Shown here: piece by piece, positions 1-64,000 of the stretch | Layout of the letters: every line of letters begins with the position of its first letter | How positions within the stretch are numbered: the stretch's first letter is position 1 | Sequence record: NC_004928.1 | Origin: Escherichia phage RB69 | DNA: 64,000 nt | Direction: 5' to 3' (one strand) | The notes under the pieces: generated by a model | The model's input: the letters and a program-made list of their open reading frames with translations, nothing else | Databases searched by the model: none | What the model was told of the DNA's origin: nothing | Position numbers and translations under genes: made by a program

Positions 1-2214
1 TTATTTGGCCGCTTCCACGGCCTTCATGAATTTAACGATTTGAGCGACCTGTTCTTTGGAAAGAGTACCACGTCGTCCCATGTATTCTGACACAATATGA
101 TAATTGGTTTCAAATTCAATAACCATTTTATCATCATTATCGTAAGCATTATCTTTAAGCTTATCGAAAATTTTAGCACACAATTCTAACTTCCTGTTCA
201 GGTCTCTGTTATCAGCACCTGTGAATCGATTCCATCCCCAGCGATTATTTACTGTTGAGAGTTTTGCAAAGTCTTTACTGATTTCTTTGTTCTTAGAGCT
301 AAAATATTTACTAAGGAAATTAAGCTCTTCATTACGAGTAATATGATTCAAATAAGGCTGTGCTCTACGACTTGGTGATACATACTCATCATAATCCACT
401 TTATCAATTAGCGTAATATAGTCATTAATTGATTTTTCGAACAAACATTCTACTTCACCAAGTTTACGAACTTTCTTAACAATCTGCGGACGGACTACAG
501 TGAACTCTTTAATACCTGACAAATCGGCAATACGAGTCAAGAAATTAGAATCATAGTTCAACCAACCTTTATCTGCGTCAAGACATTCAGCGTTAGAACG
601 ATTACGAATTACAACATAACCTTGAATCTCATCAGCTTTACCGGCCGGAATAAAGAGATCTTCTGATACCCAAACATCGTTTTCATTCTTAAAGAACCGA
701 TGAGCACTTGGGGATTTAGGACGAGGCTGCGATGAACGTTCTTTAACTTCAATCCATGGTTTAACTAATGCAAGAATTTCAGAGGTCTTATAAAATTTAA
801 GGCTATCACCAGCGAAAATAACCTTTAATCGTTCCAGAAGTTTCATTGCAACTTCATCTTCCGGGTTAATGAATAATACGCTACTACCCCGTCCGGAAGG
901 AACCTTATCAACGAGTGTTGATGCATCTGTGGAAGTCAAAGCATCGTTCAGAGCACGCATCATTGGTACGCGGCCTTTCACATCGTCAATAACAATATCA
1001 ATATGCTTACGACTAATACCTAGCAGGCTATTAATTGAAATAGTTGCAGACGAGCTTCCGCTTTCACGAATACGACGAAGACGTGGGTCTGAAACGATAT
1101 CATATACAACGCCAAGGTTGCACCATTCAGGTCCCATTTTAAAACGTTTGTACAACTCAGAATAAGTTAGCTGTTCTTTAGAATATTTCAGTGATTCAAT
1201 ATTAGAACCAGCTTTTTCCATGTATTTACGAGCAGAGTAACCAAGAGAATCTATTTCACGGAATACATGACGTGGATATTCACAATCAATCCATTTCTTA
1301 GAATCTTCAGCAAATAATTTTGCATCAATTTCTGCAACACGTTTATGGATATTTGCTACTGTACGTTTATCAAATGACAATGCTTCACGAGACGGGGCTA
1401 CATCTAGTTCACCCATAGGGAATTTAATATAAGCTGTAGTGCATCGCGTCATCATCCATGTTTGTTCTTTAATAACACTTCCGATTGGATATACAATACC
1501 ACCATAAACAGCCATGATATTACCACGTTCACCCCATGGAGCTTCCTTGGCTAAATAAACATCATCGAATTCAGGGAAGTATTTGATATCTTTAACACCA
1601 CGAACTTCTGCAATATCGCCGAGAGGACGCATAACATAAGCAATTTCGGATGCGAACTTTTCAAAATCTTCTGGGTTAACAGGCACAACTACTTCAACGC
1701 CGGTCCGGTCATCAGGACCCATCTTATCTACAAAGGTCGGCTTAATTTGTGGACCTGTGTCATCTTGGTAGATTACGTAACCACGAACTTCACCATTATG
1801 ATAAGAAGTAATGTTAAACGTATCAGTATATGCTAATGGAGCTTTAGAACCGAGCCCGAATCCACCAATGAAATCGTTACTCGATGTTTTAGTTGAAGCA
1901 AAATATGAGTTATAAATTCCTGGCTCTTCGTCATTACCTCGAATGGTGAAATCGCTCATACCCGGTCCAAAATCACGAACTACAAAACGTGGGTCTAAAC
2001 GACCTGGAGCCTGAACAATAAACTTATCAGTGCAACCGTTAAGAATTTGTCCATCGATACAGTTTGTAATTAATTCACGTACACAAGCCAATTCTTTGTT
2101 TGTATAAAGGTCATTAGACAAAATCTTATAAACTTTGCTATTGCCTTGAATAGTGAATGCTGTGCTCTTACCGCCTGAACCAATAATCGTTTCTTTAGCC
2201 GTTTCGATAATCAT
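1..2214 (-). CDS. rIIA: rIIA membrane-associated rapid-lysis/exclusion-protection protein
   Basis: 737-aa ORF, stop TAA at 1-3; size and position as T4 rIIA; ATPase-like glycine-rich motifs near the N-terminus. Confidence 0.85.
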   Translation of the reverse strand: MIIETAKETIIGSGGKSTAFTIQGNSKVYKILSNDLYTNKELACVRELITNCIDGQILNGCTDKFIVQAPGRLDPRFVVRDFGPGMSDFTIRGNDEEPGIYNSYFASTKTSSNDFIGGFGLGSKAPLAYTDTFNITSYHNGEVRGYVIYQDDTGPQIKPTFVDKMGPDDRTGVEVVVPVNPEDFEKFASEIAYVMRPLGDIAEVRGVKDIKYFPEFDDVYLAKEAPWGERGNIMAVYGGIVYPIGSVIKEQTWMMTRCTTAYIKFPMGELDVAPSREALSFDKRTVANIHKRVAEIDAKLFAEDSKKWIDCEYPRHVFREIDSLGYSARKYMEKAGSNIESLKYSKEQLTYSELYKRFKMGPEWCNLGVVYDIVSDPRLRRIRESGSSSATISINSLLGISRKHIDIVIDDVKGRVPMMRALNDALTSTDASTLVDKVPSGRGSSVLFINPEDEVAMKLLERLKVIFAGDSLKFYKTSEILALVKPWIEVKERSSQPRPKSPSAHRFFKNENDVWVSEDLFIPAGKADEIQGYVVIRNRSNAECLDADKGWLNYDSNFLTRIADLSGIKEFTVVRPQIVKKVRKLGEVECLFEKSINDYITLIDKVDYDEYVSPSRRAQPYLNHITRNEELNFLSKYFSSKNKEISKDFAKLSTVNNRWGWNRFTGADNRDLNRKLELCAKIFDKLKDNAYDNDDKMVIEFETNYHIVSEYMGRRGTLSKEQVAQIVKFMKAVEAAK

Positions 2215-2226
2215 GTTTTTCTCTCA

Positions 2227-2427
2227 TCACAAGTTACGTTTAAAAATTTCTGCCACTTCGAGAAGTTCTTCTTTAGTAGCTGTGTCGGTTTGTATTTTAT
2301 ATCGAATTTCTTTAAAGCGTTCTTTAAAGGACTCTGCTGATTCGATATCAAAAAATCTTTGGATAAGCCGGAATTCCCGGAGCACTGCTTTATCAAAAAG
2401 TTCCAAGTCCACGTTATATGTTCTCAT
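2227..2427 (-). CDS. rIIA.1: rIIA.1-like small protein
   Basis: 66-aa ORF immediately upstream of rIIA, as in T4. Confidence 0.55.
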   Translation of the reverse strand: MRTYNVDLELFDKAVLREFRLIQRFFDIESAESFKERFKEIRYKIQTDTATKEELLEVAEIFKRNL

Positions 2428-2519
2428 AATATTCTCTTCAGTAGATTCCTAGGGCGCTATTACTAAAGACCATATAATCTATCATCTTATGTGTAATAGT
2501 GCCTCAGGCTATTCAGGAT

Positions 2520-3620
2520 TTACGCTGTGAAGATTTTATCCCACATCGCAACAACCGCATCTCGGTTATACTTCTTCCATACTGCTTCAGCACGTTTAAC
2601 TCGAGCTTCGTATGTGTCAGTGAATTCTAATACAGCTTTTATGTAAAGCGCAACTACTTCTTTTTTAGGAGTAGAGGAATCAATTTCTACACGCACAGTA
2701 TCTGGGTCGTATTCAAATGTCGCATGAGGATAATCCTTAAAAACTAACTGGATTACAGGGACACCTTTAGAGATGGCTTCAATAGAACTATTCTCTACCG
2801 TACCTGTGTCAGGACACGTATTAATAAGTGCTTTAGCTGTTTTAAGACGTTCCATAATTTCACTATGTGGAGCATCAATAATAACAGGATATTTAGCTGG
2901 TGGTGCCCATTTACTAGGACAGTATCCTGCACCATTTTCGCCTAGTGCTTTAATCGCTTCAAGAGCAACATCAGTACGACGCATTTTAGTGTCATAGCGT
3001 TGTGCACTAATAATCAGATCAGTCGCCGGAAGAACTTCAGGTTTCTCATTCAAACAAATAACCGGATAATCTTCGGCTTCAAACAACGGATTTGCTCGCC
3101 AATAATCATAATCGATTTTGTCAGTCAGACCTGAAGTCATATAACAATATTTGCGTTCAAATTCACGGAAGGCTTTAGTAGGAGCATAACTCTTACCACC
3201 ATTCTTATGAATTTGAATAGTCTGGTCCCAAATTTGAACAATGCCACGAGATACCGGTTCAAATGGTGTTGCCATAAAATTCTTATGAACTTTAGAGAGA
3301 CCTGCGTCTTTAATTGCCTGAACGGTTAGTTTAGTCGGTTCCATAGTAACAACAAAATCGTATTCATGGATGCCGGCTAGTTCAACAATCTTACGAGCCA
3401 TAGTATAACTCATACCTAGACTGAATTTAGTCAGATGACCAACAGGATGATGATTAACCTTCCAATCACCAAATGTGTCATTATCAAAGCCAATATAATC
3501 AATATCAGCACCGATGGACACAAGATATTTCAACACATTTAAATGTACTGCTTCAAGACCACCTTGTACACGGTCAGGGTTAAATGGGACTGCGCGAGAT
3601 GGGATAAACATAACTTTCAT
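2520..3620 (-). CDS. candidate sugar transferase for DNA modification (position of T4 mobA)
   Basis: 366-aa ORF between rIIA.1 and gene 39; no endonuclease motifs; transferase-sized; function inferred from context. Confidence 0.4.
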   Translation of the reverse strand: MKVMFIPSRAVPFNPDRVQGGLEAVHLNVLKYLVSIGADIDYIGFDNDTFGDWKVNHHPVGHLTKFSLGMSYTMARKIVELAGIHEYDFVVTMEPTKLTVQAIKDAGLSKVHKNFMATPFEPVSRGIVQIWDQTIQIHKNGGKSYAPTKAFREFERKYCYMTSGLTDKIDYDYWRANPLFEAEDYPVICLNEKPEVLPATDLIISAQRYDTKMRRTDVALEAIKALGENGAGYCPSKWAPPAKYPVIIDAPHSEIMERLKTAKALINTCPDTGTVENSSIEAISKGVPVIQLVFKDYPHATFEYDPDTVRVEIDSSTPKKEVVALYIKAVLEFTDTYEARVKRAEAVWKKYNRDAVVAMWDKIFTA

Positions 3621-3632
3621 AATTAAGCCTTA

Positions 3633-3664
3633 TTAAAATTAAAATGAAGCTCCCGAAGGAGCTT
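3633..3664 (-). terminator. Intrinsic terminator, UUCG-tetraloop hairpin followed by U-rich tract
   Basis: plus-strand aagctcc-cgaa-ggagctt; on the minus-strand RNA the loop is UUCG and is followed by a U-rich run; overlaps the gene 39 stop. Confidence 0.5.
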
Positions 3665-5483
3665 AGGACATCCATTCTTTACGAAGTTCTGAATCATCAC
3701 CCATCAACATTTCAAAGAGTTCTTTCCAATTTTCAGGAAGTTTAACTACGTCGTACACAGGGTTCTGAATCATTTTACGATATTCTGACTTTTCAAGGGA
3801 GCCTAATCCCTTGATGTATCGAATACTATGCTTAGGCAGTGTATCTTTAGCTTCTTCATACTCAGCTACAGTATAAAACCATTTTTGAGTTTTGCCAATT
3901 TGTGCAATAATTACAGGCGTTTTAACAAAGCGAATACGTCCTTGTTCAAACAATTCAGGCCAATTACTAAAGAAAGCAAGCAAAGCCGGATAAATACTTC
4001 CAAGGCCGTCATGATCGGCATCGGTCATAATTGCAATATTACGATAGTTCGTATTCTCTGCCTTTTCACCAAGAATAAGACCTGTGATAGCACAGATATC
4101 AAAGAGCTCTTTGTTCTTCATCATATCAGCATATGACATACCCCAGCTATTCATCACCTTACCACGTAATGGGAATCCGCCGTGTAGTTCACGGTCACGA
4201 ACATCAATGAGATATCCAATTGCCGAATCACCTTCTGTTAAGAACAATGTCGTATCTGCATCTTTACCGCATTGGTTAGCTTTAATATGCTTATGAACCT
4301 TAGCTTTAGTTGCCTTTTTAGCTGCTTTAGTTTCTGCAGCCTTTTCTGCTGCCAATTTACGAGCTAATGCTGCTTCAACAATAGGCATAATCAAGGCTTC
4401 GTTTTTAAGAAGTGCCTGAGCAATTTTCTTAGCATCTAATTGGATATGATTACGAATATCACCATACGTTGACGTTAAACGTTCTTTAGTCTGAGAATCA
4501 AAACGCATGTTGCTCATATCTCTAATAAACATCAACATTGTGAGACATTCTTTAACACGAGCTTTAGTGACTTCAATACCCTTATATTTCTTTTTAATAC
4601 CAGGCAAAAGATGTTCGCAGATATCATCCATTACACATTCAACATGATGACCACCATTTTTAGTATGGATGTTATTCACATAAGTTAAATGACGGAAGCC
4701 ATCTGGTGATGTTGTGAATGCTATAGAGACTTTATCATTTTCTTGAATGATGTTATCTTCGCCAAATTGTTTAGCAAATCGTTTAAAATTACCATCAACC
4801 TTTTTACCATTAAATGTGAACTTGATATCAGGATAAACGACTGCCAATGTTTGAAGTCGGTCTAAAGTAATATCTAAATAAATTTGAGATAAATTATGCT
4901 CTTCAAATGAAGTGAAATCAGGAGTGAAGATTACTTTAGTTCCTTTACCTTTAGATTTCTTAGAAGACCATGATTTGTTTTCCATTCCGTTTGAACAGTT
5001 AACAGTGATTTCATTTTCGCCATCTGACGTGATGCCTGTAAACAACGTAGAGAAGATATTAGTTAAACTACTCCCGACGCCGTTCATACCACCGGTCTTG
5101 CGTTCAGAGTCATCGCCAAAGTTACCACCAGCCTTTGGAATAGTCCAGGCTGCTACAGGCCCAGGAATTTGTTCACCCGTTTGGTCGGTAACTAAACCTT
5201 GAGGAATACCACGTCCGTTATCTTCCACCGAAACTTGATTATTTTTAATTTGCACATCAATTTTATTTGCAAACTTAAATGATGTACGAATAGCTTCATC
5301 AACCGAGTTGTCAATAATCTCATCGATTAATTTAACCAGACCAAGGAACATTTCAACTGGTGAATAATTACCAACCAAAAACGGCTCGTGGGCTTCTTTA
5401 GCAGAAAGAACCAATATACATACCATACGGTTTCTTAATAATGGTTCTACATCTGACAATACCCTAATTTCATTTTTAATCAT
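3663..5483 (-). CDS. 39: DNA topoisomerase II large (ATPase) subunit, genes 39 and 60 fused
   Basis: 606-aa ORF, GyrB-like ATPase; length equals T4 gp39 plus gp60, so no split gene 60. Confidence 0.85.
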   Translation of the reverse strand: MIKNEIRVLSDVEPLLRNRMVCILVLSAKEAHEPFLVGNYSPVEMFLGLVKLIDEIIDNSVDEAIRTSFKFANKIDVQIKNNQVSVEDNGRGIPQGLVTDQTGEQIPGPVAAWTIPKAGGNFGDDSERKTGGMNGVGSSLTNIFSTLFTGITSDGENEITVNCSNGMENKSWSSKKSKGKGTKVIFTPDFTSFEEHNLSQIYLDITLDRLQTLAVVYPDIKFTFNGKKVDGNFKRFAKQFGEDNIIQENDKVSIAFTTSPDGFRHLTYVNNIHTKNGGHHVECVMDDICEHLLPGIKKKYKGIEVTKARVKECLTMLMFIRDMSNMRFDSQTKERLTSTYGDIRNHIQLDAKKIAQALLKNEALIMPIVEAALARKLAAEKAAETKAAKKATKAKVHKHIKANQCGKDADTTLFLTEGDSAIGYLIDVRDRELHGGFPLRGKVMNSWGMSYADMMKNKELFDICAITGLILGEKAENTNYRNIAIMTDADHDGLGSIYPALLAFFSNWPELFEQGRIRFVKTPVIIAQIGKTQKWFYTVAEYEEAKDTLPKHSIRYIKGLGSLEKSEYRKMIQNPVYDVVKLPENWKELFEMLMGDDSELRKEWMS

Positions 5484-5505
5484 GTTGTCTCCTCGTTATG
5501 AAGGT

Positions 5506-5531
5506 ATTCTATCATCCGAAATCTAAAGCAA
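5506..5531 (-). promoter_or_regulatory. T4 middle-type promoter (MotA box TGCTTTA plus -10 TAGAAT)
   Basis: minus strand reads tttTGCTTTA, 12 nt, TAGAAT, then GAGGAG ribosome-binding site and the gene 39 ATG. Confidence 0.5.
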
Positions 5532-5548
5532 AAAGGGCCGAAGCCCTT
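5527..5548 (-). terminator. Intrinsic terminator with UUCG tetraloop
   Basis: agggc-cgaa-gccct hairpin followed by UUUUUGCUUU on the minus-strand RNA. Confidence 0.55.
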
Positions 5549-5969
5549 ATTTAAATTTAATTTTCTGAAGTGCATCAATTGCAGCCAAACGCCCTTGTTC
5601 ACTTTTAACTGTAATGACCACATCGCCTGATACGATCACCGAACCATCAACAAATTCTATAGAGCCTTTTTTGAAATCGACAGCTGTATCTGGTTCCGGA
5701 ACTTCTTCAAAGAATTTAAATTCTGCACCATAAAGCAGAATATCACCTTGCATACTAATGATTGTACGTCCAGGTCCATCGGTTTCAGCGGCAATCATTG
5801 AAACACCGTAACCAATCATCTCTTCTACAATAAAATCTCTTGATAATAAAACTGTATGCAGAGTAGTGTTAAGACGTTTACCAGTTGTATTAAGAATTCT
5901 CAAGAAATTATCTTCTTGACCTTTGATAATACGATATTTCTTACCAACTTCAAAACCTTTAAAAGCCAT
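5547..5969 (-). CDS. hypothetical protein (size and position compatible with T4 goF)
   Basis: 140-aa ORF upstream of gene 39. Confidence 0.45.
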   Translation of the reverse strand: MAFKGFEVGKKYRIIKGQEDNFLRILNTTGKRLNTTLHTVLLSRDFIVEEMIGYGVSMIAAETDGPGRTIISMQGDILLYGAEFKFFEEVPEPDTAVDFKKGSIEFVDGSVIVSGDVVITVKSEQGRLAAIDALQKIKFK

Positions 5970-5971
5970 AA

Positions 5972-6151
5972 TTAACCCTTCTTAAGTAAGTCGTAAAAAC
6001 CACCGTTCACATGTTTAGGAGCAGAAACCCGACGAGTAGACAGACGATGACATTCAGGGCAAACATCGTTTTCTCGTTCAGAAATTCTTTTAATTTTTTC
6101 ATATTCATGACCACAATCTTCAGATTGGCATTTATAGTCGTATAACGGCAT
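5972..6151 (-). CDS. FmdB-like zinc-ribbon protein
   Basis: 59-aa ORF translated by hand: MPLYDYKCQSEDCGHEYEKIKRISERENDVCPECH...; two CxxC pairs; fills the gap between neighbouring genes exactly. Confidence 0.5.
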   Translation of the reverse strand: MPLYDYKCQSEDCGHEYEKIKRISERENDVCPECHRLSTRRVSAPKHVNGGFYDLLKKG

Positions 6152-6153
6152 TA

Positions 6154-6582
6154 TTATTCCTTAAAATATGCTTTCAACATTCGATACAAAGACCACGCCT
6201 GGTCGTTATTTTCGATAGTAATCGTCATCACAGGAAATTCAGACAATTCGTCAAGTTCACCAGAATCTTGCTCTTCGGACGCTTGATATGGATTTCCAAC
6301 TTCGTCAAAGAACTCTGCTTCATTCGTGGAGAGCCAGATAAAGTTTTCATCAAGGATATCACCGCCTGTTGCGTATCCAACCATGCCAGTAGATGTCACA
6401 ATTTTAGTAGGACGTCCAAGATGGTCAACATCTAATACTTTAAATGGTTCCATGCCAAGACGTCGTGCGTAAATCCCATTATCAGTGTGGTCTTTAATAA
6501 ACTCTTCTTGGGCACGTTTATCTTTAAATTGGTACCATGAGTTAACGCTGAATTTATTAGCCATTAGTAAGTTTCCTTCCAA
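6154..6582 (-). CDS. hypothetical protein
   Basis: 142-aa ORF. Confidence 0.5.
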
Positions 6583-6791
6583 TAAGTTGTACCATTTTCA
6601 GTGATTTCACGGAAGATACCATAGATAGGCATTTCATCACCGAGTTTTTCGTAAACATAAACCACTTCAGTGTAGCATAAAAATTCAGTCCAGTTTTTCT
6701 GTACAACAACTAAATCAGGATTAAACAGAACATCTTCAAACTCGTCACGATTCGATTCAGTGGTTACATTTTTAATAATTTGACGTTTCAT
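6564..6791 (-). CDS. hypothetical protein
   Basis: ORF track 6564..6836; the first 15 codons are a read-through of the promoter/ribosome-binding cassette, so the likely start is Met16 after GAGGAG. Confidence 0.45.
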
Positions 6792-6819
6792 AATATTCTC
6801 CTCTTGTTTTGATAGGTCT

Positions 6820-6848
6820 ATAGTATCATAGACCATAGTTGTTGTACA
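6820..6848 (-). promoter_or_regulatory. early-type promoter cassette (TGTACA, 17 nt, TACTAT) with ggtctat/atagacc inverted repeat
   Basis: sigma70-like -35 and -10 on the minus strand upstream of the GAGGAG site. Confidence 0.4.
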
Positions 6849-7373
6849 TCATTTTAGCAAAATAAAATCAACTTGTTCTGCTAACGAACGTCTGAACATT
6901 AATTGACAACTTCCGAGTATGAAATCAAGTGCTTCATAGACCGCGATGTAGTATCCTTTAGCTTTGAAGAGTTCAACATCCACCTGGTCATCAAACCATG
7001 CATAAACCGCGTCAACACTTTCAAATCCAAAATAGAACTCTTGAGCCCAATCTTCGTTCAATTCAAATGTGTGCTCAATTCTATAGTATCTTAAGATATT
7101 TTGTTCAAGGAGTTTGTCTTCATTTACTGTAGGACGATTAGGGACATTATAGTTGTCGCCGTGATGGTAGAAGTTACCTGAGATTATTCCATGTTTATCA
7201 AGGAATTCCCATGTTTCTTCAGAGTTGTCAGTGCCAGACCAACCGTAAGGTGAGCGAGGTTCTTTATTCCAAGAGGTTTCCCAAATTCTGACGGCTTTAC
7301 CGTCTTCGATAGCAATTCCTGGTAATGATTCACGTTGAGTACAAAAACTACGTTCTACGCGGTAAACTAACAT
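6849..7373 (-). CDS. hypothetical protein
   Basis: 174-aa ORF. Confidence 0.5.
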   Translation of the reverse strand: MLVYRVERSFCTQRESLPGIAIEDGKAVRIWETSWNKEPRSPYGWSGTDNSEETWEFLDKHGIISGNFYHHGDNYNVPNRPTVNEDKLLEQNILRYYRIEHTFELNEDWAQEFYFGFESVDAVYAWFDDQVDVELFKAKGYYIAVYEALDFILGSCQLMFRRSLAEQVDFILLK

Positions 7374-7399
7374 ATTATTCTCCTCTGGTTGATATGGGT

Positions 7400-7428
7400 T
7401 ATAATATCAAAACCAGAGGAGAAGTAAA
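7400..7428 (-). promoter_or_regulatory. early promoter (GTTTAC, 17 nt, TATTAT); spacer complementary to the downstream ribosome-binding site
   Basis: cctctggtt (7381-7389) and aaccagagg (7411-7419) form an inverted repeat around the -10. Confidence 0.5.
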
Positions 7429-7433
7429 CAACT

Positions 7434-7853
7434 TTATGCGAAAGCAGCTGGGCTATATTTTTTAATTTGGAATTCAGGAACTACCATGAACTGTCCAGCG
7501 AAAACGATGTTATAAAGCTTAACACCATCTTCTACCCAACGGTCGCTAATAAAACCAGCAATTTGCTTAGTTTTCCATGGCGTTCCATCAGTTGCCGCAG
7601 CAATAGTGAATTCATGGTCTTTTTCAACAGAAACTGATCTGCATAGTCCCCATTTGAACGCTTTTTCTTCTGGTTCAATGAATTGGCTTTTAACGTAACC
7701 AATGTTACCATCGGCGTCACGAACTTTAACTTCATTACGTCCAAAAACCGGATCGCTCACAGAAAGAACTTCAACCAACTTCCCGGCAACTTTAGAGCGA
7801 GAAGCATCTGATACGTGTACATAATCACCAATAGAGAGATTTGCAATATTCAT
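7434..7853 (-). CDS. hypothetical protein, tandem paralogue A
   Basis: 139 aa; shares RSK.AG.LVEV and FISD.WVEDG.KLYNIVF motifs with the next ORF. Confidence 0.55.
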   Translation of the reverse strand: MNIANLSIGDYVHVSDASRSKVAGKLVEVLSVSDPVFGRNEVKVRDADGNIGYVKSQFIEPEEKAFKWGLCRSVSVEKDHEFTIAAATDGTPWKTKQIAGFISDRWVEDGVKLYNIVFAGQFMVVPEFQIKKYSPAAFA

Positions 7854-7862
7854 AATAATTCC

Positions 7863-8318
7863 TTAAGCTTTACGAGGAGACACATAGCGAGTGATTTCAG
7901 ATTCTTTAACAACTCGGAAGTCACCTAAGAATACGATATTGTATAACTTTTCACCATCTTCAACCCATTGGTCGCTAATGAAGCCACACATGGTATCAGT
8001 TGTGCTTGGATAACCGTATTCGTCGATGTAATCAAATTCTTTATCGGTAATAAATTCAACACCTTTGCAAAGGGCCCATTTAAACTGTACATTAGGTTCA
8101 GTAGAAGCAAAATGAGCGCTCACAGGAGTTTCCAAAAATTTAGGACTTACGTAAGCGTACCGAGTTTCAGTTTTCCCAGAACTAGGAATGATTCGAACTT
8201 TAACTTCTTTAACACGACCAGTACCATTAGTACGAAGTCCTACCACTTCAACTAGACGACCTGCAGCTTTAGAACGAGATGCAGTTGATACACGCTTAAT
8301 TTCACCAATAGTAATCAT
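7863..8318 (-). CDS. hypothetical protein, tandem paralogue B
   Basis: 151 aa; paralogous to 7434..7853. Confidence 0.55.
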   Translation of the reverse strand: MITIGEIKRVSTASRSKAAGRLVEVVGLRTNGTGRVKEVKVRIIPSSGKTETRYAYVSPKFLETPVSAHFASTEPNVQFKWALCKGVEFITDKEFDYIDEYGYPSTTDTMCGFISDQWVEDGEKLYNIVFLGDFRVVKESEITRYVSPRKA

Positions 8319-8344
8319 AATTTTTCTCTCTTTGTTGTTAAGAT

Positions 8345-8376
8345 TTATACTCCATCCGTCCTTGGATGTACAACAT
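8345..8376 (-). promoter_or_regulatory. early promoter cassette, degenerate copy of the tccaaccatccttgg family
   Basis: minus strand TTGTACA, 17 nt, TATAAAT. Confidence 0.4.
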
Positions 8377-8473
8377 TAATTAAGGATATTAACCACAGCA
8401 CTACGTGGAACTACACTAAAATCACCTGCATGAACAACGTTCAGAAGTTCAACAACCGTCTTCAATCCACTGA

Positions 8474-8872
8474 TCAGTTACCCATCCACTCACTGGACCT
8501 GCGAAACGGACGTCGAATTGAAACAGCTTTACACAACAAATCAGTAGGCTCAATAGGCTTAATCAGAGTACCGTATATACAAGCGATATCCATATCAATA
8601 CAGATGTCTTTAACGGGTTCTACTTCTTCAATCAACAGTTCAAAGTCTGTGCTTGGAAGGGCGGTAGTAGAAATTGTACCATATGAATTTTTAATTTCTA
8701 AGAATAACCAAGGGCCTTCAGCTTGTTTGATGAAGTTAACAATAGTGAAACTATTACCTTGAGTGGCGCCTAAAATTTCACAAAACTTTTCATAAGCTCG
8801 CACTGAAGCACCGTACCAGTTAATTTGTTTTTCGTCTTTCAGGATGTAAGTAGCCGTAGTATTGATATTCAT
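8474..8872 (-). CDS. hypothetical protein
   Basis: 132-aa ORF. Confidence 0.5.
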   Translation of the reverse strand: MNINTTATYILKDEKQINWYGASVRAYEKFCEILGATQGNSFTIVNFIKQAEGPWLFLEIKNSYGTISTTALPSTDFELLIEEVEPVKDICIDMDIACIYGTLIKPIEPTDLLCKAVSIRRPFRRSSEWMGN

Positions 8873-8890
8873 AATGTTTTCCTGTTTGGT

Positions 8891-8938
8891 ATAAGATAGA
8901 AAGATTATACTCCAACCATCCTTGGTTGTAAACTGTTT
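8891..8938. repeat. about 48-bp direct repeat, copy 1 (second copy at 50964..51010)
   Basis: taagatagaaagattatactccaaccatccttggttgtaaactgtttt read by eye at both sites. Confidence 0.6.
8904..8933 (-). promoter_or_regulatory. early promoter (GTTTACA, 17 nt, TATAAT) with spacer hairpin
   Basis: minus strand GTTTACAACCAAGGATGGTTGGAGTATAAT; spacer holds caacca-agga-tggttg. Confidence 0.55.
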
Positions 8939-9615
8939 TATCGCTGTTTTACACTTAACGGGTCAGGATTCTCAGGGACATCTTCAAGGCCAAGCGCATA
9001 ACGCTGAGCATATTTTAACATCAAAATATCTTTAGCACAATCATGAATACTATCATGGGCAACGAATCCTTTTAGCGTACCCATCGGTAATGGACACATA
9101 CTTAATCCTCGTGTCAACGAGTAAGCTTCGATTGCTGTACGAATATCGCGTTGAGCCCAGAATTTAACCGGTTCTAATTTATCGGTATCAATCTCTGGTT
9201 CAAGAACACCTTCATCACGATAGAGGTCACGAATCAAATCGACCAAGATCGGGAAGTCAAAGCTCATACCACGGCACCACATCTGTGATTTCCATTGGTC
9301 AACTTTATTAGCTCGACAATAATCTAAAAAGATTTTAATGCCTTCAAGCGTAGTGACATCGTCTTCAGACGGGGCCAAGTTTTTACGTGCTTCAGCCGAT
9401 TGTTCTTTCCACCATTTCATAGTGGATTTAGCGAAAACTCGCTTCCCTTTCTGAGAAGCTAAATTAAATTTAATTCGCTTACCTCGTTGAACAAGTTCTT
9501 CAAATGATTCAACAACTTCAGGGTCGGAATTATATGCAATAACCGCAAGGTCAATAACAGCCGCTTTTGATGTATTGCCGAATGTTTCAAAATCTATAAT
9601 AACATCAGTGCTCAT
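8938..9615 (-). CDS. dexA: exonuclease A (DnaQ-like 3-prime to 5-prime exonuclease)
   Basis: 225 aa; N-terminal IIDFETFG exonuclease motif; T4 dexA size and position. Confidence 0.8.
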   Translation of the reverse strand: MSTDVIIDFETFGNTSKAAVIDLAVIAYNSDPEVVESFEELVQRGKRIKFNLASQKGKRVFAKSTMKWWKEQSAEARKNLAPSEDDVTTLEGIKIFLDYCRANKVDQWKSQMWCRGMSFDFPILVDLIRDLYRDEGVLEPEIDTDKLEPVKFWAQRDIRTAIEAYSLTRGLSMCPLPMGTLKGFVAHDSIHDCAKDILMLKYAQRYALGLEDVPENPDPLSVKQR

Positions 9616-9624
9616 AATTTTCTC

Positions 9625-10938
9625 TCAAATAAAATGGACGTCAAAACGACCACGAGTTGTGCCGACATACAATAACTGTTTAGCTAATTCTGAATCAGCA
9701 TAATGGATACACGGTGTATAAACAAAGGCCGTGTCAACAGACATACCCTGGGCCTTATGGAAGGTTGATACTGGTAGTGCCTTCACCTTAGTGAACATAC
9801 GTTTAGCATCCCAGAATTCGCTCCATGGAGCTTTACCACCTTTATTCCAGAATTTGTATGTTTCTGCGGTCTTAGCCAAAAACAAATTGAATTTATAAAG
9901 CTCTTCTTCGGAAGAAATAACCTTTATATCCTCGCGGATGTATTCTTCATCATCCCCATATGTTTCTACTGTAAGATTCCAATATCGTATCATATACTCG
10001 CCCGAAACACCACGTGCTTTAACGAATGTAGACGTTTCTACAGCATCTCGAATACGAACGAATTGCCCGTTATTGAAAAGCATTTCGGTCATATTTTTAC
10101 CATCTAGCTTGTACGTCTTAGTAAATGGCTCTTGTAGAACAATGACTTCGTCTTTAATAAATGGTTTTTCTGTTTCAAGAAGTTTTCGGCGAATAATTGA
10201 ATTTAACTTGTCCACTGACTTATTTGTGAATGCCATCATCCGATTTTCGAAAAGGTCTTCAGGAGTTTTAACGACATTAAAATAATTCATCATATATGAT
10301 TTAAGGTCGGTATATCCATGAACACCATGCCCGTCAACTACTTTATCATAAATCCATTTGCCATTACGAATATCGGTCGCAACATCAATAATTGGTGCAT
10401 TGCTACGTTTAACTTCTGTAAGGTCGCATTGCACGAAGTCTTTGTGAGTGAAGAAAGGACTTAGATATGCAGTGGATTCGCCTGGGTCTACCGGTCGAAT
10501 CTGACATCGGTCGCCAATTCCAATTACTGTGCACCATTTAGGGATACTAGCTAACATTATTTTAAACAGAGAACGGTCGCACATTGACGCTTCATCAAAT
10601 AACAGTACACGACACAAGGCTAAGTCGGGAACCTTTTTCTGTTCAAACAATACGTTTTCTTCGTATGTAGTTGGGTTGATTTTAAGAATGCTATGAATAG
10701 TCGATGCTTCTTGACCAGCAAGTTTGCTTAGAACCTTTTTAGCGGCATGTGTTGGTGCTGCTAAAATAATACCTGATTCTCCAGAAGAAATAAGAGCTTC
10801 AACGATAAATCTAGTAAGGGTTGTTTTACCTGTACCGGCAGGCCCATTAATAGTTACGTGATGTTTCTTTTCTTTAATAGCTTTCATAACAACGTTGAAG
10901 GCGTTTTTCTGGCCTTCAGTCAAATCATCAAATGTCAT
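9625..10938 (-). CDS. dda: Dda DNA helicase (superfamily 1)
   Basis: 437 aa; Walker A GPAGTGKTT; near-colinear with the T4 Dda sequence as I recall it. Confidence 0.9.
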   Translation of the reverse strand: MTFDDLTEGQKNAFNVVMKAIKEKKHHVTINGPAGTGKTTLTRFIVEALISSGESGIILAAPTHAAKKVLSKLAGQEASTIHSILKINPTTYEENVLFEQKKVPDLALCRVLLFDEASMCDRSLFKIMLASIPKWCTVIGIGDRCQIRPVDPGESTAYLSPFFTHKDFVQCDLTEVKRSNAPIIDVATDIRNGKWIYDKVVDGHGVHGYTDLKSYMMNYFNVVKTPEDLFENRMMAFTNKSVDKLNSIIRRKLLETEKPFIKDEVIVLQEPFTKTYKLDGKNMTEMLFNNGQFVRIRDAVETSTFVKARGVSGEYMIRYWNLTVETYGDDEEYIREDIKVISSEEELYKFNLFLAKTAETYKFWNKGGKAPWSEFWDAKRMFTKVKALPVSTFHKAQGMSVDTAFVYTPCIHYADSELAKQLLYVGTTRGRFDVHFI

Positions 10939-11246
10939 CGTAAAGTCCCTGCAATTGGAATACTAACAATACGGCCTGTGTCCAGGATTCGTTGATACAA
11001 TCTTTGCGTCTCCGCATCTAGTTTAACGTGTTTCATTTCAAGCTTATTAAACCAGAACTTACGCGGAGTTTCGACCATTCTTAGAACTCCCATTTTTAAA
11101 TCTGTTTTATACTGTGTTTTCAAAGTATCGAAAACTTTATCTGCAATATCCTTTCTAAAAAATACTGCAGGACGATGCTCATCAAGAGGAACCGGGACAG
11201 TAAATCCTTCCATATCTCGATAAACTATTGCATATACATAAACCAT
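10935..11246 (-). CDS. hypothetical protein (dda.1 position)
   Basis: 103-aa ORF overlapping the dda start by 4 nt. Confidence 0.5.
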   Translation of the reverse strand: MVYVYAIVYRDMEGFTVPVPLDEHRPAVFFRKDIADKVFDTLKTQYKTDLKMGVLRMVETPRKFWFNKLEMKHVKLDAETQRLYQRILDTGRIVSIPIAGTLR

Positions 11247-11248
11247 AA

Positions 11249-11995
11249 TTAACCTTTAATCAGTTGGAATAATGATGCGCTAAGTGGTAAGCCACGTTTC
11301 AATTTTAATTTACCAATGAAACCAATCTTTTCAAAACGTTGCAGACCTTGGATAACTTTATCATATGTATCGAAAAGCGATTCAGCGTCAGTTAATTTAG
11401 TTTTAGTTTTCCAGTCAGAGCCTTTAAGAAGAACGTTGAGTTTAGTAAGTTCATGGCCTTCTGCTTGATGTGAGCCATTAATGCGTGCTTTCAAAGCAAC
11501 AATTCTAAGTTTAGATTCGTTAGATAAAGGTTGATTTTTCATCATGTTTGCCATATGCTTAACACGGTTTTCACGTTTTGCTCGGATTTTTAAAATAGTA
11601 CCATAAACCTTTTTAATTTGGGCCCATTTCTTCTCGTCGAGATTAAGTTTCTCTACTTTACGAGCAGAAGGATTAGCGATACGTCTTGCAATAGCATCAC
11701 GTTTCTCAATAAGTTCTTCTAATGTTAAATCAGAACGAGCCGTGTTATATTTTTTCTTAACTGGGATAACATTACCTTTAATGTAGCCTATATCATTATT
11801 AAAACGTTCTAAGGATAATTTCTCACCTTCAACAGAGTTATTGAAAGATTCACCTGAGTAAGCGCAGACCTTTTGATCAAGAATGTTTTTAAGGTAATTA
11901 AAGTCTAAGTTAAAATCCTTAGAGCGTCTCTTCGCAGAAGCTCTGGTGTGGTCAAGACGACGATTGATTTTGTTAATTTTATTATTTGATAACAT
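11249..11995 (-). CDS. srd: Srd-like protein (putative anti-sigma / sigma-mimic)
   Basis: 248-aa basic protein at the T4 srd position upstream of modA. Confidence 0.5.
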   Translation of the reverse strand: MLSNNKINKINRRLDHTRASAKRRSKDFNLDFNYLKNILDQKVCAYSGESFNNSVEGEKLSLERFNNDIGYIKGNVIPVKKKYNTARSDLTLEELIEKRDAIARRIANPSARKVEKLNLDEKKWAQIKKVYGTILKIRAKRENRVKHMANMMKNQPLSNESKLRIVALKARINGSHQAEGHELTKLNVLLKGSDWKTKTKLTDAESLFDTYDKVIQGLQRFEKIGFIGKLKLKRGLPLSASLFQLIKG

Positions 11996-12044
11996 AATAT
12001 TTTCCTCTGTCTTACGGACGTTAAGGTCATTTAGCTGATAAGTC

Positions 12045-12073
12045 TATAATATCATGCCCTCAGGTAGTGTACA
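12045..12073 (-). promoter_or_regulatory. early promoter (TGTACA, about 16 nt, TATTAT) upstream of srd
   Basis: minus strand GTGTACActacctgagggcatgaTATTATagac. Confidence 0.4.
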
Positions 12074-12086
12074 CTCTTTTTTCATA

Positions 12087-12115
12087 AAATGCTTTAATTT
12101 TTTATGTGTTATAAT
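12087..12115 (+). promoter_or_regulatory. plus-strand MotA-box promoter-like site (aaaTGCTTTA, 13 nt, TATAAT)
   Basis: perfect MotA box and -10 on the plus strand, pointing antisense into modA and modB. Confidence 0.35.
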
Positions 12116-12148
12116 GGTTCTGAGTTCCATCCGGTTATTCCAATTCAG

Positions 12149-12757
12149 TCAGTAACTGACAATAGACAGATTCCAGATTGTATAATGTCCATCTTGAATA
12201 ATAGAATCTACACGCAGTGTAGTCCCTATAGGGAGCATAAATTCACATTCGTCAGATATAAGTCTAGCGTTAGACCGTCTTGTCGCTTCAGGGAAAGCTC
12301 CATTGAACTCACAAGATGGCGCAGCCAGAATCATGTTAAGCATATGTTCACGGAAGTTGAAAGCAAATGGTGCATCTTTGATGCAGAACATATTAAATGT
12401 TCCGTAAAAATTATACGAAGCAAAGTTACGTGCTACACCGAACACTGGACTGAAGCTCATTACTCTGTCAAATTTAATAATACTACCAATGCCTTTATCA
12501 TCAAGTGTGGCCATAGTTTTCTTAGAGATTCCACGATACATTGTCTCAGGAACAGAAGACGACCAATTTCTACGAACAATTGCACTTAAATCTTGTTGGA
12601 TGCTATCAGGCTTGTTTTCCATACACTGCCATAGTACACTTTGTTCAATGTCACTGAATTGCTCATCGATTTTGTACTGAAGCATATCTTGATAATCCGG
12701 GCATTGAGCACGACGAACCATTTCTTCAATTTCACACTCGTTATACGGCATAAACAT
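12149..12757 (-). CDS. modA: ADP-ribosyltransferase ModA-like
   Basis: 202 aa; YRGI and SFS motifs; paralogous to the next ORF; T4 modA position. Confidence 0.6.
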   Translation of the reverse strand: MFMPYNECEIEEMVRRAQCPDYQDMLQYKIDEQFSDIEQSVLWQCMENKPDSIQQDLSAIVRRNWSSSVPETMYRGISKKTMATLDDKGIGSIIKFDRVMSFSPVFGVARNFASYNFYGTFNMFCIKDAPFAFNFREHMLNMILAAPSCEFNGAFPEATRRSNARLISDECEFMLPIGTTLRVDSIIQDGHYTIWNLSIVSY

Positions 12758-12814
12758 TTAGGTTTCTCCTATGGTTGATAAAGGTATAGTATCATCATCG
12801 GAAGAGTTTGTACA

Positions 12815-13396
12815 CTAAAAATTCAACATTTTCAAATGAATGATTTTGTATAATCTAGATAAAGGGTCATATTCTAAGTCTTCAATTTCCACAATCTCAA
12901 ATCTAGAGATACCTGAGACCATGTACTCTTGTTCAGATTCAATCATATCTAGGACATCAACACGTGTTTCTTCCATAACATGCTTAGGGTTCTTTCCGGC
13001 AAGTACAATGTTAATCATGTTTTGGTAGTAATCAAAAATGAATGGAGCATTCCTGAGACTAAGAATAGTGTACGTCTGATATTCCCATCTCCCGGAGAAT
13101 TGACGAGCTGTACTGAAATCAGTTGTGAACGATGTTACTCGTCCAGGAGACCAATGGCATCCAACAGAAAGAAGTGAAAGACGTTCTACTTCTTCTGGAG
13201 TTACACCACGGTAGAGTTCTACTGGTACTGTAGAAGTCATATGCTTACGAACAAGATGGTCTAATTCATAGTGGAAATCCGGGTCTTCCTTAGAATCGGT
13301 GCAAGCCCAGAGAATGTTTTGTTCTTGGCGGGTGAATTTGCTATCAATCAGATTTGTTAGGTATTCGCGTTCTTGAAGTTCAGATTGACATGTCAT
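12815..13396 (-). CDS. modB: ADP-ribosyltransferase ModB-like
   Basis: 193 aa; YRGV motif; paralogue of modA. Confidence 0.6.
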   Translation of the reverse strand: MTCQSELQEREYLTNLIDSKFTRQEQNILWACTDSKEDPDFHYELDHLVRKHMTSTVPVELYRGVTPEEVERLSLLSVGCHWSPGRVTSFTTDFSTARQFSGRWEYQTYTILSLRNAPFIFDYYQNMINIVLAGKNPKHVMEETRVDVLDMIESEQEYMVSGISRFEIVEIEDLEYDPLSRLYKIIHLKMLNF

Positions 13397-13423
13397 GATA
13401 GACCTCCATTTAAAGATAAGCCT

Positions 13424-13452
13424 ATCATAACATGAGAGGAGGGAATGTAAAC
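13424..13452 (-). promoter_or_regulatory. early promoter (GTTTAC, 17 nt, TATGAT) upstream of modB
   Basis: spacer cctcc is complementary to the downstream GGAGG site. Confidence 0.5.
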
Positions 13453-13612
13453 TACTTTTTAAGCTTTCCTACTAAAGGTCCATCAGGACCGGGTTGTTCT
13501 AACATGAATAAGGACGCTTTAAAAAGCAATGTCAACCCTTTCACCATTCGATACCATGTCTCAAAGTCTTTTTCCTTGATTTCCAGTAAGAATTTCTCTT
13601 TCAATTTCTCTT

Positions 13613-13801
13613 TCATTTCCAAGGACTCCATGGTGGAGGGTCGTCATAATAAGAGGCAAGGTCTTTCAGGGCTTCGACAGGCAAACTAAAGCCGTGTCGT
13701 TGTATAATACTATCTAGTTCATCAACAAGTTCACTACGATGCACTTTAGGAGCCTCAACTTCAGGCTCGTCAAACATACTCATAAGGTCCATATTATTCA
13801 C
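13613..13801 (-). CDS. hypothetical small protein
   Basis: 62-aa ORF. Confidence 0.35.
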   Translation of the reverse strand: MNNMDLMSMFDEPEVEAPKVHRSELVDELDSIIQRHGFSLPVEALKDLASYYDDPPPWSPWK

Positions 13802-13979
13802 CTAAATAAAAACTAGGCTGCTCGGAGAATGTTTCTAGCGCTACACCTTTTGTCTTAAAAAATTTCCAAATAGCTCGTTGCAAATGGATTAAATCTGCTA
13901 ATGATGTAATAAAGTATTTTTTGGCAAAATACTTATGGTCTCGCTTTTCAAACAAATCTAAACGCTTTTCTGGATTCAC
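13794..13979 (-). CDS. hypothetical small protein
   Basis: 61-aa ORF. Confidence 0.35.
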   Translation of the reverse strand: MNPEKRLDLFEKRDHKYFAKKYFITSLADLIHLQRAIWKFFKTKGVALETFSEQPSFYLGE

Positions 13980-14049
13980 ATAAACGGCATTTTCCGTAGA
14001 TTCATAACCTAAGTCCTTTATGCCTTCTTCAAGACTAAACGGAGAATTT

Positions 14050-14259
14050 TTAGAATGAGTAATAGCTCCAACTCGCTCTACACGAATTTTTGTAACCTTT
14101 AGGAATCTGCAATTTGCAGAATTCTTCTACGATATATTGCGGATTATTTAGACTTTTGTTAATGAGAATAGCTATTTCTAGTGGAGTCTTATCTTCCACT
14201 GGTATATGTTTAAATGACTTGGCTTCAAGCAAATACATTTTAAATAACATAGCATCCAT
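14050..14259 (-). CDS. hypothetical small protein
   Basis: 69-aa ORF. Confidence 0.35.
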   Translation of the reverse strand: MDAMLFKMYLLEAKSFKHIPVEDKTPLEIAILINKSLNNPQYIVEEFCKLQIPKGYKNSCRASWSYYSF

Positions 14260-14434
14260 TATAATTTCCTCGATGGTTCACCCATATAAAGTTTTACAAT
14301 ACGTTCGCCTTCATCTTCGACGAGCTTTTCTTCATGTTTCTGGAGTTCTTTGACCATTTTCTCTTCAAAAACATCTAACCAATCTTCTGGTCCGACTCCA
14401 TCATTCAAGCTTTTAAACCATTTTACTACTCTGT

Positions 14435-14683
14435 TCATTCACAGCTCCCTGAGCTTGAACCACAATCAGAATAACTTGACCCAGAATCACCGGACCAAGA
14501 CGATACGTAAGAATGATTATAACTTGAAGAGCTTGAAGCATTCGCCTGGTTTGTTTTTAGACGAACAACTTCTTCCATCATTCCATCACCAATATATTCC
14601 CAACTTTTTTGATGTGTATCAGGAATACGAATCATCCCTTCGCCGGGTTTAACAACAAACAACTTGTTGAGCATCGGAAGCAT
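14435..14683 (-). CDS. hypothetical small protein, Ser/Gly-rich C-terminus
   Basis: 82-aa ORF. Confidence 0.4.
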   Translation of the reverse strand: MLPMLNKLFVVKPGEGMIRIPDTHQKSWEYIGDGMMEEVVRLKTNQANASSSSSYNHSYVSSWSGDSGSSYSDCGSSSGSCE

Positions 14684-14716
14684 TAATTGTTGCGTCGAAC
14701 AAAACGAACACCACCA

Positions 14717-14878
14717 TCATCCCCAACGGATTTGGGCATTAAATTTGACGTCTTCACCATCCATCATGAATGAGTGTACGAGTACGTCATCATAATATCC
14801 AAGACCGTATTTCAACGAAACTTCTTGAGCAATCAAAGCACCTAATGTGTTATTAGGTTTAATCCAACGATTTAACAT
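14717..14878 (-). CDS. hypothetical small protein
   Basis: 53-aa ORF translated by hand (MLNRWIKPNNTLGALIAQEV...), preceded by AGAGGAG. Confidence 0.35.
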   Translation of the reverse strand: MLNRWIKPNNTLGALIAQEVSLKYGLGYYDDVLVHSFMMDGEDVKFNAQIRWG

Positions 14879-14943
14879 ATTGTTCTCCTCTTGAGTAAGT
14901 AAGAATATCTTAACATAGTTTTTAGTGGTTGTAAACTCTAGAA

Positions 14944-14972
14944 ACGAAAAAAGGAATCCCGAAGGATTCCTT
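14944..14972 (-). terminator. Intrinsic terminator with UUCG tetraloop downstream of soc
   Basis: aaggaatcc-cgaa-ggattcctt followed by UUUUUUCG on the minus-strand RNA. Confidence 0.6.
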
Positions 14973-14979
14973 AAATTAT

Positions 14980-15216
14980 TTAACCACTTACTGGTGTAGG
15001 GGTAAACATTGCAGCGTTCTTAGTACGCCAATCTGCTGCGTCAGTCACCACAGTAGTGTAAGCAGCTTTTTCAGATGGGAAAGTCTGATAATGAGCATCA
15101 GCAATCCGATGTTCGTTTGAATAAATCTCAAACGGTACAGAAACTTCCATACCTTTAACTTCTTTACCTTCACCAGCAGGATGCGTAAAGGTTTTGATGT
15201 TTACATAACCACCCAT
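14980..15216 (-). CDS. soc: small outer capsid protein Soc
   Basis: 78 aa; GYVNIKTF and AHYQTFPSEKAAY match T4 Soc. Confidence 0.85.
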   Translation of the reverse strand: MGGYVNIKTFTHPAGEGKEVKGMEVSVPFEIYSNEHRIADAHYQTFPSEKAAYTTVVTDAADWRTKNAAMFTPTPVSG

Positions 15217-15247
15217 AATTAACTCCTTTGTTGTTTAATTACAGGTG

Positions 15248-15255
15248 TATTTATA
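15248..15255 (-). promoter_or_regulatory. T4 late promoter TATAAATA upstream of soc
   Basis: exact TATAAATA on the minus strand about 30 nt upstream of the soc ATG. Confidence 0.6.
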
Positions 15256-15450
15256 TCAATAATCGTCGTAGAAATCACTCAAAACATCGTATAGCTCTTT
15301 CTCATTATTGCAGATTAGCGACTTAATTGCGTCAGGGTGAGACTCCAGTGCACAAAGCTATATTGGCCGCGTGATGAGAATGTTTCTCAGATTCATATCA
15401 TCATTAGGGATGGCAATAACCAATCGGGTCTTTCTCGTAAAGGTCGTTCA

Positions 15451-15972
15451 TTAGTAACCTCGGTCTTGGCGAGCGAAGTTTTCAGCATTCTTCAGGTAAT
15501 ACAGTTTGAAGATTTCTTCAGCAGTGAGTCCAAGACCCTGGAACATATTCAGAACAAAGTGCAGAATATCAATCATTTCGAATTTAATTTCGAGCTGGTC
15601 TTCAGGAGACAGTTCATCGATACGACGATTTCGATATTCAGCATGTTGTGCCTTCCACGGCTTCCACACAGAAGAGGCAGCTTTCTCGCCGTTGCTCATA
15701 CCGCCAAGTGAAGTCAGCAGTTCACGAAATTCATCATCAATATAATCTTTCTGATTACGCAACCAATCAACAACATCGCCAGCAGTAGCCAATTCATCAG
15801 GATGTTTGTTATGTTCAGGCTTGTCATTTGCTAAGCGAACCTGTAAAGATTTCTGCATATCAAGCATTACCTGCAGTGGGTCTTTATCTTCGTGAATCAG
15901 AGCATTAAAATAAGCTTCTTCTGCTTTATCAACACCAGAAATAAGTTGTGAACATTCGTTAAAGTGTGCCAT
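15451..15972 (-). CDS. 56: dCTP pyrophosphatase gp56 (MazG-like)
   Basis: ORF track extends to 15987 from a TTG; the ATG start at MAHFNEC matches the T4 gp56 N-terminus. Confidence 0.85.
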   Translation of the reverse strand: MAHFNECSQLISGVDKAEEAYFNALIHEDKDPLQVMLDMQKSLQVRLANDKPEHNKHPDELATAGDVVDWLRNQKDYIDDEFRELLTSLGGMSNGEKAASSVWKPWKAQHAEYRNRRIDELSPEDQLEIKFEMIDILHFVLNMFQGLGLTAEEIFKLYYLKNAENFARQDRGY

Positions 15973-16060
15973 TATTTTTCCTTTCAATTCAGTATAAGAG
16001 AGTTAATTCTAACATTAATTTTATAAAGCGTAATAAATAATAGGTAACTAAGGAGATATT

Positions 16061-16258
16061 ATGTTTAAACTTCCATCGTTAATCAACGCTATTAAAGGCA
16101 ATAAAAAGAAAACTGCTATCGCTGCAATAGTTGTAGGTGGTATTATTTCATGGAACTTCGGGATTGCACCATTGTTAGTTGCCCATGGTATTATAGTTCC
16201 TTCTGTTCCATTGGATACTGTTGTTGACCTAGCTTTTGCTGTTATAGGGCTTGTTTAA
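16061..16258 (+). CDS. small hydrophobic membrane protein, the only convincing plus-strand gene
   Basis: 65 aa; strong AAGGAG site 7 nt upstream; convergent with gene 61. Confidence 0.45.
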   Translation: MFKLPSLINAIKGNKKKTAIAAIVVGGIISWNFGIAPLLVAHGIIVPSVPLDTVVDLAFAVIGLV

Positions 16259-17277
16259 ATCTTCGAATAACGAGATAATCTCATTTTAGCATGCAACCCA
16301 CTTGAAATATTCTGTTTCATATATTCTAAAATTTCTTGTGGTGTTGCATTTTCTTTCATTACCATATCATTCACATCCTTTGAACTCCATGGAGCTCGGT
16401 CCCAGAACATGACACGTTCGCCTGCATCAACTAATCGCTTCATGCGAGCTATAGTATCCGGATGCCTAGGTTCATTATCCATTACCCATACCCGACGTTC
16501 TTTAAATGGTACCACATCTAAATCTATCGAGCCGCCTGTAATAGCGATTGCATTAGGTATGAATAAACTATCAATAGGGCCTTCCATTACCCAGACGTCT
16601 CCTTCCTTAACACGTTCAACACCATAAATTTTTGTTGCAGACTCAAACGCTTTAATAGTGATATATTTCTGAGGAGCATCTTTACGAAGTGCACGTCCTT
16701 GGAATGACTCGGCCTTCCCGTCTTTATTAAAAATAGGAATCACTAAACGTGGTTCGGGAATCTCTTTCTTATACGTACCAGGTTGAATCTTGTTGACCAA
16801 TTTGGGCCATTCTAATGTGAACCATAATCTGTTCCATGATTCTTTAGGAATACACCGAGACTTAACATATTTCACAATAGGATGCTCTTCAGGCAACTTG
16901 TCCAGACGAGAACAAGACGGCAAAGAATTTATAGTCTTTTTCTCTGGCTCTGGCTTAGCTTCAGGAACCTTTTCAATCTTTGGTTCCATTCTAGCTTTTT
17001 CTTTACGAACTTCCATTAGATATTCGCGATAAAGCTCTTCATCATACTCCTTTAAGTATCCGGAAATTGTATTGTGGTATTGACAGTTATAGCAATGTAC
17101 ATTACCAGGAGTACCGCCATAATACCAACCGCGAGCTTTCATTGCATCTGTCTGGGAGTCGCCACAAACTGGACAACGAAACGTTAATTTAAATGTGCTT
17201 GAATTATTGATTTGTCTAAAACGAGGGAGGTGAGAAAACGCACGATAAGCAAATTCATTATCTATCCATTCAGCCAT
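16255..17277 (-). CDS. 61: DNA primase gp61
   Basis: 340 aa; zinc ribbon CPVCGD...CYNC; matches T4 gp61. Confidence 0.9.
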   Translation of the reverse strand: MAEWIDNEFAYRAFSHLPRFRQINNSSTFKLTFRCPVCGDSQTDAMKARGWYYGGTPGNVHCYNCQYHNTISGYLKEYDEELYREYLMEVRKEKARMEPKIEKVPEAKPEPEKKTINSLPSCSRLDKLPEEHPIVKYVKSRCIPKESWNRLWFTLEWPKLVNKIQPGTYKKEIPEPRLVIPIFNKDGKAESFQGRALRKDAPQKYITIKAFESATKIYGVERVKEGDVWVMEGPIDSLFIPNAIAITGGSIDLDVVPFKERRVWVMDNEPRHPDTIARMKRLVDAGERVMFWDRAPWSSKDVNDMVMKENATPQEILEYMKQNISSGLHAKMRLSRYSKI

Positions 17278-17316
17278 AGTATTCTCCAGAGGCCTTATTA
17301 ATTTAAGGCCATCATA

Positions 17317-17595
17317 TCACAACTTATTAATATTTACTTTAATTCGCTTTCTTTTCTTGGAAGGAATTTGTTCTGGACCTTTATTTACGACTGCACCTGT
17401 AGTTGTTCCTGATGCAATAGCTTGAGGACTGCCGCCTGAATCACCAGCAACCATATCCTCAAATAAAGGGAGTTCTTTAAATATTTCTTTCTGTTGTTCT
17501 TCTGTAATGTTATAGCGTGAAGCTACAGCACTCCAGGCGGACATCATTGAGGCCATTCCATTAAGACCTGGAACAGTGCTCATCATTCGCTTCAT
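17317..17595 (-). CDS. hypothetical protein
   Basis: 92-aa ORF. Confidence 0.4.
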   Translation of the reverse strand: MKRMMSTVPGLNGMASMMSAWSAVASRYNITEEQQKEIFKELPLFEDMVAGDSGGSPQAIASGTTTGAVVNKGPEQIPSKKRKRIKVNINKL

Positions 17596-17810
17596 TGAAC
17601 GAACTGAAGCATGAAAAGGTGTATAAGCCGCTTCTCTTCAGGAGTGGAAGGACGTTTAAGAACACTTCCACGTTCATCGATGATTTTGGCTTCGTATGCT
17701 TTCCATTCGGTAAAAGGTTTTTGCATTAGTCGAATAAACTTATATGCATAAACAGAATCTATTGCAGTGTTAATAATACCCATAGGTACCTCCTGAGTAT
17801 ATTTAATCAA
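17592..17810 (-). CDS. hypothetical protein
   Basis: 72-aa ORF. Confidence 0.4.
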   Translation of the reverse strand: MIKYTQEVPMGIINTAIDSVYAYKFIRLMQKPFTEWKAYEAKIIDERGSVLKRPSTPEEKRLIHLFMLQFVQ

Positions 17811-18000
17811 TTACAAAGATTGCTTTGTCACCATTTATATCTGTGACTTCATATGTGGTGCCTTCATACTGTGGAATATTCCAAATTACACCGTCATTAG
17901 CTTTTACGCTAATATGGCATTGGTGTTTTGAAACAACTTCATAATCTTCAAAACTTGTAAAAACACTAATTTTAGAACCAGTGCAAATTGCAGTAGTCAT
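17803..18000 (-). CDS. hypothetical protein
   Basis: 65-aa ORF. Confidence 0.4.
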   Translation of the reverse strand: MTTAICTGSKISVFTSFEDYEVVSKHQCHISVKANDGVIWNIPQYEGTTYEVTDINGDKAIFVID

Positions 18001-18001
18001 T

Positions 18002-18661
18002 TTAACCTCGATTCATAAATGCATTAAATATTTGGTCATCAACAGAAATTTCTAATTCGACTTCAATTGCTTCAGCCTTTTCTTCAGGTGGTAATTCGTA
18101 TCCACACACTACAATTTTTTCATCGATATCAAAATATACAGAAGCAATACGATTAATGTTATTTTCAGTTAAGTCCAAATCAACATCAACATCTTTTTGG
18201 CTTACACTTAGAGGATAACTAATACGGGTTATTTTATTATCTTTAACAAAGAGTCCACCAACATACTCTGTACTACGTTTGAAGTTTACACGTTTCCGAA
18301 TTGAAAGATATGATGCATCTTTACCGTGAGCTCGGCTCATAGGACATAATGAATAGCTAGAATAAGAGATGTCAAATCCTACACCTTCAATATGAGCCAA
18401 CGTGTCATGATTAAACCAATTATAATCATATGCCAAATCCATTATATTGTAATATGTGAAAGGCACAGGATTAACATCATATGTTGTACCTTTAAAATCT
18501 GCCCAGGCAACGATTTCGTTATCTTTAACAATTACAAAAATTACACCGATATGGTATCCGTTATTATTTTCATTCGGCGTTATATTATAACATTGTGCAT
18601 TAGGAAATTTACCATATTTAAATGGCGCGTTTTTGTGCATGTAATAAATCATATTATTCAC
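18002..18661 (-). CDS. hypothetical protein
   Basis: 219-aa ORF. Confidence 0.5.
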   Translation of the reverse strand: MNNMIYYMHKNAPFKYGKFPNAQCYNITPNENNNGYHIGVIFVIVKDNEIVAWADFKGTTYDVNPVPFTYYNIMDLAYDYNWFNHDTLAHIEGVGFDISYSSYSLCPMSRAHGKDASYLSIRKRVNFKRSTEYVGGLFVKDNKITRISYPLSVSQKDVDVDLDLTENNINRIASVYFDIDEKIVVCGYELPPEEKAEAIEVELEISVDDQIFNAFMNRG

Positions 18662-18947
18662 CTGTGATTTCGGTTATGATATCTTTGTTATCGAAATTAG
18701 GGTCACAATACAAAACATAGTTGTACTGCATGATACCGCCAGACTTAAGTTGTTCAACAACTTTATTAACCATATTAGGACGGTCTCGTTTAGTGATGTT
18801 CATGATATCAGAGAAGATTTGTTGTTCAACATCTTCTTGATTTGCAGTCATTGACCACTCACAGAGGTCTTTATCATAACCTGCCGTAACTGGAGCCGGT
18901 GCACATGATACTGCAAGTAAGATTGCTGCCAATGATAACTTTTTCAT
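18654..18947 (-). CDS. predicted lipoprotein
   Basis: 97 aa; signal peptide ending in lipobox LAVSC. Confidence 0.5.
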   Translation of the reverse strand: MKKLSLAAILLAVSCAPAPVTAGYDKDLCEWSMTANQEDVEQQIFSDIMNITKRDRPNMVNKVVEQLKSGGIMQYNYVLYCDPNFDNKDIITEITGE

Positions 18948-18976
18948 TTTAACTCCTTAGTTGATTTGATAGGACT

Positions 18977-19006
18977 ACTATACTATAGTCCATCTATAAT
19001 GTAAAC
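18977..19006 (-). promoter_or_regulatory. early promoter (GTTTAC, 18 nt, TATAGT), ggactat-type cassette
   Basis: upstream of the AAGGAG site of the lipoprotein gene. Confidence 0.45.
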
Positions 19007-19010
19007 AAGT

Positions 19011-19259
19011 TTATTCTTTTTCGCGAATAATAATTACTTGTTGAGGCTGCTGAGCCGATTTCTTTTCGGCAACGATAGACCAAATTAAAGTTCCAATCCA
19101 ACCAACCATCGTCCAGTTAAAGAGTAAAGATACAAAGAAGATTGCTGTTGTGCTTTTTGTGCCACGAATAAGTGCGATTACCCAAGGCAACATGTAAATG
19201 ATGATTGAACCAATACCTGCGATTAAAACTGCTACTGAACTAGCTACGAATAATTCCAT
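19011..19259 (-). CDS. small integral membrane protein
   Basis: 82 aa; two hydrophobic helices. Confidence 0.5.
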   Translation of the reverse strand: MELFVASSVAVLIAGIGSIIIYMLPWVIALIRGTKSTTAIFFVSLLFNWTMVGWIGTLIWSIVAEKKSAQQPQQVIIIREKE

Positions 19260-19320
19260 GTTAATTTCCTCTTGATTTGTTATGTTTATAGTATCTTGTT
19301 TTAACTTTGGTGTAAACCAA

Positions 19321-19689
19321 TTAATTAAATTTGTTTAAACGTTCAATACACTGGACGTAGTTATTCGCGATTTGTTTCTGGGTAGGCTCTTTACCAGTTG
19401 TTTCAACATAGCGAATGAACGCGATTTCAGTAGCCTGTAAGCAATGTTCTTTAACGCGTTGTTCTTTTGACAATGCTACAGTATCAGAATCACGATAACG
19501 TTGAGCATGGGCATCAGCTTGAATCATTCGATTACCTACAGTAACCGGGTCTTCCACTTCAACTTTAGGTTGGTTGTACTGTTTAACATTCGGATTGTAA
19601 ATCAGTTGGCCAACGTTATTAGGGATAAAGCCATGGGCACCACATCCAGTTAATCCGAATACCATTGCTAAAGCGATTAATTTTTTCAT
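19321..19689 (-). CDS. predicted lipoprotein
   Basis: 122 aa; signal peptide with lipobox LTGC. Confidence 0.5.
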   Translation of the reverse strand: MKKLIALAMVFGLTGCGAHGFIPNNVGQLIYNPNVKQYNQPKVEVEDPVTVGNRMIQADAHAQRYRDSDTVALSKEQRVKEHCLQATEIAFIRYVETTGKEPTQKQIANNYVQCIERLNKFN

Positions 19690-19749
19690 TTCAATTTCCT
19701 CTGTAGTTGATAGAAAGATAGTAACACAGTATGTGGTGCTTGTAAACAG

Positions 19750-19962
19750 CTATTTTAAACTTTTGCGAAATTTGCGTTTTTCTTGACGAATCTGTCGTTT
19801 AGTCGGACGTACAGCAAATTTAACGAAGTCCACTTTGCCGTGTGGAAACTTTTCAGATGCTTCACAGTCCATCATTAGTTCCCATCCTTCCAGAATAAGA
19901 GCTTTCCATTGTGTAGTTGATGCAAATTCGTATGTTGATGGTTTAAACACAGTTGAATACAT
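19750..19962 (-). CDS. small basic-tail protein (C-terminal VRPTKRQIR motif)
   Basis: ORF track 19750..20001; likely start Met14 after GAGGA; C-terminus resembles the two small ORFs near gene 49. Confidence 0.45.
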   Translation of the reverse strand: MYSTVFKPSTYEFASTTQWKALILEGWELMMDCEASEKFPHGKVDFVKFAVRPTKRQIRQEKRKFRKSLK

Positions 19963-19963
19963 A

Positions 19964-20176
19964 TTATCCTCTGAAATCAGCTTCAAAAACTTTCTCGTCA
20001 TTAATAAATGCTTTAACTAATGCATTGTTCACTTCAGCAAGTTGTACCGTAACCCACTCGATTTCTTCGCGATCACCTGATAACATGATATCTTTAGTGA
20101 ACATCTCACCGCTTTTAAACCAACCGATAAAAGTAACTTTAGTTAATTTGCTCATATTTCCTCGCAAAATGCCCAT
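19964..20176 (-). CDS. hypothetical protein
   Basis: 70-aa ORF. Confidence 0.4.
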   Translation of the reverse strand: MGILRGNMSKLTKVTFIGWFKSGEMFTKDIMLSGDREEIEWVTVQLAEVNNALVKAFINDEKVFEADFRG

Positions 20177-20469
20177 TCAGCGTGATAAACTGTAGCACCT
20201 TTAGTATTATTCATTTGAACTACGTCTACCGGAGAAATTACTCGATAGAGACGTGGTTCACCTCCATAAGAGCGTGCTGCTCGTCCTGCATAAATCTTTG
20301 CTAAACCGATATCTTCAGTAAAGAATACACGATCCAAGTTTTTCTTACGTCCAGTTTCAGACAGAACTCCTGTTTCCTCAGGAGGACAAAGCATGTTTTC
20401 GATGTTAGCTGAACTACTTGAACCGTGATAAAAAATCTTAAATTCTGCTTTACAATCGATGGTTTTCAT
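20152..20469 (-). CDS. hypothetical protein
   Basis: 105-aa ORF with its own early promoter. Confidence 0.45.
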   Translation of the reverse strand: MKTIDCKAEFKIFYHGSSSSANIENMLCPPEETGVLSETGRKKNLDRVFFTEDIGLAKIYAGRAARSYGGEPRLYRVISPVDVVQMNNTKGATVYHAEWAFCEEI

Positions 20470-20495
20470 TTTGTTCTCCAGTAGGTGATAGGTCT

Positions 20496-20523
20496 ATAAT
20501 ACACAACTACTGGAGAAGTAAAC
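20496..20523 (-). promoter_or_regulatory. early promoter (GTTTAC, 16 nt, TATTAT); spacer complementary to downstream ribosome-binding site
   Basis: ctccagtag (20476-20484) and ctactggag (20508-20516) form a 9-bp inverted repeat that includes the GGAG site. Confidence 0.5.
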
Positions 20524-20898
20524 TTAAAAACGTAATTTAGATATATCTGCGTTGATTTCGTTTTGGTTTGCGTCGTATGCAATTAAACGAACCGCTTTAG
20601 ATGGGTCATTCAATGCATAGAAATGATGGAACATTGCTCGAACGATATCACCATTTACGAGTTCTACCTGGATAGGAGAACCTTTTTCGAGTTGGAAATG
20701 TTCATAAGCTTTGATGGTTCGCAGATAATCAAGTTTTTGATTTCCGGCTCCAACAATTTGTACGATACGTTTGCCCATGTTTTCCATACGAGATACAATA
20801 GTTTTAGGAGCAAGAATAACGTAGGTTGCCAGCGGAGAAACTACTTCAACAGTTGTGTTTTCGGTGATTGCAGTAAAAATTGCTTGAGACATATTCAT
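20524..20898 (-). CDS. hypothetical protein
   Basis: 124-aa ORF. Confidence 0.5.
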   Translation of the reverse strand: MNMSQAIFTAITENTTVEVVSPLATYVILAPKTIVSRMENMGKRIVQIVGAGNQKLDYLRTIKAYEHFQLEKGSPIQVELVNGDIVRAMFHHFYALNDPSKAVRLIAYDANQNEINADISKLRF

Positions 20899-20927
20899 AA
20901 TGTTTTCCTCTTGGTTGGTGTAAGTAC

Positions 20928-20957
20928 ATCATATCATGTCTAGAGGAAGATGTAAAC
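20928..20957 (-). promoter_or_regulatory. early promoter (GTTTAC, 18 nt, TATGAT)
   Basis: minus strand GTTTACatcttcctctagacatgaTATGAT. Confidence 0.4.
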
Positions 20958-20963
20958 CCCGAA

Positions 20964-20988
20964 AGGAGACCGAAGTCTCCTTTTTATT
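20964..20988 (+). terminator. hairpin aggagac-cgaa-gtctcct with T-tract on the plus strand
   Basis: the U-tract follows the stem only on the plus strand; on the minus strand it is a UUCG hairpin just after the gene 41 stop. Confidence 0.4.
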
Positions 20989-22429
20989 AAAATTTTAACT
21001 CATTGGCTAAGCTATCTAGGTCAGCACGTGTTGCTTTGGCTTTACCTACGCGTTCCGTACGATTCACCTCTGCCTGACGCATCTGAGCACCTGCGTTTTC
21101 ATTTACTGTGTTAGGTGTGTTCATGCCTTCTTGCTCAATCTCAACCCATTTCTGATTGCCTTTACGTACACCCATCAGGAATTTATTCCACTTATTCTTA
21201 TCGCCGTATCGTGATTTGATTTGCTTGATAAGTTGTTGTTCAGCTTGTGCAAGTTCTTCGGTTTCAATTACAGCCAACATGAAATCTGCCGTTGCTGGTA
21301 AACCTGCTGATTCTGCGATATCACTCATGTTCATGTCTGAAGCATCCCATGCTGCACGTCCTACTTGAGCTGCAGTCCATAGAACTGTTTCAGATTCTAC
21401 TGCTAATGCACGAAGTTCTTCTGCGATAGCTTTAACTAATGTGTAGCTATTTTCAGTGTAAACTCTGATACGACAAGACCCACAAATACCTAAGTAATCA
21501 ACCATGATTACAGATGGCACAAAGTTCTTCTTAAGTTTTAACTCATTAAGCAATGCACGGAATGTATTAGCATTAGCTCCACCAGTAGGATACTGTTTAA
21601 CTACTAAACGTCCTAATGTTGTTTTTGAACGCCATTTTTCCATCTTGGCTTTATATTCAGCATAAGATACGTTACCATCATCAATATCATCAAGTGATAC
21701 GTCAAGCATGTTTGCATCTATACGCTTAGCGCAAACTTCTTCAGCCATTTCCATAGAAATATAAAGAACGTTATGACCTGTTTGAAGATAATCTGCAGCA
21801 AGTGAACAAAGGCCTAAAGATTTACCGACGTTAACACCAGCCATTAAAACGTTTAGTGTACCGGTTTCAGCACCACCTTTGGTTATTTTATTCAAAATGT
21901 TTAATTTGAACGGGACCTTACGTGCTTTATTTAGATAAGAAAGCCAGCGTGCTTCGTAGTCTTCCATCCAGTCATGTCCAACATAACTATCGAACGAAAT
22001 TGAAAGTGCTTGACGCATAATATCAGGAATAGCTCCTACGTCAGGCATTTTCTTGTTACGTTGTTCTGGAGGTAGTTCAGCATTAGACTGAATTTCAATG
22101 ATTTTGGACGTAGCATTATACATCGCTTTTTGCTGGACATATTTCTCAGTTTCTTTAACCAACCATTCGTGGTCTTCAGGAGTATCAGCCAATTTTTCAA
22201 TTAGGTCTGAAGTTCCTTTATATTCGGCTTCAGTTAAAGAACTGTTATCTAAAGCCACCTTTAATGCATTGATAGATGGCATTGCATTATATTCGTTAAC
22301 GTGGCTCTTTATAATTTTAAAGACGTTTTTTGCCGGTCCACGCTCAAAGTAATCAGAATCCATATAAGGCCAGACCTTAGAAAAATAAGCCTGGTCATAT
22401 ACTAGATGAGACAAAATAATTTCTACCAC
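20987..22429 (-). CDS. 41: replicative DNA helicase gp41 (DnaB-like)
   Basis: 480 aa; colinear with the T4 gp41 sequence as I recall it. Confidence 0.9.
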   Translation of the reverse strand: MVEIILSHLVYDQAYFSKVWPYMDSDYFERGPAKNVFKIIKSHVNEYNAMPSINALKVALDNSSLTEAEYKGTSDLIEKLADTPEDHEWLVKETEKYVQQKAMYNATSKIIEIQSNAELPPEQRNKKMPDVGAIPDIMRQALSISFDSYVGHDWMEDYEARWLSYLNKARKVPFKLNILNKITKGGAETGTLNVLMAGVNVGKSLGLCSLAADYLQTGHNVLYISMEMAEEVCAKRIDANMLDVSLDDIDDGNVSYAEYKAKMEKWRSKTTLGRLVVKQYPTGGANANTFRALLNELKLKKNFVPSVIMVDYLGICGSCRIRVYTENSYTLVKAIAEELRALAVESETVLWTAAQVGRAAWDASDMNMSDIAESAGLPATADFMLAVIETEELAQAEQQLIKQIKSRYGDKNKWNKFLMGVRKGNQKWVEIEQEGMNTPNTVNENAGAQMRQAEVNRTERVGKAKATRADLDSLANELKF

Positions 22430-22438
22430 GATAACTCC

Positions 22439-22783
22439 TTAAAAGAATTTAAATTTTTTCTTGGCCCGTTCATTAAAAGCTTGTTGTACTTGCATTGTAA
22501 CACATTTTTCAACATGTGGTGCAAGTTCTGCCTTTTCTGTCCTGGTCAAGAACTGCAAAGTCCATTTCGATTTTACCATCAACCCAGTGCTAGTTTTGTA
22601 ATATAGACTTATATGATGGGAACCGTCTTCAAGTGTAATCAGAATCTCTTGAATGACATTTTCCATTGCCGAACGGATAATTTTAAGAGATTCATTAAAC
22701 ACTCGTTCTTTGCGAATGTCTTCCCCTTCCGAAGAAGGGGATTCATCAACGATTTCTAGATTTAAATCATCGAGATTATTCAT
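22439..22783 (-). CDS. 40: gp40-like head vertex assembly chaperone
   Basis: ORF track 22439..22804; start at Met8 gives 114 aa as in T4 gp40 and avoids overlap with uvsX. Confidence 0.5.
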   Translation of the reverse strand: MNNLDDLNLEIVDESPSSEGEDIRKERVFNESLKIIRSAMENVIQEILITLEDGSHHISLYYKTSTGLMVKSKWTLQFLTRTEKAELAPHVEKCVTMQVQQAFNERAKKKFKFF

Positions 22784-23948
22784 CGAAATCTTCCATTTCG
22801 TCAAGGTCGTTTTCTATATCTGCTGCAGACGGAGCATCAGAAGTTTTAACCGGAACTTTAGTTGTTGCTTTGCAATTAATAAGGTCGTTAACAGCGTCAT
22901 CAACTTCTTTAATAGAAGAGATAGCACCTAGTTTATATTTAGTTTCAATTGCATCTCGGAAAGGTTTGTGTTTAAACAACGGTCCCCAGAATTCTACACA
23001 ATCAGTAGCTTTAGCACGCCACGATTTCTCTTCACGAATCATTTCACCTGTTTCTTCGTCAAGGAATTCACGAGCATACCACCCGGCTTTAGGCTTAACC
23101 ACAAAACCGATTTCAGTTGCCATTTCTAACAAGCCACTGAATGGGTCGATACCACCATCAAAATTAACCGTGATTGGGAAAGTAGATTTTTCTTTAACGG
23201 TGCGAGATTTTTCTGCTTTCAACGTGAAGTCATAACCGGTCAATTCTGTACCTTCTTTAACCTGACGTTTAGAGATAAAAAATACCGTGTTGGCAGAATA
23301 AAGAATACCTGTACCACCACCCATAATCTCTTTAGGATACAATCCGCCAATTTCCATTGCTGTATGGTTGATTGCAACACATGGAATATCTTTAATAGTC
23401 AGATAAGGAGTCACAATGCGGAACAGAGATTTAAGTGCCTTAGCACGAGACATATCACCTACAACTTTCTCGTTCAATGCATCTTCAGTTTCTTTCTTAG
23501 ACGCAGTATTACCAATCGAGTCAATAAAGATAATAACTTTATCACCGCGTTCAATAGCGTCAAGCTGATTAGTCATATCAACTTTAAGTTGTTCGACAGA
23601 TTGAATCGGAGTATGAACTACACGGTCTAAATCAACACCCATTGAACGAAAATAAGATTCTGAAGCACCGAATTCTGAGTCATAAAACAAACAGATTGCA
23701 TCTTTATATTTCTTCATATACGCTGCAACCATAGTTAGTCCAAACAACGTTTTAAAGTGTTTAGAAGGAGCAGCAAAAATAGTTAAGCCTGATTGCAACC
23801 CTGCATTCAGTGCACCACCTAATGCAATATTCAACATCGGAATACGAGTAGGGACTTCATCGCGATTATTAAACAGCTTAGACTTAGTCAAGTCTGCAGT
23901 CATTTTAGAAGTAGAAGCTTTAATCAGACGAGATTTTAAATCAGACAT
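22776..23948 (-). CDS. uvsX: UvsX recombinase (RecA-like)
   Basis: 390 aa; matches T4 UvsX throughout. Confidence 0.9.
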   Translation of the reverse strand: MSDLKSRLIKASTSKMTADLTKSKLFNNRDEVPTRIPMLNIALGGALNAGLQSGLTIFAAPSKHFKTLFGLTMVAAYMKKYKDAICLFYDSEFGASESYFRSMGVDLDRVVHTPIQSVEQLKVDMTNQLDAIERGDKVIIFIDSIGNTASKKETEDALNEKVVGDMSRAKALKSLFRIVTPYLTIKDIPCVAINHTAMEIGGLYPKEIMGGGTGILYSANTVFFISKRQVKEGTELTGYDFTLKAEKSRTVKEKSTFPITVNFDGGIDPFSGLLEMATEIGFVVKPKAGWYAREFLDEETGEMIREEKSWRAKATDCVEFWGPLFKHKPFRDAIETKYKLGAISSIKEVDDAVNDLINCKATTKVPVKTSDAPSAADIENDLDEMEDFDE

Positions 23949-24046
23949 TGTATTTTTCCATAGGCATCATTATATTTTACTCATGTTTAAAAGATAAGAT
24001 GATTATATACTAAGGGTTATACAGCATTTAAAACTTTAAATGGCTC

Positions 24047-24595
24047 TTAACGAGCCCATTTGATGATTTCTGTAATCAAATCATTACGTTCGCTTGCATT
24101 AAATCCTATAACTTTGTTAGCACCATCATGATTAAGTAATTGATACGTTTGGATTTCGTTATGAATTGCAAACTCTTCAAAATGTGAAATGACTGTATTA
24201 AAACCGAATGAAGACAAAGTAATAAGGTCGTCTTCAAAACTTTCAGTCATTTCGTTACGTGTTAAAATAATTGTGAACACATCATGGTTTTGGCAAAGAC
24301 GAACATAATCCTGTTCATAAACGTCAAGAACCGAGTCCGCATCTTGTCGAATACGTCCATAAACCCAGTTACTAATATATCCACGATCTAACAGATAAAT
24401 CTTAGTAGGGTCTAAATAATTCAACATCGTTTCGAAACAGCCAACTTCATTTCGAGACTTAACATCAAAACGTCCATCAACTGTTCGTTTAGGGAAATCA
24501 ATCTTTACATATCTTTCACTAATTTCCATTATGTCATTAATGAAAGTTGTTTTACCAGCATTATCCGGGCCATCTACTAAAATAATTTTAGCCAT
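24047..24595 (-). CDS. P-loop NTPase, small kinase-like protein
   Basis: 182 aa; Walker A GPDNAGKTT at the N-terminus; sits where T4 has beta-glucosyltransferase. Confidence 0.5.
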   Translation of the reverse strand: MAKIILVDGPDNAGKTTFINDIMEISERYVKIDFPKRTVDGRFDVKSRNEVGCFETMLNYLDPTKIYLLDRGYISNWVYGRIRQDADSVLDVYEQDYVRLCQNHDVFTIILTRNEMTESFEDDLITLSSFGFNTVISHFEEFAIHNEIQTYQLLNHDGANKVIGFNASERNDLITEIIKWAR

Positions 24596-24596
24596 T

Positions 24597-24947
24597 TTAT
24601 TCCTCGATTACGACATCTTCATATTTAGGTATATTATACGGCGAAGAAATTAAAGCGTTAAAGTAGATGAACTCACCAAGACCTGGATGGAATACTTCTT
24701 CAGGATTTTCGAAATATTGAATCTTCGGACGTCCTTTAAGAATTTGATAGTACTCAGTTTTAGTTGGTTTAAAAATTCGAATCAGCGCTTCTTCAGGATA
24801 CTTATTTCTGTCGAAGCTATTATTTGGATCGGTTATATAAAGCGGTTGGCCTAATTGAATTGCACATTCAACCACTTGTTCAAAACGATAGCACGGGTCA
24901 CTAATTCGAAATGGATGAAAAATACCATCTAGATGAATAGGAGCCAA
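24597..24947 (-). CDS. hypothetical protein
   Basis: 116-aa ORF. Confidence 0.45.
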   Translation of the reverse strand: MAPIHLDGIFHPFRISDPCYRFEQVVECAIQLGQPLYITDPNNSFDRNKYPEEALIRIFKPTKTEYYQILKGRPKIQYFENPEEVFHPGLGEFIYFNALISSPYNIPKYEDVVIEE

Positions 24948-24948
24948 A

Positions 24949-25497
24949 TCACACTACAAGACGCTGCATGATGGAAGGACGTATAACTTTCTGCGTTACG
25001 ATAATCTTATTACCATCTGCACCTGCGTTAACCAGCACTTCTTTTTGACGTTCATTCAACACAGTAGTTTGAAGTGAACGATTAACCGACAACATATCGG
25101 TTTTTAAGAATTCGTCAATATAAAAACGTGGTTTATTAGGGTCTGCAGTGATATTGAAAATGAATTCCACATCAAAAGCGCCGTCATATCCAGTGATATC
25201 TGTGATTAGAAAATCACAATCATAATAAGCAATTAATGAATCAACCACAAATTCATTTTCAGACCAGAAATATTTACGAGTGTTATACGCGTTATCTTTA
25301 TACCATAATGGAACAAACTTAAATTCCGGGAAAAGACGTTCGCATTCTTTAATATCAGATGCATTACGTGGATATGTAATCACATCACCTGGATTAGCAC
25401 GGTGCAAATGAAGTTGGAAGTTGCCATCCTTAAGGATAGAATACTGTCCAGTTTCATAAGACCGCATACTCAAGATAGGTACGCGGAAAATAGCCAT
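24949..25497 (-). CDS. hypothetical protein
   Basis: 182-aa ORF. Confidence 0.45.
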   Translation of the reverse strand: MAIFRVPILSMRSYETGQYSILKDGNFQLHLHRANPGDVITYPRNASDIKECERLFPEFKFVPLWYKDNAYNTRKYFWSENEFVVDSLIAYYDCDFLITDITGYDGAFDVEFIFNITADPNKPRFYIDEFLKTDMLSVNRSLQTTVLNERQKEVLVNAGADGNKIIVTQKVIRPSIMQRLVV

Positions 25498-26213
25498 TAG
25501 TCAAGGAATCCTTTAACATAATCAAAATCACGTTCAAACACATGGGCACTTACCATGGTATGAGTATAATCACCAACTTCTACACCACATTCGTTAGCGA
25601 TATAATGAAGTAATTTTCCTTGGAGATAAAAATCCAACTGCATAACAACAGCACAGTTCTGGGAACGCATATGGCAGTGGGTATAAAGCTTACCATCACG
25701 AATATAATAAGTCACTGAGTCAGTACATGGATATTCAAGCGTTTCGTCCGAATCAAGCAAAGCCTGATCAGAACTTTCTAGAATTTGGAACACAACTCTT
25801 CGGGAGTTAGGCTTCTCTTTAAGTTCTTTTAGAAGAGCTGGTAATTGGGCCGCAATGCGAGGACCGTAGAAAGTGTTGAAGTTTGCAGGCAAAGCGTCTG
25901 ATTTAGGTTTAGAAATAAATTTAGCAACGTTAGGATATGCCTTAAACGCTTCTTCTGCATCAGTACCACCAGAAATCATAAACTTCCAGAAGTCTTCGGC
26001 ATATTCATAAGAGATGCGGTTAATACGTGGGTCGGTCATTTTGAATGATGATGGAGTGTCAACAACTACTGTCATAGACCCAATTTCATTACAACGTCCA
26101 ATACGAGAATCAGTTACGAATTCCGGGTTTTCTAAAATTTCACGATTGACTGCTTTAAATGCGGTTTGAAAATCTGCGGCTTTGATATATTTCATTGTGT
26201 TATGTTTTCCCAT
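25497..26213 (-). CDS. 42: deoxypyrimidine-nucleotide hydroxymethylase (gp42-like, thymidylate-synthase fold), divergent
   Basis: 238 aa; catalytic region EYPCTDSVTYYIRDGKLYTHCHMRSQN aligns with T4 gp42 FMCTNTVQYLIRD...MRSND. Confidence 0.6.
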   Translation of the reverse strand: MGKHNTMKYIKAADFQTAFKAVNREILENPEFVTDSRIGRCNEIGSMTVVVDTPSSFKMTDPRINRISYEYAEDFWKFMISGGTDAEEAFKAYPNVAKFISKPKSDALPANFNTFYGPRIAAQLPALLKELKEKPNSRRVVFQILESSDQALLDSDETLEYPCTDSVTYYIRDGKLYTHCHMRSQNCAVVMQLDFYLQGKLLHYIANECGVEVGDYTHTMVSAHVFERDFDYVKGFLD

Positions 26214-26255
26214 GTTTACCTCAATACAATTTATTATATACTCAATTCATAAAGC

Positions 26256-26495
26256 TTATTTGAATTTCTTAGCGATGTTGATATAACGTAAAGCTTCAGC
26301 ATCGATATTTCCAAGAACACTATGAAGAAATGCATCAGCGTAGTATTCCAATTGAACAGGTTCTTTAATCACTTTAGCCGCTTTAGTTTCAAACAGGCCC
26401 ATCAGGGCCTTTTTAAGAATTTGTTCGTTGCTGTTAATTTTCATAGTCAAAATCTCTTCATTAAGTTGGTGGTTAAAAGTTTTTCTAGAAATCAT
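26256..26495 (-). CDS. hypothetical protein
   Basis: 79-aa ORF. Confidence 0.4.
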   Translation of the reverse strand: MISRKTFNHQLNEEILTMKINSNEQILKKALMGLFETKAAKVIKEPVQLEYYADAFLHSVLGNIDAEALRYINIAKKFK

Positions 26496-27661
26496 TCTGG
26501 GTACCTCAAAGCGTCATCAGAGTTAGTTACATCAATAATAGATATAGAATTTTCTGATAACCCATTTTTAGATAACTGACGTTTATAATATCTTTCACAA
26601 TATGTACACGTCGTCCCGCAGATTTCATTAGCACAATCGAAATCTGGATGTCTGAACCACCTTTTTTCTAAAAAGCCATCTAACAAAGAGGTTTCAATAT
26701 TTACTGTATGTGAAAACTCAGTTTCGTTTTCAAGAGTGAAAATAGTCTCTAAAGGCTTCCACAGTTCTAACAAATTACCTTCAAACTTTTCAGAAGCGTA
26801 TGCTTCAAGAACTTTCAAAATGTAGTCTGTGCTACCTGTACGTCCTGAAACTTTGAATTGAGTGATACCAATATCATTATAAAGTTTCAAATCTTGAGGA
26901 CGAACAAAACGAGTTCTCAACCAGTTAAATGGGTCTGTATCACGAGCTTTAATACAGTGCTGCATAGGATATCCGTTTAAGGATTTAGCATCATCAGCTG
27001 TAACATCAGTACTATGGAAAATATAGCAAGAGTCACGATAGCTACAATGTGTTGTATACCCTTTACCAGCATTAGAACAGAACTCATTTACAAGAACTTC
27101 AAATATTATATTGTTCTTATTGCAAAACTCTGCTGCACGCTTCAGGAAAGAAACTGAACGGTTTTTATGAATTCCACAGCAGACCTTTTTGATATTATAT
27201 TGGTCATGCAAGTATTTGATTTGAGTTACAGCATCGACATGTAGAATTGTTGAAACTTCAATCTCAATGTCTTTATTGACTTCACGAACAATTTCCATAA
27301 CAACAGGGTTAGCGATAGTAATACGCCATACGCCTATTGACCAAAGATACTGAACATAATCCTGAATAGCTTTCTTCTTCCACTCAACTAGTTCTCTTTT
27401 TGAACCAGGATTTATCGTGTTGAGTGTATAGTTAAAGCAAATACCTAATTCGTTACAACGTTTAACGTAATCTTCTAACATCTTTTTGTCAACGTCAGGA
27501 AGCCTAAAATCAGGTCTGGCTGCTACAAAAGCCATTTCTCTTGTAGAGCCGTATACTTCGTTTATCAAGCTATTAGGATAAGTTTTATTGAGCTCTACGA
27601 TTTTATCAAGAAGAGCTAAATCAAAATTCGTTCCGATTTTAAAAGTATTCATTTTTTGCAT
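26492..27661 (-). CDS. U32-family-like protein with C-terminal Cys cluster
   Basis: 389 aa; N-terminal pattern EVYGS...FVAARPDF...LNT and cysteine-rich segments; weak, motif-level only. Confidence 0.4.
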   Translation of the reverse strand: MQKMNTFKIGTNFDLALLDKIVELNKTYPNSLINEVYGSTREMAFVAARPDFRLPDVDKKMLEDYVKRCNELGICFNYTLNTINPGSKRELVEWKKKAIQDYVQYLWSIGVWRITIANPVVMEIVREVNKDIEIEVSTILHVDAVTQIKYLHDQYNIKKVCCGIHKNRSVSFLKRAAEFCNKNNIIFEVLVNEFCSNAGKGYTTHCSYRDSCYIFHSTDVTADDAKSLNGYPMQHCIKARDTDPFNWLRTRFVRPQDLKLYNDIGITQFKVSGRTGSTDYILKVLEAYASEKFEGNLLELWKPLETIFTLENETEFSHTVNIETSLLDGFLEKRWFRHPDFDCANEICGTTCTYCERYYKRQLSKNGLSENSISIIDVTNSDDALRYPE

Positions 27662-27707
27662 CTCGCGTTAATTGATGCGATGGTTTTTGCAGGTCTTACT
27701 TAAATTA

Positions 27708-28109
27708 TTATAGATTCGGTTTATATGATTTAAATGTTTCGAATTCGCCTTTATTCATAAGAGCTTTGAATTCGTCAGGACGCATAGCTTTGTCGTCGAT
27801 AATCCAATCATATACTGGTTTATGTGTTAGCAAATTATGGTACTTCAAGCCAATGTTTGCCAAGTTCTGAATCAGACTTGGGAGAATGTCAATTGCTATA
27901 CGTCCAGGACCTACTGACTTCATACCGCGAGCAGTGTAAAGCGTTATGGTATGCCCTGCATCATACAGAGCATTAATGGCAGACACCATTTCGACGTCTG
28001 GTTTGAAGTTCACGTAATCACGATTGTTATTCCACTCTGTTATACAATCATCGACATCAAAACAAAGATTAAGCATGTTTTCTACATGGTGCATTAGATT
28101 CGTTCCCAT
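27708..28109 (-). CDS. HAD-superfamily phosphatase (small, KdsC-like)
   Basis: 133 aa; HAD motif I FDVDDCIT; true start may be Met12 near 28076. Confidence 0.55.
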   Translation of the reverse strand: MGTNLMHHVENMLNLCFDVDDCITEWNNNRDYVNFKPDVEMVSAINALYDAGHTITLYTARGMKSVGPGRIAIDILPSLIQNLANIGLKYHNLLTHKPVYDWIIDDKAMRPDEFKALMNKGEFETFKSYKPNL

Positions 28110-29134
28110 TGATGAGTGATATCGCCACCGATTGGACGATAAGAAACACCAGTTTCTTTATCGGTTAGTACCCATTTACCAGGATTTTTTGTAATCAGAG
28201 TAGCCGTTACAGGTTCTGCTACGTCATAACTAATAGAGCCGTCTTGAAGTACACGGCCCATGTTACGTAATTGCTTAGTCAGAAGTTCCATACCTTTATA
28301 ATACGCGGCTACCGCTTTAAGTGGATTATTCTTGAAATAACCACCTAATGCAATCCAGATAATTGCTACAGCCAAATGATGATACTCGTTAAACGAACTC
28401 ATCTTTCCATATTTGTAAACTAATGGATTGATGTTAATAGTCACATTACAAGTTGTTTCGTCAATAGTAAACTGTCCCCAGGTCGGATTAGCGTTGAATT
28501 CATCATAACCTGAAACGGCATAAAGCACTTTAGCTTCATCGTACAATTTTGGTCCGTAAATCTTGGTTTCGCCAAAATATCCACGAGGGTCGATAAACTT
28601 GACTTCGCCGTTATCAGTAATCATAGTATTACTGAAGTTCGGGTCACCGTGAATAACAGAGTACTGTCCCTGAGAACGGTTATGATAACGAATAAGGTGT
28701 TCTAAAGCTTGTTTCAGCATTGGCTTCAGACGTCCAATCTTAGTGTAGTTCACATGTGTGATTTTACCAAATGAATCAATCAATGGTTGAATGCTTTCAC
28801 AACGATCAATAACTTTCGTATAGAATTCTTTAGTGAAATCACGACGAACAGTTTCAGGACTTACAAAATAAGTGTCTGTGCTGAATTTCAGTGCATCTAA
28901 AATTGCATCAACAATTTGTGGACGAGCAAGACTTGATTTGGATTTAATATATTCAAATGCCGGCTTACCTTTAATGCGTTCCATTTCAAAGTTATTTTCA
29001 TTAACAGAAACTAACTGAGGAACTGAATCTGATTTCACTTTAAGATACCATGAAATCTCATCTTTCTGAAGAGCTCGACCATGTTCGGTTAATGCGAATT
29101 TAGTTACAGTTTCTTCACCAATTTCGAACTGCAT
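28094..29134 (-). CDS. sugar kinase of the aminoglycoside-phosphotransferase / choline-kinase fold
   Basis: catalytic loop HGDPNFSN; ORF track begins at a GTG (29191); ATG at Met20 used here; start uncertain. Confidence 0.55.
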   Translation of the reverse strand: MQFEIGEETVTKFALTEHGRALQKDEISWYLKVKSDSVPQLVSVNENNFEMERIKGKPAFEYIKSKSSLARPQIVDAILDALKFSTDTYFVSPETVRRDFTKEFYTKVIDRCESIQPLIDSFGKITHVNYTKIGRLKPMLKQALEHLIRYHNRSQGQYSVIHGDPNFSNTMITDNGEVKFIDPRGYFGETKIYGPKLYDEAKVLYAVSGYDEFNANPTWGQFTIDETTCNVTININPLVYKYGKMSSFNEYHHLAVAIIWIALGGYFKNNPLKAVAAYYKGMELLTKQLRNMGRVLQDGSISYDVAEPVTATLITKNPGKWVLTDKETGVSYRPIGGDITHQWERI

Positions 29135-29780
29135 TAAAACTACGATTAAGTTCACGAACTTCATGAGCTTTTTCAAGTTTAGGCATATCACCTAAATCAA
29201 TTAGATTCATAAGCTCTGATTTATTGAATGCACTGCCGTAAAGGAATTCTACGAAATCACGTCCTTTGCAGTATTCGTGAATTTCCTCATCAGTAGAACC
29301 CATGTAGAATTCCCAGTCTTTGAACTGATAAATTCCTACAACGTTACCGCCTGTTGAACCTACGTTAGTGATATTTTCACCATCGAAATTATATCGACAT
29401 TCATCACCCTTAACATAGATTGCGTTAACATTCCAAGACCATGAACCAAAATCAGGAATAATATCACACCAGTTAACAATTACGTTATGGCCATCTAAAT
29501 CTTTGTATAATTTAGCAAGAGCATAAGCAGAACCATACGCTTCATCAACTGTACGAATAGTCACATTGAACCCTTCTTGCTCACAATAAGCTCGAACAGT
29601 TTCAGCAAATTTTGAATGAACTACTACAATAATTTCATCTGCGCCAAGGTCAGAATAAATTGTATACAAATTGCTCAGAATAGTGTCTTGTTTATAGTTA
29701 ACAAGCACCTTAGGAATATGATGCGTTATTGGATACAAACGAGTTGCTAATCCAGCACCAAGAATAACAGCTTTTTTCAT
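29115..29780 (-). CDS. sugar-1-phosphate nucleotidyltransferase
   Basis: N-terminal AVILGAGLATRL motif; start at Met6 after GAGGA. Confidence 0.65.
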   Translation of the reverse strand: MKKAVILGAGLATRLYPITHHIPKVLVNYKQDTILSNLYTIYSDLGADEIIVVVHSKFAETVRAYCEQEGFNVTIRTVDEAYGSAYALAKLYKDLDGHNVIVNWCDIIPDFGSWSWNVNAIYVKGDECRYNFDGENITNVGSTGGNVVGIYQFKDWEFYMGSTDEEIHEYCKGRDFVEFLYGSAFNKSELMNLIDLGDMPKLEKAHEVRELNRSFNAVRNW

Positions 29781-29822
29781 GTTGAAGATCCTCATTGGTA
29801 AGTAGGTGTATTGTACACTATT

Positions 29823-29966
29823 CTAGTTAAAGCATTCATACTTTGCTTGTAGTCCAATCATAATCCATCCAATTACAAGTGTTGGAATCATTACTGGAGC
29901 CGTTAAGCTCCAGTAGATAGTCATGACAAGCATCAATAGTAAAAGTCCTATTGTTATTGCTTTCAT
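29823..29966 (-). CDS. small hydrophobic membrane protein
   Basis: 47 aa translated by hand (MKAITIGLLLLMLVMTIYWSL...); ATG overlaps the upstream TGA as ATGA. Confidence 0.35.
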   Translation of the reverse strand: MKAITIGLLLLMLVMTIYWSLTAPVMIPTLVIGWIMIGLQAKYECFN

Positions 29967-30598
29967 TGTTCGCCTCGTAACATAGCACCTAGTGCACCGC
30001 CTGGATGGAACTTAAGGAAGTCATTAGAGGTAAATCCACGTTCAGACGAAAGGTTGATAGCAAACGTATCGATAAGCGCTAACAACAATGTAGTGGACAT
30101 AGTCGGAGCCAGAGAATTCTCATCAACCTCTACCGCGATGCCTGTACAGAAAGAGTAATCAAAAAGGGCTTCATTTTCTTGTGGAATGTCTGGGTTACAA
30201 TGCAACAGAATCTGTTTGACGTTCGGTCGAATCATTTTAAGATGCTTAGCCACGCCTATCATTTCTTCAGTTTTACCAGAACGACTAATATGAATCAACA
30301 CGTCATTAGGCGCAATAAATCCTGCATCACCGTGAGAATAATGCCCAGTGTTCAAGTACATACTCGGGATACCGAGTGAAGCAAATGTCTCAGAAGCTTT
30401 AGTTGCAATATTAGCATTCTTACCAACACCTGTAATAATTACTCGGCTTTCATAATTACTAAGTCCCGGGCGTCGAAGAGTTTCTAGAATAGCATTATAA
30501 CGAGCAGGGTTTTGACTAATTACTTTGGCCATAGCGGCCAAAGAAGAAGCTTGTTTTATGATTGCGTCAATAGCGATAGTAATAGGAGTAGTTTTCAT
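29963..30598 (-). CDS. SIS-domain sugar-phosphate isomerase (arabinose-5-phosphate isomerase-like)
   Basis: 211 aa; SIS motifs VIITGVGKNANIATKASETF and HISRSGKTEE. Confidence 0.7.
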   Translation of the reverse strand: MKTTPITIAIDAIIKQASSLAAMAKVISQNPARYNAILETLRRPGLSNYESRVIITGVGKNANIATKASETFASLGIPSMYLNTGHYSHGDAGFIAPNDVLIHISRSGKTEEMIGVAKHLKMIRPNVKQILLHCNPDIPQENEALFDYSFCTGIAVEVDENSLAPTMSTTLLLALIDTFAINLSSERGFTSNDFLKFHPGGALGAMLRGEQ

Positions 30599-30638
30599 AT
30601 TTCTCTCATTTAATTAGTTTACCGTCCATGACATTATA

Positions 30639-33350
30639 TCAAAAATCGAACATATCGAACAGAGATGCTTTCTTCTCGTAATCGAGTTTCGCTGCTGATG
30701 TGAATCCTTCAAGTGGTTTAATAAATGTCTTCTCAAGGAGAACAGTGTAGTCCATCCAATGAAGTACGTCGTCTTTAATTAAATCTGTGATTTCAGTACC
30801 AGAAGGCCATGCGATACATTTATCACCGAATGGGTTTCCTTCACGTAAAGGCAGAACATATACTTTTTCACCTTCTACAACTTGTGGTGCATCAATATTA
30901 CCTTTGATAGCTCGGTTATATGTCAGAATTCCACGAATATGGAACGGGCATTTGGGACCAGGGAATCCACCTACGTCATATTTAGCAATGTTATTCGCAG
31001 AAGATACCGACGCGATGCTAATATAATTCAATTGACGGAATTCTTTTTCAAACTCTTTAAAATATTCTTGTAATGATTCTTCACCTTCTTGAAGCATACG
31101 ACGAATACATTCTTTAAGAGCTTTCTGTACTGCTTTAGGAGTCGAAGATTTCTGAGTCTCTAGACCCATGATTTTGAGTTTAGGCTCAGCGTAACGAGTA
31201 CCTTCCATATCCCACACGTTTAATGCATAACGTTTCTTACCAGTCCAAAATCCGCCAATACCTTTAGAACCAAGCGGAGGCCCAGCGATAGCTTCTCGGT
31301 CCATGAACATTAAGTGTTGTTTATTGTTCATGTATTCACACATTTCACGGAAACCTCTATCAATAGCTGGTTCCATACGTTCACGTGCAAACTTATCTAA
31401 GAAGTCTACCCAATGGTTGGTATCACGGAATTTAGATTCACCAACCTTATCGATAATTTTATCAGCAGATACGTAAATAGAGTCTGTATCACCATAAAGA
31501 ACGAAAGCTTCACCTTCTGTACCACAAACTTCATTCAGATATTCATTAACTTTACGTTCAATCCACTGTAAAGCCATTTGCCCGAATGTTGTGATTGCAG
31601 TAGCATTACGCAAATCATAATAACGGAACCAAACGTTGCCAAGTGCACCATAAAGTGAGTTGATAAGCAATTTACGGTTAATTTGTGCAGTCATACCTGC
31701 AACTTCAGTACGTTGAGCTCTAAACAACATTTCATTAAGAGATTTAGCAGACAACTTTTTAATCTTTTCTTTAATCTCATCGCTGAAGTCGAAACGATAA
31801 TCAACATCTAATGGTTCGTCAACAGAAAGATTAGGATTATGCAATGCCTCTTTAATTATTTCACCATTACGTTGAGCTGCAAGCATGTAACCTTTATGTT
31901 CTTTACGTTGATTAAAGACCTTAGTGATTTCAGTTGGAACTACACCATCACGGTCTTTATAATACATCATGCCGTTAGGAGAACAACTGTACACATCAGA
32001 AGGACGTTCAGCAACAGCGTTAATATAATCATGCAATGGAGCTACTTTAAACGTTCCTGCTATTGTTTCTGGGCTAATATTCACTTGGCGAATAATACTT
32101 GGATATAGAGATGTAAGGTCGAAACTCATTACATATTTGTATCGATTTGGAATAGGTTCCTTAACAAAAGCGCCGGGATAAGGTTGAACCGGGTGAGAAC
32201 GACCTTGTGGAATCACCTTGTTCTGCTCTTTAAGGCTATTAAAAATAATAGCATCCCATGTTTTAATTGGGCTAAACACAGATTGAATCTGTATCTTAGC
32301 ATAATAACCCATGTCCAAACTCAAGTTGATGAACTGACGCTTAGCATCAATTTGCAATACACGATACACGTCGATAATGTTATAAGAAATATATCGTTGG
32401 TGATTGCTTTCACGAAGCTTAGAAATAGGGCCGTCATATTTCAGTTTACCAACGTTCAATTCAAATTCTGAAATGTAATCCAGAGAATACGACGGTTGAT
32501 TGGTAAAAGAGAATTTTTTGTAAAGGTCAATGTAATCAAGAACAGAGATACCGAACAATGTAATGATTTCACGAGAACCATACATGTTTTCGATAACTTT
32601 AACACGAGTTTTACGATGTGGTGATAAACGTTTCGCAGTTGATTCGCCAAAAATATTCTTGATTCGGTTATACACGTACGGAATATCAAATGACTCAACG
32701 TTCCATCCAGTCAAAATGACAGGAGTTTTCTGTTGCCAGAAGTTGAGATATTCCATCAACAATTCTTTTTCGTTATCGAACGGCATATAAATGATTTTAT
32801 CAATAATTTCAGATGGAACTTCATCACCACCTTGTTCTTGAAGCTTAGCAGCGATTTCAATAGACCATTCTTCTACATTACCATATGGAGAATTCAATAG
32901 ATCAAATACGTAGAACCTGTCGTCAATTGAGTCATAATGGGTGATAGCATCAATCGGATGTTTTGCTTGTGACGGCTCAGGGAACCCATCCGGAGATGTT
33001 ACTTCGATGTCGAAGTTAGCCACACGAATTTTTGTATGGTCGTATTTGATTTCATAGTTATAAGTGTCAGACAAATACGCCAATTTGAAATCGTCCATGC
33101 CAAGTGCTTCAAGTCCGATATCTTCCATGCGTTTAATCCATTGGGAGGCATCACGCATATTAGCGAACAACTTACGAGTACACGGTTTACCGTAGATATC
33201 GAAATATTTCGTAGCCTGACTTTCTGGACAATGAGCAAACAGTGATGGTTTATATTCTACTTCACGAGTACGTTCACGGCCATTAGAATCGATGTAACGT
33301 TCAAAAATTGAATCACCAATCTGTTCAACCGTTAAGTAAAATTCTTTCAT
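30639..33350 (-). CDS. 43: DNA polymerase gp43 (family B)
   Basis: 903 aa; exonuclease motif FDIEV, polymerase motifs DxxSLYPS and YGDTDS. Confidence 0.95.
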   Translation of the reverse strand: MKEFYLTVEQIGDSIFERYIDSNGRERTREVEYKPSLFAHCPESQATKYFDIYGKPCTRKLFANMRDASQWIKRMEDIGLEALGMDDFKLAYLSDTYNYEIKYDHTKIRVANFDIEVTSPDGFPEPSQAKHPIDAITHYDSIDDRFYVFDLLNSPYGNVEEWSIEIAAKLQEQGGDEVPSEIIDKIIYMPFDNEKELLMEYLNFWQQKTPVILTGWNVESFDIPYVYNRIKNIFGESTAKRLSPHRKTRVKVIENMYGSREIITLFGISVLDYIDLYKKFSFTNQPSYSLDYISEFELNVGKLKYDGPISKLRESNHQRYISYNIIDVYRVLQIDAKRQFINLSLDMGYYAKIQIQSVFSPIKTWDAIIFNSLKEQNKVIPQGRSHPVQPYPGAFVKEPIPNRYKYVMSFDLTSLYPSIIRQVNISPETIAGTFKVAPLHDYINAVAERPSDVYSCSPNGMMYYKDRDGVVPTEITKVFNQRKEHKGYMLAAQRNGEIIKEALHNPNLSVDEPLDVDYRFDFSDEIKEKIKKLSAKSLNEMLFRAQRTEVAGMTAQINRKLLINSLYGALGNVWFRYYDLRNATAITTFGQMALQWIERKVNEYLNEVCGTEGEAFVLYGDTDSIYVSADKIIDKVGESKFRDTNHWVDFLDKFARERMEPAIDRGFREMCEYMNNKQHLMFMDREAIAGPPLGSKGIGGFWTGKKRYALNVWDMEGTRYAEPKLKIMGLETQKSSTPKAVQKALKECIRRMLQEGEESLQEYFKEFEKEFRQLNYISIASVSSANNIAKYDVGGFPGPKCPFHIRGILTYNRAIKGNIDAPQVVEGEKVYVLPLREGNPFGDKCIAWPSGTEITDLIKDDVLHWMDYTVLLEKTFIKPLEGFTSAAKLDYEKKASLFDMFDF

Positions 33351-33410
33351 TTAATTTCCTTTAGACGAGTTATTGTCTTTTGTTTGTTGATGAACTTATT
33401 ATACTCCAAA

Positions 33411-33426
33411 TGGGACCGAAGTCCCA
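33411..33426 (-). promoter_or_regulatory. UUCG-tetraloop hairpin between regA and gene 43
   Basis: tgggac-cgaa-gtccca; only a short U run follows; a TATAAT sits just downstream on the minus strand. Confidence 0.4.
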
Positions 33427-33431
33427 TTGCT

Positions 33432-33800
33432 TTAATTACCAATTGTATATTTTGCTTTCAAAGTCCAGTCATCTTTCTGTTTAAAAGAGATAACACGGAA
33501 GTTATTAGTCAGGCCAAACAGATCTTCACGAGCAGAGTCTTCAATAACAATCAATCCCCAGTCTTCAAGCAACTGAGCAATCGAATCACGTCGCTGATAG
33601 TCTTCACCATCAATATCAACCTGACGTCCGTCCATACGCAGCATTTCTTTAAAGTGGACGATGTAATATTTACCTTGCTTTTGGAGGATATGACAGGACT
33701 GATAAAGAACTTTATCCTTGTTATTAGCGATGCCCATACGGGTCAGAGTCTCTTTGACTTTCAGAAAATCTTCAGGGTTCTTCAATTTAATTTCAATCAT
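33432..33800 (-). CDS. regA: translational repressor RegA
   Basis: matches T4 RegA from MIEI onward; ORF track starts three codons earlier at 33809. Confidence 0.85.
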   Translation of the reverse strand: MIEIKLKNPEDFLKVKETLTRMGIANNKDKVLYQSCHILQKQGKYYIVHFKEMLRMDGRQVDIDGEDYQRRDSIAQLLEDWGLIVIEDSAREDLFGLTNNFRVISFKQKDDWTLKAKYTIGN

Positions 33801-33802
33801 TT

Positions 33803-34366
33803 TTACCATTCCAATGCTAATTTTTTAAATTGTTTTTGTTCTTTCACATTTTTTGTAACTTCTTTGAGAAACTCATCAGTGACCATGGCCTTCAGTTCTT
33901 TAAGGACTATTGGCAACTTGTTATTTTTTTCAAGGAGCCGTTTATACTCGGTGGCATCATTCATGTTGATTGTGTAATGTTTCATCAACAATTTGATAAC
34001 TAGTAACTCTGAAGTGTCTTCGACTAGTTTAGCCCATTTAGAGAATCGACGACCACGCGGAATTGCCGCCATCATATAGTTGAAGTGCGCTTCATCACTT
34101 AATTCAGAACCGACTAAGTTCATCATGTAAACGGCTGGCATACATTCTGGGAACTGGGATAATGAGTTCTCAACCATAAATTTTGAGTAGTCGACCTGAG
34201 CAATTGACATAGATTTCTTTTCATTAATAGCATTAATGATTTTAAAGAATTCATTCTCAGGTTTTTCTTTAAACATATCAGCACATTTTTGAATCGCATC
34301 AGCGTCATTAGACTTCCATGCAATTTGATGCTCGTTAAGTTGGACGTCATCATCAAATAAGTTCAT
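33803..34366 (-). CDS. 62: clamp-loader subunit gp62
   Basis: 187-aa ORF upstream of regA and downstream of 44. Confidence 0.8.
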
Positions 34367-34367
34367 A

Positions 34368-35330
34368 TTATTTCCAAGTCAGTTCGCAGGTCAGTTGAAG
34401 AAGCATATACATAACATGTAATTCAATATTACTTGCTAGTCCATGAAACTTATTATTTTCGCCTGCAATTTCGTAAAGCGAAATAATACTTTTACCAGGT
34501 GCAACTTGGTCATAACATTCTGAAACTAATTTATCGATGAACCATGAATAATCTGCAGCATATTTTGGAGCTAATGCACGAAGTTGTTTGATATCTTTGT
34601 TCTTCATTGCTTCGATAACATCAGAGACTGTGCCACGGTCATTAGTTACGATAGACAGAATACCTGCATCAAGAACACCTTTAGACGAGTACTGGTCTAA
34701 TTGGCCAATTGTACGACGAAAGTCCGGGAAGTTCTTTTTAACCAGAGCTGCAACAACTTTCATATCAGCGATTTCGATATTTTCATTCTTACAGATTTCA
34801 ACCATACGATGAATCATTTTCTTCATCATCGAGATTTTATCTTCTTCGGTTGGACGTCCGAATTCGATAACTCGACAACGACTACGTAACGGTTCAATAA
34901 TTCCATCGATGTTGTTAGCAGTAATAATAATAGAACAGTTACTAGAGAATTCTTCCATAAACGTACGAAGGTGACGTTGTGATTCGGCGAGGCCACTACG
35001 GTCAAATTCATCAATAACAATAACTTTCGGCTTGCCTTCCATTGAGACTGAACGAGCAAATGCAGTTAACGGACCGCGTACAAAATCAATTTTACAATCA
35101 GAACCGTTGACGAACATCATTTCAGCGTTGATATCGTTACATAATGCTTTTGCCACGGTTGTTTTACCGGTACCAGGAGATGGAGAGTGTAAAATAATAT
35201 GAGGAAGTTTTCCTTTAGATACTAAAGACTTGAATGTTTCATGGTCATACGCAGGCAGAATACATTCGTCAATGGAAGAAGGACGATATTTCTGTTCTAG
35301 AATGTGTTCTTTGGAATTGATAGTAATCAT
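34368..35330 (-). CDS. 44: clamp-loader ATPase gp44 (AAA+)
   Basis: 320 aa; Walker [11 protein letters not shown]. Confidence 0.9.
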
Positions 35331-35356
35331 GTAATTTTCCTCATTATCATTAAACT

Positions 35357-35372
35357 GGAGGATTTCTCCTCC
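35357..35372 (-). promoter_or_regulatory. hairpin with GAAA tetraloop in the 45-44 intergenic region
   Basis: ggagga-gaaa-tcctcc on the minus-strand RNA, about 25 nt upstream of the gene 44 ATG; no U-tract. Confidence 0.35.
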
Positions 35373-35405
35373 ATAATCGTACTACATTAAACGTAAAGCT
35401 TTGAC

Positions 35406-36092
35406 TTAGAAGTCGTGGGTAGAATCGGCTTCCATCGCAATAACATAACTTACTTGAGAGCTTTCAAACTTAGCTGCAACTTTATCACCAGCTCCCCACA
35501 ACATTACTTTATAGTTACCTGGCTGAATTTTCATATTAGCCATATTGATTACGAAGTTAAAGTTGTTAGAACCATCATAATCGGTAAGAGTCAAAGAATA
35601 CTTAGGACGAGTTAGTCCGGAATCTTCAACTTTATTATAGCCATTGATAACAATTTTACCATCTTTATTTGTAATAGCAATTGTATCAATCTGAAGACCA
35701 CGTGAAACTCGAAGCAATTGTTGAAGGTCTTCGGCTTTAATTTCAGTAATCACAGAAGCCACTGGGAATTGAATTGGCTTATTAGGAAAAACAATGGTGC
35801 TCTTGTCAGCGGCAGGCCAATAAACTGTGGAACGTGTATCTGCAATTTTAATATTACCATCAGTGTGCATTGAAATTTCAGCATCGTCAGACACTAGACT
35901 CAAAATGCTTAAGAAGCTATTCAAATCATAAAGTGCTACGTCAAAATCAATTTCATCAGAGATATTTGCTTCCGCATAAGTGGTGCCATTAACTGCACGA
36001 GTCATAATAAATTTACCTTGACTCAGCAGAATGCCTGAGTTAATAGAGGCAAAGTTTTTCAGAATAGCGATAGTATCTTTAGACAGTTTCAT
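35406..36092 (-). CDS. 45: sliding clamp gp45
   Basis: matches T4 gp45 from MKLSKDT; ORF track extends five codons upstream from a TTG. Confidence 0.9.
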   Translation of the reverse strand: MKLSKDTIAILKNFASINSGILLSQGKFIMTRAVNGTTYAEANISDEIDFDVALYDLNSFLSILSLVSDDAEISMHTDGNIKIADTRSTVYWPAADKSTIVFPNKPIQFPVASVITEIKAEDLQQLLRVSRGLQIDTIAITNKDGKIVINGYNKVEDSGLTRPKYSLTLTDYDGSNNFNFVINMANMKIQPGNYKVMLWGAGDKVAAKFESSQVSYVIAMEADSTHDF

Positions 36093-36134
36093 TTTATTTC
36101 CTTTCAAGACAATTCAAAGTTTATAACAAATTTA

Positions 36135-36551
36135 TTATGCAGCAACCATCTGCTTTTTAATAGCTTCAGGCAGTGATTCAATATATTCTGGAATTTTAGA
36201 AGCAACAATTTCGCCAGCTGCAATTAGTTGTTCGTCGGCATCAACACAATAGAAATCTTCTAGACGCTCAGAACCGTCTTTATCAAGAACGATTTTTCCG
36301 CCAGCTTCAATAGAATCTTTATAGTGCTTACGCATCAGATGAATCCACATATCAGATACATCGTTATCAATAAAACCATAAATCATAAAACGAGTTTCTT
36401 GTGGCAAAGATTGAAGTTTTTTAGCACTTGCGTCATCACAATGCAGGACCCATGCTTTACGAACACGATTATGGTTATGTGGGTTAGCGTCAGTACGGAT
36501 AGAAGTAACTTTCAGATCAGCAGCAGTGAAACCTTTAGCAGTAGTAAACAT
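36135..36551 (-). CDS. rpbA: RpbA-like RNA polymerase-binding protein
   Basis: 138-aa ORF at the T4 rpbA position. Confidence 0.5.
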   Translation of the reverse strand: MFTTAKGFTAADLKVTSIRTDANPHNHNRVRKAWVLHCDDASAKKLQSLPQETRFMIYGFIDNDVSDMWIHLMRKHYKDSIEAGGKIVLDKDGSERLEDFYCVDADEQLIAAGEIVASKIPEYIESLPEAIKKQMVAA

Positions 36552-36563
36552 ATTATTTCTCTC

Positions 36564-36764
36564 TTATTCGTAGAAGTCGGTAACTGTCCATGCGGAATTG
36601 CGATTAGACATTATTTTATTATACTCATCTTTAAAAGCAGATTTGAGCATTTGTTCAGTAACAATATGTTCTTCACCTGAAAACGTATTGGTCAGAACAT
36701 ATTTTTTAATTTCAGGGACAACAAGAAGATGTTGACCGGTTGAATACTCCATGTTGTTCTCCAT
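36564..36764 (-). CDS. hypothetical small protein (45.2 position)
   Basis: 66-aa ORF. Confidence 0.4.
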   Translation of the reverse strand: MENNMEYSTGQHLLVVPEIKKYVLTNTFSGEEHIVTEQMLKSAFKDEYNKIMSNRNSAWTVTDFYE

Positions 36765-36806
36765 TTAATTTGATGTGGTCATTATAACCACATCGTGTTA
36801 AAGCGT

Positions 36807-38495
36807 TTATGAAACAGTCATTACAGTAAATCGTCCAACTTTGCTCATTTGAAGATGTTGTCCATAAGCTTGTGGGTCATGGTCTCTGTGACTAATTATA
36901 AACACGTTTGCATCGGTTAGAGAGTTAAGAATTGTTGAAATAGCTTTAATACCTTCAGAATCAGTCGCTGAATCCATGACTTCGTCCATAATTAATGTAT
37001 TGATTCTAACACCAGAGACCTTTTCGGCAATATCTCGCCATGTAAACAACAATGCGATATCGATACGTGCCTTTTCACCTTGACTAAATGAAGCATAACT
37101 AAACTCTTCACGGCCACGTGATTTTATAGATTCATTGAATTCTTCATCAATAGAAAACACGTAATCAGCTTCCATGATTTTAAGGTAATGGTTAATCTGC
37201 TTGTTGAACAGAGGCACATATTTTTTAATGATAGCACCTTTAATACCAGAATCTTTTAACATATCTGTGATAATACCACGATGGTATTTTTCAAGAACGA
37301 TATCCGATTTTGTTTTAATGATTTTATCAAGTTCTTTTTGAAGCAAAGCTATCTCATCGGCATGGTCGATAAATTCCGCCGAGGCTTGTTCTATTGCAGC
37401 TTTAACTTTCTTAGCTTTATCAATAGTGGCAATCATTGCTTGTTTCTTGGTACGAATATCAGATGCAAGGTCCTGTTTAGTCTTAACATTAGCTCTATAT
37501 TCGTCCACTAGGACACTCAGATTATCTCTGTGACAGGTAAGTTGCTCGAATGAGTGATTACATTCATGAAGCTTATCGGTAATCTTAGAGACAATAGGAT
37601 CACCCTGGTGCAACTGTGATGCACAAGTAGGACATGTACCACCATCATGATACATCTTAATAACTTTGTTATATGAGTCAATTTTAGATTTAATCAAGAA
37701 TGCTTCTTGTCCGATCTTGTTGAATGCCTCAGTAGGGTCTTCATCAAGAACGATATTAAGTAGTCGCTCATTAGCTTCTTCGATTTCTGCTTTTAATGAA
37801 CGAGCTTCTTTGGCTAGGTCGTCATACATATTCTGTAGACGCGCTACATTATCACCAGATAATTTCTTTTGACGTTCGATATTCTCATTATAAATCTTAA
37901 TTTGTTGGATAACACCATCTTTCTTGGCATCGAGAACTTGTCCCTGGGAATTAAGTTCTCGAACTTGAGACTTATTGATTTTATCCATTTCAGCGAGTGT
38001 GCCAACTTCTAAAAGGTCTTCGACAAGTTTTCTACGAGCAGGGGTGCTAAGAGCCATGAAAGGGGTATACCCTGCCGTCCCAAGCACAACGATTTGTTTA
38101 AAAGACGCGTATGACATTCCGATGCTACGTTCAAATTCTTCTTGGAAGTCACGACTGCTGGCAGATTCATCAAGACGAACACCGTCAACGGAGATTTCGA
38201 AAATATTGGGCTTTTGGCCACGTTTAATGAAGTATTTTTTATCATCGAATTCCATCCAAAGCTCAACTAAGAGCTCTTTCTTGTTCGTGCTATTAATGAT
38301 TTGTCCTTTCTTAACATCACGAAATGGTTTACCGAAAAGTCCGAAAGTAATGGCTTCTAACATCGTAGATTTACCACCGCCATTTTTACCAGTGATTAAT
38401 GTCTTTTGGACTTTATCTAATTGGATATCAATAGGATTCCCACCTACCGACATGATGTTTTGATAACGAACACGATTTAATTTAAATGATTTCAT
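36807..38495 (-). CDS. 46: recombination endonuclease subunit gp46 (Rad50/SbcC-like ATPase)
   Basis: 562 aa; Walker A GKNGGGKST, coiled-coil middle with CPTC hook, C-terminal signature. Confidence 0.9.
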   Translation of the reverse strand: MKSFKLNRVRYQNIMSVGGNPIDIQLDKVQKTLITGKNGGGKSTMLEAITFGLFGKPFRDVKKGQIINSTNKKELLVELWMEFDDKKYFIKRGQKPNIFEISVDGVRLDESASSRDFQEEFERSIGMSYASFKQIVVLGTAGYTPFMALSTPARRKLVEDLLEVGTLAEMDKINKSQVRELNSQGQVLDAKKDGVIQQIKIYNENIERQKKLSGDNVARLQNMYDDLAKEARSLKAEIEEANERLLNIVLDEDPTEAFNKIGQEAFLIKSKIDSYNKVIKMYHDGGTCPTCASQLHQGDPIVSKITDKLHECNHSFEQLTCHRDNLSVLVDEYRANVKTKQDLASDIRTKKQAMIATIDKAKKVKAAIEQASAEFIDHADEIALLQKELDKIIKTKSDIVLEKYHRGIITDMLKDSGIKGAIIKKYVPLFNKQINHYLKIMEADYVFSIDEEFNESIKSRGREEFSYASFSQGEKARIDIALLFTWRDIAEKVSGVRINTLIMDEVMDSATDSEGIKAISTILNSLTDANVFIISHRDHDPQAYGQHLQMSKVGRFTVMTVS

Positions 38496-38740
38496 ATGTA
38501 TTCTCTTCGAATGAAGTCCTCTACATATTTTAACATGTCATCTCTATCAGCAAAATACTCGTCTAGTTCTGCATACATAACAACACCCGGTGCGTACTCA
38601 CAGGTAACATACATTGTTCCAAAGAAACGAGGAGTTGTCTCCTCGTAATTCTCAGTCCATTCAACGATACCAATATAACCGTCACCAATACTAAATTCAT
38701 GACGATGGATTTCATAATCAGTCTTCGTCATTATACGCAT
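38492..38740 (-). CDS. hypothetical small protein (46.1 position)
   Basis: 82-aa ORF. Confidence 0.4.
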   Translation of the reverse strand: MRIMTKTDYEIHRHEFSIGDGYIGIVEWTENYEETTPRFFGTMYVTCEYAPGVVMYAELDEYFADRDDMLKYVEDFIRREYI

Positions 38741-38975
38741 CCTTGATACATGCTTCAGCCATTTTAAGAATAGAGCCAGGAGTATCGTTGTCCATTATAT
38801 TAAAGCTAAATTCAATAGCCCAGTCGGTGCAGACATGAACTGCTTTAACTTCATCGCCTTCAACGCGTAATGGCTCAATCCAATACTTGATAGTGTTCTC
38901 GAATCCATCATCATCTTTAACGTCCATTTCAACTTCAAGCCTGAGTCCAGCATTGTTAAATTCATCTAAAGTCAT
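38718..38975 (-). CDS. hypothetical small protein (46.2 position)
   Basis: 85-aa ORF. Confidence 0.4.
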   Translation of the reverse strand: MTLDEFNNAGLRLEVEMDVKDDDGFENTIKYWIEPLRVEGDEVKAVHVCTDWAIEFSFNIMDNDTPGSILKMAEACIKDAYNDED

Positions 38976-39991
38976 TGTGTTGCCTCAATATAAAGTTCGT
39001 TGGAATATTTGACCAGCGCTTCTCTGTCTTCGTCTGAGATATCTGGAATCGCGTCAATATATTCTTTAATGATATCTTGAAGTGATTTAATCTCGATTTC
39101 CTGGTCGTCATCAGATTCAACACTGTTATCAACTTTAGAAACCATACGAAGAGAGTGAACTACTTTTTCAAGTTCAGATTCAAACTTAGTCAACTCTGAA
39201 TCAATTTCTGATACTATAACACGTACGGCTAGATTGGTATAATCAGAATAATTGATTTTGCCTTTAAACGGATAAGTGATTCGTCGATGCCATGTTGTTT
39301 CATTAGGAATAAATTCCATACGTTCAACATCAGTGTCAAATACCCAGAATCCGCGCGGGTCGTTCTCATCACCTGCAGTAAGAGTCCATGGTGTCCCAAT
39401 ATATTTGACGTTAGCAGCTTCAGAGATTGTGTGGAAGTGGCCGGACCAGACTTGTTTATAAGTCTTTAAGAAATCAGGTTCAAGCCCATGAGACTTCATC
39501 CCTTTATAGAAATAAAAGCCATTCAGTTCCCAATGACCAACACAATACGCGGCAGAAGAAGTCTTGATGTGCTCTAAGATTTCACCTGTATTTTCTTCAC
39601 ACATCCATGGAACGATATCAATCAGACATCCGTCAAAATCTACAGTAGTTGGATGCTCGTAAATAGTAAAGTTTTCAAATTGAGTTAACAATTCAGAAAC
39701 AGTGTTAGGTGTTATTGTATTCTTAAACGCCATGTCATGGTTTCCTATCGTGACATGAACGTGAATACCTGCTTTAGAAATCATATCAACGATTTCACGA
39801 TTGAATTCCATTGTACGATGTGTTATTGCTTTACGGACATCAAACCAATCGCCGTACTGAATCCAAGTTTTAATCCCGTGTTTCTTAGAGTATTCAATTG
39901 CTTGACGAATACCATCACGTTGAATATCTTGAACCCATGGGTCGTCTTGTTTGACTCCGATATGGAAGTCGCCTAAGTGCAAAATTTTCAT
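38972..39991 (-). CDS. 47: recombination nuclease gp47 (Mre11/SbcD-like)
   Basis: 339 aa; phosphoesterase motifs LHLGDFH and GNHD. Confidence 0.9.
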   Translation of the reverse strand: MKILHLGDFHIGVKQDDPWVQDIQRDGIRQAIEYSKKHGIKTWIQYGDWFDVRKAITHRTMEFNREIVDMISKAGIHVHVTIGNHDMAFKNTITPNTVSELLTQFENFTIYEHPTTVDFDGCLIDIVPWMCEENTGEILEHIKTSSAAYCVGHWELNGFYFYKGMKSHGLEPDFLKTYKQVWSGHFHTISEAANVKYIGTPWTLTAGDENDPRGFWVFDTDVERMEFIPNETTWHRRITYPFKGKINYSDYTNLAVRVIVSEIDSELTKFESELEKVVHSLRMVSKVDNSVESDDDQEIEIKSLQDIIKEYIDAIPDISDEDREALVKYSNELYIEATQ

Positions 39992-40014
39992 ATTATTTCC
40001 TCATTAGTTAATTC

Positions 40015-40039
40015 ATTTTATCATCCGTTTATAAAGCAA
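40015..40039 (-). promoter_or_regulatory. T4 middle-type promoter (MotA box TGCTTTA, 11 nt, TAAAAT) upstream of gene 47
   Basis: minus strand tttttGCTTTAtaaacggatgaTAAAAT then GAGGA and ATG. Confidence 0.5.
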
Positions 40040-40062
40040 AAAAGGAACTCCGAAGAGTTCCT
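40035..40062 (-). terminator. Intrinsic terminator with UUCG tetraloop
   Basis: aggaactc-cgaa-gagttcct followed by UUUUUGCUUU on the minus-strand RNA. Confidence 0.6.
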
Positions 40063-40234
40063 ATCCACATAGTACACCGTACAGAGGCTCATTTGAACTT
40101 TTAAATCGAATGGGCTTGTATGTAATAGTTCCTTCGGCTTTAGCTTTATCATAAGACTCTTTAAAACGTCTCGTTCTTTCTGCTTTGCCTTTACGGATTT
40201 TATCGAAATTTTCAGAGGTCAGGTCGTTCGTCAT
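40061..40234 (-). CDS. hypothetical small protein
   Basis: 57 aa translated by hand (MTNDLTSENFDKIRKGKAERTRRFKESYDKAKAEG...); its stop lies inside the terminator stem. Confidence 0.35.
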   Translation of the reverse strand: MTNDLTSENFDKIRKGKAERTRRFKESYDKAKAEGTITYKPIRFKSSNEPLYGVLCG

Positions 40235-40273
40235 GCATAATTATCTCTCAGAAAATACCTAAACCGATTTCTC

Positions 40274-40495
40274 TCATCGTTTCCACCATTTCTTAACTTG
40301 AAATGAATCAACCCACACGAGTTGTTTTGGGTCTGCCTTTACAATAGGCGGACAAATTTCTGTAATAGAACCGTCGTGATATTCCTTTTCAGAAATTTTA
40401 ACACAAAGAGGACCTCCCAATTTAAGGGTGAACCCTGCGTTCAGCTTCAGACGTTTAAACTTTGTTTGAACTAGCGCCATTAATGATGTCCTCAA
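40274..40495 (-). CDS. hypothetical small protein
   Basis: 73-aa ORF. Confidence 0.4.
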   Translation of the reverse strand: MRTSLMALVQTKFKRLKLNAGFTLKLGGPLCVKISEKEYHDGSITEICPPIVKADPKQLVWVDSFQVKKWWKR

Positions 40496-40778
40496 TAGCT
40501 TGACGAGTAGTAACCCACTGGATTTTAATTAACTTGTCATTGTATGGTTGTCGTAGAATATCCCGAGATTTCTTAATAGCATATTCGTAAGCTTCGAAGT
40601 TGTTTTGAATTGCTGCTTCTTGAGCATGAGCATAAAGACGGTTTAGTTCAAAACGATTCTTTTTAAGAATCTTTTCGGATTTTTTACGTGCTTCAGCTTC
40701 ATTTTTCTTTTGGATTTCTTGTAGCATTTTAGCTACTGCATCTTCTGCTTCTTTATTTTCAATAATCTCGGTAGTCAT
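40455..40778 (-). CDS. hypothetical protein
   Basis: 107-aa ORF. Confidence 0.4.
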   Translation of the reverse strand: MTTEIIENKEAEDAVAKMLQEIQKKNEAEARKKSEKILKKNRFELNRLYAHAQEAAIQNNFEAYEYAIKKSRDILRQPYNDKLIKIQWVTTRQAIEDIINGASSNKV

Positions 40779-40779
40779 A

Positions 40780-40995
40780 TTATCTCATTAAATTAAAATA
40801 AAAACGTCCATCCTCTTCAATACAGAACTCGTACTCAACTGGAGTCCCATTTATTGAAAATGACACGTCATGCGGGTTCAAAGGGTCGATGTCAAAATTA
40901 ATTTTAAATTCACGACCCAACAGTTTTACCAAATAAGGGATTGCTTCGTCAAAAGGTTCTTCTAAGTAGTTAGAGATGTCAATTGTCATCCTCAT
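40780..40995 (-). CDS. hypothetical small protein
   Basis: ORF track extends to 41073 and overlaps gene 55; internal Met27 start assumed. Confidence 0.35.
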
Positions 40996-41554
40996 ATAAA
41001 AAATCCAAACTAGGCGAATCGCTAACAACTTCCTTCTTTTCAGCCCCAGGAGCTTTATAAGCGGATTCTTCATAATGCGTCATTTTATCGTAGATGTCTT
41101 GAATAAACGTTTCATCTACCAACGCTACCATATCATCGTCATGACTGTCGTAGACATTATGAACGAAGTAACTATATTTCTTTGCAACTTCCTTACGTTC
41201 TTTTTTGATACGTTGGACAAAAGCATTAAAACAAGCTCGAGTTATGTATGCATGTGGGTTATTGTACTTAGTTTCGTCGAAATTATGAAGTCCCTTAATA
41301 GAGGCTTCAATCCCATCTGCAATCATCTCCTGCTTCCAAGACTGGGTATATCCTGAAAAGTTGAAACGTTTGGACAGGCCTTCGGCGATAAGCATAATTG
41401 CTAAACCGATGGTATCATTCTGACGAATAATTTTGTTTGGGTCTTTATTATTTAAGAGCTCCTTTTTCCACTCGATTATCCCGGCGAGAAGCTCTTTATT
41501 ATTCACATAGTTATTTTTAGGTTTTTGTTCAGTCATAAGTACCTCTTGGCTCAA
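40979..41554 (-). CDS. 55: late-transcription sigma factor gp55
   Basis: 191 aa; near-colinear with T4 gp55 (NYVNNKELL...[30 protein letters not shown]). Confidence 0.9.
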
Positions 41555-41608
41555 TTCATAGGTCTATTATATCATAATATTTAGAGACCTATCTTAAAGC
41601 ACGAGATA

Positions 41609-41878
41609 CTATCGGAGCAAACAATAAGCCCGAAACACTTTTTCCATTGAACGTTTGAACTCATTGATATCGATATAAAGCTCAGTAAGACCGGCATTAT
41701 AAAGAAAATCTAAAAAGTTCTCATGTGTTTCGTTATAGTCGCCTTCGTTTAATTGAGATACATGAGTTTCCCAAAAACCAACACCTTTAACGAATGGAAA
41801 ATACGTGACTTTCATGTATTCGTCAACATAAAATTCGCCCAGCTTTTCTTCAGTTATACTGATTCGAGTTAATTTCAT
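41609..41878 (-). CDS. hypothetical protein
   Basis: 89-aa ORF. Confidence 0.4.
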   Translation of the reverse strand: MKLTRISITEEKLGEFYVDEYMKVTYFPFVKGVGFWETHVSQLNEGDYNETHENFLDFLYNAGLTELYIDINEFKRSMEKVFRAYCLLR

Positions 41879-42102
41879 TCTATTTCCTTTGCTGCTTCAA
41901 GAGCAGCATCCAGCGAATCAAATTGGTCGACGAAATCAATATTCAACGCATCGTCAACCGTAGCATATAACCACCATTGTTTGAATTCATATTCTAGGAT
42001 AAATCCAGGCCCTTCAATCTGAGGAAGACCTAGGCTATTTGTACCAACTTCGTAACCAGCTAGACGCAGGTCATTAATCAAAGTTTCTGTTAATACGCTC
42101 AT
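41875..42102 (-). CDS. hypothetical protein
   Basis: 75-aa ORF. Confidence 0.4.
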   Translation of the reverse strand: MSVLTETLINDLRLAGYEVGTNSLGLPQIEGPGFILEYEFKQWWLYATVDDALNIDFVDQFDSLDAALEAAKEIE

Positions 42103-42482
42103 TTTACCGCCTTAACAATTTTCAAGTCAGCGAATTTTTTCTTACGTTGATTTTTCATACTACGGATAGTCTTTTCAGAGATTTCATGTTTCTGATAAGC
42201 TTTAGATTCAACACCAAATGCAGCACCGTCAAATTCAGAAAGAATATATTGTACTCGAATTTCACGAATAGAATTACGTCCAATTTTCTGGTCCGTGTTT
42301 TTGCATGATTTCCATAAAGACGGAAATTCCCACGCGTCAAGAACTTGAGGAGTAACAATATTGCCAGATTCCAGAAGAGCAACAACTTTATCGAAAGCGA
42401 AAGAATTAACTACGCTTTTGATTTTAGTAGACATATTATTTTCCTCGGTTATTTTATTATCCAACGAGAGAATTATACTCAT
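42099..42482 (-). CDS. hypothetical protein
   Basis: 127-aa ORF. Confidence 0.45.
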   Translation of the reverse strand: MSIILSLDNKITEENNMSTKIKSVVNSFAFDKVVALLESGNIVTPQVLDAWEFPSLWKSCKNTDQKIGRNSIREIRVQYILSEFDGAAFGVESKAYQKHEISEKTIRSMKNQRKKKFADLKIVKAVK

Positions 42483-42500
42483 CTCTCGAGAGTTTGTATA

Positions 42501-42740
42501 CTATTTTTGAAGCATGGAAAGTAAGTAATTTGTATCACGTGGAGTAATATCAACACCCATATCAAAGATGCCTTTATAGATTGGGTATTTGTTTTCGGTT
42601 GTATGGAAGCTGAAACTATTTCCATCACAACTAACAGTAATAGCATCTGTTAAAATGTCATACTCAATCCTAACAATTGAATCCCCAATTTTAACGTCGA
42701 GGTGTTTTTTGAATTTGATAAAATCTAATTCTTGGGCCAT
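42501..42740 (-). CDS. hypothetical protein
   Basis: 79-aa ORF. Confidence 0.4.
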   Translation of the reverse strand: MAQELDFIKFKKHLDVKIGDSIVRIEYDILTDAITVSCDGNSFSFHTTENKYPIYKGIFDMGVDITPRDTNYLLSMLQK

Positions 42741-43018
42741 GATATTTTCCTCATTTTAAGACGATAGGAAGATAATAACATGTCTTCCCTATCGTTGTAC
42801 ATTATTAACCGAACTTTTTTGGCGCCTTTCCAGCCTTCGTACATAACTGCACAAGTCAGTAGTACAGCGTGCTGGCATTCTTTGTATTTGTAAATCCAGA
42901 ACCAGCGTAAGAAGTCTTCATCCTCAACGCCGGTGGATTTCATATTGGCAAAGAATTCGGCACGTTCTTCACGAAGCTTTTGCGATAACATAGATTCAGG
43001 ATTCATTTTGTGTTCCAC
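42725..43018 (-). CDS. hypothetical protein
   Basis: 97-aa ORF. Confidence 0.4.
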   Translation of the reverse strand: MEHKMNPESMLSQKLREERAEFFANMKSTGVEDEDFLRWFWIYKYKECQHAVLLTCAVMYEGWKGAKKVRLIMYNDREDMLLSSYRLKMRKISWPKN

Positions 43019-43137
43019 ACCCCATTTTCATCGATGAACTTAATCCAGTCATTTACAGACCATTTAGTTGTATCACCCTTTGGATTAACATTTAAAGTAT
43101 ATAATCCCTGCTTAAAAAGCATTCGTTTGATATTCAT
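43003..43137 (-). CDS. hypothetical small protein
   Basis: ORF track 43003..43230; internal Met32 start preceded by GAGGA avoids overlap with the upstream gene. Confidence 0.3.
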   Translation of the reverse strand: MNIKRMLFKQGLYTLNVNPKGDTTKWSVNDWIKFIDENGVWNTK

Positions 43138-43144
43138 AATTTCC

Positions 43145-43438
43145 TCAACTGTAACGATAACATTCGTTAGCTTTACGTTTGGCTTCAGTATGAGAAGTAT
43201 TATAATCATAATCTTCTTTACTGTAAACATCTTTTTTCAACTTACGAACTTCTTTGCGGAGTTGTCGATTCATTTCATTCTTGACTTCAGAATCAACGCC
43301 TTTCATACGTTTCCATTTATCTGAGCGGAAAATGTTTTCAACCATGTCTTTGTGGCTAACACCGTCAGGAGCTTTACGTTTACCAATGTAATAAAAATCT
43401 TTAGAAGACAAATCTTTACGACGATACGTTTTACCCAT
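43145..43438 (-). CDS. hypothetical basic protein
   Basis: ORF track 43145..43489; internal start Met18 assumed. Confidence 0.4.
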   Translation of the reverse strand: MGKTYRRKDLSSKDFYYIGKRKAPDGVSHKDMVENIFRSDKWKRMKGVDSEVKNEMNRQLRKEVRKLKKDVYSKEDYDYNTSHTEAKRKANECYRYS

Positions 43439-43445
43439 AAGTACC

Positions 43446-43694
43446 TCAGAGATTGATTTCAATGATACGTTTGATATACTGCACATCACTTACTGAAAGG
43501 TCTTTAAGACCAATTGATTCTAAACGTTGTGCAAATGTTAACATATGGGTGAAGTCCAATTGCGTTTTAGTCATTTGATAAGTGTGAATGCCATTAGCAA
43601 ATTCAACCTTCAAATCGTTAATGGTGACGAAAATCATTCGTTCATCATTCATGTTAAGAACTAGAACAACTTTCTTTGAGTCTAAACTAATCAT
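43446..43694 (-). CDS. hypothetical protein
   Basis: 82-aa ORF. Confidence 0.4.
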   Translation of the reverse strand: MISLDSKKVVLVLNMNDERMIFVTINDLKVEFANGIHTYQMTKTQLDFTHMLTFAQRLESIGLKDLSVSDVQYIKRIIEINL

Positions 43695-43873
43695 AGTTTA
43701 ATTTCCTTCGCAATTGAACAGAAGATGCCACGGTCACAAATCATTTCACCGATTCCAGGATACTTGATTGAGCGATACCAAACATCTAGAGTTGAAACTT
43801 TGGTTATTATAATAACATTGCCGTTAACGGAATAATACTGATCAACCTTAATTTCTTTATCTTCAATTGTCAT
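43691..43873 (-). CDS. hypothetical small protein
   Basis: ORF track 43691..44035; likely start Met55 after AGGAGAA. Confidence 0.35.
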   Translation of the reverse strand: MTIEDKEIKVDQYYSVNGNVIIITKVSTLDVWYRSIKYPGIGEMICDRGIFCSIAKEIKL

Positions 43874-44088
43874 TTTGTTTTCCTCTGTGGTAGATGATGC
43901 TAATCTTAACATATCTATCGAGGATGTAAACTGTTTTATGAAAATATTTTTGATTTGAGAGGGGCACAAGGAGATAGTGAAGTGAAGATTCCAATGGATT
44001 ATATTAGAAATGAGATAAAGAAGACCAGGCGGCACCTGGTCAATCTTCTATGATATCAGAGTCGTATCCTAATGAAATCAAGGACTTT

Positions 44089-44361
44089 TTAAACTCTGCA
44101 ATATCTTTGTTTCTTATCATTTAAAAATATGACAGGATAACGAATATTAAGTGAAGTGAATCCTGCACGTTTAGCAAGAGATACGATTAAAGGACGGTCA
44201 TATTCAATCTTACCATTATTAGTGAGGACTTTATAAAATGTATAAGGAGCATTGAGCTCCTTTAAAAGTTTTGTAACAGTATAACATCCTGGACAACGTC
44301 CAACTTCTTCAGGGATGCCATATATTTCAATCTTGTTCTTTAAGTTCGAGTTTTGTTCCAC
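44089..44361 (-). CDS. nrdH: thioredoxin-fold glutaredoxin-like protein (NrdH-like)
   Basis: CPGC active site after a short beta-strand (KIEIYGIP); no in-frame ATG, so GTG start at 44361 assumed. Confidence 0.45.
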   Translation of the reverse strand: MEQNSNLKNKIEIYGIPEEVGRCPGCYTVTKLLKELNAPYTFYKVLTNNGKIEYDRPLIVSLAKRAGFTSLNIRYPVIFLNDKKQRYCRV

Positions 44362-44644
44362 GAGAAATAATTCCTTGGTAAGCCCAATAAGGAGGATTAA
44401 CAGAATCCTCACCAGAGTTTTCTTCAGGAAAATAAACCTGGATAACAAATCCAGATGCATCAAAGGTAAAATAAACCGTAGGCAGTTCACCTAACAATTC
44501 GGCACGAGCATTAATTTCTTCGAGATCCCGTTCACGTCCAGCCCAAAAACTAGGATTTAGATTACATTCGTAAAAATAATAGTCATTACCGAACATATCA
44601 AACCCCTTCCAACTCTCTACCACATACCGCTCAAAACTAATCAT
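44327..44644 (-). CDS. hypothetical protein
   Basis: 105-aa ORF. Confidence 0.4.
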   Translation of the reverse strand: MISFERYVVESWKGFDMFGNDYYFYECNLNPSFWAGRERDLEEINARAELLGELPTVYFTFDASGFVIQVYFPEENSGEDSVNPPYWAYQGIISRGTKLELKEQD

Positions 44645-44646
44645 AA

Positions 44647-44862
44647 TTAAGCCTTTTTATCAAGAACAGAATTCAGTTTATTAGTAATTTTGTCCAAACG
44701 TTCATTGAATTCGCTGGAGGATAAACCCTTTTCCGGAGAAATTAAACTAATCACGAAAAATACACCAGTAAAAGGAATAAGAAAAATAGCTCCAACTGCC
44801 ATAAACAGAAAGAATGTTACAGTTGTAAGAAAATCAGCTAAACCTTTACGAAATTTATACAT
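44647..44862 (-). CDS. small membrane protein
   Basis: 71 aa, hydrophobic. Confidence 0.4.
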   Translation of the reverse strand: MYKFRKGLADFLTTVTFFLFMAVGAIFLIPFTGVFFVISLISPEKGLSSSEFNERLDKITNKLNSVLDKKA

Positions 44863-44976
44863 ATTTACCCTTAATTAATTAACCAAACATTGATAAGCAC
44901 TAAACTATATTGCGAATAAAATTCTGGGCCAAAATGAAAAATCATATCATTTATAGTGTCCATAATGTAATTCAAT

Positions 44977-45447
44977 TTAATCATGTTTCCACACCCCATC
45001 GGTATTTGACCAAAGTCGCTGATTATCTGATCCTCGCCATAGCTTTTTGGTCGGAAGATTTTTCTCATACTTCCCATCAATAATAACATCAACATATTTA
45101 AGCATTTCTAGTTGTTTAATATCTTCAAACTTGTATCCTGTCCACAACCAAATGCTTTTATTGGGATAAAGATTTTTTACTGTTTGAGCAATGCAATGAA
45201 TAACATCTCGATTGTCAGGATAGAGAGGGTCACCTCCGGTTATAGTCAATCCTTCTATATAATCGTTATTCAAACATTCAATTAATTGTTCTAGTGTTTC
45301 ACCAGTGAATGGAACACCATTTCTAGCATTCCATGTTGATTTATTATAACACCCTTCACATTTATGCAAACAACCTGTAACGAAAAGAACGACCCTACAA
45401 CCAGGGCCATTCACAAAATCGCAAGGATAAAATCTATCATAATTCAT
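44977..45447 (-). CDS. nrdG: anaerobic ribonucleotide reductase activating protein NrdG (radical SAM)
   Basis: 156 aa; CLHKCEGC cluster. Confidence 0.85.
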   Translation of the reverse strand: MNYDRFYPCDFVNGPGCRVVLFVTGCLHKCEGCYNKSTWNARNGVPFTGETLEQLIECLNNDYIEGLTITGGDPLYPDNRDVIHCIAQTVKNLYPNKSIWLWTGYKFEDIKQLEMLKYVDVIIDGKYEKNLPTKKLWRGSDNQRLWSNTDGVWKHD

Positions 45448-47261
45448 TGGTGTTTAACCCTATGCATGATTTCTTTATTTTTACCGAGATTAAATCCGCG
45501 TTCGTTCGGATTTCCCAAATAACCGCATGTTCTTCTTATGGTGTTCATCTTTTTAGGATCAGTTTCTCCACAAATAGAACAAACAAATCCGGTTTCAGTA
45601 GGAGTCATTTCATGGGTACTTCCGCATGTAAAACATTTATCTACTGGCATATTAACACCAAAATAATCTAAATGTTGTGCAGCATAATCCCACACGGCCT
45701 CAAGACCTTTTAAGTTATTTTTCATATCAGGAAGTTCAACATAAGAAATGTGACCACCTGTCGCAATGAAATGATATGGCGCTTCACGAGAAATCTTTTC
45801 AAACGGAGTAATATTTTCTTCTACTGAAACATGGAAACTATTAGTGTACCAGCCTTTATCAGTAACATCCTTTACACTTCCATATTTTTCTGTATCAAGT
45901 TTACAGAAGCGATAACAAAGGTTTTCAGCAGGTGTAGAATACAAGCTAAAAGCAAACCCAGTTCTTTCAGTCCATTGTTTAAGAAGAGCATTCATTTTAG
46001 TTAAAATTTCTTGTCCAATATCACGACCGACAAGAATATTCAATTCGTGAATACCAATGTATCCTAGGGACACTGAACTTCTACCATTTTTAAATAACTC
46101 AATTATGTCATCATCAGGTTTAAGACGAACCCCGAATGCACCTTCTTGGTAAAGAATAGGAGCAACAGTAGCTTTAACTCCTTTTAAGGAACTAATTCTA
46201 CACATCAAAGCTTCAAAACACAGGTCCATTCGCTCATCGAACAATTCAGTAAATTTCTGTTCATTGAACTGTGTTCCAATATAAGAATCTAACGCAATAC
46301 GAGGAAGATTCAGTGTTACAACGCCAAGATTATTGCGTCCATCAAGAATTTCATTGCCAGTTGAATCTTTCCATATGCTCAAGAAACTACGGCAACCCAT
46401 TGGAGAAACAGGAACTGAAGAACCGGTAATAGCTTTATTATTCTTAACCGAAATAATGTCAGGATACATTCTTTTGCTTGCGCACTCTAACGCAAGTTGT
46501 TTAATATCATAGTTCGGATCATCTTTATAAAGATTAACACCTTCTTCAACAAACATAACAAGTTTAGGAAAAATAGGAGTTATTCCATCACGACCAAGAC
46601 CTTTAATGCGGTTTTTAAGAATTGCTTTCTGAATCATTCGTTCAGTCCAGTCAGTTCCCGTACCAAATGTAATTGTTACAAAAGGCGTTTGTCCGTTTGA
46701 ACTAAAGAGAGTATTTACTTCATATTCATAAGCTTGGAATGCATCGTATACGTCTTTTTCTGTTTTAGACTGGGCATAATTCAACGCATCAGCGATTTGC
46801 CATTTTTCTGCATCCTCAATATGTTTTGCATAGGTGCGTTTAACATAAGGAGAAAGTACTTTATCTACATTAGCAAAAGTCGTTCCGCCGTATTGATGGG
46901 AAGCAACCTGTGCAGTAATTTGTGCCATAATTGCAGTAGCAACGCCAATAGATTTAGGCGTTTCAATTTGAGCATTGCCTAATTTAAATCCATTCTCAAG
47001 CATCCCCTTTAAATCGACTAAACAGCAATTGGTAAACGGAAGAGCAGGAGAATAATCAATATCATGCATGTGAATGATTCCGCTTTCATGCGCATGCATA
47101 ATAAAAGACGGGACCATATTTTTGGCAATGTGCTTAGACACAATACCAGCCATAAGGTCCCGTTGAGTTGGAAAAACACGAGAATCTTTATTAGCATTCT
47201 CGTTCAAAAGATCTTTATTAGTTTTATAAATTAATCCTTCAATTTCTTTTTCAATTTTCAT
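45444..47261 (-). CDS. nrdD: anaerobic ribonucleoside-triphosphate reductase NrdD, uninterrupted
   Basis: 605 aa; glycyl-radical motif RRTCGYLG near the C-terminus; continuous ORF, no intron. Confidence 0.9.
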   Translation of the reverse strand: MKIEKEIEGLIYKTNKDLLNENANKDSRVFPTQRDLMAGIVSKHIAKNMVPSFIMHAHESGIIHMHDIDYSPALPFTNCCLVDLKGMLENGFKLGNAQIETPKSIGVATAIMAQITAQVASHQYGGTTFANVDKVLSPYVKRTYAKHIEDAEKWQIADALNYAQSKTEKDVYDAFQAYEYEVNTLFSSNGQTPFVTITFGTGTDWTERMIQKAILKNRIKGLGRDGITPIFPKLVMFVEEGVNLYKDDPNYDIKQLALECASKRMYPDIISVKNNKAITGSSVPVSPMGCRSFLSIWKDSTGNEILDGRNNLGVVTLNLPRIALDSYIGTQFNEQKFTELFDERMDLCFEALMCRISSLKGVKATVAPILYQEGAFGVRLKPDDDIIELFKNGRSSVSLGYIGIHELNILVGRDIGQEILTKMNALLKQWTERTGFAFSLYSTPAENLCYRFCKLDTEKYGSVKDVTDKGWYTNSFHVSVEENITPFEKISREAPYHFIATGGHISYVELPDMKNNLKGLEAVWDYAAQHLDYFGVNMPVDKCFTCGSTHEMTPTETGFVCSICGETDPKKMNTIRRTCGYLGNPNERGFNLGKNKEIMHRVKHQ

Positions 47262-47731
47262 TTTAAACTCTTTCTAAGCTGCTTTTTGAATGAAGCTATT
47301 AATTGTGTTTTAGTATCAGATTCATTATATTCAAATCCTCTTTGAAGCATCTCAGCCATCATTTCCTCTTTACCTAGTCTTGAGAACTCTTTAGTTTTGT
47401 CTGGAACAAAATTAGGATGGATATTATTATCAGAATAATCTTGTTTCAAATAAGCAAGAAGAGCTTCAAGCCATTCTAAGTAGTCAACGTTTTGTCCTTT
47501 CAAACCGGAACGGTTGAACTTATGCTTCATTTGACCTTCTGCTGCGTTGCACAGATTACAGAGTAATCCACGAACTCTACCGGCTTTTGGCCCGTTTAAT
47601 TCATGGTCGTGGTCAAGATGGTTACCTTGAACATCAGGGTCTAATTCACGGTGGCAAATAGGACACTTACCGTTCTGTGCATCATAAAATTTTTGTTTTT
47701 CTTCTTTATATTTTGCGCCTGATAATAACAT
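47258..47731 (-). CDS. 49: endonuclease VII (Holliday-junction resolvase) gp49
   Basis: 157 aa; near-identical to T4 endo VII as I recall it. Confidence 0.9.
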   Translation of the reverse strand: MLLSGAKYKEEKQKFYDAQNGKCPICHRELDPDVQGNHLDHDHELNGPKAGRVRGLLCNLCNAAEGQMKHKFNRSGLKGQNVDYLEWLEALLAYLKQDYSDNNIHPNFVPDKTKEFSRLGKEEMMAEMLQRGFEYNESDTKTQLIASFKKQLRKSLK

Positions 47732-47737
47732 GATAAA

Positions 47738-47768
47738 CCCTTACCTTAAATAGATAAGGGTATTTATA
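47738..47768 (-). promoter_or_regulatory. late promoter TATAAATA (47761-47768) with hairpin (47738-47760) covering the gene 49 ribosome-binding site
   Basis: minus strand TATAAATAcccttatctatttaaggtaagggtttatcATG; ccctta/taaggg stem includes the AAGG site. Confidence 0.55.
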
Positions 47769-47770
47769 AT

Positions 47771-47950
47771 TTAGTAAACGTTATAAAAGTCTCGATGAAA
47801 ACGTTTATATTGACGAATCATTTTCTTAGTAGGACGTGTTACTGAAATAATTGAAGTAGTCATAGTCGGATTGTTTGGAGCGCCAGTCATAACAAATTTC
47901 CAGGATTTTTGGCCATTTTTTCTTTCACCATAAAATAATTCAGTTTTCAT
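47771..47950 (-). CDS. small basic-tail protein, family member 1
   Basis: 59 aa translated by hand (MKTELFYGERKNGQKSWKFVMTGAPNNPTMTTSIISVTRPTKKMIRQYKRFHRDFYNVY). Confidence 0.4.
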   Translation of the reverse strand: MKTELFYGERKNGQKSWKFVMTGAPNNPTMTTSIISVTRPTKKMIRQYKRFHRDFYNVY

Positions 47951-47959
47951 AATAAACCT

Positions 47960-48373
47960 TTAACTTAAACGTCTTTCTAAATATTCAATGTATTCCGCTG
48001 CGGCTTGCATCAGATTACCTTCATAACCGTCATTATTTTCTTGGGCGGCTAATTTAGCTAAAGCATAAGAAATACGTTCACCTTCGAATTCGCCAAGTCC
48101 ACCATCACAAACTACTTGGTCAATTTCTTCGAGTTCATCTATTGAATGGGATTCCCAGAAGCACCAAAGAGAAGTATCACGGTCATAGATGCAAAGTTTC
48201 TCACCTGTGTTCAACATCACTTCGATAATGCCATGGTCGCCATAACCATCTTCGGTAGTAGTACCAATTACCTTGATGATTGTTCCTTTCTTTAATTCAG
48301 GAAACTTGACTTGTAGTTCTTCATCTTCTTTAACAATCTTGAACCATTTACCGCGAGTTTCAGAAATATTCAT
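47960..48373 (-). CDS. hypothetical acidic protein
   Basis: ORF track extends to 48511; likely start Met47 (MNISETRGKW). Confidence 0.45.
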   Translation of the reverse strand: MNISETRGKWFKIVKEDEELQVKFPELKKGTIIKVIGTTTEDGYGDHGIIEVMLNTGEKLCIYDRDTSLWCFWESHSIDELEEIDQVVCDGGLGEFEGERISYALAKLAAQENNDGYEGNLMQAAAEYIEYLERRLS

Positions 48374-48374
48374 A

Positions 48375-48546
48375 TCAATATTCTCTATAAAAGTTACGAT
48401 GAGAACGTTTAGCTTTGCGAAGCTGACGTTTAGTAGGACGAACTGTAAATGGTTGTCCAGAGAAAAAATTCGGATCGGTTTTAATAAGCAAATACCAATC
48501 ATGTTTGCCATTTTTTTAATAAACGGTACAATAATTTAACTTGCAT
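48375..48546 (-). pseudogene. frameshifted paralogue of 47771..47950, broken at an A7 tract (48511-48517)
   Basis: frame 1 gives MQVKLLYRLLKKWQT then stop; the -1 frame continues KNGKHDWYLLIKTDPNFFSGQPFTVRPTKRQLRKAKRSHRNFYREY; removing one A restores a single ORF. Confidence 0.4.
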
Positions 48547-49028
48547 AATAATCTCTTCCCATTTCCATATCAATTAATTCATTTATTGAAGGTTCATCAT
48601 AACATGGTTCTTCGTCGTTGTAAACCGTTTCGACGTCTGGCTCGACAGTCTCCCATCGAGCAGAATACCACGGTTTAACCCCGGAGTTTATTGAGCTCTT
48701 CATAATCAATCCAGGATTCTAGCCCTGACGGCAGGTCACATTCAATGTTCCACAGAAGCTCTTCAATGGCTTGCAGGCGATTATATTCTTCAACGGTAAT
48801 GGTAACCATTGGTGCAACCGGTTCTGCCTTTTTAACCATCATATCGTTCATCAGGACGTAAAGGTCATCACGAACGACAGTGTCCGTTCCAACCCCATGA
48901 TTTGGCTTCGTAAGCTAATGATGAAGGGAGCACATTTAAAACTTCAAAAATAGTTGGAGCATCAGGACCAAGTTCATTGGCACAAACTTCGTATACATCT
49001 TGGAAATCTTTAAGATTTAATGAATATG

Positions 49029-49292
49029 TCATTTAAAATATTCTCGCAGTTGGTCAAATCCACCAATGTGACTTCCGTCAGGAGCAAACACTTGAGGCAT
49101 AGTCAATCCGACTTGTGATTCACGTCCAAGCTTAACCAGAAGCTCAGCAATTTTCTCATCATCAAAAACACCTTTTTCTGGCATAACATTAATGAATTCG
49201 AACGGCTGTTTCTTAACAGTCAGCAATCGTTTCGCATTATCACAATAAATGCATTTATGAATAGTAGAGTCATACCCGTACACTTTAAACAT
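49029..49292 (-). CDS. nrdC: phage thioredoxin/glutaredoxin NrdC
   Basis: matches T4 NrdC from MFKVYGYDS..CIYCDNAKRLL; ORF track adds five codons upstream. Confidence 0.85.
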   Translation of the reverse strand: MFKVYGYDSTIHKCIYCDNAKRLLTVKKQPFEFINVMPEKGVFDDEKIAELLVKLGRESQVGLTMPQVFAPDGSHIGGFDQLREYFK

Positions 49293-49698
49293 TATTTTTC
49301 CTTTCATCGATTAAATATGCAATGCCAAATACAATACATGTAATAAAACCTGTGATACAGATAGAAACCAACAACACTGTACCAAAGAACCAAATCAAGT
49401 TATCTTTAGTAGTTTGTTTGATATCCATCTCACGAATTTCTATAGCTATCGTATCACCTTTATTCAGAAGCGTATAAAACGATGGTGATACACGCCTGTC
49501 AAAAACTCGTCCTTGCTCATCTTTATAGACTGCAATAAATTCTAATTTAGAATATTTTCCTGTAGATTGGCCTGAGATTAATTCCACTACCTCCACAGGA
49601 ATTACTTTAGTTTCCATGTAAGTATTCTGGCTGTTCCAAATGAATGGAATAATAGCAAAAACTAAAGCTGCGATAAAACAACGAAGGCTATATCTCAT
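49285..49698 (-). CDS. membrane protein
   Basis: 137 aa; N- and C-terminal hydrophobic helices. Confidence 0.45.
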   Translation of the reverse strand: MRYSLRCFIAALVFAIIPFIWNSQNTYMETKVIPVEVVELISGQSTGKYSKLEFIAVYKDEQGRVFDRRVSPSFYTLLNKGDTIAIEIREMDIKQTTKDNLIWFFGTVLLVSICITGFITCIVFGIAYLIDERKNNV

Positions 49699-50003
49699 TA
49701 TAATGTTCTCTCAAATTTGTGGAAGCATTTACGGCATTTCAATTTCAAGTTATCAGTGGTCCAGTTAACCAGTTGGACTTGGATAGTTCCACATTCCGGA
49801 TATGGATGGTTTGATGCCGATTTGGCAGCATTTTCACGTCGTTCAACCATTTTCATTATTTCGTTCCATGCTGGAGGAACGAACTCTTCTTCACCATGAA
49901 TTTTATCTCGCTGAACAAATTCAATCTTTGAACTATCGTCAATAAACTTAACCAAGCCATGATTAGTGCTCATATCAATATCCTCTAAAAGACGTAGTTT
50001 CAT
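49698..50003 (-). CDS. hypothetical protein, possible zinc-binding C-terminus
   Basis: 101 aa; C-terminal Cys/His pairs. Confidence 0.4.
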   Translation of the reverse strand: MKLRLLEDIDMSTNHGLVKFIDDSSKIEFVQRDKIHGEEEFVPPAWNEIMKMVERRENAAKSASNHPYPECGTIQVQLVNWTTDNLKLKCRKCFHKFERTL

Positions 50004-50947
50004 TATAACACCTCAATGGCATTTCGTAAACCATCCGCTTTCGCATTCAGAGCTTTTAACGATTTAGTTTGTTCTGCAATCTGGGCTTCGACTTCTTTCA
50101 GACGAGATTTGAGATATTCGCGTTCTTCTCTTAAGTTATCAACCTTTTCTGCTTTAGGTTCTTTAATAGGCTTAAACACATTAGGGTTCTTCAGTTTAAT
50201 TTTAATTCGAGAACTGAATAACATTGAACCGTTATCTTCGGTTTCACTGTGCATTTCTACCACGTCCATGATTCTTAACATCATGCGAAGTTTATAAGAC
50301 AGCGAACGAACGGTTTTATTGTGCTTCTTAATTTCTTCAGCTTTCATGGTGCCGAGATTACGTGAGTAATAATAAGGAACCTGAATATCAATTGATAATG
50401 ATGCGGTACCATTACCGGTTGGTTTGAACACTGCAGTAACCCAATCTTTAACATGAACTTTATTTGTACGATCATCGCCGCCAGTGAATAATTTACAAGA
50501 ATGTTTAAAAAGCATATTCACTTGGTTATTGAATTCACAAGCAAATTTATCAGCAAATTTAGTTTCAGGAATGGTAGAGAACCAATCAGCTAAATGAGTC
50601 TTTTTAACATCATTAACAATAGTGAATTCAACCAAATCGGTTTTAGATGTCACAGATTTAATAAAGCTCGGCTTCATAAAGTTTTTGATGTTATCACGAG
50701 CTACAGTAGAAGATAATAAACGAGAACGTTTGAACCATTGAAGCAGTGTCCCTAATGAATGAGAATACGCATTCTGAGTATCTTTACAGATATGATTTTC
50801 TTGGCCCGTGTATGTACCAAAATCGCGAAGAATACCACTTACTACATCTCGGTGTGGAACATCAAATCCTAGTGCACCAACAGCGCGCTGGGCATGAACG
50901 TTAGCGATAAGACCGGCAAAGTATTCAATGTAATGTGAACGTGTCAT
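50003..50947 (-). CDS. hypothetical protein
   Basis: 314-aa ORF, coiled-coil C-terminus. Confidence 0.5.
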   Translation of the reverse strand: MTRSHYIEYFAGLIANVHAQRAVGALGFDVPHRDVVSGILRDFGTYTGQENHICKDTQNAYSHSLGTLLQWFKRSRLLSSTVARDNIKNFMKPSFIKSVTSKTDLVEFTIVNDVKKTHLADWFSTIPETKFADKFACEFNNQVNMLFKHSCKLFTGGDDRTNKVHVKDWVTAVFKPTGNGTASLSIDIQVPYYYSRNLGTMKAEEIKKHNKTVRSLSYKLRMMLRIMDVVEMHSETEDNGSMLFSSRIKIKLKNPNVFKPIKEPKAEKVDNLREEREYLKSRLKEVEAQIAEQTKSLKALNAKADGLRNAIEVL

Positions 50948-50963
50948 AATGTTTTCCTCTCGT

Positions 50964-51010
50964 TAAGATAGAAAGATTATACTCCAACCATCCTTGGTTG
51001 TAAACTGTTT
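50964..51010. repeat. about 48-bp direct repeat, copy 2 (first copy at 8891..8938)
   Basis: same sequence as copy 1 read by eye. Confidence 0.6.
50976..51005 (-). promoter_or_regulatory. early promoter (GTTTACA, 17 nt, TATAAT) within the repeat
   Basis: identical to the 8904..8933 cassette. Confidence 0.55.
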
Positions 51011-51069
51011 TTATGATTTTAATGCATTCATTGCGTTAAAAAGTTTAGAATACTGCAACTGGAGATTCG

Positions 51070-51972
51070 TTACAACACTTTGAGCATCACGGAGCTTAGC
51101 TTGTGCCTTGTCCAGTTCAACAGACAGTTGGTCCACGGGGGCTTTGATTTGGTTGTAATGGTAATCTTCGGCCGGAAGAAGGCATTAGAACATTTAGTTT
51201 TACTGCCGACAGTTTGCACACATTTGGCAACCTTTAACATACCAGGTTGTGCCGGAGCTGGAGAATATGCACCTAAGACTTCGGCATTACCAACTGGTGT
51301 TGCAGTAATTGACGCTTCGAACGTTGCATTTTCCTTTTTAAGATTTTGATAGTATTCAGAGTCTTTGTGCCACCATGGCGCAGGAACCTTTTTACCAATA
51401 GATACACGAGCCTGGATAGCAATATGACCCTTATTCTTGATGGGGTCGATAATATTAAGCTCACGAGAATAAATTGCTTTAATCTGGTGGATATTATCAC
51501 CTAACACTTCCAACGCTTGGTGGAATACACGAGCAACGTTATCATTCTTAGGTTTATACGTAAGAGTGAACTCATTCTCACTGATAACCATGATTTCCAA
51601 CTTATCGTAAGTATATTTCAAATGTTTCATGTTAATTGCTTGAGGACGAATACGAGAAGCAATGGCCAACAGATTGTTAAGGTTATTTCTGAACTGTTTA
51701 GCAAAATATTGTCCGTAGCCGCCGATACAAAAATTACGAAGTTTCTGTTTGGCTAATAAACGGCTGAACTCACCATTTTTAATGAACTCTTTAACGGGTG
51801 TGTTAGTAACGCATTCAAATTGAGTAAACTTACGAGAATTAATCCCATAATATGAACAGATTTCCTCAATCTCTTCAGGAGTCTTTACAGGCATACGGAT
51901 AGGATTAGGTCCTGGAGTATATGCGTTCGAGGTAAATTCTTTGATAAGTTCTCTACGTGTAATAGAAGCCAT
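51070..51972 (-). CDS. hypothetical protein
   Basis: 300-aa ORF. Confidence 0.5.
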   Translation of the reverse strand: MASITRRELIKEFTSNAYTPGPNPIRMPVKTPEEIEEICSYYGINSRKFTQFECVTNTPVKEFIKNGEFSRLLAKQKLRNFCIGGYGQYFAKQFRNNLNNLLAIASRIRPQAINMKHLKYTYDKLEIMVISENEFTLTYKPKNDNVARVFHQALEVLGDNIHQIKAIYSRELNIIDPIKNKGHIAIQARVSIGKKVPAPWWHKDSEYYQNLKKENATFEASITATPVGNAEVLGAYSPAPAQPGMLKVAKCVQTVGSKTKCSNAFFRPKITITTKSKPPWTNCLLNWTRHKLSSVMLKVL

Positions 51973-51997
51973 TTTATATTCCTCATGTTGAAAAATT

Positions 51998-52028
51998 TAT
52001 TATACTCCAACCATCCTTGGTTGTACAT
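51998..52028 (-). promoter_or_regulatory. early promoter cassette, third copy of the tccaaccatccttgg family
   Basis: minus strand TGTACAACCAAGGATGGTTGGAGTATAAT. Confidence 0.5.
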
Positions 52029-53023
52029 CATTCCTTAAGAAGTTTTACTACTTGAATAAGATTAGCTCGTTCTGTTTTATTTTTACCGTTTAAGCCTGCT
52101 AATCGTGAGATTTCATCGTCAGTCTGTTGAATAGTTACATTAAGTTCGTTAATCAAAGCTTCAAAGTATTTGATTTGCTCAGCATGTTTTGATTCAAATT
52201 TCTGAACCGGAATAACGTCTTGGTTTAGTTCGTCAATAAGGTCTTTAAGAGCATCTTCTTGGTTGATATCATATTCAACTTCTTTTATTTCTTCAACGAG
52301 CTCGTCTTTATATCTAACGTCTTTTAGTCCTGGTGCTGGTCCTGAAATCTCTTCTTTAAGAGTACAAACATACCCAATACGGTATCCAATGCCGTCTCGC
52401 TTGATATCAACTTCGTCGATAAATCCACAATGTTTAAGACCAGAGCCGATTAGGTTAAAATATCCTTGACGTCGTCCTTCAAACGTTACACGAACTACTA
52501 AGACGGTTTTGCCACCGACCTTTTGAAGCTCACATTTATAAAAGTCAGTTGAACCTGAATAACGTGGATGAGTTTTAAAGTTCATCTGACGATCTAGGCC
52601 CATTTGTAAACGTGCTGATACGGCCAGAAAACGTGTTTGGTTCTCGTTAAGATGAGCAACAATCTGTTTCAAAGGCATTTTACCCTGTTCACGTCCGAAC
52701 AAATCAGTACGTCCTAGATTACGCAGGATGTTGTTAGAGTTAATCATCGACAGAACGTTAAGTTTATTCAGCGCGCTGAAGATTCCATCAGCCATTGATT
52801 TTCCATAACCTTTACACGCTTTAATAAGTGCTCGCGGCAGATTAGTATAGATTTCAGACGGCATATGAAAATCAAATTTACTAGTCAGTAATTGATGAAC
52901 TTGGATAGCAATTTGCTCATAATTAAGTGCTCTGCGATCGTTATGGTCTTTAAACCACACTTTAATCTGTGAAGCACATAAACCGTTAATTTCATGTTTT
53001 ACCGCATCAGATGTAATGCTCAT
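52028..53023 (-). CDS. hypothetical protein
   Basis: 331-aa ORF. Confidence 0.5.
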   Translation of the reverse strand: MSITSDAVKHEINGLCASQIKVWFKDHNDRRALNYEQIAIQVHQLLTSKFDFHMPSEIYTNLPRALIKACKGYGKSMADGIFSALNKLNVLSMINSNNILRNLGRTDLFGREQGKMPLKQIVAHLNENQTRFLAVSARLQMGLDRQMNFKTHPRYSGSTDFYKCELQKVGGKTVLVVRVTFEGRRQGYFNLIGSGLKHCGFIDEVDIKRDGIGYRIGYVCTLKEEISGPAPGLKDVRYKDELVEEIKEVEYDINQEDALKDLIDELNQDVIPVQKFESKHAEQIKYFEALINELNVTIQQTDDEISRLAGLNGKNKTERANLIQVVKLLKE

Positions 53024-53085
53024 AACTATTTCCTCAGATTGAATTGGAACTCAAAACCATTATAACCCGTCCTTGGGTAAAGCGT

Positions 53086-53613
53086 TTATGCGTGAACCGT
53101 CTTTAAACGTTCTTCAAATTTCCGAAGAGTACTAATACGTTCTGCTTTCTGTTTTGTATAGTTTGCAATACGTTCTGAAGTGAGAGCGTATCGTTCGTTT
53201 ACTGTTTCTTTCATGAAGTCAGGGATTTCACGAGAATCTCCAATTTCATCAAACTTATCGAGTACTGCCTGGTCTTCAGCAATTAAATTTTCGTACATCT
53301 CGATATCTTTCTTAATAAACTCGATATCTTCCTGGGTTACTTTGGATAAACGAGATGCTTTATCCTTTTTGTGCTGTTCGTTAGTTTCACGAGACCAGAA
53401 TAATGTACGTTTTTTGTTAGTGTTTTTGTAGACTTCCACAATTCCAACTGAATCGATGATAACAATCCAATTCCAGCGAGATTTGAAAATCTGACCTCCG
53501 TCCACGGTAATCTCGTTACCATAAGCAACGTCATTAAAGAACTTGCTTTGTGCTTCAGATTTAAATTTACCGTCGTTATAATTTACCAGGTTGAAAATAT
53601 CTTTAGCGTTCAT
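53086..53613 (-). CDS. hypothetical protein
   Basis: 175-aa ORF. Confidence 0.5.
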   Translation of the reverse strand: MNAKDIFNLVNYNDGKFKSEAQSKFFNDVAYGNEITVDGGQIFKSRWNWIVIIDSVGIVEVYKNTNKKRTLFWSRETNEQHKKDKASRLSKVTQEDIEFIKKDIEMYENLIAEDQAVLDKFDEIGDSREIPDFMKETVNERYALTSERIANYTKQKAERISTLRKFEERLKTVHA

Positions 53614-53640
53614 GTTTTACCTCCAGTAGTTGATAGGTCT

Positions 53641-53669
53641 ATAATAACATAACCATAGACCTTGTAAAC
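53641..53669 (-). promoter_or_regulatory. early promoter (GTTTAC, 17 nt, TATTAT), ggtctat cassette
   Basis: minus strand GTTTACaaggtctatggttatgtTATTATagacc. Confidence 0.5.
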
Positions 53670-53671
53670 AA

Positions 53672-53947
53672 CTAAAAGAAACTTTTTTCGGTATTTTTTC
53701 CACTGAACCAAACTGACTTCGGGATTTTTTGTAATTTTTCAGATTTAAGTTTCTCTTCCTGTTCTTTCTTATATACACCCTTGTCGTACTGGAGCATCTC
53801 TAGGGCATTCTTTTGCAAACGATCTAAGGTAATTAAGGCTTTAGTTTTTCCTTTCAAGGAAGAGTCTTGGCGAACCTCCTCGCTATATTGTTCTGTTGCA
53901 CTAATCATACGATGGGCATATAATTCACGACGGGCTTGGATATTCAT
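53672..53947 (-). CDS. hypothetical protein
   Basis: 91-aa ORF. Confidence 0.4.
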   Translation of the reverse strand: MNIQARRELYAHRMISATEQYSEEVRQDSSLKGKTKALITLDRLQKNALEMLQYDKGVYKKEQEEKLKSEKLQKIPKSVWFSGKNTEKSFF

Positions 53948-53997
53948 AATTTCCTCATTTCAGTAAAGTAACTTCCGAGATTTCCTCCCAACCATCT

Positions 53998-54948
53998 TTA
54001 TCCAGTTGAAATAAAATCTGCTACATAAAGAGCCGTACGTAATGATACATTGCGAAGACGAGATACGTTAGCCTTCATCCAGGACAATGCTTTGTACGTT
54101 TCTGCATCCGTCAGGCCACGTTTCTGCATCATGTCAGTAGATAATATTACATCTTCAACTCTGACCATAATCTCTTCATTAGAGTGTACTCCAAGGTCCA
54201 AATACACTGAACGAGATACTAAAGCTTGAAGGTGTGGAGCAAGTTTCGAACCGCGTTCTAACTCTTTATCGATATCAACGTTTGTAATGAAAACGATAGT
54301 ACCTTCAAACTCAAATTCTTTATCGATACCCTTATCATCAAGATAAGATGATGCAGTGCTCCAGCAAACTTTGCGTTTATCACCAGTATCTAATGCGGCT
54401 TTAAGAAGGTTCAAGATATCCATATCTGAGAATACGTCAACGTCGTCGATTAAGAGAACACTGTCTGCATCACGGTTGAGCCAAAGTTGTTCGTAAAGGC
54501 CAATACCAGAGATTTTGCCATTAATGCTTTTGTATTTGATGAAACCATTATCATTAGCATTATTAAGCGCTTTATCCAGAGAATACGTCTTACCAATACC
54601 TGCTGCACCTGAAATAATGAGTGAACGAATTTTGCCATCAATAATGCCATTCGTCATCATGTTCATTACTTTAAAGCGTTTGTTGATACGAGTTTTCATA
54701 TCTTCAGCGCTTTCAACAACTGCAACTGGTGATGTCTCAACTCCTTCCATTACGATGTCTGATTTGAAGACCCATACTCCACGTTCAGAACCATCAATCA
54801 TACCGAAAATTTTACCGTCACCTAAGTGGGAACATTCAGGATTAAGCTTTGCCGGGAACCATGTCTTTGTGGCAACATAAGAACCAGAGATTTCGTTATT
54901 ACGATAGATACCTTTTTTGATTTGAACGTTGAACATTTTATTCTCCAA
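53998..54948 (-). CDS. P-loop ATPase (AAA-like)
   Basis: 316 aa; Walker A SGAAGIGKT and Walker B VLLIDDVD. Confidence 0.55.
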   Translation of the reverse strand: MENKMFNVQIKKGIYRNNEISGSYVATKTWFPAKLNPECSHLGDGKIFGMIDGSERGVWVFKSDIVMEGVETSPVAVVESAEDMKTRINKRFKVMNMMTNGIIDGKIRSLIISGAAGIGKTYSLDKALNNANDNGFIKYKSINGKISGIGLYEQLWLNRDADSVLLIDDVDVFSDMDILNLLKAALDTGDKRKVCWSTASSYLDDKGIDKEFEFEGTIVFITNVDIDKELERGSKLAPHLQALVSRSVYLDLGVHSNEEIMVRVEDVILSTDMMQKRGLTDAETYKALSWMKANVSRLRNVSLRTALYVADFISTG

Positions 54949-54975
54949 ATTTACTCATTTCGTTTCGATAGGTCT

Positions 54976-55004
54976 ATAATAACATGTTTAAAGCAAAAGT
55001 AAAC
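54976..55004 (-). promoter_or_regulatory. early promoter (GTTTAC, 17 nt, TATTAT)
   Basis: minus strand GTTTACttttgctttaaacatgtTATTATagacc. Confidence 0.5.
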
Positions 55005-55006
55005 AA

Positions 55007-55225
55007 TTATTTGCGACGAGATTTTTTGGTAAGAGGTTGAAAGAACACTGCTTTACCAGCAGGAGTCAAAGTGACTCGTAATGCATTACCGATTCCCAAG
55101 GATGCTTTAACCAGACCTTTAGATTTCAGTTCACCGAATGCTTGACGTTGGTCTGCATCACGAGTGTTAACCATAAGACCTTTATCACCAGCTTCACGAA
55201 TCATTTCTAACATTTTGGTTTTCAT
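55007..55225 (-). CDS. small helix-turn-helix-like protein
   Basis: ORF track extends to 55282 through the promoter cassette; likely start Met20 (MKTKMLEMIREAGDKGL) after GAGGAG. Confidence 0.4.
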   Translation of the reverse strand: MKTKMLEMIREAGDKGLMVNTRDADQRQAFGELKSKGLVKASLGIGNALRVTLTPAGKAVFFQPLTKKSRRK

Positions 55226-55253
55226 TTTGTTCTCCTCTTGTTTTGATAGGTCT

Positions 55254-55281
55254 ATAATAACATATCCTAAAAGCATGTACA
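55254..55281 (-). promoter_or_regulatory. early promoter (TGTACA, 16 nt, TATTAT)
   Basis: ctcctcttgttttgataggtctataataa cassette, same as at 6795-6830. Confidence 0.45.
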
Positions 55282-55310
55282 CTACTTTTTAAAAATATTT
55301 TGACCCCCTA

Positions 55311-55328
55311 AAGGGCCCGAAGGCCCTT
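55311..55328 (-). promoter_or_regulatory. stable UUCG-tetraloop hairpin just after the 55330..56319 stop
   Basis: aagggcc-cgaa-ggccctt; no clear U-tract. Confidence 0.4.
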
Positions 55329-55329
55329 A

Positions 55330-56319
55330 TCATTTATAGTACGAATTGTGGTTTTCTAAGTAGACTTGTTCAAGGAAGTCGTCCCAGAAACTCATATCTA
55401 CTTTTTGCTGCATACCGTTCTTAGCAGCTTGTTCTGCCGCATGTTCAACTTGGTCAACGATATCTTCTAAGAATTCCTGTACGGTTTTAAACGTATGTTT
55501 ACCAAGCTTAACATCGAGAATAAATGGAGCATCCTGAAGCGGGTAAACCAGGTCGCCGGTTTTGTAAATTTCTAAGAGCTGAAGTCCACCACGGCATGCA
55601 TGACTCAATGCTTTCCAGTCAATACCTTCGTTAGCTTCTGCCTTACGAGCACGTTCACCATAGTTCTCTTCCAGTTTAACCAGGATGGCATTGAACTCTT
55701 TATTGGTTAACGTATCTTGGAATTTACGGTCTAACAGATTATAGAATGTTTGCTTACCTGTTTTCTCGTTTTCAGTTTCAACCCACGAAGCAAATTCACC
55801 TACAGGCAGAACATTCTTCATATGTGATAAACGAATTACTGCACCATTATCAAAGTATTGTCCCCATTCATTAGAACGTTTAAGGGCTTGACGAAGAACA
55901 GCCAGTCGAGAACCCTTGACACCGTATTTAGAAGCTTGCTTACGGACATACCCTAAATAAGATTTCATGTTAGTGGTATAGAAACGAGACCTGTTATCTT
56001 GAATATACTTCCATACATCAGGCAAATCAGATTTAACTACTAGACTTTGTGGAGTGTGAAGCATATCTAATGCGACGGTTTCACCATCTGCAGCTAGTTT
56101 AAAGAAATATTTGAGACTATACAGCTCATGGTCCACGTCGTCTTTTGTGTTCTTAGAAGCAGTGTTATTCGTGTTCTTGCTCATGTGTTCTTTAACGTTA
56201 CCGGTCAAGATATCACGAGCATGAGGGACATAAATTTCTTTAAAATCAACGTCAGATTCAGGAGTAGACGTTCCATAAAGGTGGCTACCAAAGTAGCCTT
56301 TCATAATTGTTTTCATCAT
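55330..56319 (-). CDS. polymerase-beta-superfamily nucleotidyltransferase-fold protein
   Basis: 329 aa; N-terminal GSHLYGTSTPESDVDF fits the minimal nucleotidyltransferase motif. Confidence 0.5.
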   Translation of the reverse strand: MMKTIMKGYFGSHLYGTSTPESDVDFKEIYVPHARDILTGNVKEHMSKNTNNTASKNTKDDVDHELYSLKYFFKLAADGETVALDMLHTPQSLVVKSDLPDVWKYIQDNRSRFYTTNMKSYLGYVRKQASKYGVKGSRLAVLRQALKRSNEWGQYFDNGAVIRLSHMKNVLPVGEFASWVETENEKTGKQTFYNLLDRKFQDTLTNKEFNAILVKLEENYGERARKAEANEGIDWKALSHACRGGLQLLEIYKTGDLVYPLQDAPFILDVKLGKHTFKTVQEFLEDIVDQVEHAAEQAAKNGMQQKVDMSFWDDFLEQVYLENHNSYYK

Positions 56320-56789
56320 TTAGCCTTATATTCAAGAGTAGGACAGACTTTTTCTTTACGAGCTTTAAGGTATTCACCTATTAATGATTTCTTACGTTCA
56401 ATAGGCTCAAGTCCATTTTTAATTCGTTCTTGGTTTTGTGCAATGAGCTCAATTTCTTTATAATATTTTCTGTCGTTATATTTGTCTAACAACCAAGACG
56501 GACCAATTACCAACCCGGTAGAAATAAAAGCCATGACTGCTACAATTAAAACGCCTACACCAATTGAGGCTGGAACTAATGTCCATAGACTGCTAAAAAC
56601 AAAGAATTTAGTTAAAATTTCATGGCCAATGATTGTGACTGCTGCTAAAATCGCAAATCCAATAATCGAAACAGCCAATACCGGGAGAAATGTTTTCCAA
56701 AAATAAGAACACAACGTTTTCGGGCGATTCCATGTACTATTGAATGCGGCATAAATTTTATAGTGCCAAGAGTTTTCATTGATAATCAT
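56316..56789 (-). CDS. integral membrane protein
   Basis: 157 aa; three hydrophobic helices. Confidence 0.5.
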   Translation of the reverse strand: MIINENSWHYKIYAAFNSTWNRPKTLCSYFWKTFLPVLAVSIIGFAILAAVTIIGHEILTKFFVFSSLWTLVPASIGVGVLIVAVMAFISTGLVIGPSWLLDKYNDRKYYKEIELIAQNQERIKNGLEPIERKKSLIGEYLKARKEKVCPTLEYKAK

Positions 56790-56798
56790 AATAATTCC

Positions 56799-57329
56799 TT
56801 ATTTCAAAGTCGGGATAATAGAATCAAGATAAGCTTTAAGAGCAACTGCTTCATCTTTGTCTAATGTAATGATATGTTGACGAAGGTCATCAATTTGGCG
56901 AATAACTACGACATCACCGTCTTCATAAGAAGGATTAACGCCTAAGACTGTTGTATAGTCAGGGCGGTCCTGATTTGTAATAAAAGCATTACGGCATTTA
57001 GCCCATTGAAGTTTGGCTTTTTTGACTGTTTCAGATTCCATGAATTCTTTCACCTTAGTGACGAATGTTTTCCAATTATTAATAGAAAAACATTCGTCTT
57101 CAGTTTCGATATTAACCCCACTATAAAGTCCGTGATAAAAACGAACTTGAAGGTCTTCGTCAATGTTAATTACAGATGCATGGCCTGGTGGATTGAGTTT
57201 CAAAATCTTGTCCAGTTCCATAGGAAGAATAGTAACAGCATCATCTTCTTGTGTCAGAACGTAAGCATAACCACGTTTTTCGATACATAAATCGCCAAAC
57301 AACTCGGTTGTTTCAATTACAGTTTTCAT
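56799..57329 (-). CDS. hypothetical protein
   Basis: ORF track starts at a TTG (57341); ATG start at MKTVIETTELF. Confidence 0.5.
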   Translation of the reverse strand: MKTVIETTELFGDLCIEKRGYAYVLTQEDDAVTILPMELDKILKLNPPGHASVINIDEDLQVRFYHGLYSGVNIETEDECFSINNWKTFVTKVKEFMESETVKKAKLQWAKCRNAFITNQDRPDYTTVLGVNPSYEDGDVVVIRQIDDLRQHIITLDKDEAVALKAYLDSIIPTLK

Positions 57330-57330
57330 A

Positions 57331-57510
57331 TTATTCACCAATTAAAGTTTCAACAAAATTCACCAAATCATTCAGACAAGCATCAACCTGATTTTCATAA
57401 AAGTCTTCGTTATCATTTACTGCATGATAAGCTACATCATTCAAATCTGATTCGGCCTCACGTAAGTGAGGGATAAGTTCCATCAATTTATTAGCTTGTT
57501 CACGGGTCAT
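57331..57510 (-). CDS. hypothetical small acidic protein
   Basis: 59 aa translated by hand (MTREQANKLMELIPHLREAESDLNDVAYHAV...); start overlaps an upstream 38-aa ORF as ATGA. Confidence 0.3.
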   Translation of the reverse strand: MTREQANKLMELIPHLREAESDLNDVAYHAVNDNEDFYENQVDACLNDLVNFVETLIGE

Positions 57511-57646
57511 TTTACCATACTCGCTTCAATAAGATTAATTACACCATTTACCATGTTATACGTAAACATCGGATAATTGTATTGTACTATAACATAAGCG
57601 ATAAGCAAAAGTTTCATTTTGTTCTCCATTTGTTTTGATAGGACTA

Positions 57647-57675
57647 CTATAACATAGTCCTACCAAGATGTAAAC
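57647..57675 (-). promoter_or_regulatory. early promoter (GTTTAC, 17 nt, TTATAG), ggactat cassette
   Basis: minus strand GTTTACatcttggtaggactatgTTATAGtagtcc. Confidence 0.45.
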
Positions 57676-57908
57676 TACCGATTGTGTTTTAAATGTTGAT
57701 AAAGTTCTTCAACTTGTTTAGGGTCCAAAACAATTAAGTCATTTTCTTGGCGAAGATAATTCCATCCCTTATCCCCAGGGCCATTTTTACAAAACATCAC
57801 CGTCGTCATATCATCATCAGCGCTTTCAGGTAAAAGTTTAAGTACACCGTCTTCAGATTTTCCAGTATAATCGTAAAGCATAATGTCCTCACATAATCTC
57901 GTTAACAT
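57675..57908 (-). CDS. hypothetical protein
   Basis: 77-aa ORF. Confidence 0.4.
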   Translation of the reverse strand: MLTRLCEDIMLYDYTGKSEDGVLKLLPESADDDMTTVMFCKNGPGDKGWNYLRQENDLIVLDPKQVEELYQHLKHNR

Positions 57909-58068
57909 ACATTTGCAATTCGGTGTGGGCGTCGGCCATCTTTTTCATAGCTCTGTTAATGTCGATGTCTCCATCTTCGCAACCATGAGCATTTTCCCAA
58001 TCGGATACAGAATTAGCATACTCTTCAATCAAAAACATCAACTTAGAAATCTTTTCTTTACGTGTCAT
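57889..58068 (-). CDS. hypothetical small protein
   Basis: ORF track extends to 58137 through the cassette; likely start Met24 (MTRKEKISKLMF). Confidence 0.4.
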   Translation of the reverse strand: MTRKEKISKLMFLIEEYANSVSDWENAHGCEDGDIDINRAMKKMADAHTELQMYVNEIM

Positions 58069-58096
58069 AACGTTCTCCTCTAGTAAGTAAGGACTA

Positions 58097-58124
58097 CTAT
58101 AACACAACCTGAGGAGAAGTAAAC
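58097..58124 (-). promoter_or_regulatory. early promoter (GTTTAC, 16 nt, TTATAG)
   Basis: spacer ctcctc is complementary to the downstream GAGGAG. Confidence 0.45.
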
Positions 58125-58169
58125 TGATAGATGCCAAAAAGCCCCAACCTTTCGGAAGGGGCTAGTAAA

Positions 58170-58472
58170 TTAGATAGATGTAGGCTCTAATTTTATTTTC
58201 ATGAACTCAGCAAATTTTCTGGCAGTTTTTATGCCTTGTTCATGACATTCAAATGCATCATCACAGGGGCTATTTTTGTAATGCTTTGCCATATACTTAT
58301 AAAATTTTTCAGAATTCTCAACATTTTGAATTTCGAACAAAGTATATACGTTTTTAATCCCTGATTCCATAAAGTTATCAAAGTACGGGTCAACATATGC
58401 AGTGCCAACAATAGGAGTCGTTGCTGCAAAAAACCCCAGCATCGCCACAATGGCTATCGCTCTTAAGGCCAT
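58170..58472 (-). CDS. secreted or periplasmic small protein
   Basis: 100 aa; N-terminal signal-like hydrophobic segment. Confidence 0.45.
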   Translation of the reverse strand: MALRAIAIVAMLGFFAATTPIVGTAYVDPYFDNFMESGIKNVYTLFEIQNVENSEKFYKYMAKHYKNSPCDDAFECHEQGIKTARKFAEFMKIKLEPTSI

Positions 58473-58484
58473 ATAGGCCTCCTG

Positions 58485-58697
58485 TTAATTTTGGCCAGTA
58501 TTTATTTTTCGCCTTTGGACGGCCTTAACATCTGCGAGGTATTTTTCCAGCTTACGCTTACGAGTATAATCTGCTTTAGAACCAGTTTGACGGATATCCT
58601 CATTTAAATGAGAAATAGAATGTCCTAATTCTCTTCGGATTTCATCCAATTGGGTTACAGTAAGATTACGAAGTTGTCTTTCGTTTAATTGCTGCAT
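58485..58697 (-). CDS. hypothetical protein
   Basis: 70-aa ORF. Confidence 0.4.
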
Positions 58698-58724
58698 ATA
58701 TACCTCTTGGTTAGATATTAGTAT

Positions 58725-59306
58725 TTATAACAACCCTGTCAAATCGTTCCAATGCTTCCGGCATAATGACACGTATCTATCGGTATCACCAATTTCAATT
58801 TGACTGCCATCTGTAATTGGAAGTCCGTCTTCCGTGACTCTAGCTACCATTGTGGCCTTTTTACCGCAATGACAGACACCTTTAAGTTCAACAAGCTTAT
58901 CGGCAATAGCCATTAATGCTTGAGAACCTTCAAATAGATTACCTTTAAAATCTGTTCGTAGTCCGTATGCCATTACCGGCACATTGTATACGTCAACAAT
59001 ACGACTAAGTTGATACACCTTTTCAGTAGTTAAGAACTGAGCTTCGTCAACAAATACACAGTGAATATCCTTTTGTGCTGCAGCCCATTTATAGAATTCA
59101 AAGATATCCATGTCTTTTGTAATTATATTGGCGTCCTGACGAATACCAATACGAGAGACTATTTCACCTTTTGAATCGCGAGTATCAATAGCCGGTTTAA
59201 GAACTAATACACCCATGCCACGTTCTTTATAGTTATGTGCGGCAGTAAGTAATGAAGCAGACTTACCAGCGTTCATAGCGGCATATGTAAAAATTAAACT
59301 AGCCAT
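58725..59306 (-). CDS. tk: thymidine kinase
   Basis: 193 aa; P-loop AMNAGKS and C-terminal zinc-ribbon cysteines. Confidence 0.9.
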   Translation of the reverse strand: MASLIFTYAAMNAGKSASLLTAAHNYKERGMGVLVLKPAIDTRDSKGEIVSRIGIRQDANIITKDMDIFEFYKWAAAQKDIHCVFVDEAQFLTTEKVYQLSRIVDVYNVPVMAYGLRTDFKGNLFEGSQALMAIADKLVELKGVCHCGKKATMVARVTEDGLPITDGSQIEIGDTDRYVSLCRKHWNDLTGLL

Positions 59307-59315
59307 AAGAGTCCC

Positions 59316-59498
59316 TTATAGTGAATTCACGTAGTCAATGAGTTCTTGTTCTTTCCTGTCAAATGATTCCATCAATGCGTGATATTCTTCATCTGTTAAA
59401 GGAGCATATTCATCGTACGCATTGGTGGCTGCTTGTTCATCCAATAGGTCATGGATAAGTTCGAACAGTTTAGCTTTCTCTTCTTTAGTTAATTTCAT
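59316..59498 (-). CDS. hypothetical small acidic protein
   Basis: 60-aa ORF. Confidence 0.4.
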   Translation of the reverse strand: MKLTKEEKAKLFELIHDLLDEQAATNAYDEYAPLTDEEYHALMESFDRKEQELIDYVNSL

Positions 59499-59989
59499 TT
59501 AGGTTCCCAATCAACAATCACAATTTCTAGTTTAGTGGAATACGTATCTAAAATCTCTTCGATGACATCCCAGTTTCCGCCACCGATACCTGCACCAATT
59601 CTTGGCATATAAATTACAGGCTTTGTTATCTTATTCTTTCCGAATTCATTTAATTCTATTATACAATTCATTAAAGCAGAGTACTCAAAATTAGGTCCCG
59701 GCTCAAACTGCGTATAAAGATTAAAGCAATAAGCTTTATGGGTCTTAAAATATTTTTCATAAACCGAATAAGTCCCGAGTTTAGACTCGTCTCCAAATTC
59801 GGTTTGAAGTTTATCGGCTTCCAGAATTTTTGGATAAGCCTTTGCTAATTGTCCTGCCACACCACCGCCCATTGTATGAAAACAATTACATCCATGAGCA
59901 ATATTATTACCTTTAGAAAACAGGGCGACAATATCGCCCTTGATATAGTTTTTAATCACTTGCTGCAAGTCCTCTAGTATAAGAGTCAA
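59495..59989 (-). CDS. macro-domain protein (ADP-ribose binding or processing)
   Basis: 164 aa; glycine-rich loops HGCNCFHTMGGGVAGQL and IGAGIGGG. Confidence 0.55.
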   Translation of the reverse strand: MTLILEDLQQVIKNYIKGDIVALFSKGNNIAHGCNCFHTMGGGVAGQLAKAYPKILEADKLQTEFGDESKLGTYSVYEKYFKTHKAYCFNLYTQFEPGPNFEYSALMNCIIELNEFGKNKITKPVIYMPRIGAGIGGGNWDVIEEILDTYSTKLEIVIVDWEPK

Positions 59990-60299
59990 CTAGACGGTCC
60001 ACCATAGAATTGCATGCTGCCTTATCTTTAGGTTCCGCCACCGAGCATTCTAATATTTGCCATTTTTTATAGTATCTTTTAATTAAGGTAGACGCCTTGA
60101 ACCTACTAGACGCCCCATCTTTTTCTCCGTCTTTATACGCATATAACAATTTTTGTGAAAAATCTACTTTACACTCTTGACTTTTACCGCAATAATCAGA
60201 CGCCGTTCTGTTTGTATACTCCGTTACATCAGTATATGTAGTATTAGCAAGAGCGTTAAATGAAACCAAGCCAACTATTAAAGCCAACATTTTGGTCAT
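59952..60299 (-). CDS. secreted or periplasmic protein
   Basis: 115 aa; signal peptide MTKMLALIVGLVSFNALA; four cysteines. Confidence 0.45.
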   Translation of the reverse strand: MTKMLALIVGLVSFNALANTTYTDVTEYTNRTASDYCGKSQECKVDFSQKLLYAYKDGEKDGASSRFKASTLIKRYYKKWQILECSVAEPKDKAACNSMVDRLVDSYTRGLAASD

Positions 60300-60838
60300 T
60301 CTTTTATTTCCAGTAGTTTATTTGATTTAAGGTAATTAGCCTTTTCTAGGACTTCAGAAGCATATTTACTTCCAGCACTTGTCTTCCATCCCGCATTATA
60401 TGAGGATATAGCTTTTCTTATATCCCCGTTATGTATATTTAACCAATAAGAAAATTCGATATAAGCCCATCTGGCTGAATTAGACCGCTTAGATAGCATT
60501 TTCTTAATTTGGGCGTCAGTCATATTATAACCAAGCTGGTTAATTCTTGCCCTCATTGTCGGTAGATAATTTTGGAACATTCCATACGCATGGTGACCTT
60601 TCTTATCTTTAAGATTAATACCGGCAGATGATTCCTGCCATAGTATTGCGGCCATTATGTATCCAAGTCCTTTCTTATGCATATTTTCATGCGTTTTAAA
60701 TTTTCCGTCCTTAGAAAACTGTTCCCCAAACTGATAAGCATAATTCAAGTTATCGAGTTGGACATTACTAAAAGTATGCTCGGAGCTATGTGCTGATAAC
60801 GAAAGAGCAAATAGACCAGCGAGTAGTGCTTTTCTCAT
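60296..60838 (-). CDS. periplasmic lytic-transglycosylase-like protein
   Basis: 180 aa; signal peptide; ILWQESS...AYGMFQ resembles the soluble lytic transglycosylase catalytic motif. Confidence 0.5.
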   Translation of the reverse strand: MRKALLAGLFALSLSAHSSEHTFSNVQLDNLNYAYQFGEQFSKDGKFKTHENMHKKGLGYIMAAILWQESSAGINLKDKKGHHAYGMFQNYLPTMRARINQLGYNMTDAQIKKMLSKRSNSARWAYIEFSYWLNIHNGDIRKAISSYNAGWKTSAGSKYASEVLEKANYLKSNKLLEIKE

Positions 60839-60846
60839 GTTTACCT

Positions 60847-61305
60847 CTAGATTTTAATCACTGCTTTAGAAGCTTTTCCTGGTAGTCGTTTACTGTTAAT
60901 AATAGCCATTCTGCATTGAAGAGTCTTCATTTTGAATGCTGGATTTTCGCGACAAACTGTAAGTCCTAACCAAAGATTTCCATCAGTTATTTCTAAACGG
61001 CCCGGGCGATATTCGACACCTTCGACAAAATCTTCATCAACATCTGGACGTGCCGGCATTGATAAAAATTCTGCAACTTCTTTAACATGATTTTTTACTT
61101 TATGAAATAATTCAAAAACGTAATTCTCATCTATTTCTCTCTGGATGGCACGATCTAAGAGATGTTGAGAATACTTGATATGAAAGCCTGGTAGTCCAAG
61201 AGACTTTGCAGCATCTTTTATACTGGCATTTATTTTGCGGAACTCCGTTTCAAAGATTCGACGGAGTTTATTACGGCGGATAAAAACGTCTGAATTGATA
61301 GTCAT
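60847..61305 (-). CDS. regB: RegB site-specific endoribonuclease
   Basis: matches T4 RegB from MTINSDVFIRRNKLRR; ORF track extends upstream into the promoter cassette. Confidence 0.85.
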   Translation of the reverse strand: MTINSDVFIRRNKLRRIFETEFRKINASIKDAAKSLGLPGFHIKYSQHLLDRAIQREIDENYVFELFHKVKNHVKEVAEFLSMPARPDVDEDFVEGVEYRPGRLEITDGNLWLGLTVCRENPAFKMKTLQCRMAIINSKRLPGKASKAVIKI

Positions 61306-61333
61306 TTTGATTTCTCCTCTAGTTGACAGGTCT

Positions 61334-61362
61334 ATAGTAACACAACTAGAGGAGAAGTAAAC
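61334..61362 (-). promoter_or_regulatory. early promoter (GTTTAC, 17 nt, TACTAT); spacer forms a 13-bp inverted repeat with the regB ribosome-binding site
   Basis: tctcctctagttg (61313-61325) and caactagaggaga (61343-61355). Confidence 0.55.
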
Positions 61363-61583
61363 TACTTTATTGATAAAATGAGAGTTAAGGCCCAAGATTC
61401 TTTAGATACTATATTGGCGAAGTGCCTCATCTCTTCGATTTGGCGACGACGCTGGTCAGCATAGTCTTCTTCGCCTTCTTCCTTACAATCTTCAAGGTCT
61501 TCTTCAAGATACTTTAAGTATTCACTACAAATTTTGTTGACCTTTTCCTGGAAGTCCAACAACCCAGTAATAGTAGAAGCCAT
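61362..61583 (-). CDS. hypothetical acidic protein
   Basis: 73-aa ORF. Confidence 0.4.
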   Translation of the reverse strand: MASTITGLLDFQEKVNKICSEYLKYLEEDLEDCKEEGEEDYADQRRRQIEEMRHFANIVSKESWALTLILSIK

Positions 61584-61849
61584 TAGTATTTTTCCTCAGG
61601 TCGAAATACTGCACGACATGCCCACATGCTGGCTTCTTTTAGATGTTGCTTAGCATACTTAAGAGCCTGCACTGCATCCATATCTTCTTTGGTTTGTTGC
61701 TCTGTTTCATTTTCTTTCAAGATATATGCTTCTTCAATCAGAGCATCAAACATCAATCCAAGACGGACTTCTGCATCTTTAATAGCGTTCACTTTACCGA
61801 TTTTATCATCGGTATGCGGCTTGTAGCCTTTGATGTCTTCAATCGACAT
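61583..61849 (-). CDS. hypothetical protein
   Basis: ORF track extends to 62017; likely start Met57 after GAGGA. Confidence 0.4.
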   Translation of the reverse strand: MSIEDIKGYKPHTDDKIGKVNAIKDAEVRLGLMFDALIEEAYILKENETEQQTKEDMDAVQALKYAKQHLKEASMWACRAVFRPEEKY

Positions 61850-62063
61850 AAGGAATTTCCTCATCGGTGGCAAGGTCATATTCGACCAATTGGATAGGCT
61901 CGTTAATACCATATCCACGTACAGTGATATCGGTTGTCGGATATTTTCCAGTAATATCACCCATTCTAAATGCTTCAGTGAATGATTGCTCGCCTGAGCA
62001 ACTAAACCAGGCGGCAAAACATTTTAAAACATCTTCAGACCCTTCTATAATCAATTTAGCCAT
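61839..62063 (-). CDS. hypothetical protein
   Basis: 74-aa ORF. Confidence 0.4.
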   Translation of the reverse strand: MAKLIIEGSEDVLKCFAAWFSCSGEQSFTEAFRMGDITGKYPTTDITVRGYGINEPIQLVEYDLATDEEIPYVD

Positions 62064-62425
62064 TATAGACTCTCAGTAAAGGTACGAGCGATAACGTCGC
62101 GCTGCTGTTCCGGAGTCAGAGAGTTAAAGCGAACTGCATAACCGGATACACGGATGGTCAGCTGCGGATATTTTTCCGGATGCTTAACTGCATCTTCCAG
62201 AGTTTCGCGACGCAGAATGTTAACGTTCAGGTGTTGACCACCTTCAATTTTAACTTTAGGTTGATGTTCAATTTCAATTTCACGGGCATTCAAACCGTAG
62301 AAAATTTCCGGGTCTACAATAGAGTCTTCTTTAAAAGTCTTAGAGACAATAATCCGGGCTTGAGTACCGTCTTCAAAATAAATAGTGCCTTTATGTGCAC
62401 CTTCAAGAATTTGATATGCTTTCAT
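62063..62425 (-). CDS. hypothetical protein
   Basis: 120-aa ORF. Confidence 0.45.
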
Positions 62426-62431
62426 ATAACC

Positions 62432-62740
62432 TCAATTAGAAAATAAATTTATCCAAGTTTTTTCTTTAATCAAAAATGGGTCGGAATTAAACGCCATTAA
62501 ACTTTGAGTGATTAATCCCTTAAATGGCCCATCAATAAATTCCATTTTGAAATGCGGAATACTAGTCATCAACCGTGCATTAGGAGCAGTACAAAGAACC
62601 TGCTGCCCTGCGAACGGACCTTTAGTCAAACGGTATCGTTTAGGTTTAAAATGGTAAATCTCGTAATTTTCTACAAGAGCCCTTTTATTGCATACTGGGC
62701 TGTTATAACAATATTCAAAAACTTCAATAGTGGTCATCAT
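62432..62740 (-). CDS. hypothetical Cys-rich protein
   Basis: ORF track extends to 62803; Met22 start overlaps the upstream stop as ATGA. Confidence 0.4.
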   Translation of the reverse strand: MMTTIEVFEYCYNSPVCNKRALVENYEIYHFKPKRYRLTKGPFAGQQVLCTAPNARLMTSIPHFKMEFIDGPFKGLITQSLMAFNSDPFLIKEKTWINLFSN

Positions 62741-63312
62741 TGCATTCCAATCACAAAAAATTGAGGACGAGCAATACCGCCGATGCAATATTTGCTTTTG
62801 CAACAGTGTTGGACTGTTTTAATATGTATGTCGTAAATCTTATCCATATCAGGAGCTTTAATAGGCTCGTCAATTATATACAGAATACGAGAAAGCGTTA
62901 ATCCACGGAATTTAGAACCTTCATTGCCAATAAAACTACGAACAGAATCAGTAAATAAACGGAATCGAATATCGTCGCTAGAATAACGAGAAAATTCTTT
63001 TTCAATGTTGCCAGCAGAAATTTTAGCATAAGCTGAAGTATTAGAAAGAACAATAACTGTTCCACCATCATACAGCCAATTAGCAGCAAAGTTAGTCACA
63101 GCAATTGATTTACCTGATTGTCGGCCGCCGTCTAAACGAAGTGTACAGTACTGCTTGAGTACGTCTTCAAATGGTGGGACATAACCGTTCTTACAAATTT
63201 CTTCTACTCTAGCATCAGAATGGTGTGTAAAAGCATTCATCAGGGATAGATAAGGTCCAGTTAAAAATGTTCTCATATTATTTCTCTTAAGGTTTTGGCC
63301 ATTCCGTGGCAC
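62737..63312 (-). CDS. P-loop NTPase-like protein
   Basis: 191 aa; Walker-A-like GGRQSGKS. Confidence 0.45.
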   Translation of the reverse strand: MPRNGQNLKRNNMRTFLTGPYLSLMNAFTHHSDARVEEICKNGYVPPFEDVLKQYCTLRLDGGRQSGKSIAVTNFAANWLYDGGTVIVLSNTSAYAKISAGNIEKEFSRYSSDDIRFRLFTDSVRSFIGNEGSKFRGLTLSRILYIIDEPIKAPDMDKIYDIHIKTVQHCCKSKYCIGGIARPQFFVIGMQ

Positions 63313-63448
63313 ATGTTAGGTCCTTAGACTCGCTATGTAAACCCATTACCGCATTGCGCTCGACCTTATTACAGGTTGGAAAAGGTACATCACTCAGAGG
63401 ACTCGACGTTCATAAGGAGAGGTTGCGTTTCCCTTTATTAGGCAAGAA

Positions 63449-63778
63449 TTATACTCTAGGCTTTTGAGCTTGTTTGGTATTGGATTCCCATGCGGCTTTG
63501 GTAATTTTGTTAGCGGCATAACCAAAGGCATTAGATAGAACACCTTTAGAGTTGAATACATCCAATCCAATAAGTACACCGGCTGTGTTAAATTTAGGAG
63601 CAAAGTACGCATTAGTTTTAGAAAGAGCTTTTTTCAATTCAGGGTCTTGAACCAAGCCATCAAAAACGCCTTTACTATTTACTTTGTATGTTACTTTGGG
63701 ATTTTTACCTTCTTCGATAGCAGCTTTCTGTTCCGCAGATAATGTAACTGCAGCGATAAACTCCTGATATGTTTTCAT
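63449..63778 (-). CDS. capsid internal protein with N-terminal capsid-targeting sequence
   Basis: 109 aa; N-terminus MKTYQEFIAA matches the conserved T4 internal-protein targeting sequence. Confidence 0.7.
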   Translation of the reverse strand: MKTYQEFIAAVTLSAEQKAAIEEGKNPKVTYKVNSKGVFDGLVQDPELKKALSKTNAYFAPKFNTAGVLIGLDVFNSKGVLSNAFGYAANKITKAAWESNTKQAQKPRV

Positions 63779-63847
63779 TTTGTTCCTATTGTTTTAATTT
63801 ATGTTATTCTTTAGGGAAGTTTTTAGAGTATGCATCATAAAGTTTAT

Positions 63848-64000
63848 TACCAATACGACGGAAGACTTTCAGCTGCAAAACGGTTTTCAGGGTTTTTAAT
63901 CATGATTTGCATCATGTAAGTTCCTGCATCCGAAAGAGCTTCTTCATAGTACCCATTAATTTCTTTAAGAGTCCTACGTTTACCGCCAGGACCGTCAACA
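63848..64000 (-). CDS. C-terminal fragment of a gene that starts beyond the window
   Basis: open minus-strand frame from the window edge to a TAA near 63848 (VDGPGGKRRTLKEINGYYEE...); absent from the ORF track because it is partial. Confidence 0.35.

What the first reader, a model, noticed from the sequence alone, without database searches (positions are those of the whole stretch)
7434..8318. Tandem duplicated genes upstream of dexA
Two adjacent ORFs of 139 and 151 aa share N-terminal and C-terminal motifs but differ in the middle. They are separated by 9 nt. This looks like a tandem duplication that has since diverged.
Basis: seen in the sequence. Interest (0 to 1): 0.4.

Follow-up and report, generated by a model that had tools for sequence, protein, structure and literature searches.

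The report
Known tandem motB paralogs of RB69
The two adjacent genes are real, anciently diverged copies of the phage T4 early gene motB (a DNA-binding protein that acts on the host nucleoid), and this pair in phage RB69 was already described as a duplication in 2006.

Summary
ORFs 7863-8318 (151 aa) and 7434-7853 (139 aa), both on the minus strand and 9 nt apart, are 43% identical (BLASTP E 2e-31). Both pass the Pfam motB model PF17613.

The window is phage RB69. The genes are its annotated motB and RB69ORF010c ("similar to motB"). Nolan et al. 2006 already named this pair as a paralogous duplication, and Patterson-West et al. 2021 counted two motB copies in RB69.

What I add:
- **Age:** the split is old. 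dS between the copies is about 1.4, and the short copy branches outside all canonical MotBs, T4's included.
- **Distribution:** the pair is a conserved cassette in about 205 of about 775 T-even genomes, covering Mosigvirus and some Tequatrovirus. All eight pairs examined (RB69 plus seven relatives) have the 9-nt junction.
- **Selection:** both copies are under purifying selection (dN/dS 0.21 and 0.15).
- **Difference:** the short copy lacks the flexible linker and the basic N-terminal domain of canonical MotB.
- **Third member:** the family member motB.1 lies directly upstream and is frameshifted in RB69.
- **Recombination:** natural hybrid genes show recombination at the conserved FKW and DQWVEDG motifs.

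The pair lies downstream of dexA in the direction of transcription, not upstream. Verdict: already known, low interest.

The parts
7863..8318 (-). MotB-a, the RB69 motB gene (151 aa). This is the canonical MotB: a basic KOW/SH3-like N-terminal domain, a disordered linker (residues 66-75) and a beta-rich C-terminal domain carrying the DQWVEDGxKLYNIVF core.
7434..7853 (-). MotB-b, RB69ORF010c (139 aa). A diverged MotB paralog with the same two domains, but the N-terminal domain is short and not basic, and the linker is only about 5 residues.
7854..7862 (-). The 9-nt spacer between the two genes. The minus strand reads TAA-GGAATTATT-ATG, so a Shine-Dalgarno-like AAGGA overlaps the stop codon of MotB-a. 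There is no room for a separate promoter.
   Evidence: Sequence. The same 9-nt spacing is seen in SHSML-52-1, Mizar, RB51, F31, F2, APCEc01 and mar005P1.
8344..8374 (-). An element resembling a T-even early promoter, upstream of MotB-a: GTTGTACA, 17 nt, TATAAA. It is a degenerate copy of the element upstream of motB.1. Relatives have TATAAT here.
   Evidence: Sequence and alignment. The consensus scan did not score it in RB69 because the -10 hexamer ends in A. Its role as a promoter is inferred, not shown.
8376..8872 (-). motB.1 homologue, a third member of the MotB C-terminal-domain family. In RB69 it is broken by two +1 insertions. This leaves a 132-aa ORF (8474-8872) and out-of-frame remnants of the C-terminal domain, including the 29-aa ORF at 8376-8465.
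   Evidence: Alignment with SHSML-52-1 and Mizar, which carry an intact 164-aa gene. phrog_2333 E 8e-50. 32% identical to T4 MotB.1. The intact SHSML MotB.1 C-terminal domain against MotB-b gives E 1e-10. tblastn finds the remnants at 8394-8493. The 29-aa peptide of RB69 is described in PMC7827196.
8904..8932 (-). Early-promoter-like site between dexA and motB.1: GTTTACA, 17 nt, TATAAT.
   Evidence: 11 of 12 consensus matches. The 71-nt stretch 8869-8939 recurs at 50944-51011 with 93% identity.
6849..7373 (-). motB.2 homologue (174 aa), the next gene downstream of the pair. It is not homologous to MotB. In T4 this gene sits between dexA and motB.1 instead.
   Evidence: 33% identical to T4 MotB.2, E 7e-13. 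phrog_1106. T4 gene order.

Best explanation
The locus is the motB region of phage RB69 (genus Mosigvirus). It carries two co-oriented early genes that are probably co-transcribed and translationally coupled. Both encode members of the MotB family.

MotB-a (151 aa) is the counterpart of T4 MotB. Published work describes T4 MotB as an early protein that binds DNA without sequence specificity, co-purifies with H-NS/StpA, changes the H-NS footprint on DNA, and roughly doubles burst size.

MotB-b (139 aa, RB69ORF010c) is an old paralog that has been kept under purifying selection. It has the same two beta-barrel domains and the invariant C-terminal core (D-x-W-x-E-x-G-x-KLYN-x-VF). It lacks the flexible linker, the IIPxxG hairpin and the net positive charge of the canonical N-terminal domain.

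The most likely working model is as follows. Both proteins are made together early in infection and act on nucleoid-associated DNA or H-NS. MotB-a does the canonical basic-domain DNA binding. MotB-b is a specialised variant or partner that shares the conserved C-terminal interaction module.

Shown here: homology, family membership, age of the split, conservation, selection, and the predicted folds. Inferred: co-expression, DNA binding by these two RB69 proteins, and any division of labour between them. The confidence of 0.9 refers to the identity of the genes as old, maintained MotB paralogs. The division-of-labour part taken alone would rate about 0.2.
For: - **Homology:** BLASTP E 2e-31.
- **Family:** both exceed the Pfam PF17613 gathering score of 25 bits, at 131.7 and 83.4 bits. 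Both hit phrog_1671, 'MotB-like transcriptional regulator'.
- **Source genome:** MotB-a is 100% identical to the RB69 MotB protein on a 167,560-bp contig.
- **Synteny:** the surrounding gene order dda-dexA-...-cef-goF-39.2 matches T4.
- **Old split:** dS 1.36 and dN 0.52 between the copies. In NJ trees the b clade lies outside a + T4 + JS98/KIT01/PSD2001/RZ. b is no further from the CIP9 and MotB.1 outgroups than a is, so the deep position is not explained by a faster rate in b, at least in the C-terminal domain.
- **Conservation:** 206 records carry a b-type gene at 80% identity or more, none at 60-80%, and 570 have only hits below 60%. 201 records carry an a-type gene at 60% or more. Eight pairs have the 9-nt junction: RB69 itself and seven relatives.
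- **Purifying selection:** mean dN/dS is 0.21 for a and 0.15 for b.
- **Charge:** the N-terminal domain of every canonical MotB examined carries +2 to +9, and every b-type N-terminal domain carries -2 to +1.
- **Published function of T4 MotB:** PMC6070864 and PMC7827196.
Against: - No expression or biochemical data exist here for either RB69 protein.
- The element upstream of MotB-a has TATAAA rather than TATAAT, and the consensus scan did not call it.
- Which MotB domain binds DNA is unknown even for T4 (PMC7827196 section 3.1). The loss of charge in the MotB-b N-terminal domain therefore need not mean loss of DNA binding.
- The trees are distance-based, with a distant outgroup (about 30% identity) and only moderate support on the full alignment.
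- Intragenic recombination in this family (F31_a and the hybrids) blurs any single-tree history.
Confidence: 0.9

Rival explanations
1. A recent duplication specific to this phage: the two copies arose in RB69 or its immediate ancestors and are drifting apart.
For: The genes are adjacent, co-oriented and only 9 nt apart. T4 has only one motB.
Against: Synonymous divergence between the copies is saturated (dS 1.36), and nucleotide identity is only 42-70% along the gene. The same pair occurs in Tequatrovirus RB51 and F2 and in several Mosigvirus species. About 205 genomes carry b. b branches outside the clade that unites a with T4 MotB.
Confidence: 0.02
2. Xenologous acquisition: MotB-b was not duplicated in place. 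It arrived by recombination from another T-even lineage that carried a diverged motB, and landed next to the resident gene.
For: The region is mosaic. Gene order differs between T4 and RB69, with motB.2 on opposite sides of the motB genes. The a+b cassette is shared between two genera, although their single-copy relatives carry very different motB alleles. Domain-level hybrids exist. b is as distant from a as from any other MotB.
Against: No sampled phage carries a b-type gene as its only motB. All 206 b-type records fall in the bands that also hold an a-type gene, and a search of 1.84 billion representative proteins found just one b-type cluster (P0115). The identical 9-nt junction with a coupled ribosome-binding site is the simplest outcome of a tandem duplication.
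Confidence: 0.2
3. MotB-b is a decaying, redundant copy, in effect a pseudogene in the making.
For: It is shorter. It has lost the linker, a hairpin and the N-terminal positive charge. The neighbouring motB.1 is frameshifted in RB69. The whole region is dispensable in T4 (PMC7827196).
Against: The ORF is intact at exactly 139 aa in nearly all b-type clusters and in the seven other genomes with the pair that I examined. dN/dS is 0.15, and 0.01 against the closest relatives despite dS of 0.29. The AF2 model is highly confident (pLDDT 90). All family-invariant residues are retained.
Confidence: 0.03
4. The similarity is due to chance or low complexity, and there is no common ancestry.
For: None found.
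Against: BLASTP E 2e-31 with composition correction. Both proteins hit the same Pfam and PHROG models independently.
Confidence: 0

Closest known systems
Phage T4 MotB (NP_049626; Pfam PF17613 'Modifier of transcription')
   Same: The same Pfam family for both ORFs. The same genomic neighbourhood, between dexA and cef in the early region. The same architecture of a KOW/SH3-like N-terminal domain plus a beta-rich C-terminal domain. The same invariant core, ITDQWVEDGVKLYN. MotB-a also shares the basic N-terminal domain and a flexible linker.
   Different: Only 48% (a) and 40% (b) identical to T4 MotB. T4 has one copy and RB69 has two. MotB-b has no linker and a neutral to acidic N-terminal domain. 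The MotB-a C-terminal domain is acidic (-5) where that of T4 is +2 to +3. Neither RB69 protein has been tested for DNA binding or H-NS effects.
RB69 motB / RB69ORF010c as published (Nolan et al. 2006, Virol J 3:30; Patterson-West et al. 2021, Viruses 13:84, Table S6)
   Same: These are the identical genes. The 2006 paper lists RB69ORF010c with motB as a paralogous duplication of an adjacent conserved gene. The 2021 paper counts 2 MotB and 2 MotB.1-class entries in RB69, including the 29-aa peptide.
   Different: Nothing differs about the object itself. The published text does not discuss the age of the split, selection, linker or charge differences, or hybrid genes. The main text of the 2021 paper singles out RB69, whereas its Table S6 and my census show that the pair is widespread.
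T4 MotB.1 and its homologues (phrog_2333; LSm-like N-terminal domain plus a MotB-type C-terminal domain; Kim et al. 2025, PMC12152347)
   Same: It shares the C-terminal core motif with both MotB copies (SHSML MotB.1 against MotB-b, E 1e-10). It lies immediately upstream in the same transcriptional direction.
   Different: Its N-terminal domain is unrelated (LSm-like rather than KOW-like). In RB69 it is interrupted by two +1 insertions.
KOW and Tudor small beta-barrels (Spt5 KOW domains, NusG C-terminal domain, 53BP1 tandem Tudor)
   Different: Sequence identity is only 10-20%, with no evidence of shared function. This is a resemblance of fold, not family membership.

Membership tests
MotB family (Pfam PF17613 / phrog_1671) | Sequence match to the family profile above the curated threshold | tested here: met
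   MotB-a scores 131.7 bits and MotB-b 83.4 bits against a gathering score of 25. phrog_1671 gives E 7e-64 and 3e-52.
MotB family (Pfam PF17613 / phrog_1671) | Two-domain architecture: an N-terminal KOW/SH3-like barrel and a C-terminal beta domain (PMC7827196 section 3.1) | tested here: met
MotB family (Pfam PF17613 / phrog_1671) | Conserved C-terminal core motif (G-[FY]-I-[ST]-D-Q-W-V-E-D-G-x-K-L-Y-N-[IV]-V-F) | tested here: met
   Invariant D, W, E, G, K, L, Y, N, V and F columns are present in both copies in a 65-sequence alignment. MotB-b of RB69 has R in place of Q (DRWVEDG).
MotB family (Pfam PF17613 / phrog_1671) | Position in the early region between dexA and cef of a Tevenvirinae genome | tested here: met
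   Gene order in the window compared with T4, RB51, JS98, KIT01, PSD2001, RZ and CIP9.
MotB family (Pfam PF17613 / phrog_1671) | Non-specific DNA binding, co-purification with H-NS/StpA, toxicity in E. coli, and an increase in burst size (the properties of T4 MotB) | not testable with these tools
   Known only for T4 MotB (PMC6070864 and PMC7827196). No data exist for RB69 MotB or ORF010c.
Orthologue of T4 MotB (as opposed to paralog) | Groups with T4 MotB to the exclusion of the other copy | tested here: met
   Met for MotB-a: the a clade joins T4, Dhakavirus and Gaprivervirus MotB in the full-length, N-terminal and C-terminal NJ trees. Not met for MotB-b, which forms its own clade outside that group.

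The most novel reading that the evidence does not exclude
The a/b pair may be a natural partition of MotB function. MotB-a keeps the basic, linker-tethered KOW domain that binds DNA. MotB-b is rigid, linkerless and uncharged, and acts as an obligate partner or modulator through the shared invariant C-terminal core, for example as a heteromer that caps or redirects MotB/H-NS filaments.

The conserved FKW and DQWVEDG motifs would also serve as recombination joints, letting T-even phages shuffle N- and C-terminal modules between MotB, MotB-b and MotB.1. The cassette would then be a small modular toolkit against xenogeneic silencing, rather than a simple redundant duplicate.
Probability: 0.15. Interest if true: 0.4.

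Novelty: already known. Interest (0 to 1): 0.12.

Why it matters
As a discovery it matters little. The duplication has been in the RB69 GenBank annotation and in the literature since 2006, and the gene family (MotB) has been characterised in T4.

It has modest value for people who work on phage takeover of the host nucleoid. About a quarter of sequenced T-even phages carry a second, structurally distinct MotB that has never been studied. That copy is linkerless, lacks the basic N-terminal domain, and is under strong purifying selection. All functional work has been done on T4, which has only one copy. Comparing MotB-a, MotB-b and the natural hybrids could show which domain binds DNA and which contacts H-NS.

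Tried and rejected
- **Solved structures by sequence.** A PDB sequence search with both proteins found nothing for MotB-a and only marginal SH3-domain hits (E about 0.04) for MotB-b. No MotB structure is available by sequence.
- **RB69 RefSeq record.** I tried to fetch NC_004928 from the phage collection to read its annotation, but the record is absent. Identity was established through P0001 instead.
- **Loci in scripts.** Most fetched loci did not appear in the Python sandbox. I worked around this by passing coding sequences through DNA alignment.
- **The motB.1 frameshift.** An exact-match search of IMG/VR for the RB69-specific variant (GACGGTTGTTG) found nothing. Whether the two +1 insertions are real or sequencing errors stays open.
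- **The 'two places per record' in the first megablast.** I considered that this pointed to another paralog elsewhere. It is only short repeated promoter-like DNA.
- **Recent gene conversion.** I considered that it explained the conserved C-terminal core. I rejected this because the core differs at most synonymous sites (dS 2.05 in that segment).
- **Faster evolution of b.** I considered that this explained its deep position in the tree. I rejected this because b is no further from the outgroups than a.
- **Relatives outside T4-like phages.** A profile search of 1.84 billion representative proteins found only 34 clusters. The named structural matches in the viral library are almost all from T4-like phages.

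Full report
**1. Observation**

The window has two minus-strand ORFs at 7863-8318 (151 aa) and 7434-7853 (139 aa), separated by the 9 nt at 7854-7862. Their products align over almost the full length. There are 63/145 identities (43%) at 97 bits and E 2e-31, so the similarity is not chance.

The N-terminal domains are 46% identical and the C-terminal domains 49%. The longer protein has a 6-residue insertion (IIPSSG) in a hairpin and a linker about 10 residues longer. The first half of the C-terminal domain is the most diverged segment (dN 0.70, against 0.40 in the C-terminal core).

One detail needs correcting. dexA (8938-9615) and both ORFs are on the minus strand. The pair therefore lies downstream of dexA in the direction of transcription, and another gene sits between them.

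**2. Identity of the genes and of the window**

Both proteins exceed the Pfam gathering score for PF17613 (motB, 'Modifier of transcription'), at 131.7 and 83.4 bits against a threshold of 25. Both hit phrog_1671, 'MotB-like transcriptional regulator'.

[quoted passage not shown] The region is 96-97% identical at the DNA level to Mosigvirus phages such as SHSML-52-1 and Mizar. The window is therefore RB69. That record is missing from the searchable phage collection.

The minus-strand gene order is dda, dexA, motB.1-like, MotB-a, MotB-b, motB.2-like, cef, goF, 39.2. T4 has dda, dexA.2, dexA.1, dexA, motB.2, motB.1, motB, cef. T4 thus has a single motB, and motB.2 sits on the other side.

**3. 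Prior knowledge**

Nolan et al. [quoted passage not shown]

Patterson-West et al. [quoted passage not shown] Their Table S4 lists NP_861700.1, 'RB69ORF010c similar to motB'. Their Table S6 lists two MotB entries for RB69, RB51, APCEc01, JS09 and others.

RefSeq and GenBank records of relatives annotate both genes as MotB-like, and the RB51 record notes 'similar to motB'. The finding is therefore already known.

**4. What MotB does (from the literature, for T4 only)**

[quoted passage not shown] It binds unmodified and glucosyl-hmC DNA without detectable sequence specificity, co-purifies with H-NS and StpA, and doubles burst size (PMC6070864). It also alters the H-NS DNase I footprint and de-represses H-NS-controlled host genes when over-expressed.

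HHpred predicts an N-terminal KOW-like domain and a C-terminal OB-fold-like domain. Which of the two binds DNA is not known (PMC7827196).

**5. Age and distribution of the pair**

tblastn against 50,697 phage records finds MotB homologues in about 770 T-even genomes.

| Query | Identity band | Records |
|---|---|---|
| MotB-b type | 80% or more | 206 |
| MotB-b type | 60-80% | 0 |
| MotB-b type | below 60% | 570 |
| MotB-a type | 60% or more | 201 |

The b gene is therefore a discrete, well-conserved clade in roughly a quarter of T-even phages, and the counts suggest it travels with an a-type gene.

The pair occurs in Mosigvirus (SHSML-52-1, Mizar, F31, APCEc01, mar005P1) and also in Tequatrovirus (RB51, F2). 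The 9-nt spacer is the same in every case. JS98 and KIT01 (Dhakavirus), PSD2001 and RZ (Gaprivervirus), CIP9 (Kanagawavirus) and T4 have one motB.

Several results point to an old split:
- Between a and b, dS is 1.36 (saturated) and dN is 0.52. Nucleotide identity runs at 42-70% along the gene. The conserved C-terminal core differs at most synonymous sites (dS 2.05), so there has been no recent gene conversion.
- In neighbour-joining trees rooted on CIP9, the b clade lies outside a clade that joins MotB-a with T4, Dhakavirus and Gaprivervirus MotB. This holds for the full alignment and for each domain separately, with the strongest support in the C-terminal domain.
- In the C-terminal domain, b is not further from the CIP9 or MotB.1 outgroups than a is. 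A faster rate in b does not explain its deep position.

The split between a and b is thus at least as old as the split between RB69 MotB and T4 MotB. Either single-copy lineages lost b, or b entered by recombination. I cannot separate the two. Against entry by recombination, no phage with b as its only motB was found.

**6. Both copies are maintained**

Among orthologues, mean dN/dS is 0.21 for a and 0.15 for b. For b against its closest relatives, dN is 0.003 and dS 0.29. Nearly all b-type clusters are exactly 139 aa. This rules out a decaying copy.

**7. How the copies differ**

| Property | MotB-a | MotB-b |
|---|---|---|
| AF2 mean pLDDT | 85 | 90 |
| AF2 pTM | 0.57 | 0.80 |
| Disordered segment | residues 66-75, pLDDT below 50 | none |

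Across 65 family members:

| Property | Canonical MotB | b type |
|---|---|---|
| Net charge of N-terminal domain | +2 to +9 | -2 to +1 |
| Linker length | a type 15-29, T4 type 23, Gaprivervirus 26, Dhakavirus 47 residues (about -10 charge) | 5 residues |

The C-terminal domain of the a type is acidic (-2 to -5), and that of the T4 type is +1 to +3.

MotB-b is therefore a compact variant without a linker and without a basic N-terminal domain. I infer functional specialisation from this, but it is not demonstrated.

**8. Expression signals (inferred)**

The a/b junction reads TAA-GGAATTATT-ATG, with a Shine-Dalgarno-like AAGGA overlapping the stop codon of a. It leaves no room for a promoter, so b is probably co-transcribed with a and translationally coupled to it.

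Upstream of a lies GTTGTACA, 17 nt, TATAAA (8374-8344). This is a degenerate copy of the early-promoter-like element upstream of motB.1 (GTTTACA, 17 nt, TATAAT, 8932-8904, 11 of 12 consensus matches). Relatives have TATAAT at the first site.

**9. The array has a third member**

The gene immediately upstream (8474-8872, 132 aa) is the motB.1 homologue (phrog_2333; 32% identical to T4 MotB.1). In SHSML-52-1 and Mizar it is 164 aa and ends in a MotB-type C-terminal core, GWVTDQWIEDGVELLNVVHAGDFSVVP. That core matches MotB-b at E 1e-10.

In RB69, two single-base insertions in short homopolymer runs split this domain across three reading frames. The last piece is the 29-aa ORF at 8376-8465, the peptide noted in the 2021 paper. 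No other sequence in IMG/VR carries this variant. It is either private to RB69 or a sequencing error.

**10. Recombination between family members**

- F31's a gene has a T4-type N-terminal domain joined to an a-type C-terminal domain.
- The assembled contig L015 has a single hybrid gene between motB.1 and cef, where the pair would otherwise be. It joins an a-type N-terminal domain and linker to a b-type C-terminal domain at FKW.
- Five contigs carry a T4-type N-terminal domain fused to a b-type C-terminal domain. The flanks look T4-like on one side and RB51-like on the other.
- P0031 switches from a to b inside DQWVEDG.

Tandem paralogs and alleles thus recombine at the conserved motifs. Some of the assembled contigs could be chimeric assemblies. 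F31 and its relatives are isolate genomes.

**11. Family size**

A profile search of 1.84 billion representative proteins returns only 34 clusters. The structural matches in the viral library that carry a name are almost all from T4-like phages. This is a narrow, phage-specific family.

**12. Verdict**

The object is the published motB/ORF010c pair of RB69. New here are the age of the split, the purifying selection on both copies, the conserved differences in linker and charge, the extent of the cassette's distribution, and the hybrid genes. These are incremental. Interest is low, and the novelty class is 'already known'.

Noticed in passing
window 8376-8872 (-): The RB69 motB.1 homologue is interrupted by two +1 insertions in short homopolymer runs (TT to TTT, and GGT to GGTT) relative to the intact 164-aa gene of SHSML-52-1 and Mizar. 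Its MotB-type C-terminal domain is split over three reading frames. The last fragment is the annotated 29-aa ORF at 8376-8465. Whether the mutations are real or sequencing errors is not resolved.
   Followed up: partly
window 7374-7433 (-); similar copies at 61312-61370 and 58073-58124: The intergenic region upstream of the motB.2-like gene holds a promoter-like GTTTAC, 16 nt, TATTAT. It is embedded in an 11-bp inverted repeat (CTCCTCTGGTT ... AACCAGAGGAG), and the 3' arm of that repeat contains the ribosome-binding site GAGGAG. Similar units recur at least twice elsewhere in the window (83% and 77% identity). This looks like a repeated early promoter and 5'-UTR hairpin module.
   Followed up: partly
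window 8869-8939 (-) and 50944-51011, 51999-52025: The 71-nt dexA/motB.1 intergenic stretch contains the early-promoter-like GTTTACAACCAAGGATGGTTGGAGTATAAT and the following leader. It is repeated at 93% identity about 42 kb away. This explains the 'two places per record' seen in the megablast of this region.
   Followed up: yes
window 6849-7373 (-) compared with L001 (T4) 3162-3662: The motB.2 homologue lies downstream of the motB genes in RB69 and other Mosigvirus (between MotB-b and cef). In T4, RB51, JS98 and KIT01 it lies upstream (between dexA and motB.1). F2 lacks it altogether. The gene has moved within this small region.
   Followed up: partly
L010 (Enterobacter phage CIP9) 3001-3495: The gene annotated motB in this Kanagawavirus combines a KOW-like N-terminal domain with a C-terminal domain that resembles MotB.1 more than MotB (PTDLL...GGFVSDQWIEEGVELLNIVHEGTFSVVPRS). 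This is further evidence that N- and C-terminal modules of the MotB and MotB.1 families have been exchanged.
   Followed up: partly
L002 (Mizar) 3563-4060; P0003, P0005, P0010 and other 165-175 aa entries: Many database entries for the a-type MotB start 14-21 codons too early (MLYIQGWMEYNEFNLNKERK...). The extension reads through the promoter-like element upstream of the gene, so it is probably an annotation artefact. In RB69 that frame is closed by a stop codon.
   Followed up: partly
window 5547-5969 (-): A 140-aa ORF lies between gene 39 and 39.2. It has no counterpart in T4 at this position. RB51 annotates a 'similar to RB69ORF005c' gene at the corresponding place. I did not examine it.
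   Followed up: no

What the first reader, a model, noticed from the sequence alone, without database searches (positions are those of the whole stretch)
8891..8938. Families of near-identical promoter and stem-loop cassettes in front of unknown genes
An identical stretch of about 48 bp occurs at 8891-8938 and 50964-51010, with close variants at 51998-52028, 8345-8376 and 53045-53080. Each contains GTTTACA, a spacer with a small hairpin, and TATAAT on the minus strand. A second family (gataggtctataat) occurs at 6811, 20486, 53631, 54970 and 55245, and a third (aggactactata or gacaggtctatagta) at 18971, 57641, 58091 and 61326. They sit at the 5-prime ends of small genes of unknown function in the variable regions. 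This fits what I recall being described for T4-type phages as promoter-early stem-loop elements proposed to mediate shuffling of gene modules.
Basis: partly seen in the sequence, partly recalled or inferred. Interest (0 to 1): 0.55.

Follow-up and report, generated by a model that had tools for sequence, protein, structure and literature searches.

The report
Phage early-promoter cassettes with nested hairpins
The repeats are about 25 copies of the strong early promoter and ribosome-binding-site cassette of a T4-like (RB69-type) phage, an element class already described as "PeSLs"; comparisons with relatives confirm they sometimes serve as crossover points for gene gain and loss, and suggest their hairpins act in RNA to silence transcripts arriving from upstream.

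Summary
The window is the first 64 kb of a Mosigvirus (RB69-like T4-type phage). It carries about 25 minus-strand cassettes: A/T-rich region, GTTTAC -35, 16-17 nt spacer, TGnTAnnAT -10, about 20-nt leader, SD, ATG. The 48-nt duplicate (8892-8939 = 50964-51011) and all three motif families exceed chance.

They match PeSLs (Arbiol 2010; Comeau 2014, which covers T4/PST), so the kind is known. The shuffling claim is partly borne out. Five of 31 indel events against close relatives have both ends in cassettes, and three are clean crossovers in a shared 19-27 nt core. However, cassette junctions are not significantly more breakpoint-prone than other gene junctions (p = 0.075).

New here: the hairpins use the promoter spacer as their 5' arm.
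- Across 138 cassette clusters from 66 sequence sources (the window plus 65 loci), arms co-vary: at least 10 bp in 18.8% of native pairs, 0.26% of swapped pairs.
- Mismatches favour sense-strand G·U.
- The SD is occluded only in predicted read-through RNA.
- These hairpins are nearly exclusive with upstream terminators (1/17 vs 50/121).

I infer RNA-level insulation from read-through. The flagged family's hairpin has a conserved A-N-GGA loop (CsrA- or RegB-like), function untested.

The parts
8870..8939 (-). Flagged cassette. -35 TTTACA 8927-8932, spacer hairpin CAACCA-AGGA-TGGTTG 8913-8928, GGAG 8910-8913, -10 TATAAT 8904-8909, SD AGGA 8880-8883, ATG 8870-8872. The dexA stop codon lies 5 nt upstream of -35. 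The downstream ORF 8474-8872 is a frameshifted copy of a 164-aa gene.
50945..51011 (-). Exact 48-nt duplicate of the flagged cassette (type C hairpin 50985-51000). Drives a 314-aa member of a tandem paralogue family.
51970..52034 (-). Family-1 cassette with TGTACA -35 and the same 27-nt core. Upstream crossover partner in the AV115 deletion of 51003-51998.
8316..8372 (-). Family-1 variant (TGTACA ... TATAAA) with a co-varied spacer stem CATCC/GGATG. Crossover partner of cassette 8932 in AV115.
53023..53080 (-). Degenerate family-1 relic (CTTTACC, 11-nt spacer, TATAAT), probably not a functional -35/-10 promoter.
61303..61361 (-). regB cassette, type A. The spacer TTCTCCTCTAGTTG pairs with the SD region CAACTAGAGGAGAA (14 bp), with -10 and the start site in the loop.
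7371..7428 (-). Type A cassette: TTCTCCTCTGGTT / AACCAGAGGAGAA (13 bp) plus inner stem GATAT/ATATC. Drives a 174-aa gene.
   Evidence: z = -5.7
20467..20522 (-). Type A cassette: TTCTCCAGTAGTTG / CACCTACTGGAGAA (14 positions, 1 mismatch), 15-nt spacer.
58066..58123 (-). Type A cassette (TTCTCCTC/GAGGAGAA, 8 bp). An intrinsic terminator at 58141-58162 lies just upstream. Duplicate copies of that terminator flank a 594-nt insertion in LF82-9.
20896..20956 (-). Cassette with a 7-bp anti-SD/SD stem (TTCCTCT/AGAGGAA) and an upstream UUCG-tetraloop hairpin at 20965-20980.
43871..43930 (-). Cassette with a short anti-SD stem (TCCTC/GAGGA). The SD is predicted to be fully paired in read-through RNA.
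53611..53668 (-). Type B cassette: AGGTCTAT in the spacer pairs with ATAGACCT directly after -10 (8 bp). An outer helix reaches the SD.
   Evidence: z = -3.0
57615..57674 (-). Type B cassette: TAGGACTA/TAGTCCTA (8 bp), a compensatory variant of the 53668 stem.
   Evidence: z = -3.4
6789..6848 (-). Type B cassette upstream of cef: GGTCTAT/ATAGACC (7 bp).
18945..19005 (-). Cassette upstream of sp: type B stem GGACTA/TAGTCC, and an alternative within-spacer hairpin TATAG-atgga-CTATA.
42738..42801 (-). Type B cassette: ACGATAGG(G)AAG / CTTCCTATCGT. Right-hand breakpoint of an AV115 deletion.
42432..42500 (-). Weak cassette (TATACA -35) with CGAGAG/CTCTCG pairing across -10. Left-hand breakpoint of the same AV115 deletion.
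54934..55003 (-). Family-2 cassette without a spacer-to-leader stem. Crossover partner of 55281 in LF82-9.
55223..55281 (-). Family-2 cassette without a spacer-to-leader stem. A G+C hairpin at 55302-55317 lies upstream.
11993..12073 (-). srd cassette (long leader, no significant stem).
12755..12814 (-). Cassette of the first ADP-ribosyltransferase gene (no significant stem).
13394..13451 (-). Cassette of the second ADP-ribosyltransferase gene (CCTCC/GGAGG, 5 bp only).
14876..14972 (-). Cassette 14935 with a canonical UUCG-loop intrinsic terminator (14951-14972) just upstream and no spacer-to-leader stem.
19257..19316 (-). imm cassette (no stem).
19687..19746 (-). Cassette of a 122-aa gene. Relatives lack the gene immediately upstream, with a breakpoint 24 nt above -35.

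Best explanation
These are T4-type immediate-early expression cassettes, the element class published as PeSLs, in an RB69-like phage (Mosigvirus). Each about 75-nt unit carries an A/T-rich UP-like region, a near-consensus sigma-70 promoter (GTTTAC -35, TGn-extended -10), a start site about 7 nt after -10 (A in 67% of clusters), a short leader, an SD and the ATG.

The copies look alike for two reasons. Almost every position is constrained for RNA polymerase or ribosome recognition (shown by conservation). Copies also occasionally exchange sequence (inferred from hybrid cassettes and patchy 5-nt block polymorphisms).

The stem-loops are best read as RNA structures, not DNA signals. Their 5' arm occupies the promoter spacer, the one stretch free to vary. 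Their 3' arm lies downstream of -10. In type A it covers the SD. In type B it ends at about the transcription start. In type C, the flagged family, the whole hairpin sits in the spacer. Because the start site lies inside or beyond the hairpin, the structure exists only in transcripts that start further upstream and read through.

Inferred consequence: read-through RNA is silenced at the cassette (SD occluded, and possibly then Rho-dependent polarity or decay), while the cassette's own transcript has a free SD. Each gene is thus tied to its own early promoter. The hairpin does the job that a canonical terminator does at other cassettes.

As a side effect, the shared 19-27-nt cores are substrates for homologous recombination that deletes, inserts or swaps the gene between two cassettes.
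For: Identity:
- 95-98% identity to Mosigvirus genomes, collinear with the T4 early region.
- 22-23 strong sites on the minus strand against 0 on the plus strand, with fixed spacing to SD and ATG.
- A/T content upstream of -35 is 0.72 against 0.63 for the window.
- The regB orthologue in T4 is described as having 'a typical early promoter' (PMC3014915).

Hairpins are real and specific:
- In 274 distinct cassettes from the window plus 65 loci, spacer-to-leader stems of at least 7 bp occur 88 times against 8.6 expected, and at least 10 bp 35 times against 0.3.
- After collapsing to 138 clusters, native pairs reach at least 10 bp in 18.8% against 0.26% for swapped partners.
- regB orthologues (RegB 56-97% identical) change both arms together.

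Sense-strand single-strand structure:
- Internal mismatches are G.T in 16 clusters against A.C in 4. Type B alone is 14:1, p = 0.0057 against the measured 1.53:1 transition background.

Read-through logic:
- Predicted SD accessibility has a median of 0.26 in read-through RNA against 0.60 in own transcripts (paired p = 1e-16).
- The SD is less than 10% open in 33% of cassette clusters against 11% of 400 control gene starts (p = 3e-7). Short transcripts show no difference.
- Window type A cassettes go from about 0.00 to 0.5-0.65.
- Spacer-to-leader stems and upstream intrinsic terminators are nearly mutually exclusive: 1/17 against 50/121, Fisher p = 0.0057.
- Read-through of early transcripts is an established T4 pathway (PMC2988021).
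- No terminator separates dexA from the flagged cassette.

Recombination:
- Sequence-verified hybrid cassettes.
- 15 of 62 breakpoint ends fall in the 4.5% of sequence occupied by cassette zones.
Against: - No transcript, structure or translation data exist for this phage. Start sites are inferred from the -10 position.
- About half of the window's cassettes have no significant stem.
- The flagged copies fold no better than shuffles overall (z = +0.43 and -1.05).
- Type A stems show no G.U excess (2 vs 3 clusters). With the background correction the pooled G.U test is only marginal (p = 0.055).
- Type B hairpins do not themselves cover the SD, so their effect on translation is not explained directly. 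They could equally act as attenuators or as 3'-end stabilisers of the upstream message.
- Cassette clusters are not fully independent phylogenetically.
- At the gene-junction level the recombination excess is not significant (p = 0.075).
Confidence: 0.7

Rival explanations
1. The stem-loops are transcription attenuators or terminators, or 3'-end protective hairpins for the upstream message, as Arbiol et al. proposed. They overlap the next promoter only because intergenic space is short. Occlusion of the SD is incidental.
For: An SLS from phi1 reduced downstream lacZ expression like a strong terminator (PMC2839356). Mutual exclusivity with canonical terminators fits this equally well. Type B hairpins end at the start site and do not cover the SD. 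RegB cuts SDs just downstream, so a hairpin there could protect the upstream fragment (inference from PMC3014915).
Against: None of the spacer-to-leader hairpins is followed by a U-tract, so they are not intrinsic terminators. Type A 3' arms coincide exactly with the SD in five or more window cassettes and in regB orthologues across genera. SD occlusion is significantly more frequent than at control gene starts.
Confidence: 0.3
2. The inverted repeats act in DNA. They are cruciforms or hairpins that attract a recombinase or endonuclease VII, and exist to promote module shuffling.
For: Arbiol et al. speculated about a DNA-binding protein at conserved stems. Crossovers do occur inside cassettes.
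Against: Verified crossovers map to the longest shared identical stretch (27 and 19 nt), as expected for plain homologous recombination, and not to the stems as such. G.T outnumbers A.C on the sense strand (type B 14:1), whereas a cruciform needs both strands to pair. Stem sequences differ between cassettes, so no common protein site exists. Junction-level enrichment of breakpoints is weak.
Confidence: 0.08
3. The palindromes in the spacer are operators for a dimeric phage repressor that shuts off early promoters.
For: Inverted repeats between -35 and -10 are the classic operator position. The mechanism of early-promoter shut-off in T4 is not fully understood (PMC3014915).
Against: Arm sequences co-vary and differ from cassette to cassette, which a sequence-specific protein could not follow. 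Most 3' arms lie outside the spacer. Half of the cassettes have none.
Confidence: 0.04
4. There is no selected structure. The similarity reflects recent duplication or gene conversion of promoter cassettes, and the hairpins are inherited accidents of A/T-rich, partly palindromic promoter sequence.
For: The two flagged copies are identical, and their overall fold energy is unremarkable. Families of copies share arms by descent.
Against: Enrichment survives collapsing to 138 clusters and the swapped-partner control. There are compensatory changes between paralogues and orthologues. The association with absence of terminators is not expected from accident.
Confidence: 0.08

Closest known systems
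PeSLs (promoter-early stem-loops) of T4-type phages: RB49/phi1 (Arbiol et al. 2010, PMC2839356); PST/T4 and nt-1/KVP40 (Comeau et al. 2014, PMC4122927)
   Same: Composite intergenic unit of A/T-rich region, sigma-70-type early promoter, stem-loop, SD and ATG. Concentrated in variable regions. The promoter consensus equals the PST/T4 form TTTACW-N17-TAYWAT. Stem-loops lie between -35 and -10 or overlap -10, the commonest classes in phi1. Deletions and replacements have crossovers inside the elements.
   Different: The host genome is a Mosigvirus, which those papers did not catalogue. For PST, the stems were drawn just upstream of the promoter. Here most use the spacer as the 5' arm and the leader or SD as the 3' arm. 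Here the stems show covariation, a sense-strand G.U bias, SD occlusion and exclusivity with terminators. The papers report none of these and do not discuss translation. Mini-circles were not tested.
Nested-promoter, RBS-sequestering hairpins of T4 genes e, soc, 49 and I-TevI (reviewed in PMC3014915)
   Same: The SD is paired in long transcripts from upstream. A promoter lies inside the hairpin, so its own transcript lacks the 5' arm and is translatable.
   Different: In the known cases the nested promoter is a late promoter (TATAAATA), and the effect is late-only translation. Here it is an early sigma-70 promoter, and the 5' arm is the -35/-10 spacer itself. The predicted effect is early-only, own-promoter-only translation. 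No experiment exists for the early version.
T4 early promoters ('uber' UP/-35/TGn/-10 promoters; Hinton 2010, PMC2988021)
   Same: The same recognition elements and extended conservation beyond the hexamers. The same genes are served (regB, srd, mod genes, imm, sp).
   Different: That literature treats the spacer as promoter DNA. The role of the spacer as an RNA arm is not described in the reviews read here.
CsrA/RsmA binding hairpins (E. coli SELEX consensus RUACARGGAUGU; AnGGA in a hairpin loop; cited in PMC6692469) and S1-independent RegB substrates (GGA unpaired, fourth base constrained; PMC3014915)
   Same: The flagged hairpin CAACCA-AGGA-UGGUUG and its relatives place A-N-GGA in the loop of a 5-7-bp stem. 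Several relatives contain ACAAGGAUGU exactly. GGAU in the window copies fits the RegB GGAG/U motif. A second GGA (the SD) lies 34-39 nt downstream.
   Different: This is pure sequence resemblance. No binding or cleavage was tested. Five of 12 loops have GGAA or GGAC, which do not fit RegB. No literature linking CsrA to T4 was found.

Membership tests
PeSL (Arbiol 2010; Comeau 2014) | Sigma-70-type early promoter with -35 and -10 boxes about 17 nt apart (PST/T4 form TTTACW-N17-TAYWAT) | tested here: met
   22-23 sites scoring at least 10 on the minus strand and 0 on the plus strand; spacers of 16-17 nt
PeSL (Arbiol 2010; Comeau 2014) | A/T-rich region upstream of -35 | tested here: met
   A+T is 0.72 in the 24 nt upstream of -35 against 0.63 for the window
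PeSL (Arbiol 2010; Comeau 2014) | Associated stable stem-loop (upstream of, within or overlapping the promoter) | tested here: met
   8 of 23 scored window cassettes have spacer-to-leader stems of at least 7 bp, plus cassette 20522 outside that scan. Four have within-spacer hairpins and about four have upstream terminator-like hairpins. A minority have none.
PeSL (Arbiol 2010; Comeau 2014) | SD and start codon of the downstream gene at the 3' end; intergenic location | tested here: met
   From the end of -10 to ATG is 26-31 nt in most cassettes
PeSL (Arbiol 2010; Comeau 2014) | Preferential location in hyperplastic regions, upstream of ORFans | tested here: inconclusive
   All lie at 6.8-21 kb or 42-61.4 kb, and none in the 21-42 kb replication-gene block. 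Several serve named conserved early genes such as regB, srd, imm and sp.
PeSL (Arbiol 2010; Comeau 2014) | Indels or replacements between close relatives with crossovers in or beside the elements | tested here: met
   5 of 31 events have both ends in cassettes and 3 hybrids were verified by sequence. Junction-level enrichment is not significant.
PeSL (Arbiol 2010; Comeau 2014) | Promoter activity, terminator/attenuator activity, mini-circle formation | not testable with these tools
   Needs reporter assays and PCR on phage DNA
Nested-promoter RBS-sequestering hairpin (T4 e/soc/49/I-TevI type) | SD and/or AUG paired in a helix in transcripts from upstream | tested here: met
   Prediction only. 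SD unpaired probability is 0.00-0.01 at 7428, 20522, 43930, 58123 and 61361. It is below 0.1 in 33% of 138 clusters against 11% of controls.
Nested-promoter RBS-sequestering hairpin (T4 e/soc/49/I-TevI type) | A promoter lies within the hairpin, so its own transcript lacks the 5' arm | tested here: met
   The 5' arm lies in the -35/-10 spacer, and -10 and the inferred +1 lie in the loop. Start sites are inferred, not mapped.
Nested-promoter RBS-sequestering hairpin (T4 e/soc/49/I-TevI type) | The nested promoter is a late promoter (TATAAATA), giving late-only translation | tested here: not met
   The nested promoters are early sigma-70-type. So it works like this family but is not a member.
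CsrA binding site | A-N-GGA in the loop of a short hairpin; a second GGA at or near the SD | tested here: met
   12 of 15 within-spacer hairpin clusters have A-N-GGA loops. In the window copies the loop GGA and the SD GGA are 34-39 nt apart.
CsrA binding site | Binding by CsrA and CsrA-dependent regulation | not testable with these tools
   No relevant literature found
RegB cleavage site | GGAG or GGAU with GGA unpaired and the fourth base constrained (S1-independent), or GGAGRAYARAA (S1-dependent) | tested here: inconclusive
   The window copies have loop AGGA followed by a paired U (GGAU), which fits the first form. Five of 12 related loops have GGAA or GGAC. The A-rich 3' context is absent.

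The most novel reading that the evidence does not exclude
The spacer of many T4-type early promoters doubles as the 5' arm of a riboregulator that exists only in read-through RNA. In one form it is an anti-SD that restricts translation of regB and other early genes to transcripts from their own immediate-early promoter. That would be the early-gene mirror image of the late-only switch known for e, soc, 49 and I-TevI. In the flagged family it is a hairpin with co-varying stems and a conserved A-N-GGA loop, matching the E. coli CsrA consensus and the S1-independent RegB substrate. This would let host CsrA or phage RegB act selectively on read-through transcripts.
Probability: 0.35. Interest if true: 0.7.

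Novelty: new member of a known kind. Interest (0 to 1): 0.45.

Why it matters
As promoter cassettes and recombination linkers these elements are already in the literature, so their presence in an RB69-like genome is expected.

What could matter is the evidence that the stem-loop half of the element is a selected RNA structure built from the promoter spacer, and that it substitutes for a terminator. If so, each small early gene would be an autonomously expressed unit at the translational level. That would help explain how T4-type phages tolerate dense arrays of strong promoters without terminators. It would also give a concrete, testable mechanism for limiting potentially harmful early proteins such as RegB to the first minutes of infection. 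The conserved GGA-loop hairpin offers a specific handle for testing whether CsrA or RegB discriminates between read-through and promoter-proximal transcripts.

Tried and rejected
- A MAFFT alignment of regB cassettes did not keep the two arms in register. I therefore did not run the pair-counting tool on it, and used direct arm comparison, a swapped-partner test and cluster-collapsed counts instead.
- The generic sigma-70 hexamer scan was uninformative in this A/T-rich DNA.
- Rfam gave no match in the window.
- The 174-aa protein downstream of cassette 7428, first assumed to be MotB, recovered only three near-identical loci. It is annotated as hypothetical in phiC120.
- GGA is not generally enriched in spacers (23% against 19% expected), so it is not a general promoter-DNA element. 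GGA-loop hairpins are not strikingly strand-biased genome-wide.
- The initial 50:50 null for G.U against A.C was too generous. Sense-strand C<->T differences outnumber G<->A by 1.53:1. With that correction the pooled test is marginal (p = 0.055) and only type B stays significant (p = 0.0057).
- The breakpoint excess relative to sequence length (p = 8e-8) largely disappears when other gene junctions are the null (p = 0.075; p = 0.31 within variable regions).
- Literature searches for early promoters nested in RBS-hiding hairpins and for CsrA in T4 infection found nothing relevant. One search failed on a short term, and a follow-up PeSL search returned only unrelated acronyms.
- Considered and rejected: spacer palindromes as repressor operators, and DNA cruciforms (see rival explanations).
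Full report
**What the window is.** A 4-kb segment around the finding is 97-98% identical to many coliphage genomes annotated with dda, srd, dexA and motB-like genes. The 44-64 kb part is 95-96% identical to Mosigvirus records such as phiC120, LF82-9 and AV115. It is only about 84% identical over 40% of its length to true T4-type phages. Coordinates are collinear with the T4 map starting at rIIA. The window is therefore the early/replication arm of an RB69-like phage, with almost all genes on the minus strand.

**Checking the observation.** The 48-nt exact duplicate is real, at 8892-8939 = 50964-51011.
- A 30-nt core has three copies with at most 3 mismatches, against none in 100 shuffles.
- The second and third motif families are also far above chance: 9 sites against 0.64 expected, and 8 against 1.85.
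- On the minus strand each copy is a promoter-like unit directly upstream of an SD and ATG.
- A two-block weight matrix built from the clear copies finds 22-23 sites scoring at least 10 on the minus strand and none on the plus strand. The distance from the end of -10 to ATG is 26-31 nt in most.
- With weaker or degenerate copies (8372, 20522, 42500, 53080), my working list is about 25 cassettes.
- The copy at 53045-53080 has an 11-nt spacer and is probably defunct.
- A generic TTGACA/TATAAT scan is no better than shuffles. What stands out is the T4-specific consensus (GTTTAC, TGn-extended -10, conserved discriminator and leader) plus strand and geometry.
- Downstream genes are not only small unknowns. 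They include regB, srd, two ADP-ribosyltransferase genes, sp, imm, cef and four tandem 300-330-aa paralogues.

Arbiol et al. 2010 defined PeSLs in RB49/phi1 as follows: A/T-rich region, sigma-70 promoter, a stem-loop (most often between -35 and -10 or overlapping -10), SD and ATG, concentrated in hyperplastic regions. They demonstrated promoter activity, terminator-like activity of one stem-loop, and mini-circles from recombination between elements. Comeau et al. 2014 extended this to PST/T4, with consensus TTTACW-N17-TAYWAT, and to nt-1/KVP40. The window's cassettes meet all the sequence-level criteria, including the A/T-rich upstream region (0.72 against 0.63). The kind is therefore known. 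This is a new host genus for it, not a new kind.

**Testing the shuffling claim.** I aligned the window to 16 loci from close relatives, which give three near-complete equivalents plus partial ones. This catalogued 31 distinct indel or replacement events.

Five events have both ends in cassette zones:
- 8370..8866 (AV115).
- 42498..42795 (AV115).
- 51002..51999 (AV115).
- 54985..55209 (LF82-9 and one other relative).
- 58135..58163 (LF82-9). This is a 594-nt insertion flanked by duplicate copies of the intrinsic terminator that sits just upstream of promoter 58123.

Three of these are sequence-verified hybrids. The upstream half of one cassette is joined to the downstream half of another, inside the longest identical stretch they share. 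That stretch is 27 nt for 52027/51004 and 19 nt for 55281/55003, and the third hybrid joins 8932 and 8372. Six more events have one end at a cassette, for example the replacement of the gene just upstream of the regB cassette.

The family-1 27-nt core is invariant at three loci in all six genomes, while its flanks vary. A 5-nt block after -10 is polymorphic (ctttc, gaatc, aaatc) at one locus among genomes about 96% identical, in a pattern that suggests patchy conversion between copies (inference).

There are limits. Fifteen of 62 breakpoint ends fall in the 4.5% of sequence covered by cassette zones. When other gene junctions are the null, however, the excess is modest: 11/24 against 21/83, p = 0.075, and p = 0.31 within the variable regions. 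Other events are homing-endonuclease insertions, a deletion between 55-nt repeats inside paralogous coding sequences, or junctions with 5-nt microhomology. The cassettes are real but not privileged crossover sites. The crossovers look like ordinary homologous recombination on short identical sequence.

**Anatomy of the stem-loops.** In the window three arrangements recur.
- Type A. The spacer just after -35 is an anti-SD, and the 3' arm is the SD of the downstream gene. Examples are 61361/regB (14 bp), 7428 (13 bp), 20522, 58123 and 20956.
- Type B. A spacer segment pairs with the sequence directly after -10. Examples are 53668, 57674, 6848, 19005 and 42801. The 3' arm ends 5-13 nt after -10, at about the inferred start site.
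- Type C. The whole hairpin lies in the spacer. This is the flagged family.

In all three the 5' arm lies upstream of the inferred start site. The structure can therefore form only in RNA that started further upstream, or in single-stranded DNA.

**Are the hairpins more than chance?**
- In the window, 8 of 23 scored cassettes have spacer-to-leader stems of at least 7 bp, each with a per-site shuffle p of 0.0125 or less.
- I fetched 65 loci from diverse T4-like phages, anchored on regB, gp41 and one other gene, and extracted 274 distinct cassettes. Stems of at least 7 bp occur 88 times against 8.6 expected. Stems of at least 10 bp occur 35 times against 0.3.
- After collapsing to 138 clusters, native spacer/leader pairs reach at least 10 bp in 18.8% of clusters, against 0.26% when spacers are paired with leaders of other clusters. 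The complementarity is therefore cassette-specific and not a by-product of shared consensus.
- The regB cassette shows this directly. The window has TTCTCCTCTAGTTG/CAACTAGAGGAGAA. T4-type phages have TTTTCCTCTTGACTG/CAGTTAAGAGGAGAA, with two G.T pairs. Others have TTTCTCCTCTTTATG/CATAAAGAGGAGAAA or TCTCCTGTAAG/CTTACAGGAGA. A phage whose RegB is 40% identical has no such stem, but has a canonical terminator upstream of the promoter.

**RNA or DNA?** Internal single mismatches in the stems are G.T in 28 cases, A.C in 4 and other in 5. By cluster the count is 16 against 4. The excess comes almost entirely from type B, at 14 against 1, while type A is 2 against 3. Sense-strand C<->T differences between close relatives outnumber G<->A by 1.53:1, so the right null is about 60:40. 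Against that null, type B remains significant (p = 0.0057) and the pooled test is marginal (p = 0.055). This argues against a cruciform, which needs both strands to pair. It favours a structure of the sense strand. RNA is the simplest reading, though sense-strand single-stranded DNA is not excluded.

**Functional predictions.**
- Partition-function folding predicts that the SD is much less accessible in read-through RNA than in the cassette's own transcript. The median is 0.26 against 0.60 (paired p = 1e-16).
- The SD is less than 10% open in 33% of cassette clusters, against 11% of 400 ordinary gene starts folded in the same long context (p = 3e-7). Short contexts show no difference.
- In the window, type A cassettes go from 0.00-0.01 to 0.5-0.65.
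- Fold z-scores are -2.5 to -5.7 for 61361, 7428, 53668 and 57674. They are only +0.43 and -1.05 for the two flagged copies.
- If the hairpins deal with read-through, cassettes already shielded by an intrinsic terminator should lack them, and they do. One of 17 clusters with a terminator within 70 nt upstream has a spacer-to-leader stem of at least 7 bp, against 50 of 121 without one (Fisher p = 0.0057).

The closest precedent is the set of T4 genes e, soc, 49 and I-TevI. There a late promoter sits inside an RBS-sequestering hairpin (PMC3014915). Here the nested promoter is early, so the predicted outcome is the reverse: translation only from the gene's own immediate-early transcripts. That review calls the regB promoter 'a typical early promoter', notes that RegB production must be tightly regulated, and mentions no hairpin. 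Arbiol et al. do not discuss translation or covariation. Within the searchable library I found no description of the early-promoter version.

**The flagged family specifically.** Its hairpin is short, at 6 bp, and thermodynamically unremarkable. However, within-spacer stems of at least 6 bp are enriched overall: 6.5% of clusters against 0.7% in shuffles. Of the 15 clusters with such hairpins, 12 carry A-N-GGA in the loop, while the stems differ: CAACCA/TGGTTG, CATCCA/TGGATG, ACACCA/TGGTGT, ACCACA/TGTGGT, ATCACA/TGTGAT, CGGCAA/TTGCCG, ACATCC/GGATGT and ATCCAC/GTGGAT. The chance of this is about 5e-12 at a generous 7% per loop. On seven 16-nt hairpins, 5 of 6 pairs change on both sides with all cells paired, and the loop and closing A-U are invariant. 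These were selected for pairing, so the loop conservation is the independent observation.

GGA is not generally enriched in spacers. In the window, 5 of 8 sense-strand A-N-GGA-loop hairpins lie in cassette spacers, which make up about 0.6% of the sequence.

Two known readers of such a motif exist:
- E. coli CsrA has the SELEX consensus RUACARGGAUGU, with AnGGA in a hairpin loop (PMC6692469). Several phage hairpins contain ACAAGGAUGU exactly.
- Phage RegB cuts GGAG/U. It does so without S1 when GGA is unpaired and the fourth base is constrained (PMC3014915). The window copies have loop AGGA followed by a paired U.

Neither reading can be tested here. Five of the 12 loops (GGAA or GGAC) do not fit RegB, and no CsrA-T4 literature was found. 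I record this as the most novel reading not excluded.

**Verdict.** The element is a new member of a known kind. The added value is evidence that the stem-loops are promoter-nested RNA structures acting on read-through transcripts. The evidence comprises statistics, covariation, strand asymmetry for type B, SD occlusion and exclusivity with terminators. The promoter identity and the recombination events are shown at the sequence level. The RNA-insulation mechanism is inferred and needs the experiments listed.

Noticed in passing
window 41536-41605 (minus strand): Upstream of gene 55 (late sigma factor) there is a MotA-box middle-promoter-like site (TGCTTTA, then TATAAT). It has the same hairpin design: ATAGGTCT in the spacer pairs with AGACCTAT directly after -10. 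This would be a middle-promoter analogue (PmSL) of the type B cassettes.
   Followed up: partly
window 8319-8872 (minus strand): The ORF served by the flagged cassette (8474-8872, 132 aa) is a twice-frameshifted version of the 164-aa phiC120 gp126. The remaining C-terminal part reads on in the other two frames up to the 8372 cassette. This is either a pseudogene or sequencing errors.
   Followed up: yes
window 59502-59506: All close relatives carry about 410 nt (two small genes of 68 and 70 aa in phiC120) that the window lacks. The junction has only 5-nt microhomology and no cassette.
   Followed up: partly
window 50003-54936: Four tandem paralogous genes of 300-331 aa of unknown function, each preceded by its own cassette (51004, 52027, 53080 relic, 55003). 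AV115 has one fewer, through recombination between cassettes.
   Followed up: partly
window 47782-47836 and 48386-48440: A 55-nt repeat (75% identical) at the ends of two small paralogous coding sequences. AV115 has a 549-nt deletion between them, so recombination here does not involve a cassette.
   Followed up: partly
window 3669-3674, 47202-47257, 36066-36132: Relatives carry insertions of 794, 866 and 919 nt at these points. The first two are annotated as homing endonucleases in phiC120 and AV115. They are unrelated to the cassettes.
   Followed up: no
window 5533-5548, 14951-14972, 20965-20980 (minus strand): UUCG-tetraloop hairpins (AAGGGC-UUCG-GCCCUU and similar), mostly followed by U-tracts. 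These are the classic T4 intercistronic terminator type. Similar CTTCGG hairpins precede cassettes in many of the fetched loci.
   Followed up: partly
window 53926-53954; L069 and L071: Five relatives have about 170 nt here that the window lacks. It contains a long hairpin (GAGGTAA..AGCCATA / TATGGCT..TACCTC) and a different N-terminus for the downstream gene.
   Followed up: no
window 45343-45370 and 48596-48624 (minus strand): Two high-scoring early-promoter matches lie inside coding sequences (the start of the nrdG-like gene and a 55-aa ORF). Possibly internal promoters, possibly chance.
   Followed up: no

What the first reader, a model, noticed from the sequence alone, without database searches (positions are those of the whole stretch)
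12087..12115. Plus-strand MotA-type promoter pointing antisense into modA and modB
On the plus strand, in the srd-modA intergenic region, there is a perfect MotA box (aaaTGCTTTA) followed 13 nt later by TATAAT. Every nearby gene is on the minus strand, so a transcript from here would run antisense through modA and modB. The only plus-strand ORF it could serve (12104..12589) lies entirely within modA on the opposite strand and is probably not real. This may be a middle-phase antisense RNA that shuts down the early ADP-ribosyltransferases.
Basis: seen in the sequence. Interest (0 to 1): 0.5.

Follow-up and report, generated by a model that had tools for sequence, protein, structure and literature searches.

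The report
Conserved antisense middle promoter behind modA
A textbook T4-type "middle" promoter sits just past the end of an early toxin-like enzyme gene and points backwards into it. It is kept in every MotA-encoding T4 relative examined, so it is almost certainly real, but what its backward transcript does has not been tested.

Summary
On the + strand, aaaTGCTTTA (12087-12096) is followed 13 nt later by TATAAT (12110-12115). This is the only TGCTTTA-N11-13-TATAAT in the 64 kb on either strand; 0.03 are expected by chance.

The window shares coordinates with phage RB69. Nolan et al. 2006 already listed this site as a predicted promoter ("Pm:12081", + strand) in a supplementary table, without comment.

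The decisive evidence is comparative. In 14 distinct promoter sequences from at least 9 named Tevenvirinae genera (T4 included), and in 25 of 25 IMG/VR loci, GCTTT-N(12-13)-TATAATG lies 12-46 nt past the stop codon of the srd-proximal ADP-ribosyltransferase gene and points into it. The rest of the spacer cannot be aligned. The site stays beside the enzyme gene when dmd is inserted before srd, and it is missing from MotA-less Phi1.

The T4 copy (start about 11,897, + strand) is not among the 58 experimentally mapped T4 middle promoters. No + strand gene is served, and the 161-aa ORF is not conserved.

Best reading: a MotA/AsiA-driven antisense or convergent transcript that turns off the early enzyme gene(s). 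This is inferred, not shown.

Serious rival: the promoter is near-identical to T4 PuvsY, the oriF primer promoter, so it could be an R-loop or origin-type promoter.

The parts
12087..12096 (+). MotA box aaaTGCTTTA (the -30 element)
   Evidence: Read directly. GCTTT (12091-12095) is at least 90% conserved in alignment A1; the exception is the promoter-less Phi1. GCTT is present in 25/25 IMG/VR loci and in phiR1-RT.
12097..12109 (+). 13-nt spacer, ending in TGT (12107-12109), which is a TGn extended -10
   Evidence: The spacer sequence differs between lineages (at least 10 different spacers), but its length is always 12 or 13. This is the pattern expected of a promoter, not of a coding or structured-RNA element.
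12110..12115 (+). sigma-70 -10 hexamer TATAAT
   Evidence: TATAAT plus the following G (12116) are present in every sequence that has the promoter.
12122..12123 (+). Predicted transcript start (G12122 or A12123), 26-27 nt before the stop codon of the enzyme gene
   Evidence: Inferred from the usual 6-7 nt distance after the -10 hexamer. It has not been measured. The start region GGTTCTG|AGTTCCATCC resembles T4 PuvsY GAATCT|AAGTCCATCC.
12149..12757 (-). srd-proximal ADP-ribosyltransferase gene ('modA' by position). It is the first gene an antisense transcript would cross.
   Evidence: ORF. Annotated as RNA polymerase ADP-ribosylase in relatives that are 97-99% identical. blastp against T4 ModA and ModB.
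12815..13396 (-). Second ADP-ribosyltransferase gene ('modB'). It would be crossed only if the transcript runs more than 700 nt.
   Evidence: No + strand terminator lies between 12123 and 13396.
12046..12073 (-). Early-type sigma-70 promoter for srd (TGTACA, 16 nt, TGaTATTAT), divergent from the + strand promoter
   Evidence: T4 has GTTTAC...TATAGT at the same place. This promoter is absent from the short spacers of NP4, Vettismorki, EnC07, KP185 and JD18, which still keep the + strand promoter.
11249..11995 (-). srd, the gene on the other side of the spacer
   Evidence: 68% identical to T4 Srd.
12104..12589 (+). 161-aa ORF antisense to the enzyme gene; not a gene
   Evidence: Its ATG is upstream of the predicted transcript start. 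No antisense ORF of 60 aa or more at this place in T4, VR5 or EnC07.

Best explanation
This is a real, selectively maintained MotA/AsiA-dependent middle promoter. It fires on the + strand from about 12122-12123, a few nucleotides past the 3' end of the srd-proximal ADP-ribosyltransferase gene, and it produces a non-coding transcript that runs backwards into that gene.

Proposed sequence of events:
1. Early promoters upstream of modB and modA transcribe the two enzyme genes on the minus strand, with read-through into srd.
2. Once MotA and AsiA have re-programmed sigma-70 polymerase, the convergent + strand promoter switches on.
3. Expression of the toxic early enzyme(s) is then reduced. This could happen by head-on collision of polymerases (transcriptional interference), by pairing of the antisense RNA with the 3' part of the mRNA followed by nuclease attack, or by both.

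Shown here: the promoter sequence, its rarity, its position and its deep conservation. Inferred: that it is active, that it depends on MotA, how long the RNA is, and its effect on the enzyme genes. I put about 0.9 on it being a functional promoter and about 0.45 on this particular role.
For: (1) Exact consensus, unique in 64 kb, with 0.033 expected by chance.

(2) Phylogenetic footprint. In alignment A1 of the srd-to-enzyme-gene spacer from 13 phages, the nearly invariant columns inside the spacer are GCTTT, TATAATG and one T three bases further on; the only others lie at the srd start and ribosome-binding site. Mean column identity is 32%. The element is present in window/RB69-type, T4, VR5, Bp7, YenP8, VR7, NP4, Vettismorki, EnC07, KP21072, KP185, JD18 and phiR1-RT.

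(3) 25 of 25 IMG/VR loci encoding a ModA relative carry exactly one such site on the antisense strand. It lies 12-46 nt past the enzyme gene's stop codon, with spacing of 12 or 13 and at least 10 different spacer sequences.

(4) A natural insertion. In KP21072 and L034, dmd sits between the enzyme gene and srd, and the promoter stays next to the enzyme gene.

(5) It is absent from Krischvirus Phi1. The related RB49 has no MotA and no middle-promoter consensus (PMC1524935). MotA is encoded by the other groups sampled, including EnC07 itself and the Mosigvirus JS09.

(6) There is no + strand coding target. The 161-aa ORF is not conserved, and the nearest + strand CDS in PhAPEC2 is 3.7 kb away, beyond an annotated terminator.

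(7) A motive exists. ModA synthesis is highly toxic, and how early expression is shut off is described as unknown (PMC2988021).
Against: (1) I could not reach any direct evidence of a transcript. The T4 equivalent (about 11,897, + strand) is not in the table of 58 mapped T4 middle promoters; nothing is listed between 11,138 and 16,813.

(2) In T4 wild type versus motA amber at 5 min (stranded library), modA changed 0.88-fold and modB 1.11-fold, neither significant. goF, cef and motB rose about 2-fold and srd 1.5-fold. This is not what a strong MotA-dependent knock-down of modA mRNA predicts. The methods do not say whether counting was strand-aware.

(3) No intrinsic terminator is conserved on the antisense strand within 2 kb in 10 lineages, so the RNA is undefined.

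(4) The promoter's -14..+11 segment is 24/25 identical to T4 PuvsY, the oriF primer promoter, which points to a different class of role.

(5) A twin + strand promoter in T4 points into late gene 2, which needs no early shut-off.
Confidence: 0.45

Rival explanations
1. It is an origin-type (R-loop) promoter. As at T4 oriF (PuvsY) and oriG (P34i), the MotA-dependent transcript would stay hybridised to the template just downstream and be used as a primer for rightward leading-strand DNA synthesis. Running backwards through the enzyme gene would then be incidental.
For: - T4 oriG is itself a MotA promoter whose primer RNA runs opposite to the gene it lies in, gene 34 (record annotation).
- T4 as-modA reads GGTATAATGAATCT|AAGTCCTTCCA and T4 PuvsY reads GGTATAATGAATCT|AAGTCCATCCA, which is 24/25 identical.
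- The window reads TATAATGGTTCTG|AGTTCCATCC and P34i reads TATAATGGTCCC|AGAGAGTTCC.
- Of the 58 mapped T4 middle promoters, only PuvsY, P34i and PnrdC.7 share this downstream motif.
- PuvsY promoters of other genera carry it too.
- In T4 the first 100 nt of the transcript are 72% A+T, against 70% at oriF.
Against: - No mapped T4 origin lies at 11.9 kb. oriA is annotated at 16,763, fires leftwards and is primed from P56/69. The origins found by the whole-genome array study are A, C, E, F and G (PMC3016281).
- An A+T-rich unwinding element is required at oriF/oriG. In the window, +1..+100 is 63% A+T, equal to the genome mean of 62.8%. Ten lineages give 60-73% in the first 100 nt and 54-64% in the second.
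- PnrdC.7 shares the motif and is not a known origin, so the motif may only mark a strong promoter subclass.
- The tight coupling to the enzyme gene's stop codon, including after the dmd insertion, is not explained by this reading.
Confidence: 0.2
2. It is an active promoter whose selected role is neither enzyme shut-off nor replication. Examples would be blocking early read-through from the enzyme genes into srd-dda.1-dda, so that these genes come under their own promoters at middle times, or making an RNA with a function in trans.
For: - There is no terminator between the enzyme gene and srd.
- dda.1 and dda depend on MotA through their own middle promoter: Pdda.1 in T4, Pm:11387 in RB69, and falls to 0.23- and 0.30-fold in motA amber.
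- The first 10-15 transcribed bases are partly conserved (A-A/G-G-G/T-pyrimidine-rich) across lineages.
Against: - When dmd is inserted, the promoter stays with the enzyme gene and not with srd.
- No Rfam family matches, and the predicted RNA has no unusual fold (z = -1.08).
- srd rises only 1.5-fold in motA amber.
Confidence: 0.2
3. It is a chance match or a neutral cryptic promoter with no selected function.
For: - AT-rich genomes throw up -10-like hexamers. The window has 24 + strand TGCTTTA heptamers.
- The site scored low (7.9) in the 2006 RB69 profile scan.
- It is absent from the experimental T4 list.
Against: - 0.033 expected per window.
- GCTTT and TATAATG are present, at fixed spacing and position, in all 14 distinct promoter sequences compared, although the flanks are saturated with change, and the core GCTT and TATAAT are also in 25/25 metagenomic and genomic loci.
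Confidence: 0.05

Closest known systems
T4 MotA/AsiA-dependent middle promoters (sigma appropriation); 58 mapped in T4
   Same: MotA box (a/t)(a/t)(a/t)TGCTTtA, 12 +/- 1 bp, then TAtaaT, with TGn present in about half of them (PMC2988021). The window site matches every position.
   Different: It has no gene to serve, because it faces the 3' end of a gene on the other strand. Its T4 orthologue is not on the mapped list.
T4 oriF promoter PuvsY and oriG promoter P34i (R-loop replication origins)
   Same: MotA-dependent. The sequence from -14 to +11 is near-identical to PuvsY in T4, and GAGTTCC is shared with P34i. P34i also runs opposite to its host gene.
   Different: No origin has been mapped here. 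No A+T-rich unwinding element is seen in the window or in most lineages. PuvsY also serves a gene (uvsY).
Phage lambda OOP RNA (from my own knowledge: a 77-nt antisense RNA whose promoter lies just downstream of cII. It overlaps the 3' end of cII mRNA and triggers RNase III-dependent decay.)
   Same: The promoter lies immediately 3' of the target gene on the opposite strand, and the transcript overlaps the 3' end of an early regulatory or toxic gene.
   Different: OOP has its own terminator and a defined short length, and it does not depend on a phage temporal-class activator. Here no terminator is found, and the promoter belongs to the middle class.
Lambda P_RE (from my own knowledge: an activator-dependent promoter lacking a -35 element that transcribes backwards through cro)
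   Same: An activator-dependent promoter without a -35 consensus that fires against an early gene at a set time.
   Different: P_RE also expresses a downstream gene (cI). Here no + strand gene lies within 3.7 kb.
RB69 predicted promoter 'Pm:12081' (Nolan, Petrov & Karam 2006, Additional file 4)
   Same: It is the same site: + strand, 12081-12122, noted as '1 bp ins'.
   Different: That entry is only a profile-scan hit (score 7.9). It is not discussed, not compared across phages and not tested.

Membership tests
T4-type MotA-dependent middle promoter | MotA box (a/t)(a/t)(a/t)TGCTTtA centred near -30 | tested here: met
   aaaTGCTTTA at 12087-12096. Consensus taken from PMC2988021.
T4-type MotA-dependent middle promoter | sigma-70 -10 element TAtaaT placed 12 +/- 1 bp after the box | tested here: met
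   TATAAT at 12110-12115, 13 bp after the box, preceded by TGn. Spacing is 12 or 13 in all relatives.
T4-type MotA-dependent middle promoter | No sigma-70 -35 hexamer in place of the box | tested here: met
   The sigma-70 -35/-10 scan lists no + strand promoter at this site.
T4-type MotA-dependent middle promoter | The phage encodes MotA and AsiA | tested here: inconclusive
   Not examined in the window; in T4 motA lies near 163 kb, outside the stretch the window corresponds to. MotA is found by tblastn in Mosigvirus relatives (JS09, mobillu, LF82-4; about 50% identical to T4 MotA) and in the other genera that carry the site. RB69 has a motA orthologue according to PMC1524935. AsiA was not checked.
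T4-type MotA-dependent middle promoter | Transcription start that depends on MotA and AsiA, in vivo or in vitro | not testable with these tools
   Needs primer extension or in vitro transcription. Because TGn-TATAAT is present, some MotA-independent activity is possible.
Cis-antisense regulatory RNA (lambda OOP type) | Promoter on the opposite strand just 3' of the target gene, so that the transcript overlaps the target mRNA | tested here: met
   The predicted start is 26-27 nt from the stop codon. The -10 hexamer is 12-46 nt from the stop codon in 25 loci.
Cis-antisense regulatory RNA (lambda OOP type) | Discrete RNA with its own terminator | tested here: not met
   No + strand terminator-like site between 12123 and 13396. 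None is conserved within 2 kb in 10 lineages.
Cis-antisense regulatory RNA (lambda OOP type) | Antisense RNA detected, and target expression changed when it is removed | not testable with these tools
   The only indirect data are from T4: modA and modB counts unchanged in motA amber at 5 min.
T4 R-loop origin (oriF/oriG type) | MotA-dependent promoter that supplies the primer RNA | tested here: met
   Met by sequence only. The -14..+11 segment is 24/25 identical to PuvsY in T4.
T4 R-loop origin (oriF/oriG type) | A+T-rich DNA unwinding element just downstream of the promoter | tested here: inconclusive
   A+T over +1..+100: window 63% (genome 62.8%), T4 site 72%, oriF 70%, oriG 66%. Other lineages give 60-68%. 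Simple A+T content does not separate the known origins from this site.
T4 R-loop origin (oriF/oriG type) | Mapped origin activity at the site | tested here: not met
   The T4 record annotates oriA at 16,763, oriE at 79,355, oriF at 115,321 and oriG at 152,947, and nothing near 11.9 kb. The review lists origins A, C, E, F and G. A weak or unresolved origin is not excluded.

The most novel reading that the evidence does not exclude
Every MotA-encoding Tevenvirinae lineage sampled here that has an ADP-ribosyltransferase gene beside srd also carries a dedicated middle-phase promoter just past that gene's 3' end. Its backward transcription could act as the timed kill-switch for the toxic early enzyme(s). 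That would be a conserved antisense layer in the early-to-middle switch of T4-type phages, missed in 40 years of T4 promoter mapping.

A variant reading is that the same promoter subclass (as-modA, PuvsY, P34i, PnrdC.7) marks R-loop-forming promoters. This site would then be an unrecognised, conserved rightward replication start.
Probability: 0.45. Interest if true: 0.72.

Novelty: new member of a known kind. Interest (0 to 1): 0.6.

Why it matters
How T4-type phages end early gene expression is still described as unresolved: deleting modA or asiA does not prevent the shut-off (PMC2988021). ModA is highly toxic and is needed only briefly.

A perfectly conserved middle-class promoter aimed into the enzyme gene gives a concrete hypothesis that a single mutation can test, in T4 itself. 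The needed mutants (motA amber) and public data sets (GSE255091, GSE111808) already exist.

The finding also shows that the experimental catalogue of T4 middle promoters misses perfect-consensus sites that face the "wrong" way. At least two are missing in T4, at 11.9 kb and 76.0 kb. In addition, a small promoter subclass shares its start region with the two R-loop origins, which bears on how T4 origins are defined.

Tried and rejected
- **+ strand ORF 12104-12589 as a gene:** rejected. It is not conserved in T4, VR5 or EnC07, and its ATG lies upstream of the predicted transcript start.
- **Other + strand coding target:** none within 3.7 kb in the annotated near-identical relative.
- **Known RNA family:** no Rfam match at E <= 1 over 11500-13600.
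- **Structured 5' RNA:** the fold of +1..+139 is ordinary, z = -1.08.
- **Antisense terminator:** none in the window and none conserved in 10 lineages. C-rich, G-poor stretches at +100..+200 in several lineages hint at Rho, but they are confounded by coding constraint.
- **Identity with T4 oriA:** rejected. oriA is at 16,763, fires leftwards and is primed from P56/69.
- **A+T-rich unwinding element:** not evident in the window.
- **Minus-strand reading of the conserved block:** the reverse complement gives no sigma-70 promoter or late promoter, and the block persists where no srd early promoter exists.
- **Exact copies of the window's -10 plus start region elsewhere in IMG/VR:** only the same locus was found.
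- **Literature:** no held paper describes an antisense RNA to modA. Miller 2003, Tiemann 1999 and 2004, Brister & Nossal 2007 and Brister 2008 are not held. The T4 dRNA-seq start-site table, which includes 22 antisense starts, is not held as text.
- **RB69 record:** not in the phage collection under NC_004928 or AY303349.
- **Acinetobacter phage Melin:** it carries a look-alike promoter upstream of an srd-like gene, but this is part of a five-copy intergenic repeat. It was set aside as a tangent.

Full report
**What is there**

The window is a T4-like phage of the RB69 group (Mosigvirus). A 2.3-kb stretch is 96-99% identical to PhAPEC2, JS09, ST0 and many others. Promoter coordinates published for RB69 coincide with motif hits in the window.

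The local genes are all on the minus strand:
- dda, 9625-10938
- dda.1, 10935-11246
- srd, 11249-11995
- an ADP-ribosyltransferase gene, 12149-12757
- a second ADP-ribosyltransferase gene, 12815-13396

In the 153-nt gap between srd and the first enzyme gene, the + strand reads aaaTGCTTTA (12087-12096), then 13 nt ending in TGT, then TATAAT (12110-12115). This matches the published middle-promoter consensus at every position, with spacing inside the 12 +/- 1 range (PMC2988021).

It is the only TGCTTTA-N11-13-TATAAT in 64 kb on either strand. Markov simulations give 0.033 expected.

**It was predicted before, but never studied**

Nolan, Petrov and Karam (2006) list "Pm:12081, + strand, 12081-12122, 1 bp ins, score 7.9" among 32 profile-scan hits for RB69 in a supplementary table. 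The text does not mention it.

T4 itself carries the same element in the same gap: aaaTGCTTTA, 12 nt, TATAAT at 11,885-11,890 on the + strand. The table of 58 experimentally identified T4 middle promoters has nothing between Pdda.1 (11,138) and P56/69 (16,813). The T4 GenBank and RefSeq records carry no promoter features here. No held paper describes an antisense RNA for modA.

**Conservation is the main result**

I aligned the gap from 13 phages, oriented as the window's + strand. Mean column identity is 32%, and most of the gap cannot be aligned. Inside the spacer the nearly invariant columns are GCTTT (12091-12095), TATAATG (12110-12116) and one T three bases further on (12119); the only other such columns are at the srd start and ribosome-binding site.

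The element is present in:
- the window
- T4 (Tequatrovirus)
- VR5 and Bp7 (Dhakavirus)
- VR7 (Gaprivervirus)
- Yersinia phage P8
- NP4 (Gelderlandvirus)
- Vettismorki (Winklervirus)
- EnC07 (Karamvirus)
- Klebsiella phage KP21072
- KP185 and JD18 (Jiaodavirus)
- phiR1-RT (Tegunavirus), checked separately

A scan of IMG/VR with a ModA alignment returned 25 loci. All 25 have exactly one such site on the antisense strand. Its -10 hexamer lies 12-46 nt past the enzyme gene's stop codon, the spacing is 12 or 13, and there are at least ten different spacer sequences. Two fixed blocks at a fixed distance with a free spacer are the signature of a promoter, not of a coding or structured-RNA element.

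In the five phages with an 80-90-nt gap there is little in the gap except this promoter, and the srd early promoter is missing.

In KP21072 and L034 a dmd gene has been inserted between the enzyme gene and srd. The promoter stays beside the enzyme gene.

The one sampled relative without the element is Phi1 (Krischvirus). Its close relative RB49 has neither MotA nor a middle-promoter consensus (PMC1524935). MotA is found in the groups that carry the element. This absence rests on a single lineage.

**What the promoter could serve**

- The 161-aa + strand ORF begins at 12104, upstream of the predicted start at 12122-12123. It has no counterpart in T4, VR5 or EnC07, so it is not a gene.
- In the annotated near-identical PhAPEC2, the next + strand CDS is 3.7 kb away, beyond an annotated terminator.
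- There is no Rfam match and no unusual fold.
- There is no + strand terminator in the window across both enzyme genes. None is conserved in ten lineages within 2 kb.

The product is therefore a non-coding transcript of unknown length that starts 26-27 nt from the enzyme gene's stop codon and runs backwards into it.

**Best explanation**

An activator-timed convergent promoter that turns down the early, toxic enzyme gene(s) once MotA and AsiA appear. It would act by polymerase collision, by RNA pairing, or by both. This fits three things:
- the tight and conserved coupling to the enzyme gene's 3' end
- the known toxicity of ModA
- the open question of how early expression is ended

The role remains inferred. 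The only indirect functional data argue mildly against a strong RNA-level effect. In T4, modA and modB read counts are unchanged in a motA amber infection at 5 min (0.88-fold and 1.11-fold), while several other early genes rise about 2-fold. The library was stranded, but the counting mode is not stated.

**A serious rival emerged late**

The T4 record annotates oriG as primed by an RNA running opposite to gene 34, from the MotA promoter P34i. It annotates oriF as primed by the uvsY transcript from PuvsY.

| Promoter | Sequence around the start |
|---|---|
| T4 PuvsY | GGTATAATGAATCT\|AAGTCCATCCA |
| T4 site behind modA | GGTATAATGAATCT\|AAGTCCTTCCA (24 of 25 identical) |
| Window site | TATAATGGTTCTG\|AGTTCCATCC |
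| T4 P34i | TATAATGGTCCC\|AGAGAGTTCC |

Among all 58 mapped T4 middle promoters, only PuvsY, P34i and PnrdC.7 share this downstream motif. PuvsY promoters in other genera have it too. The promoter therefore belongs to a small subclass that contains both known R-loop origin promoters.

Points against an origin here:
- No origin is mapped at 11.9 kb. oriA is at 16,763, fires leftwards and is primed from P56/69.
- The window shows no A+T-rich unwinding element: 63% against a genome mean of 62.8%.
- PnrdC.7 is not a known origin.
- Coupling to the enzyme gene's stop codon would be unexplained.

I give this reading about 0.2. The two readings do not exclude each other.

**Verdict**

This is a real and strongly conserved middle-class promoter in antisense orientation. 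The site was already listed for RB69 by a computer scan, its T4 copy is unmapped, and it is uncharacterised everywhere. It is a new member of known kinds (middle promoter; phage cis-antisense or convergent control), with a testable role in shutting off early ADP-ribosyltransferases and a credible alternative link to R-loop origins. Interest 0.6.

Noticed in passing
T4 (L060/AF158101) 75,958-75,993, + strand; gap between gene 3 and gene 2: A second perfect MotA promoter on the + strand that is not in the list of mapped T4 middle promoters: TAATGCTTTA, 13 nt, TATAATGGGTCTAAGTCCCTTCC. It points backwards into late gene 2 and is 4 mismatches from the modA-side promoter over 22 nt. It is present in 3/3 T4-type IMG/VR loci, and no TATAAT-type counterpart is found in 11 more distant gp2 loci (one has a weaker TACAAT match).
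   Followed up: partly
window 53059-53087, minus strand: The orthologue of T4 PnrdC.7 reads AAACGCTTTA, 13 nt, TATAATGGTTTTGAGTTCC. Its -10 and start region match the promoter under study at 19 of 23 positions, and T4 PnrdC.7 reads TATAATGGTTCT|AAGCCC. Within each genome these promoters look more alike than their orthologues do across genomes. This hints at concerted change or at a shared recognition factor.
   Followed up: partly
window 12149-12757 and 12815-13396: The enzyme gene next to srd, called modA by position, scores higher against T4 ModB (109 bits) than against T4 ModA (72 bits). The second gene matches only T4 ModB. The two genes are separated by 57 nt carrying an early-type promoter, whereas T4 modA and modB overlap.
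   Followed up: partly
L043 (Acinetobacter phage Melin) 2073-2240, minus strand of the locus: Upstream of an srd-like gene with no ADP-ribosyltransferase neighbour lies TTGCTTTA, 14 nt, TGtTATAATggttcta. It is followed by about 135 nt of non-coding sequence ending in a strong two-way hairpin terminator (fold z = -2.3, no Rfam family). The 291-nt stretch matches 5 places per genome in about 50 Acinetobacter phages, so it is a repeated intergenic cassette and possibly a small RNA.
   Followed up: partly
L013 (Krischvirus Phi1) 2502-2562: The MotA-less relative has a degenerate look-alike, tCCTTag, 12 nt, TATTAT, on the antisense strand at the same place. It may be a relic or a chance match.
   Followed up: no
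window 43178-43206, + strand: This is the only other + strand GCTTnn-N11-13-TATAAT in the window (TTTGGCTTCA...TATAAT). It was not examined.
   Followed up: no
window 54516-54555, + strand: The other + strand 'middle promoter' predicted for RB69 in the early region (Pm:54516, score 7.5) lies inside a gene and has a weak -10 (TATCAT). It looks like a chance hit.
   Followed up: partly
T4 11.0-11.8 kb (literature): A 2024-26 preprint reports that T4 dda.1 and srd mRNAs are among the most abundant NAD-capped phage RNAs. Its T4 dRNA-seq found 150 start sites, 22 of them antisense. That table would settle whether the T4 copy of this promoter fires.
   Followed up: partly
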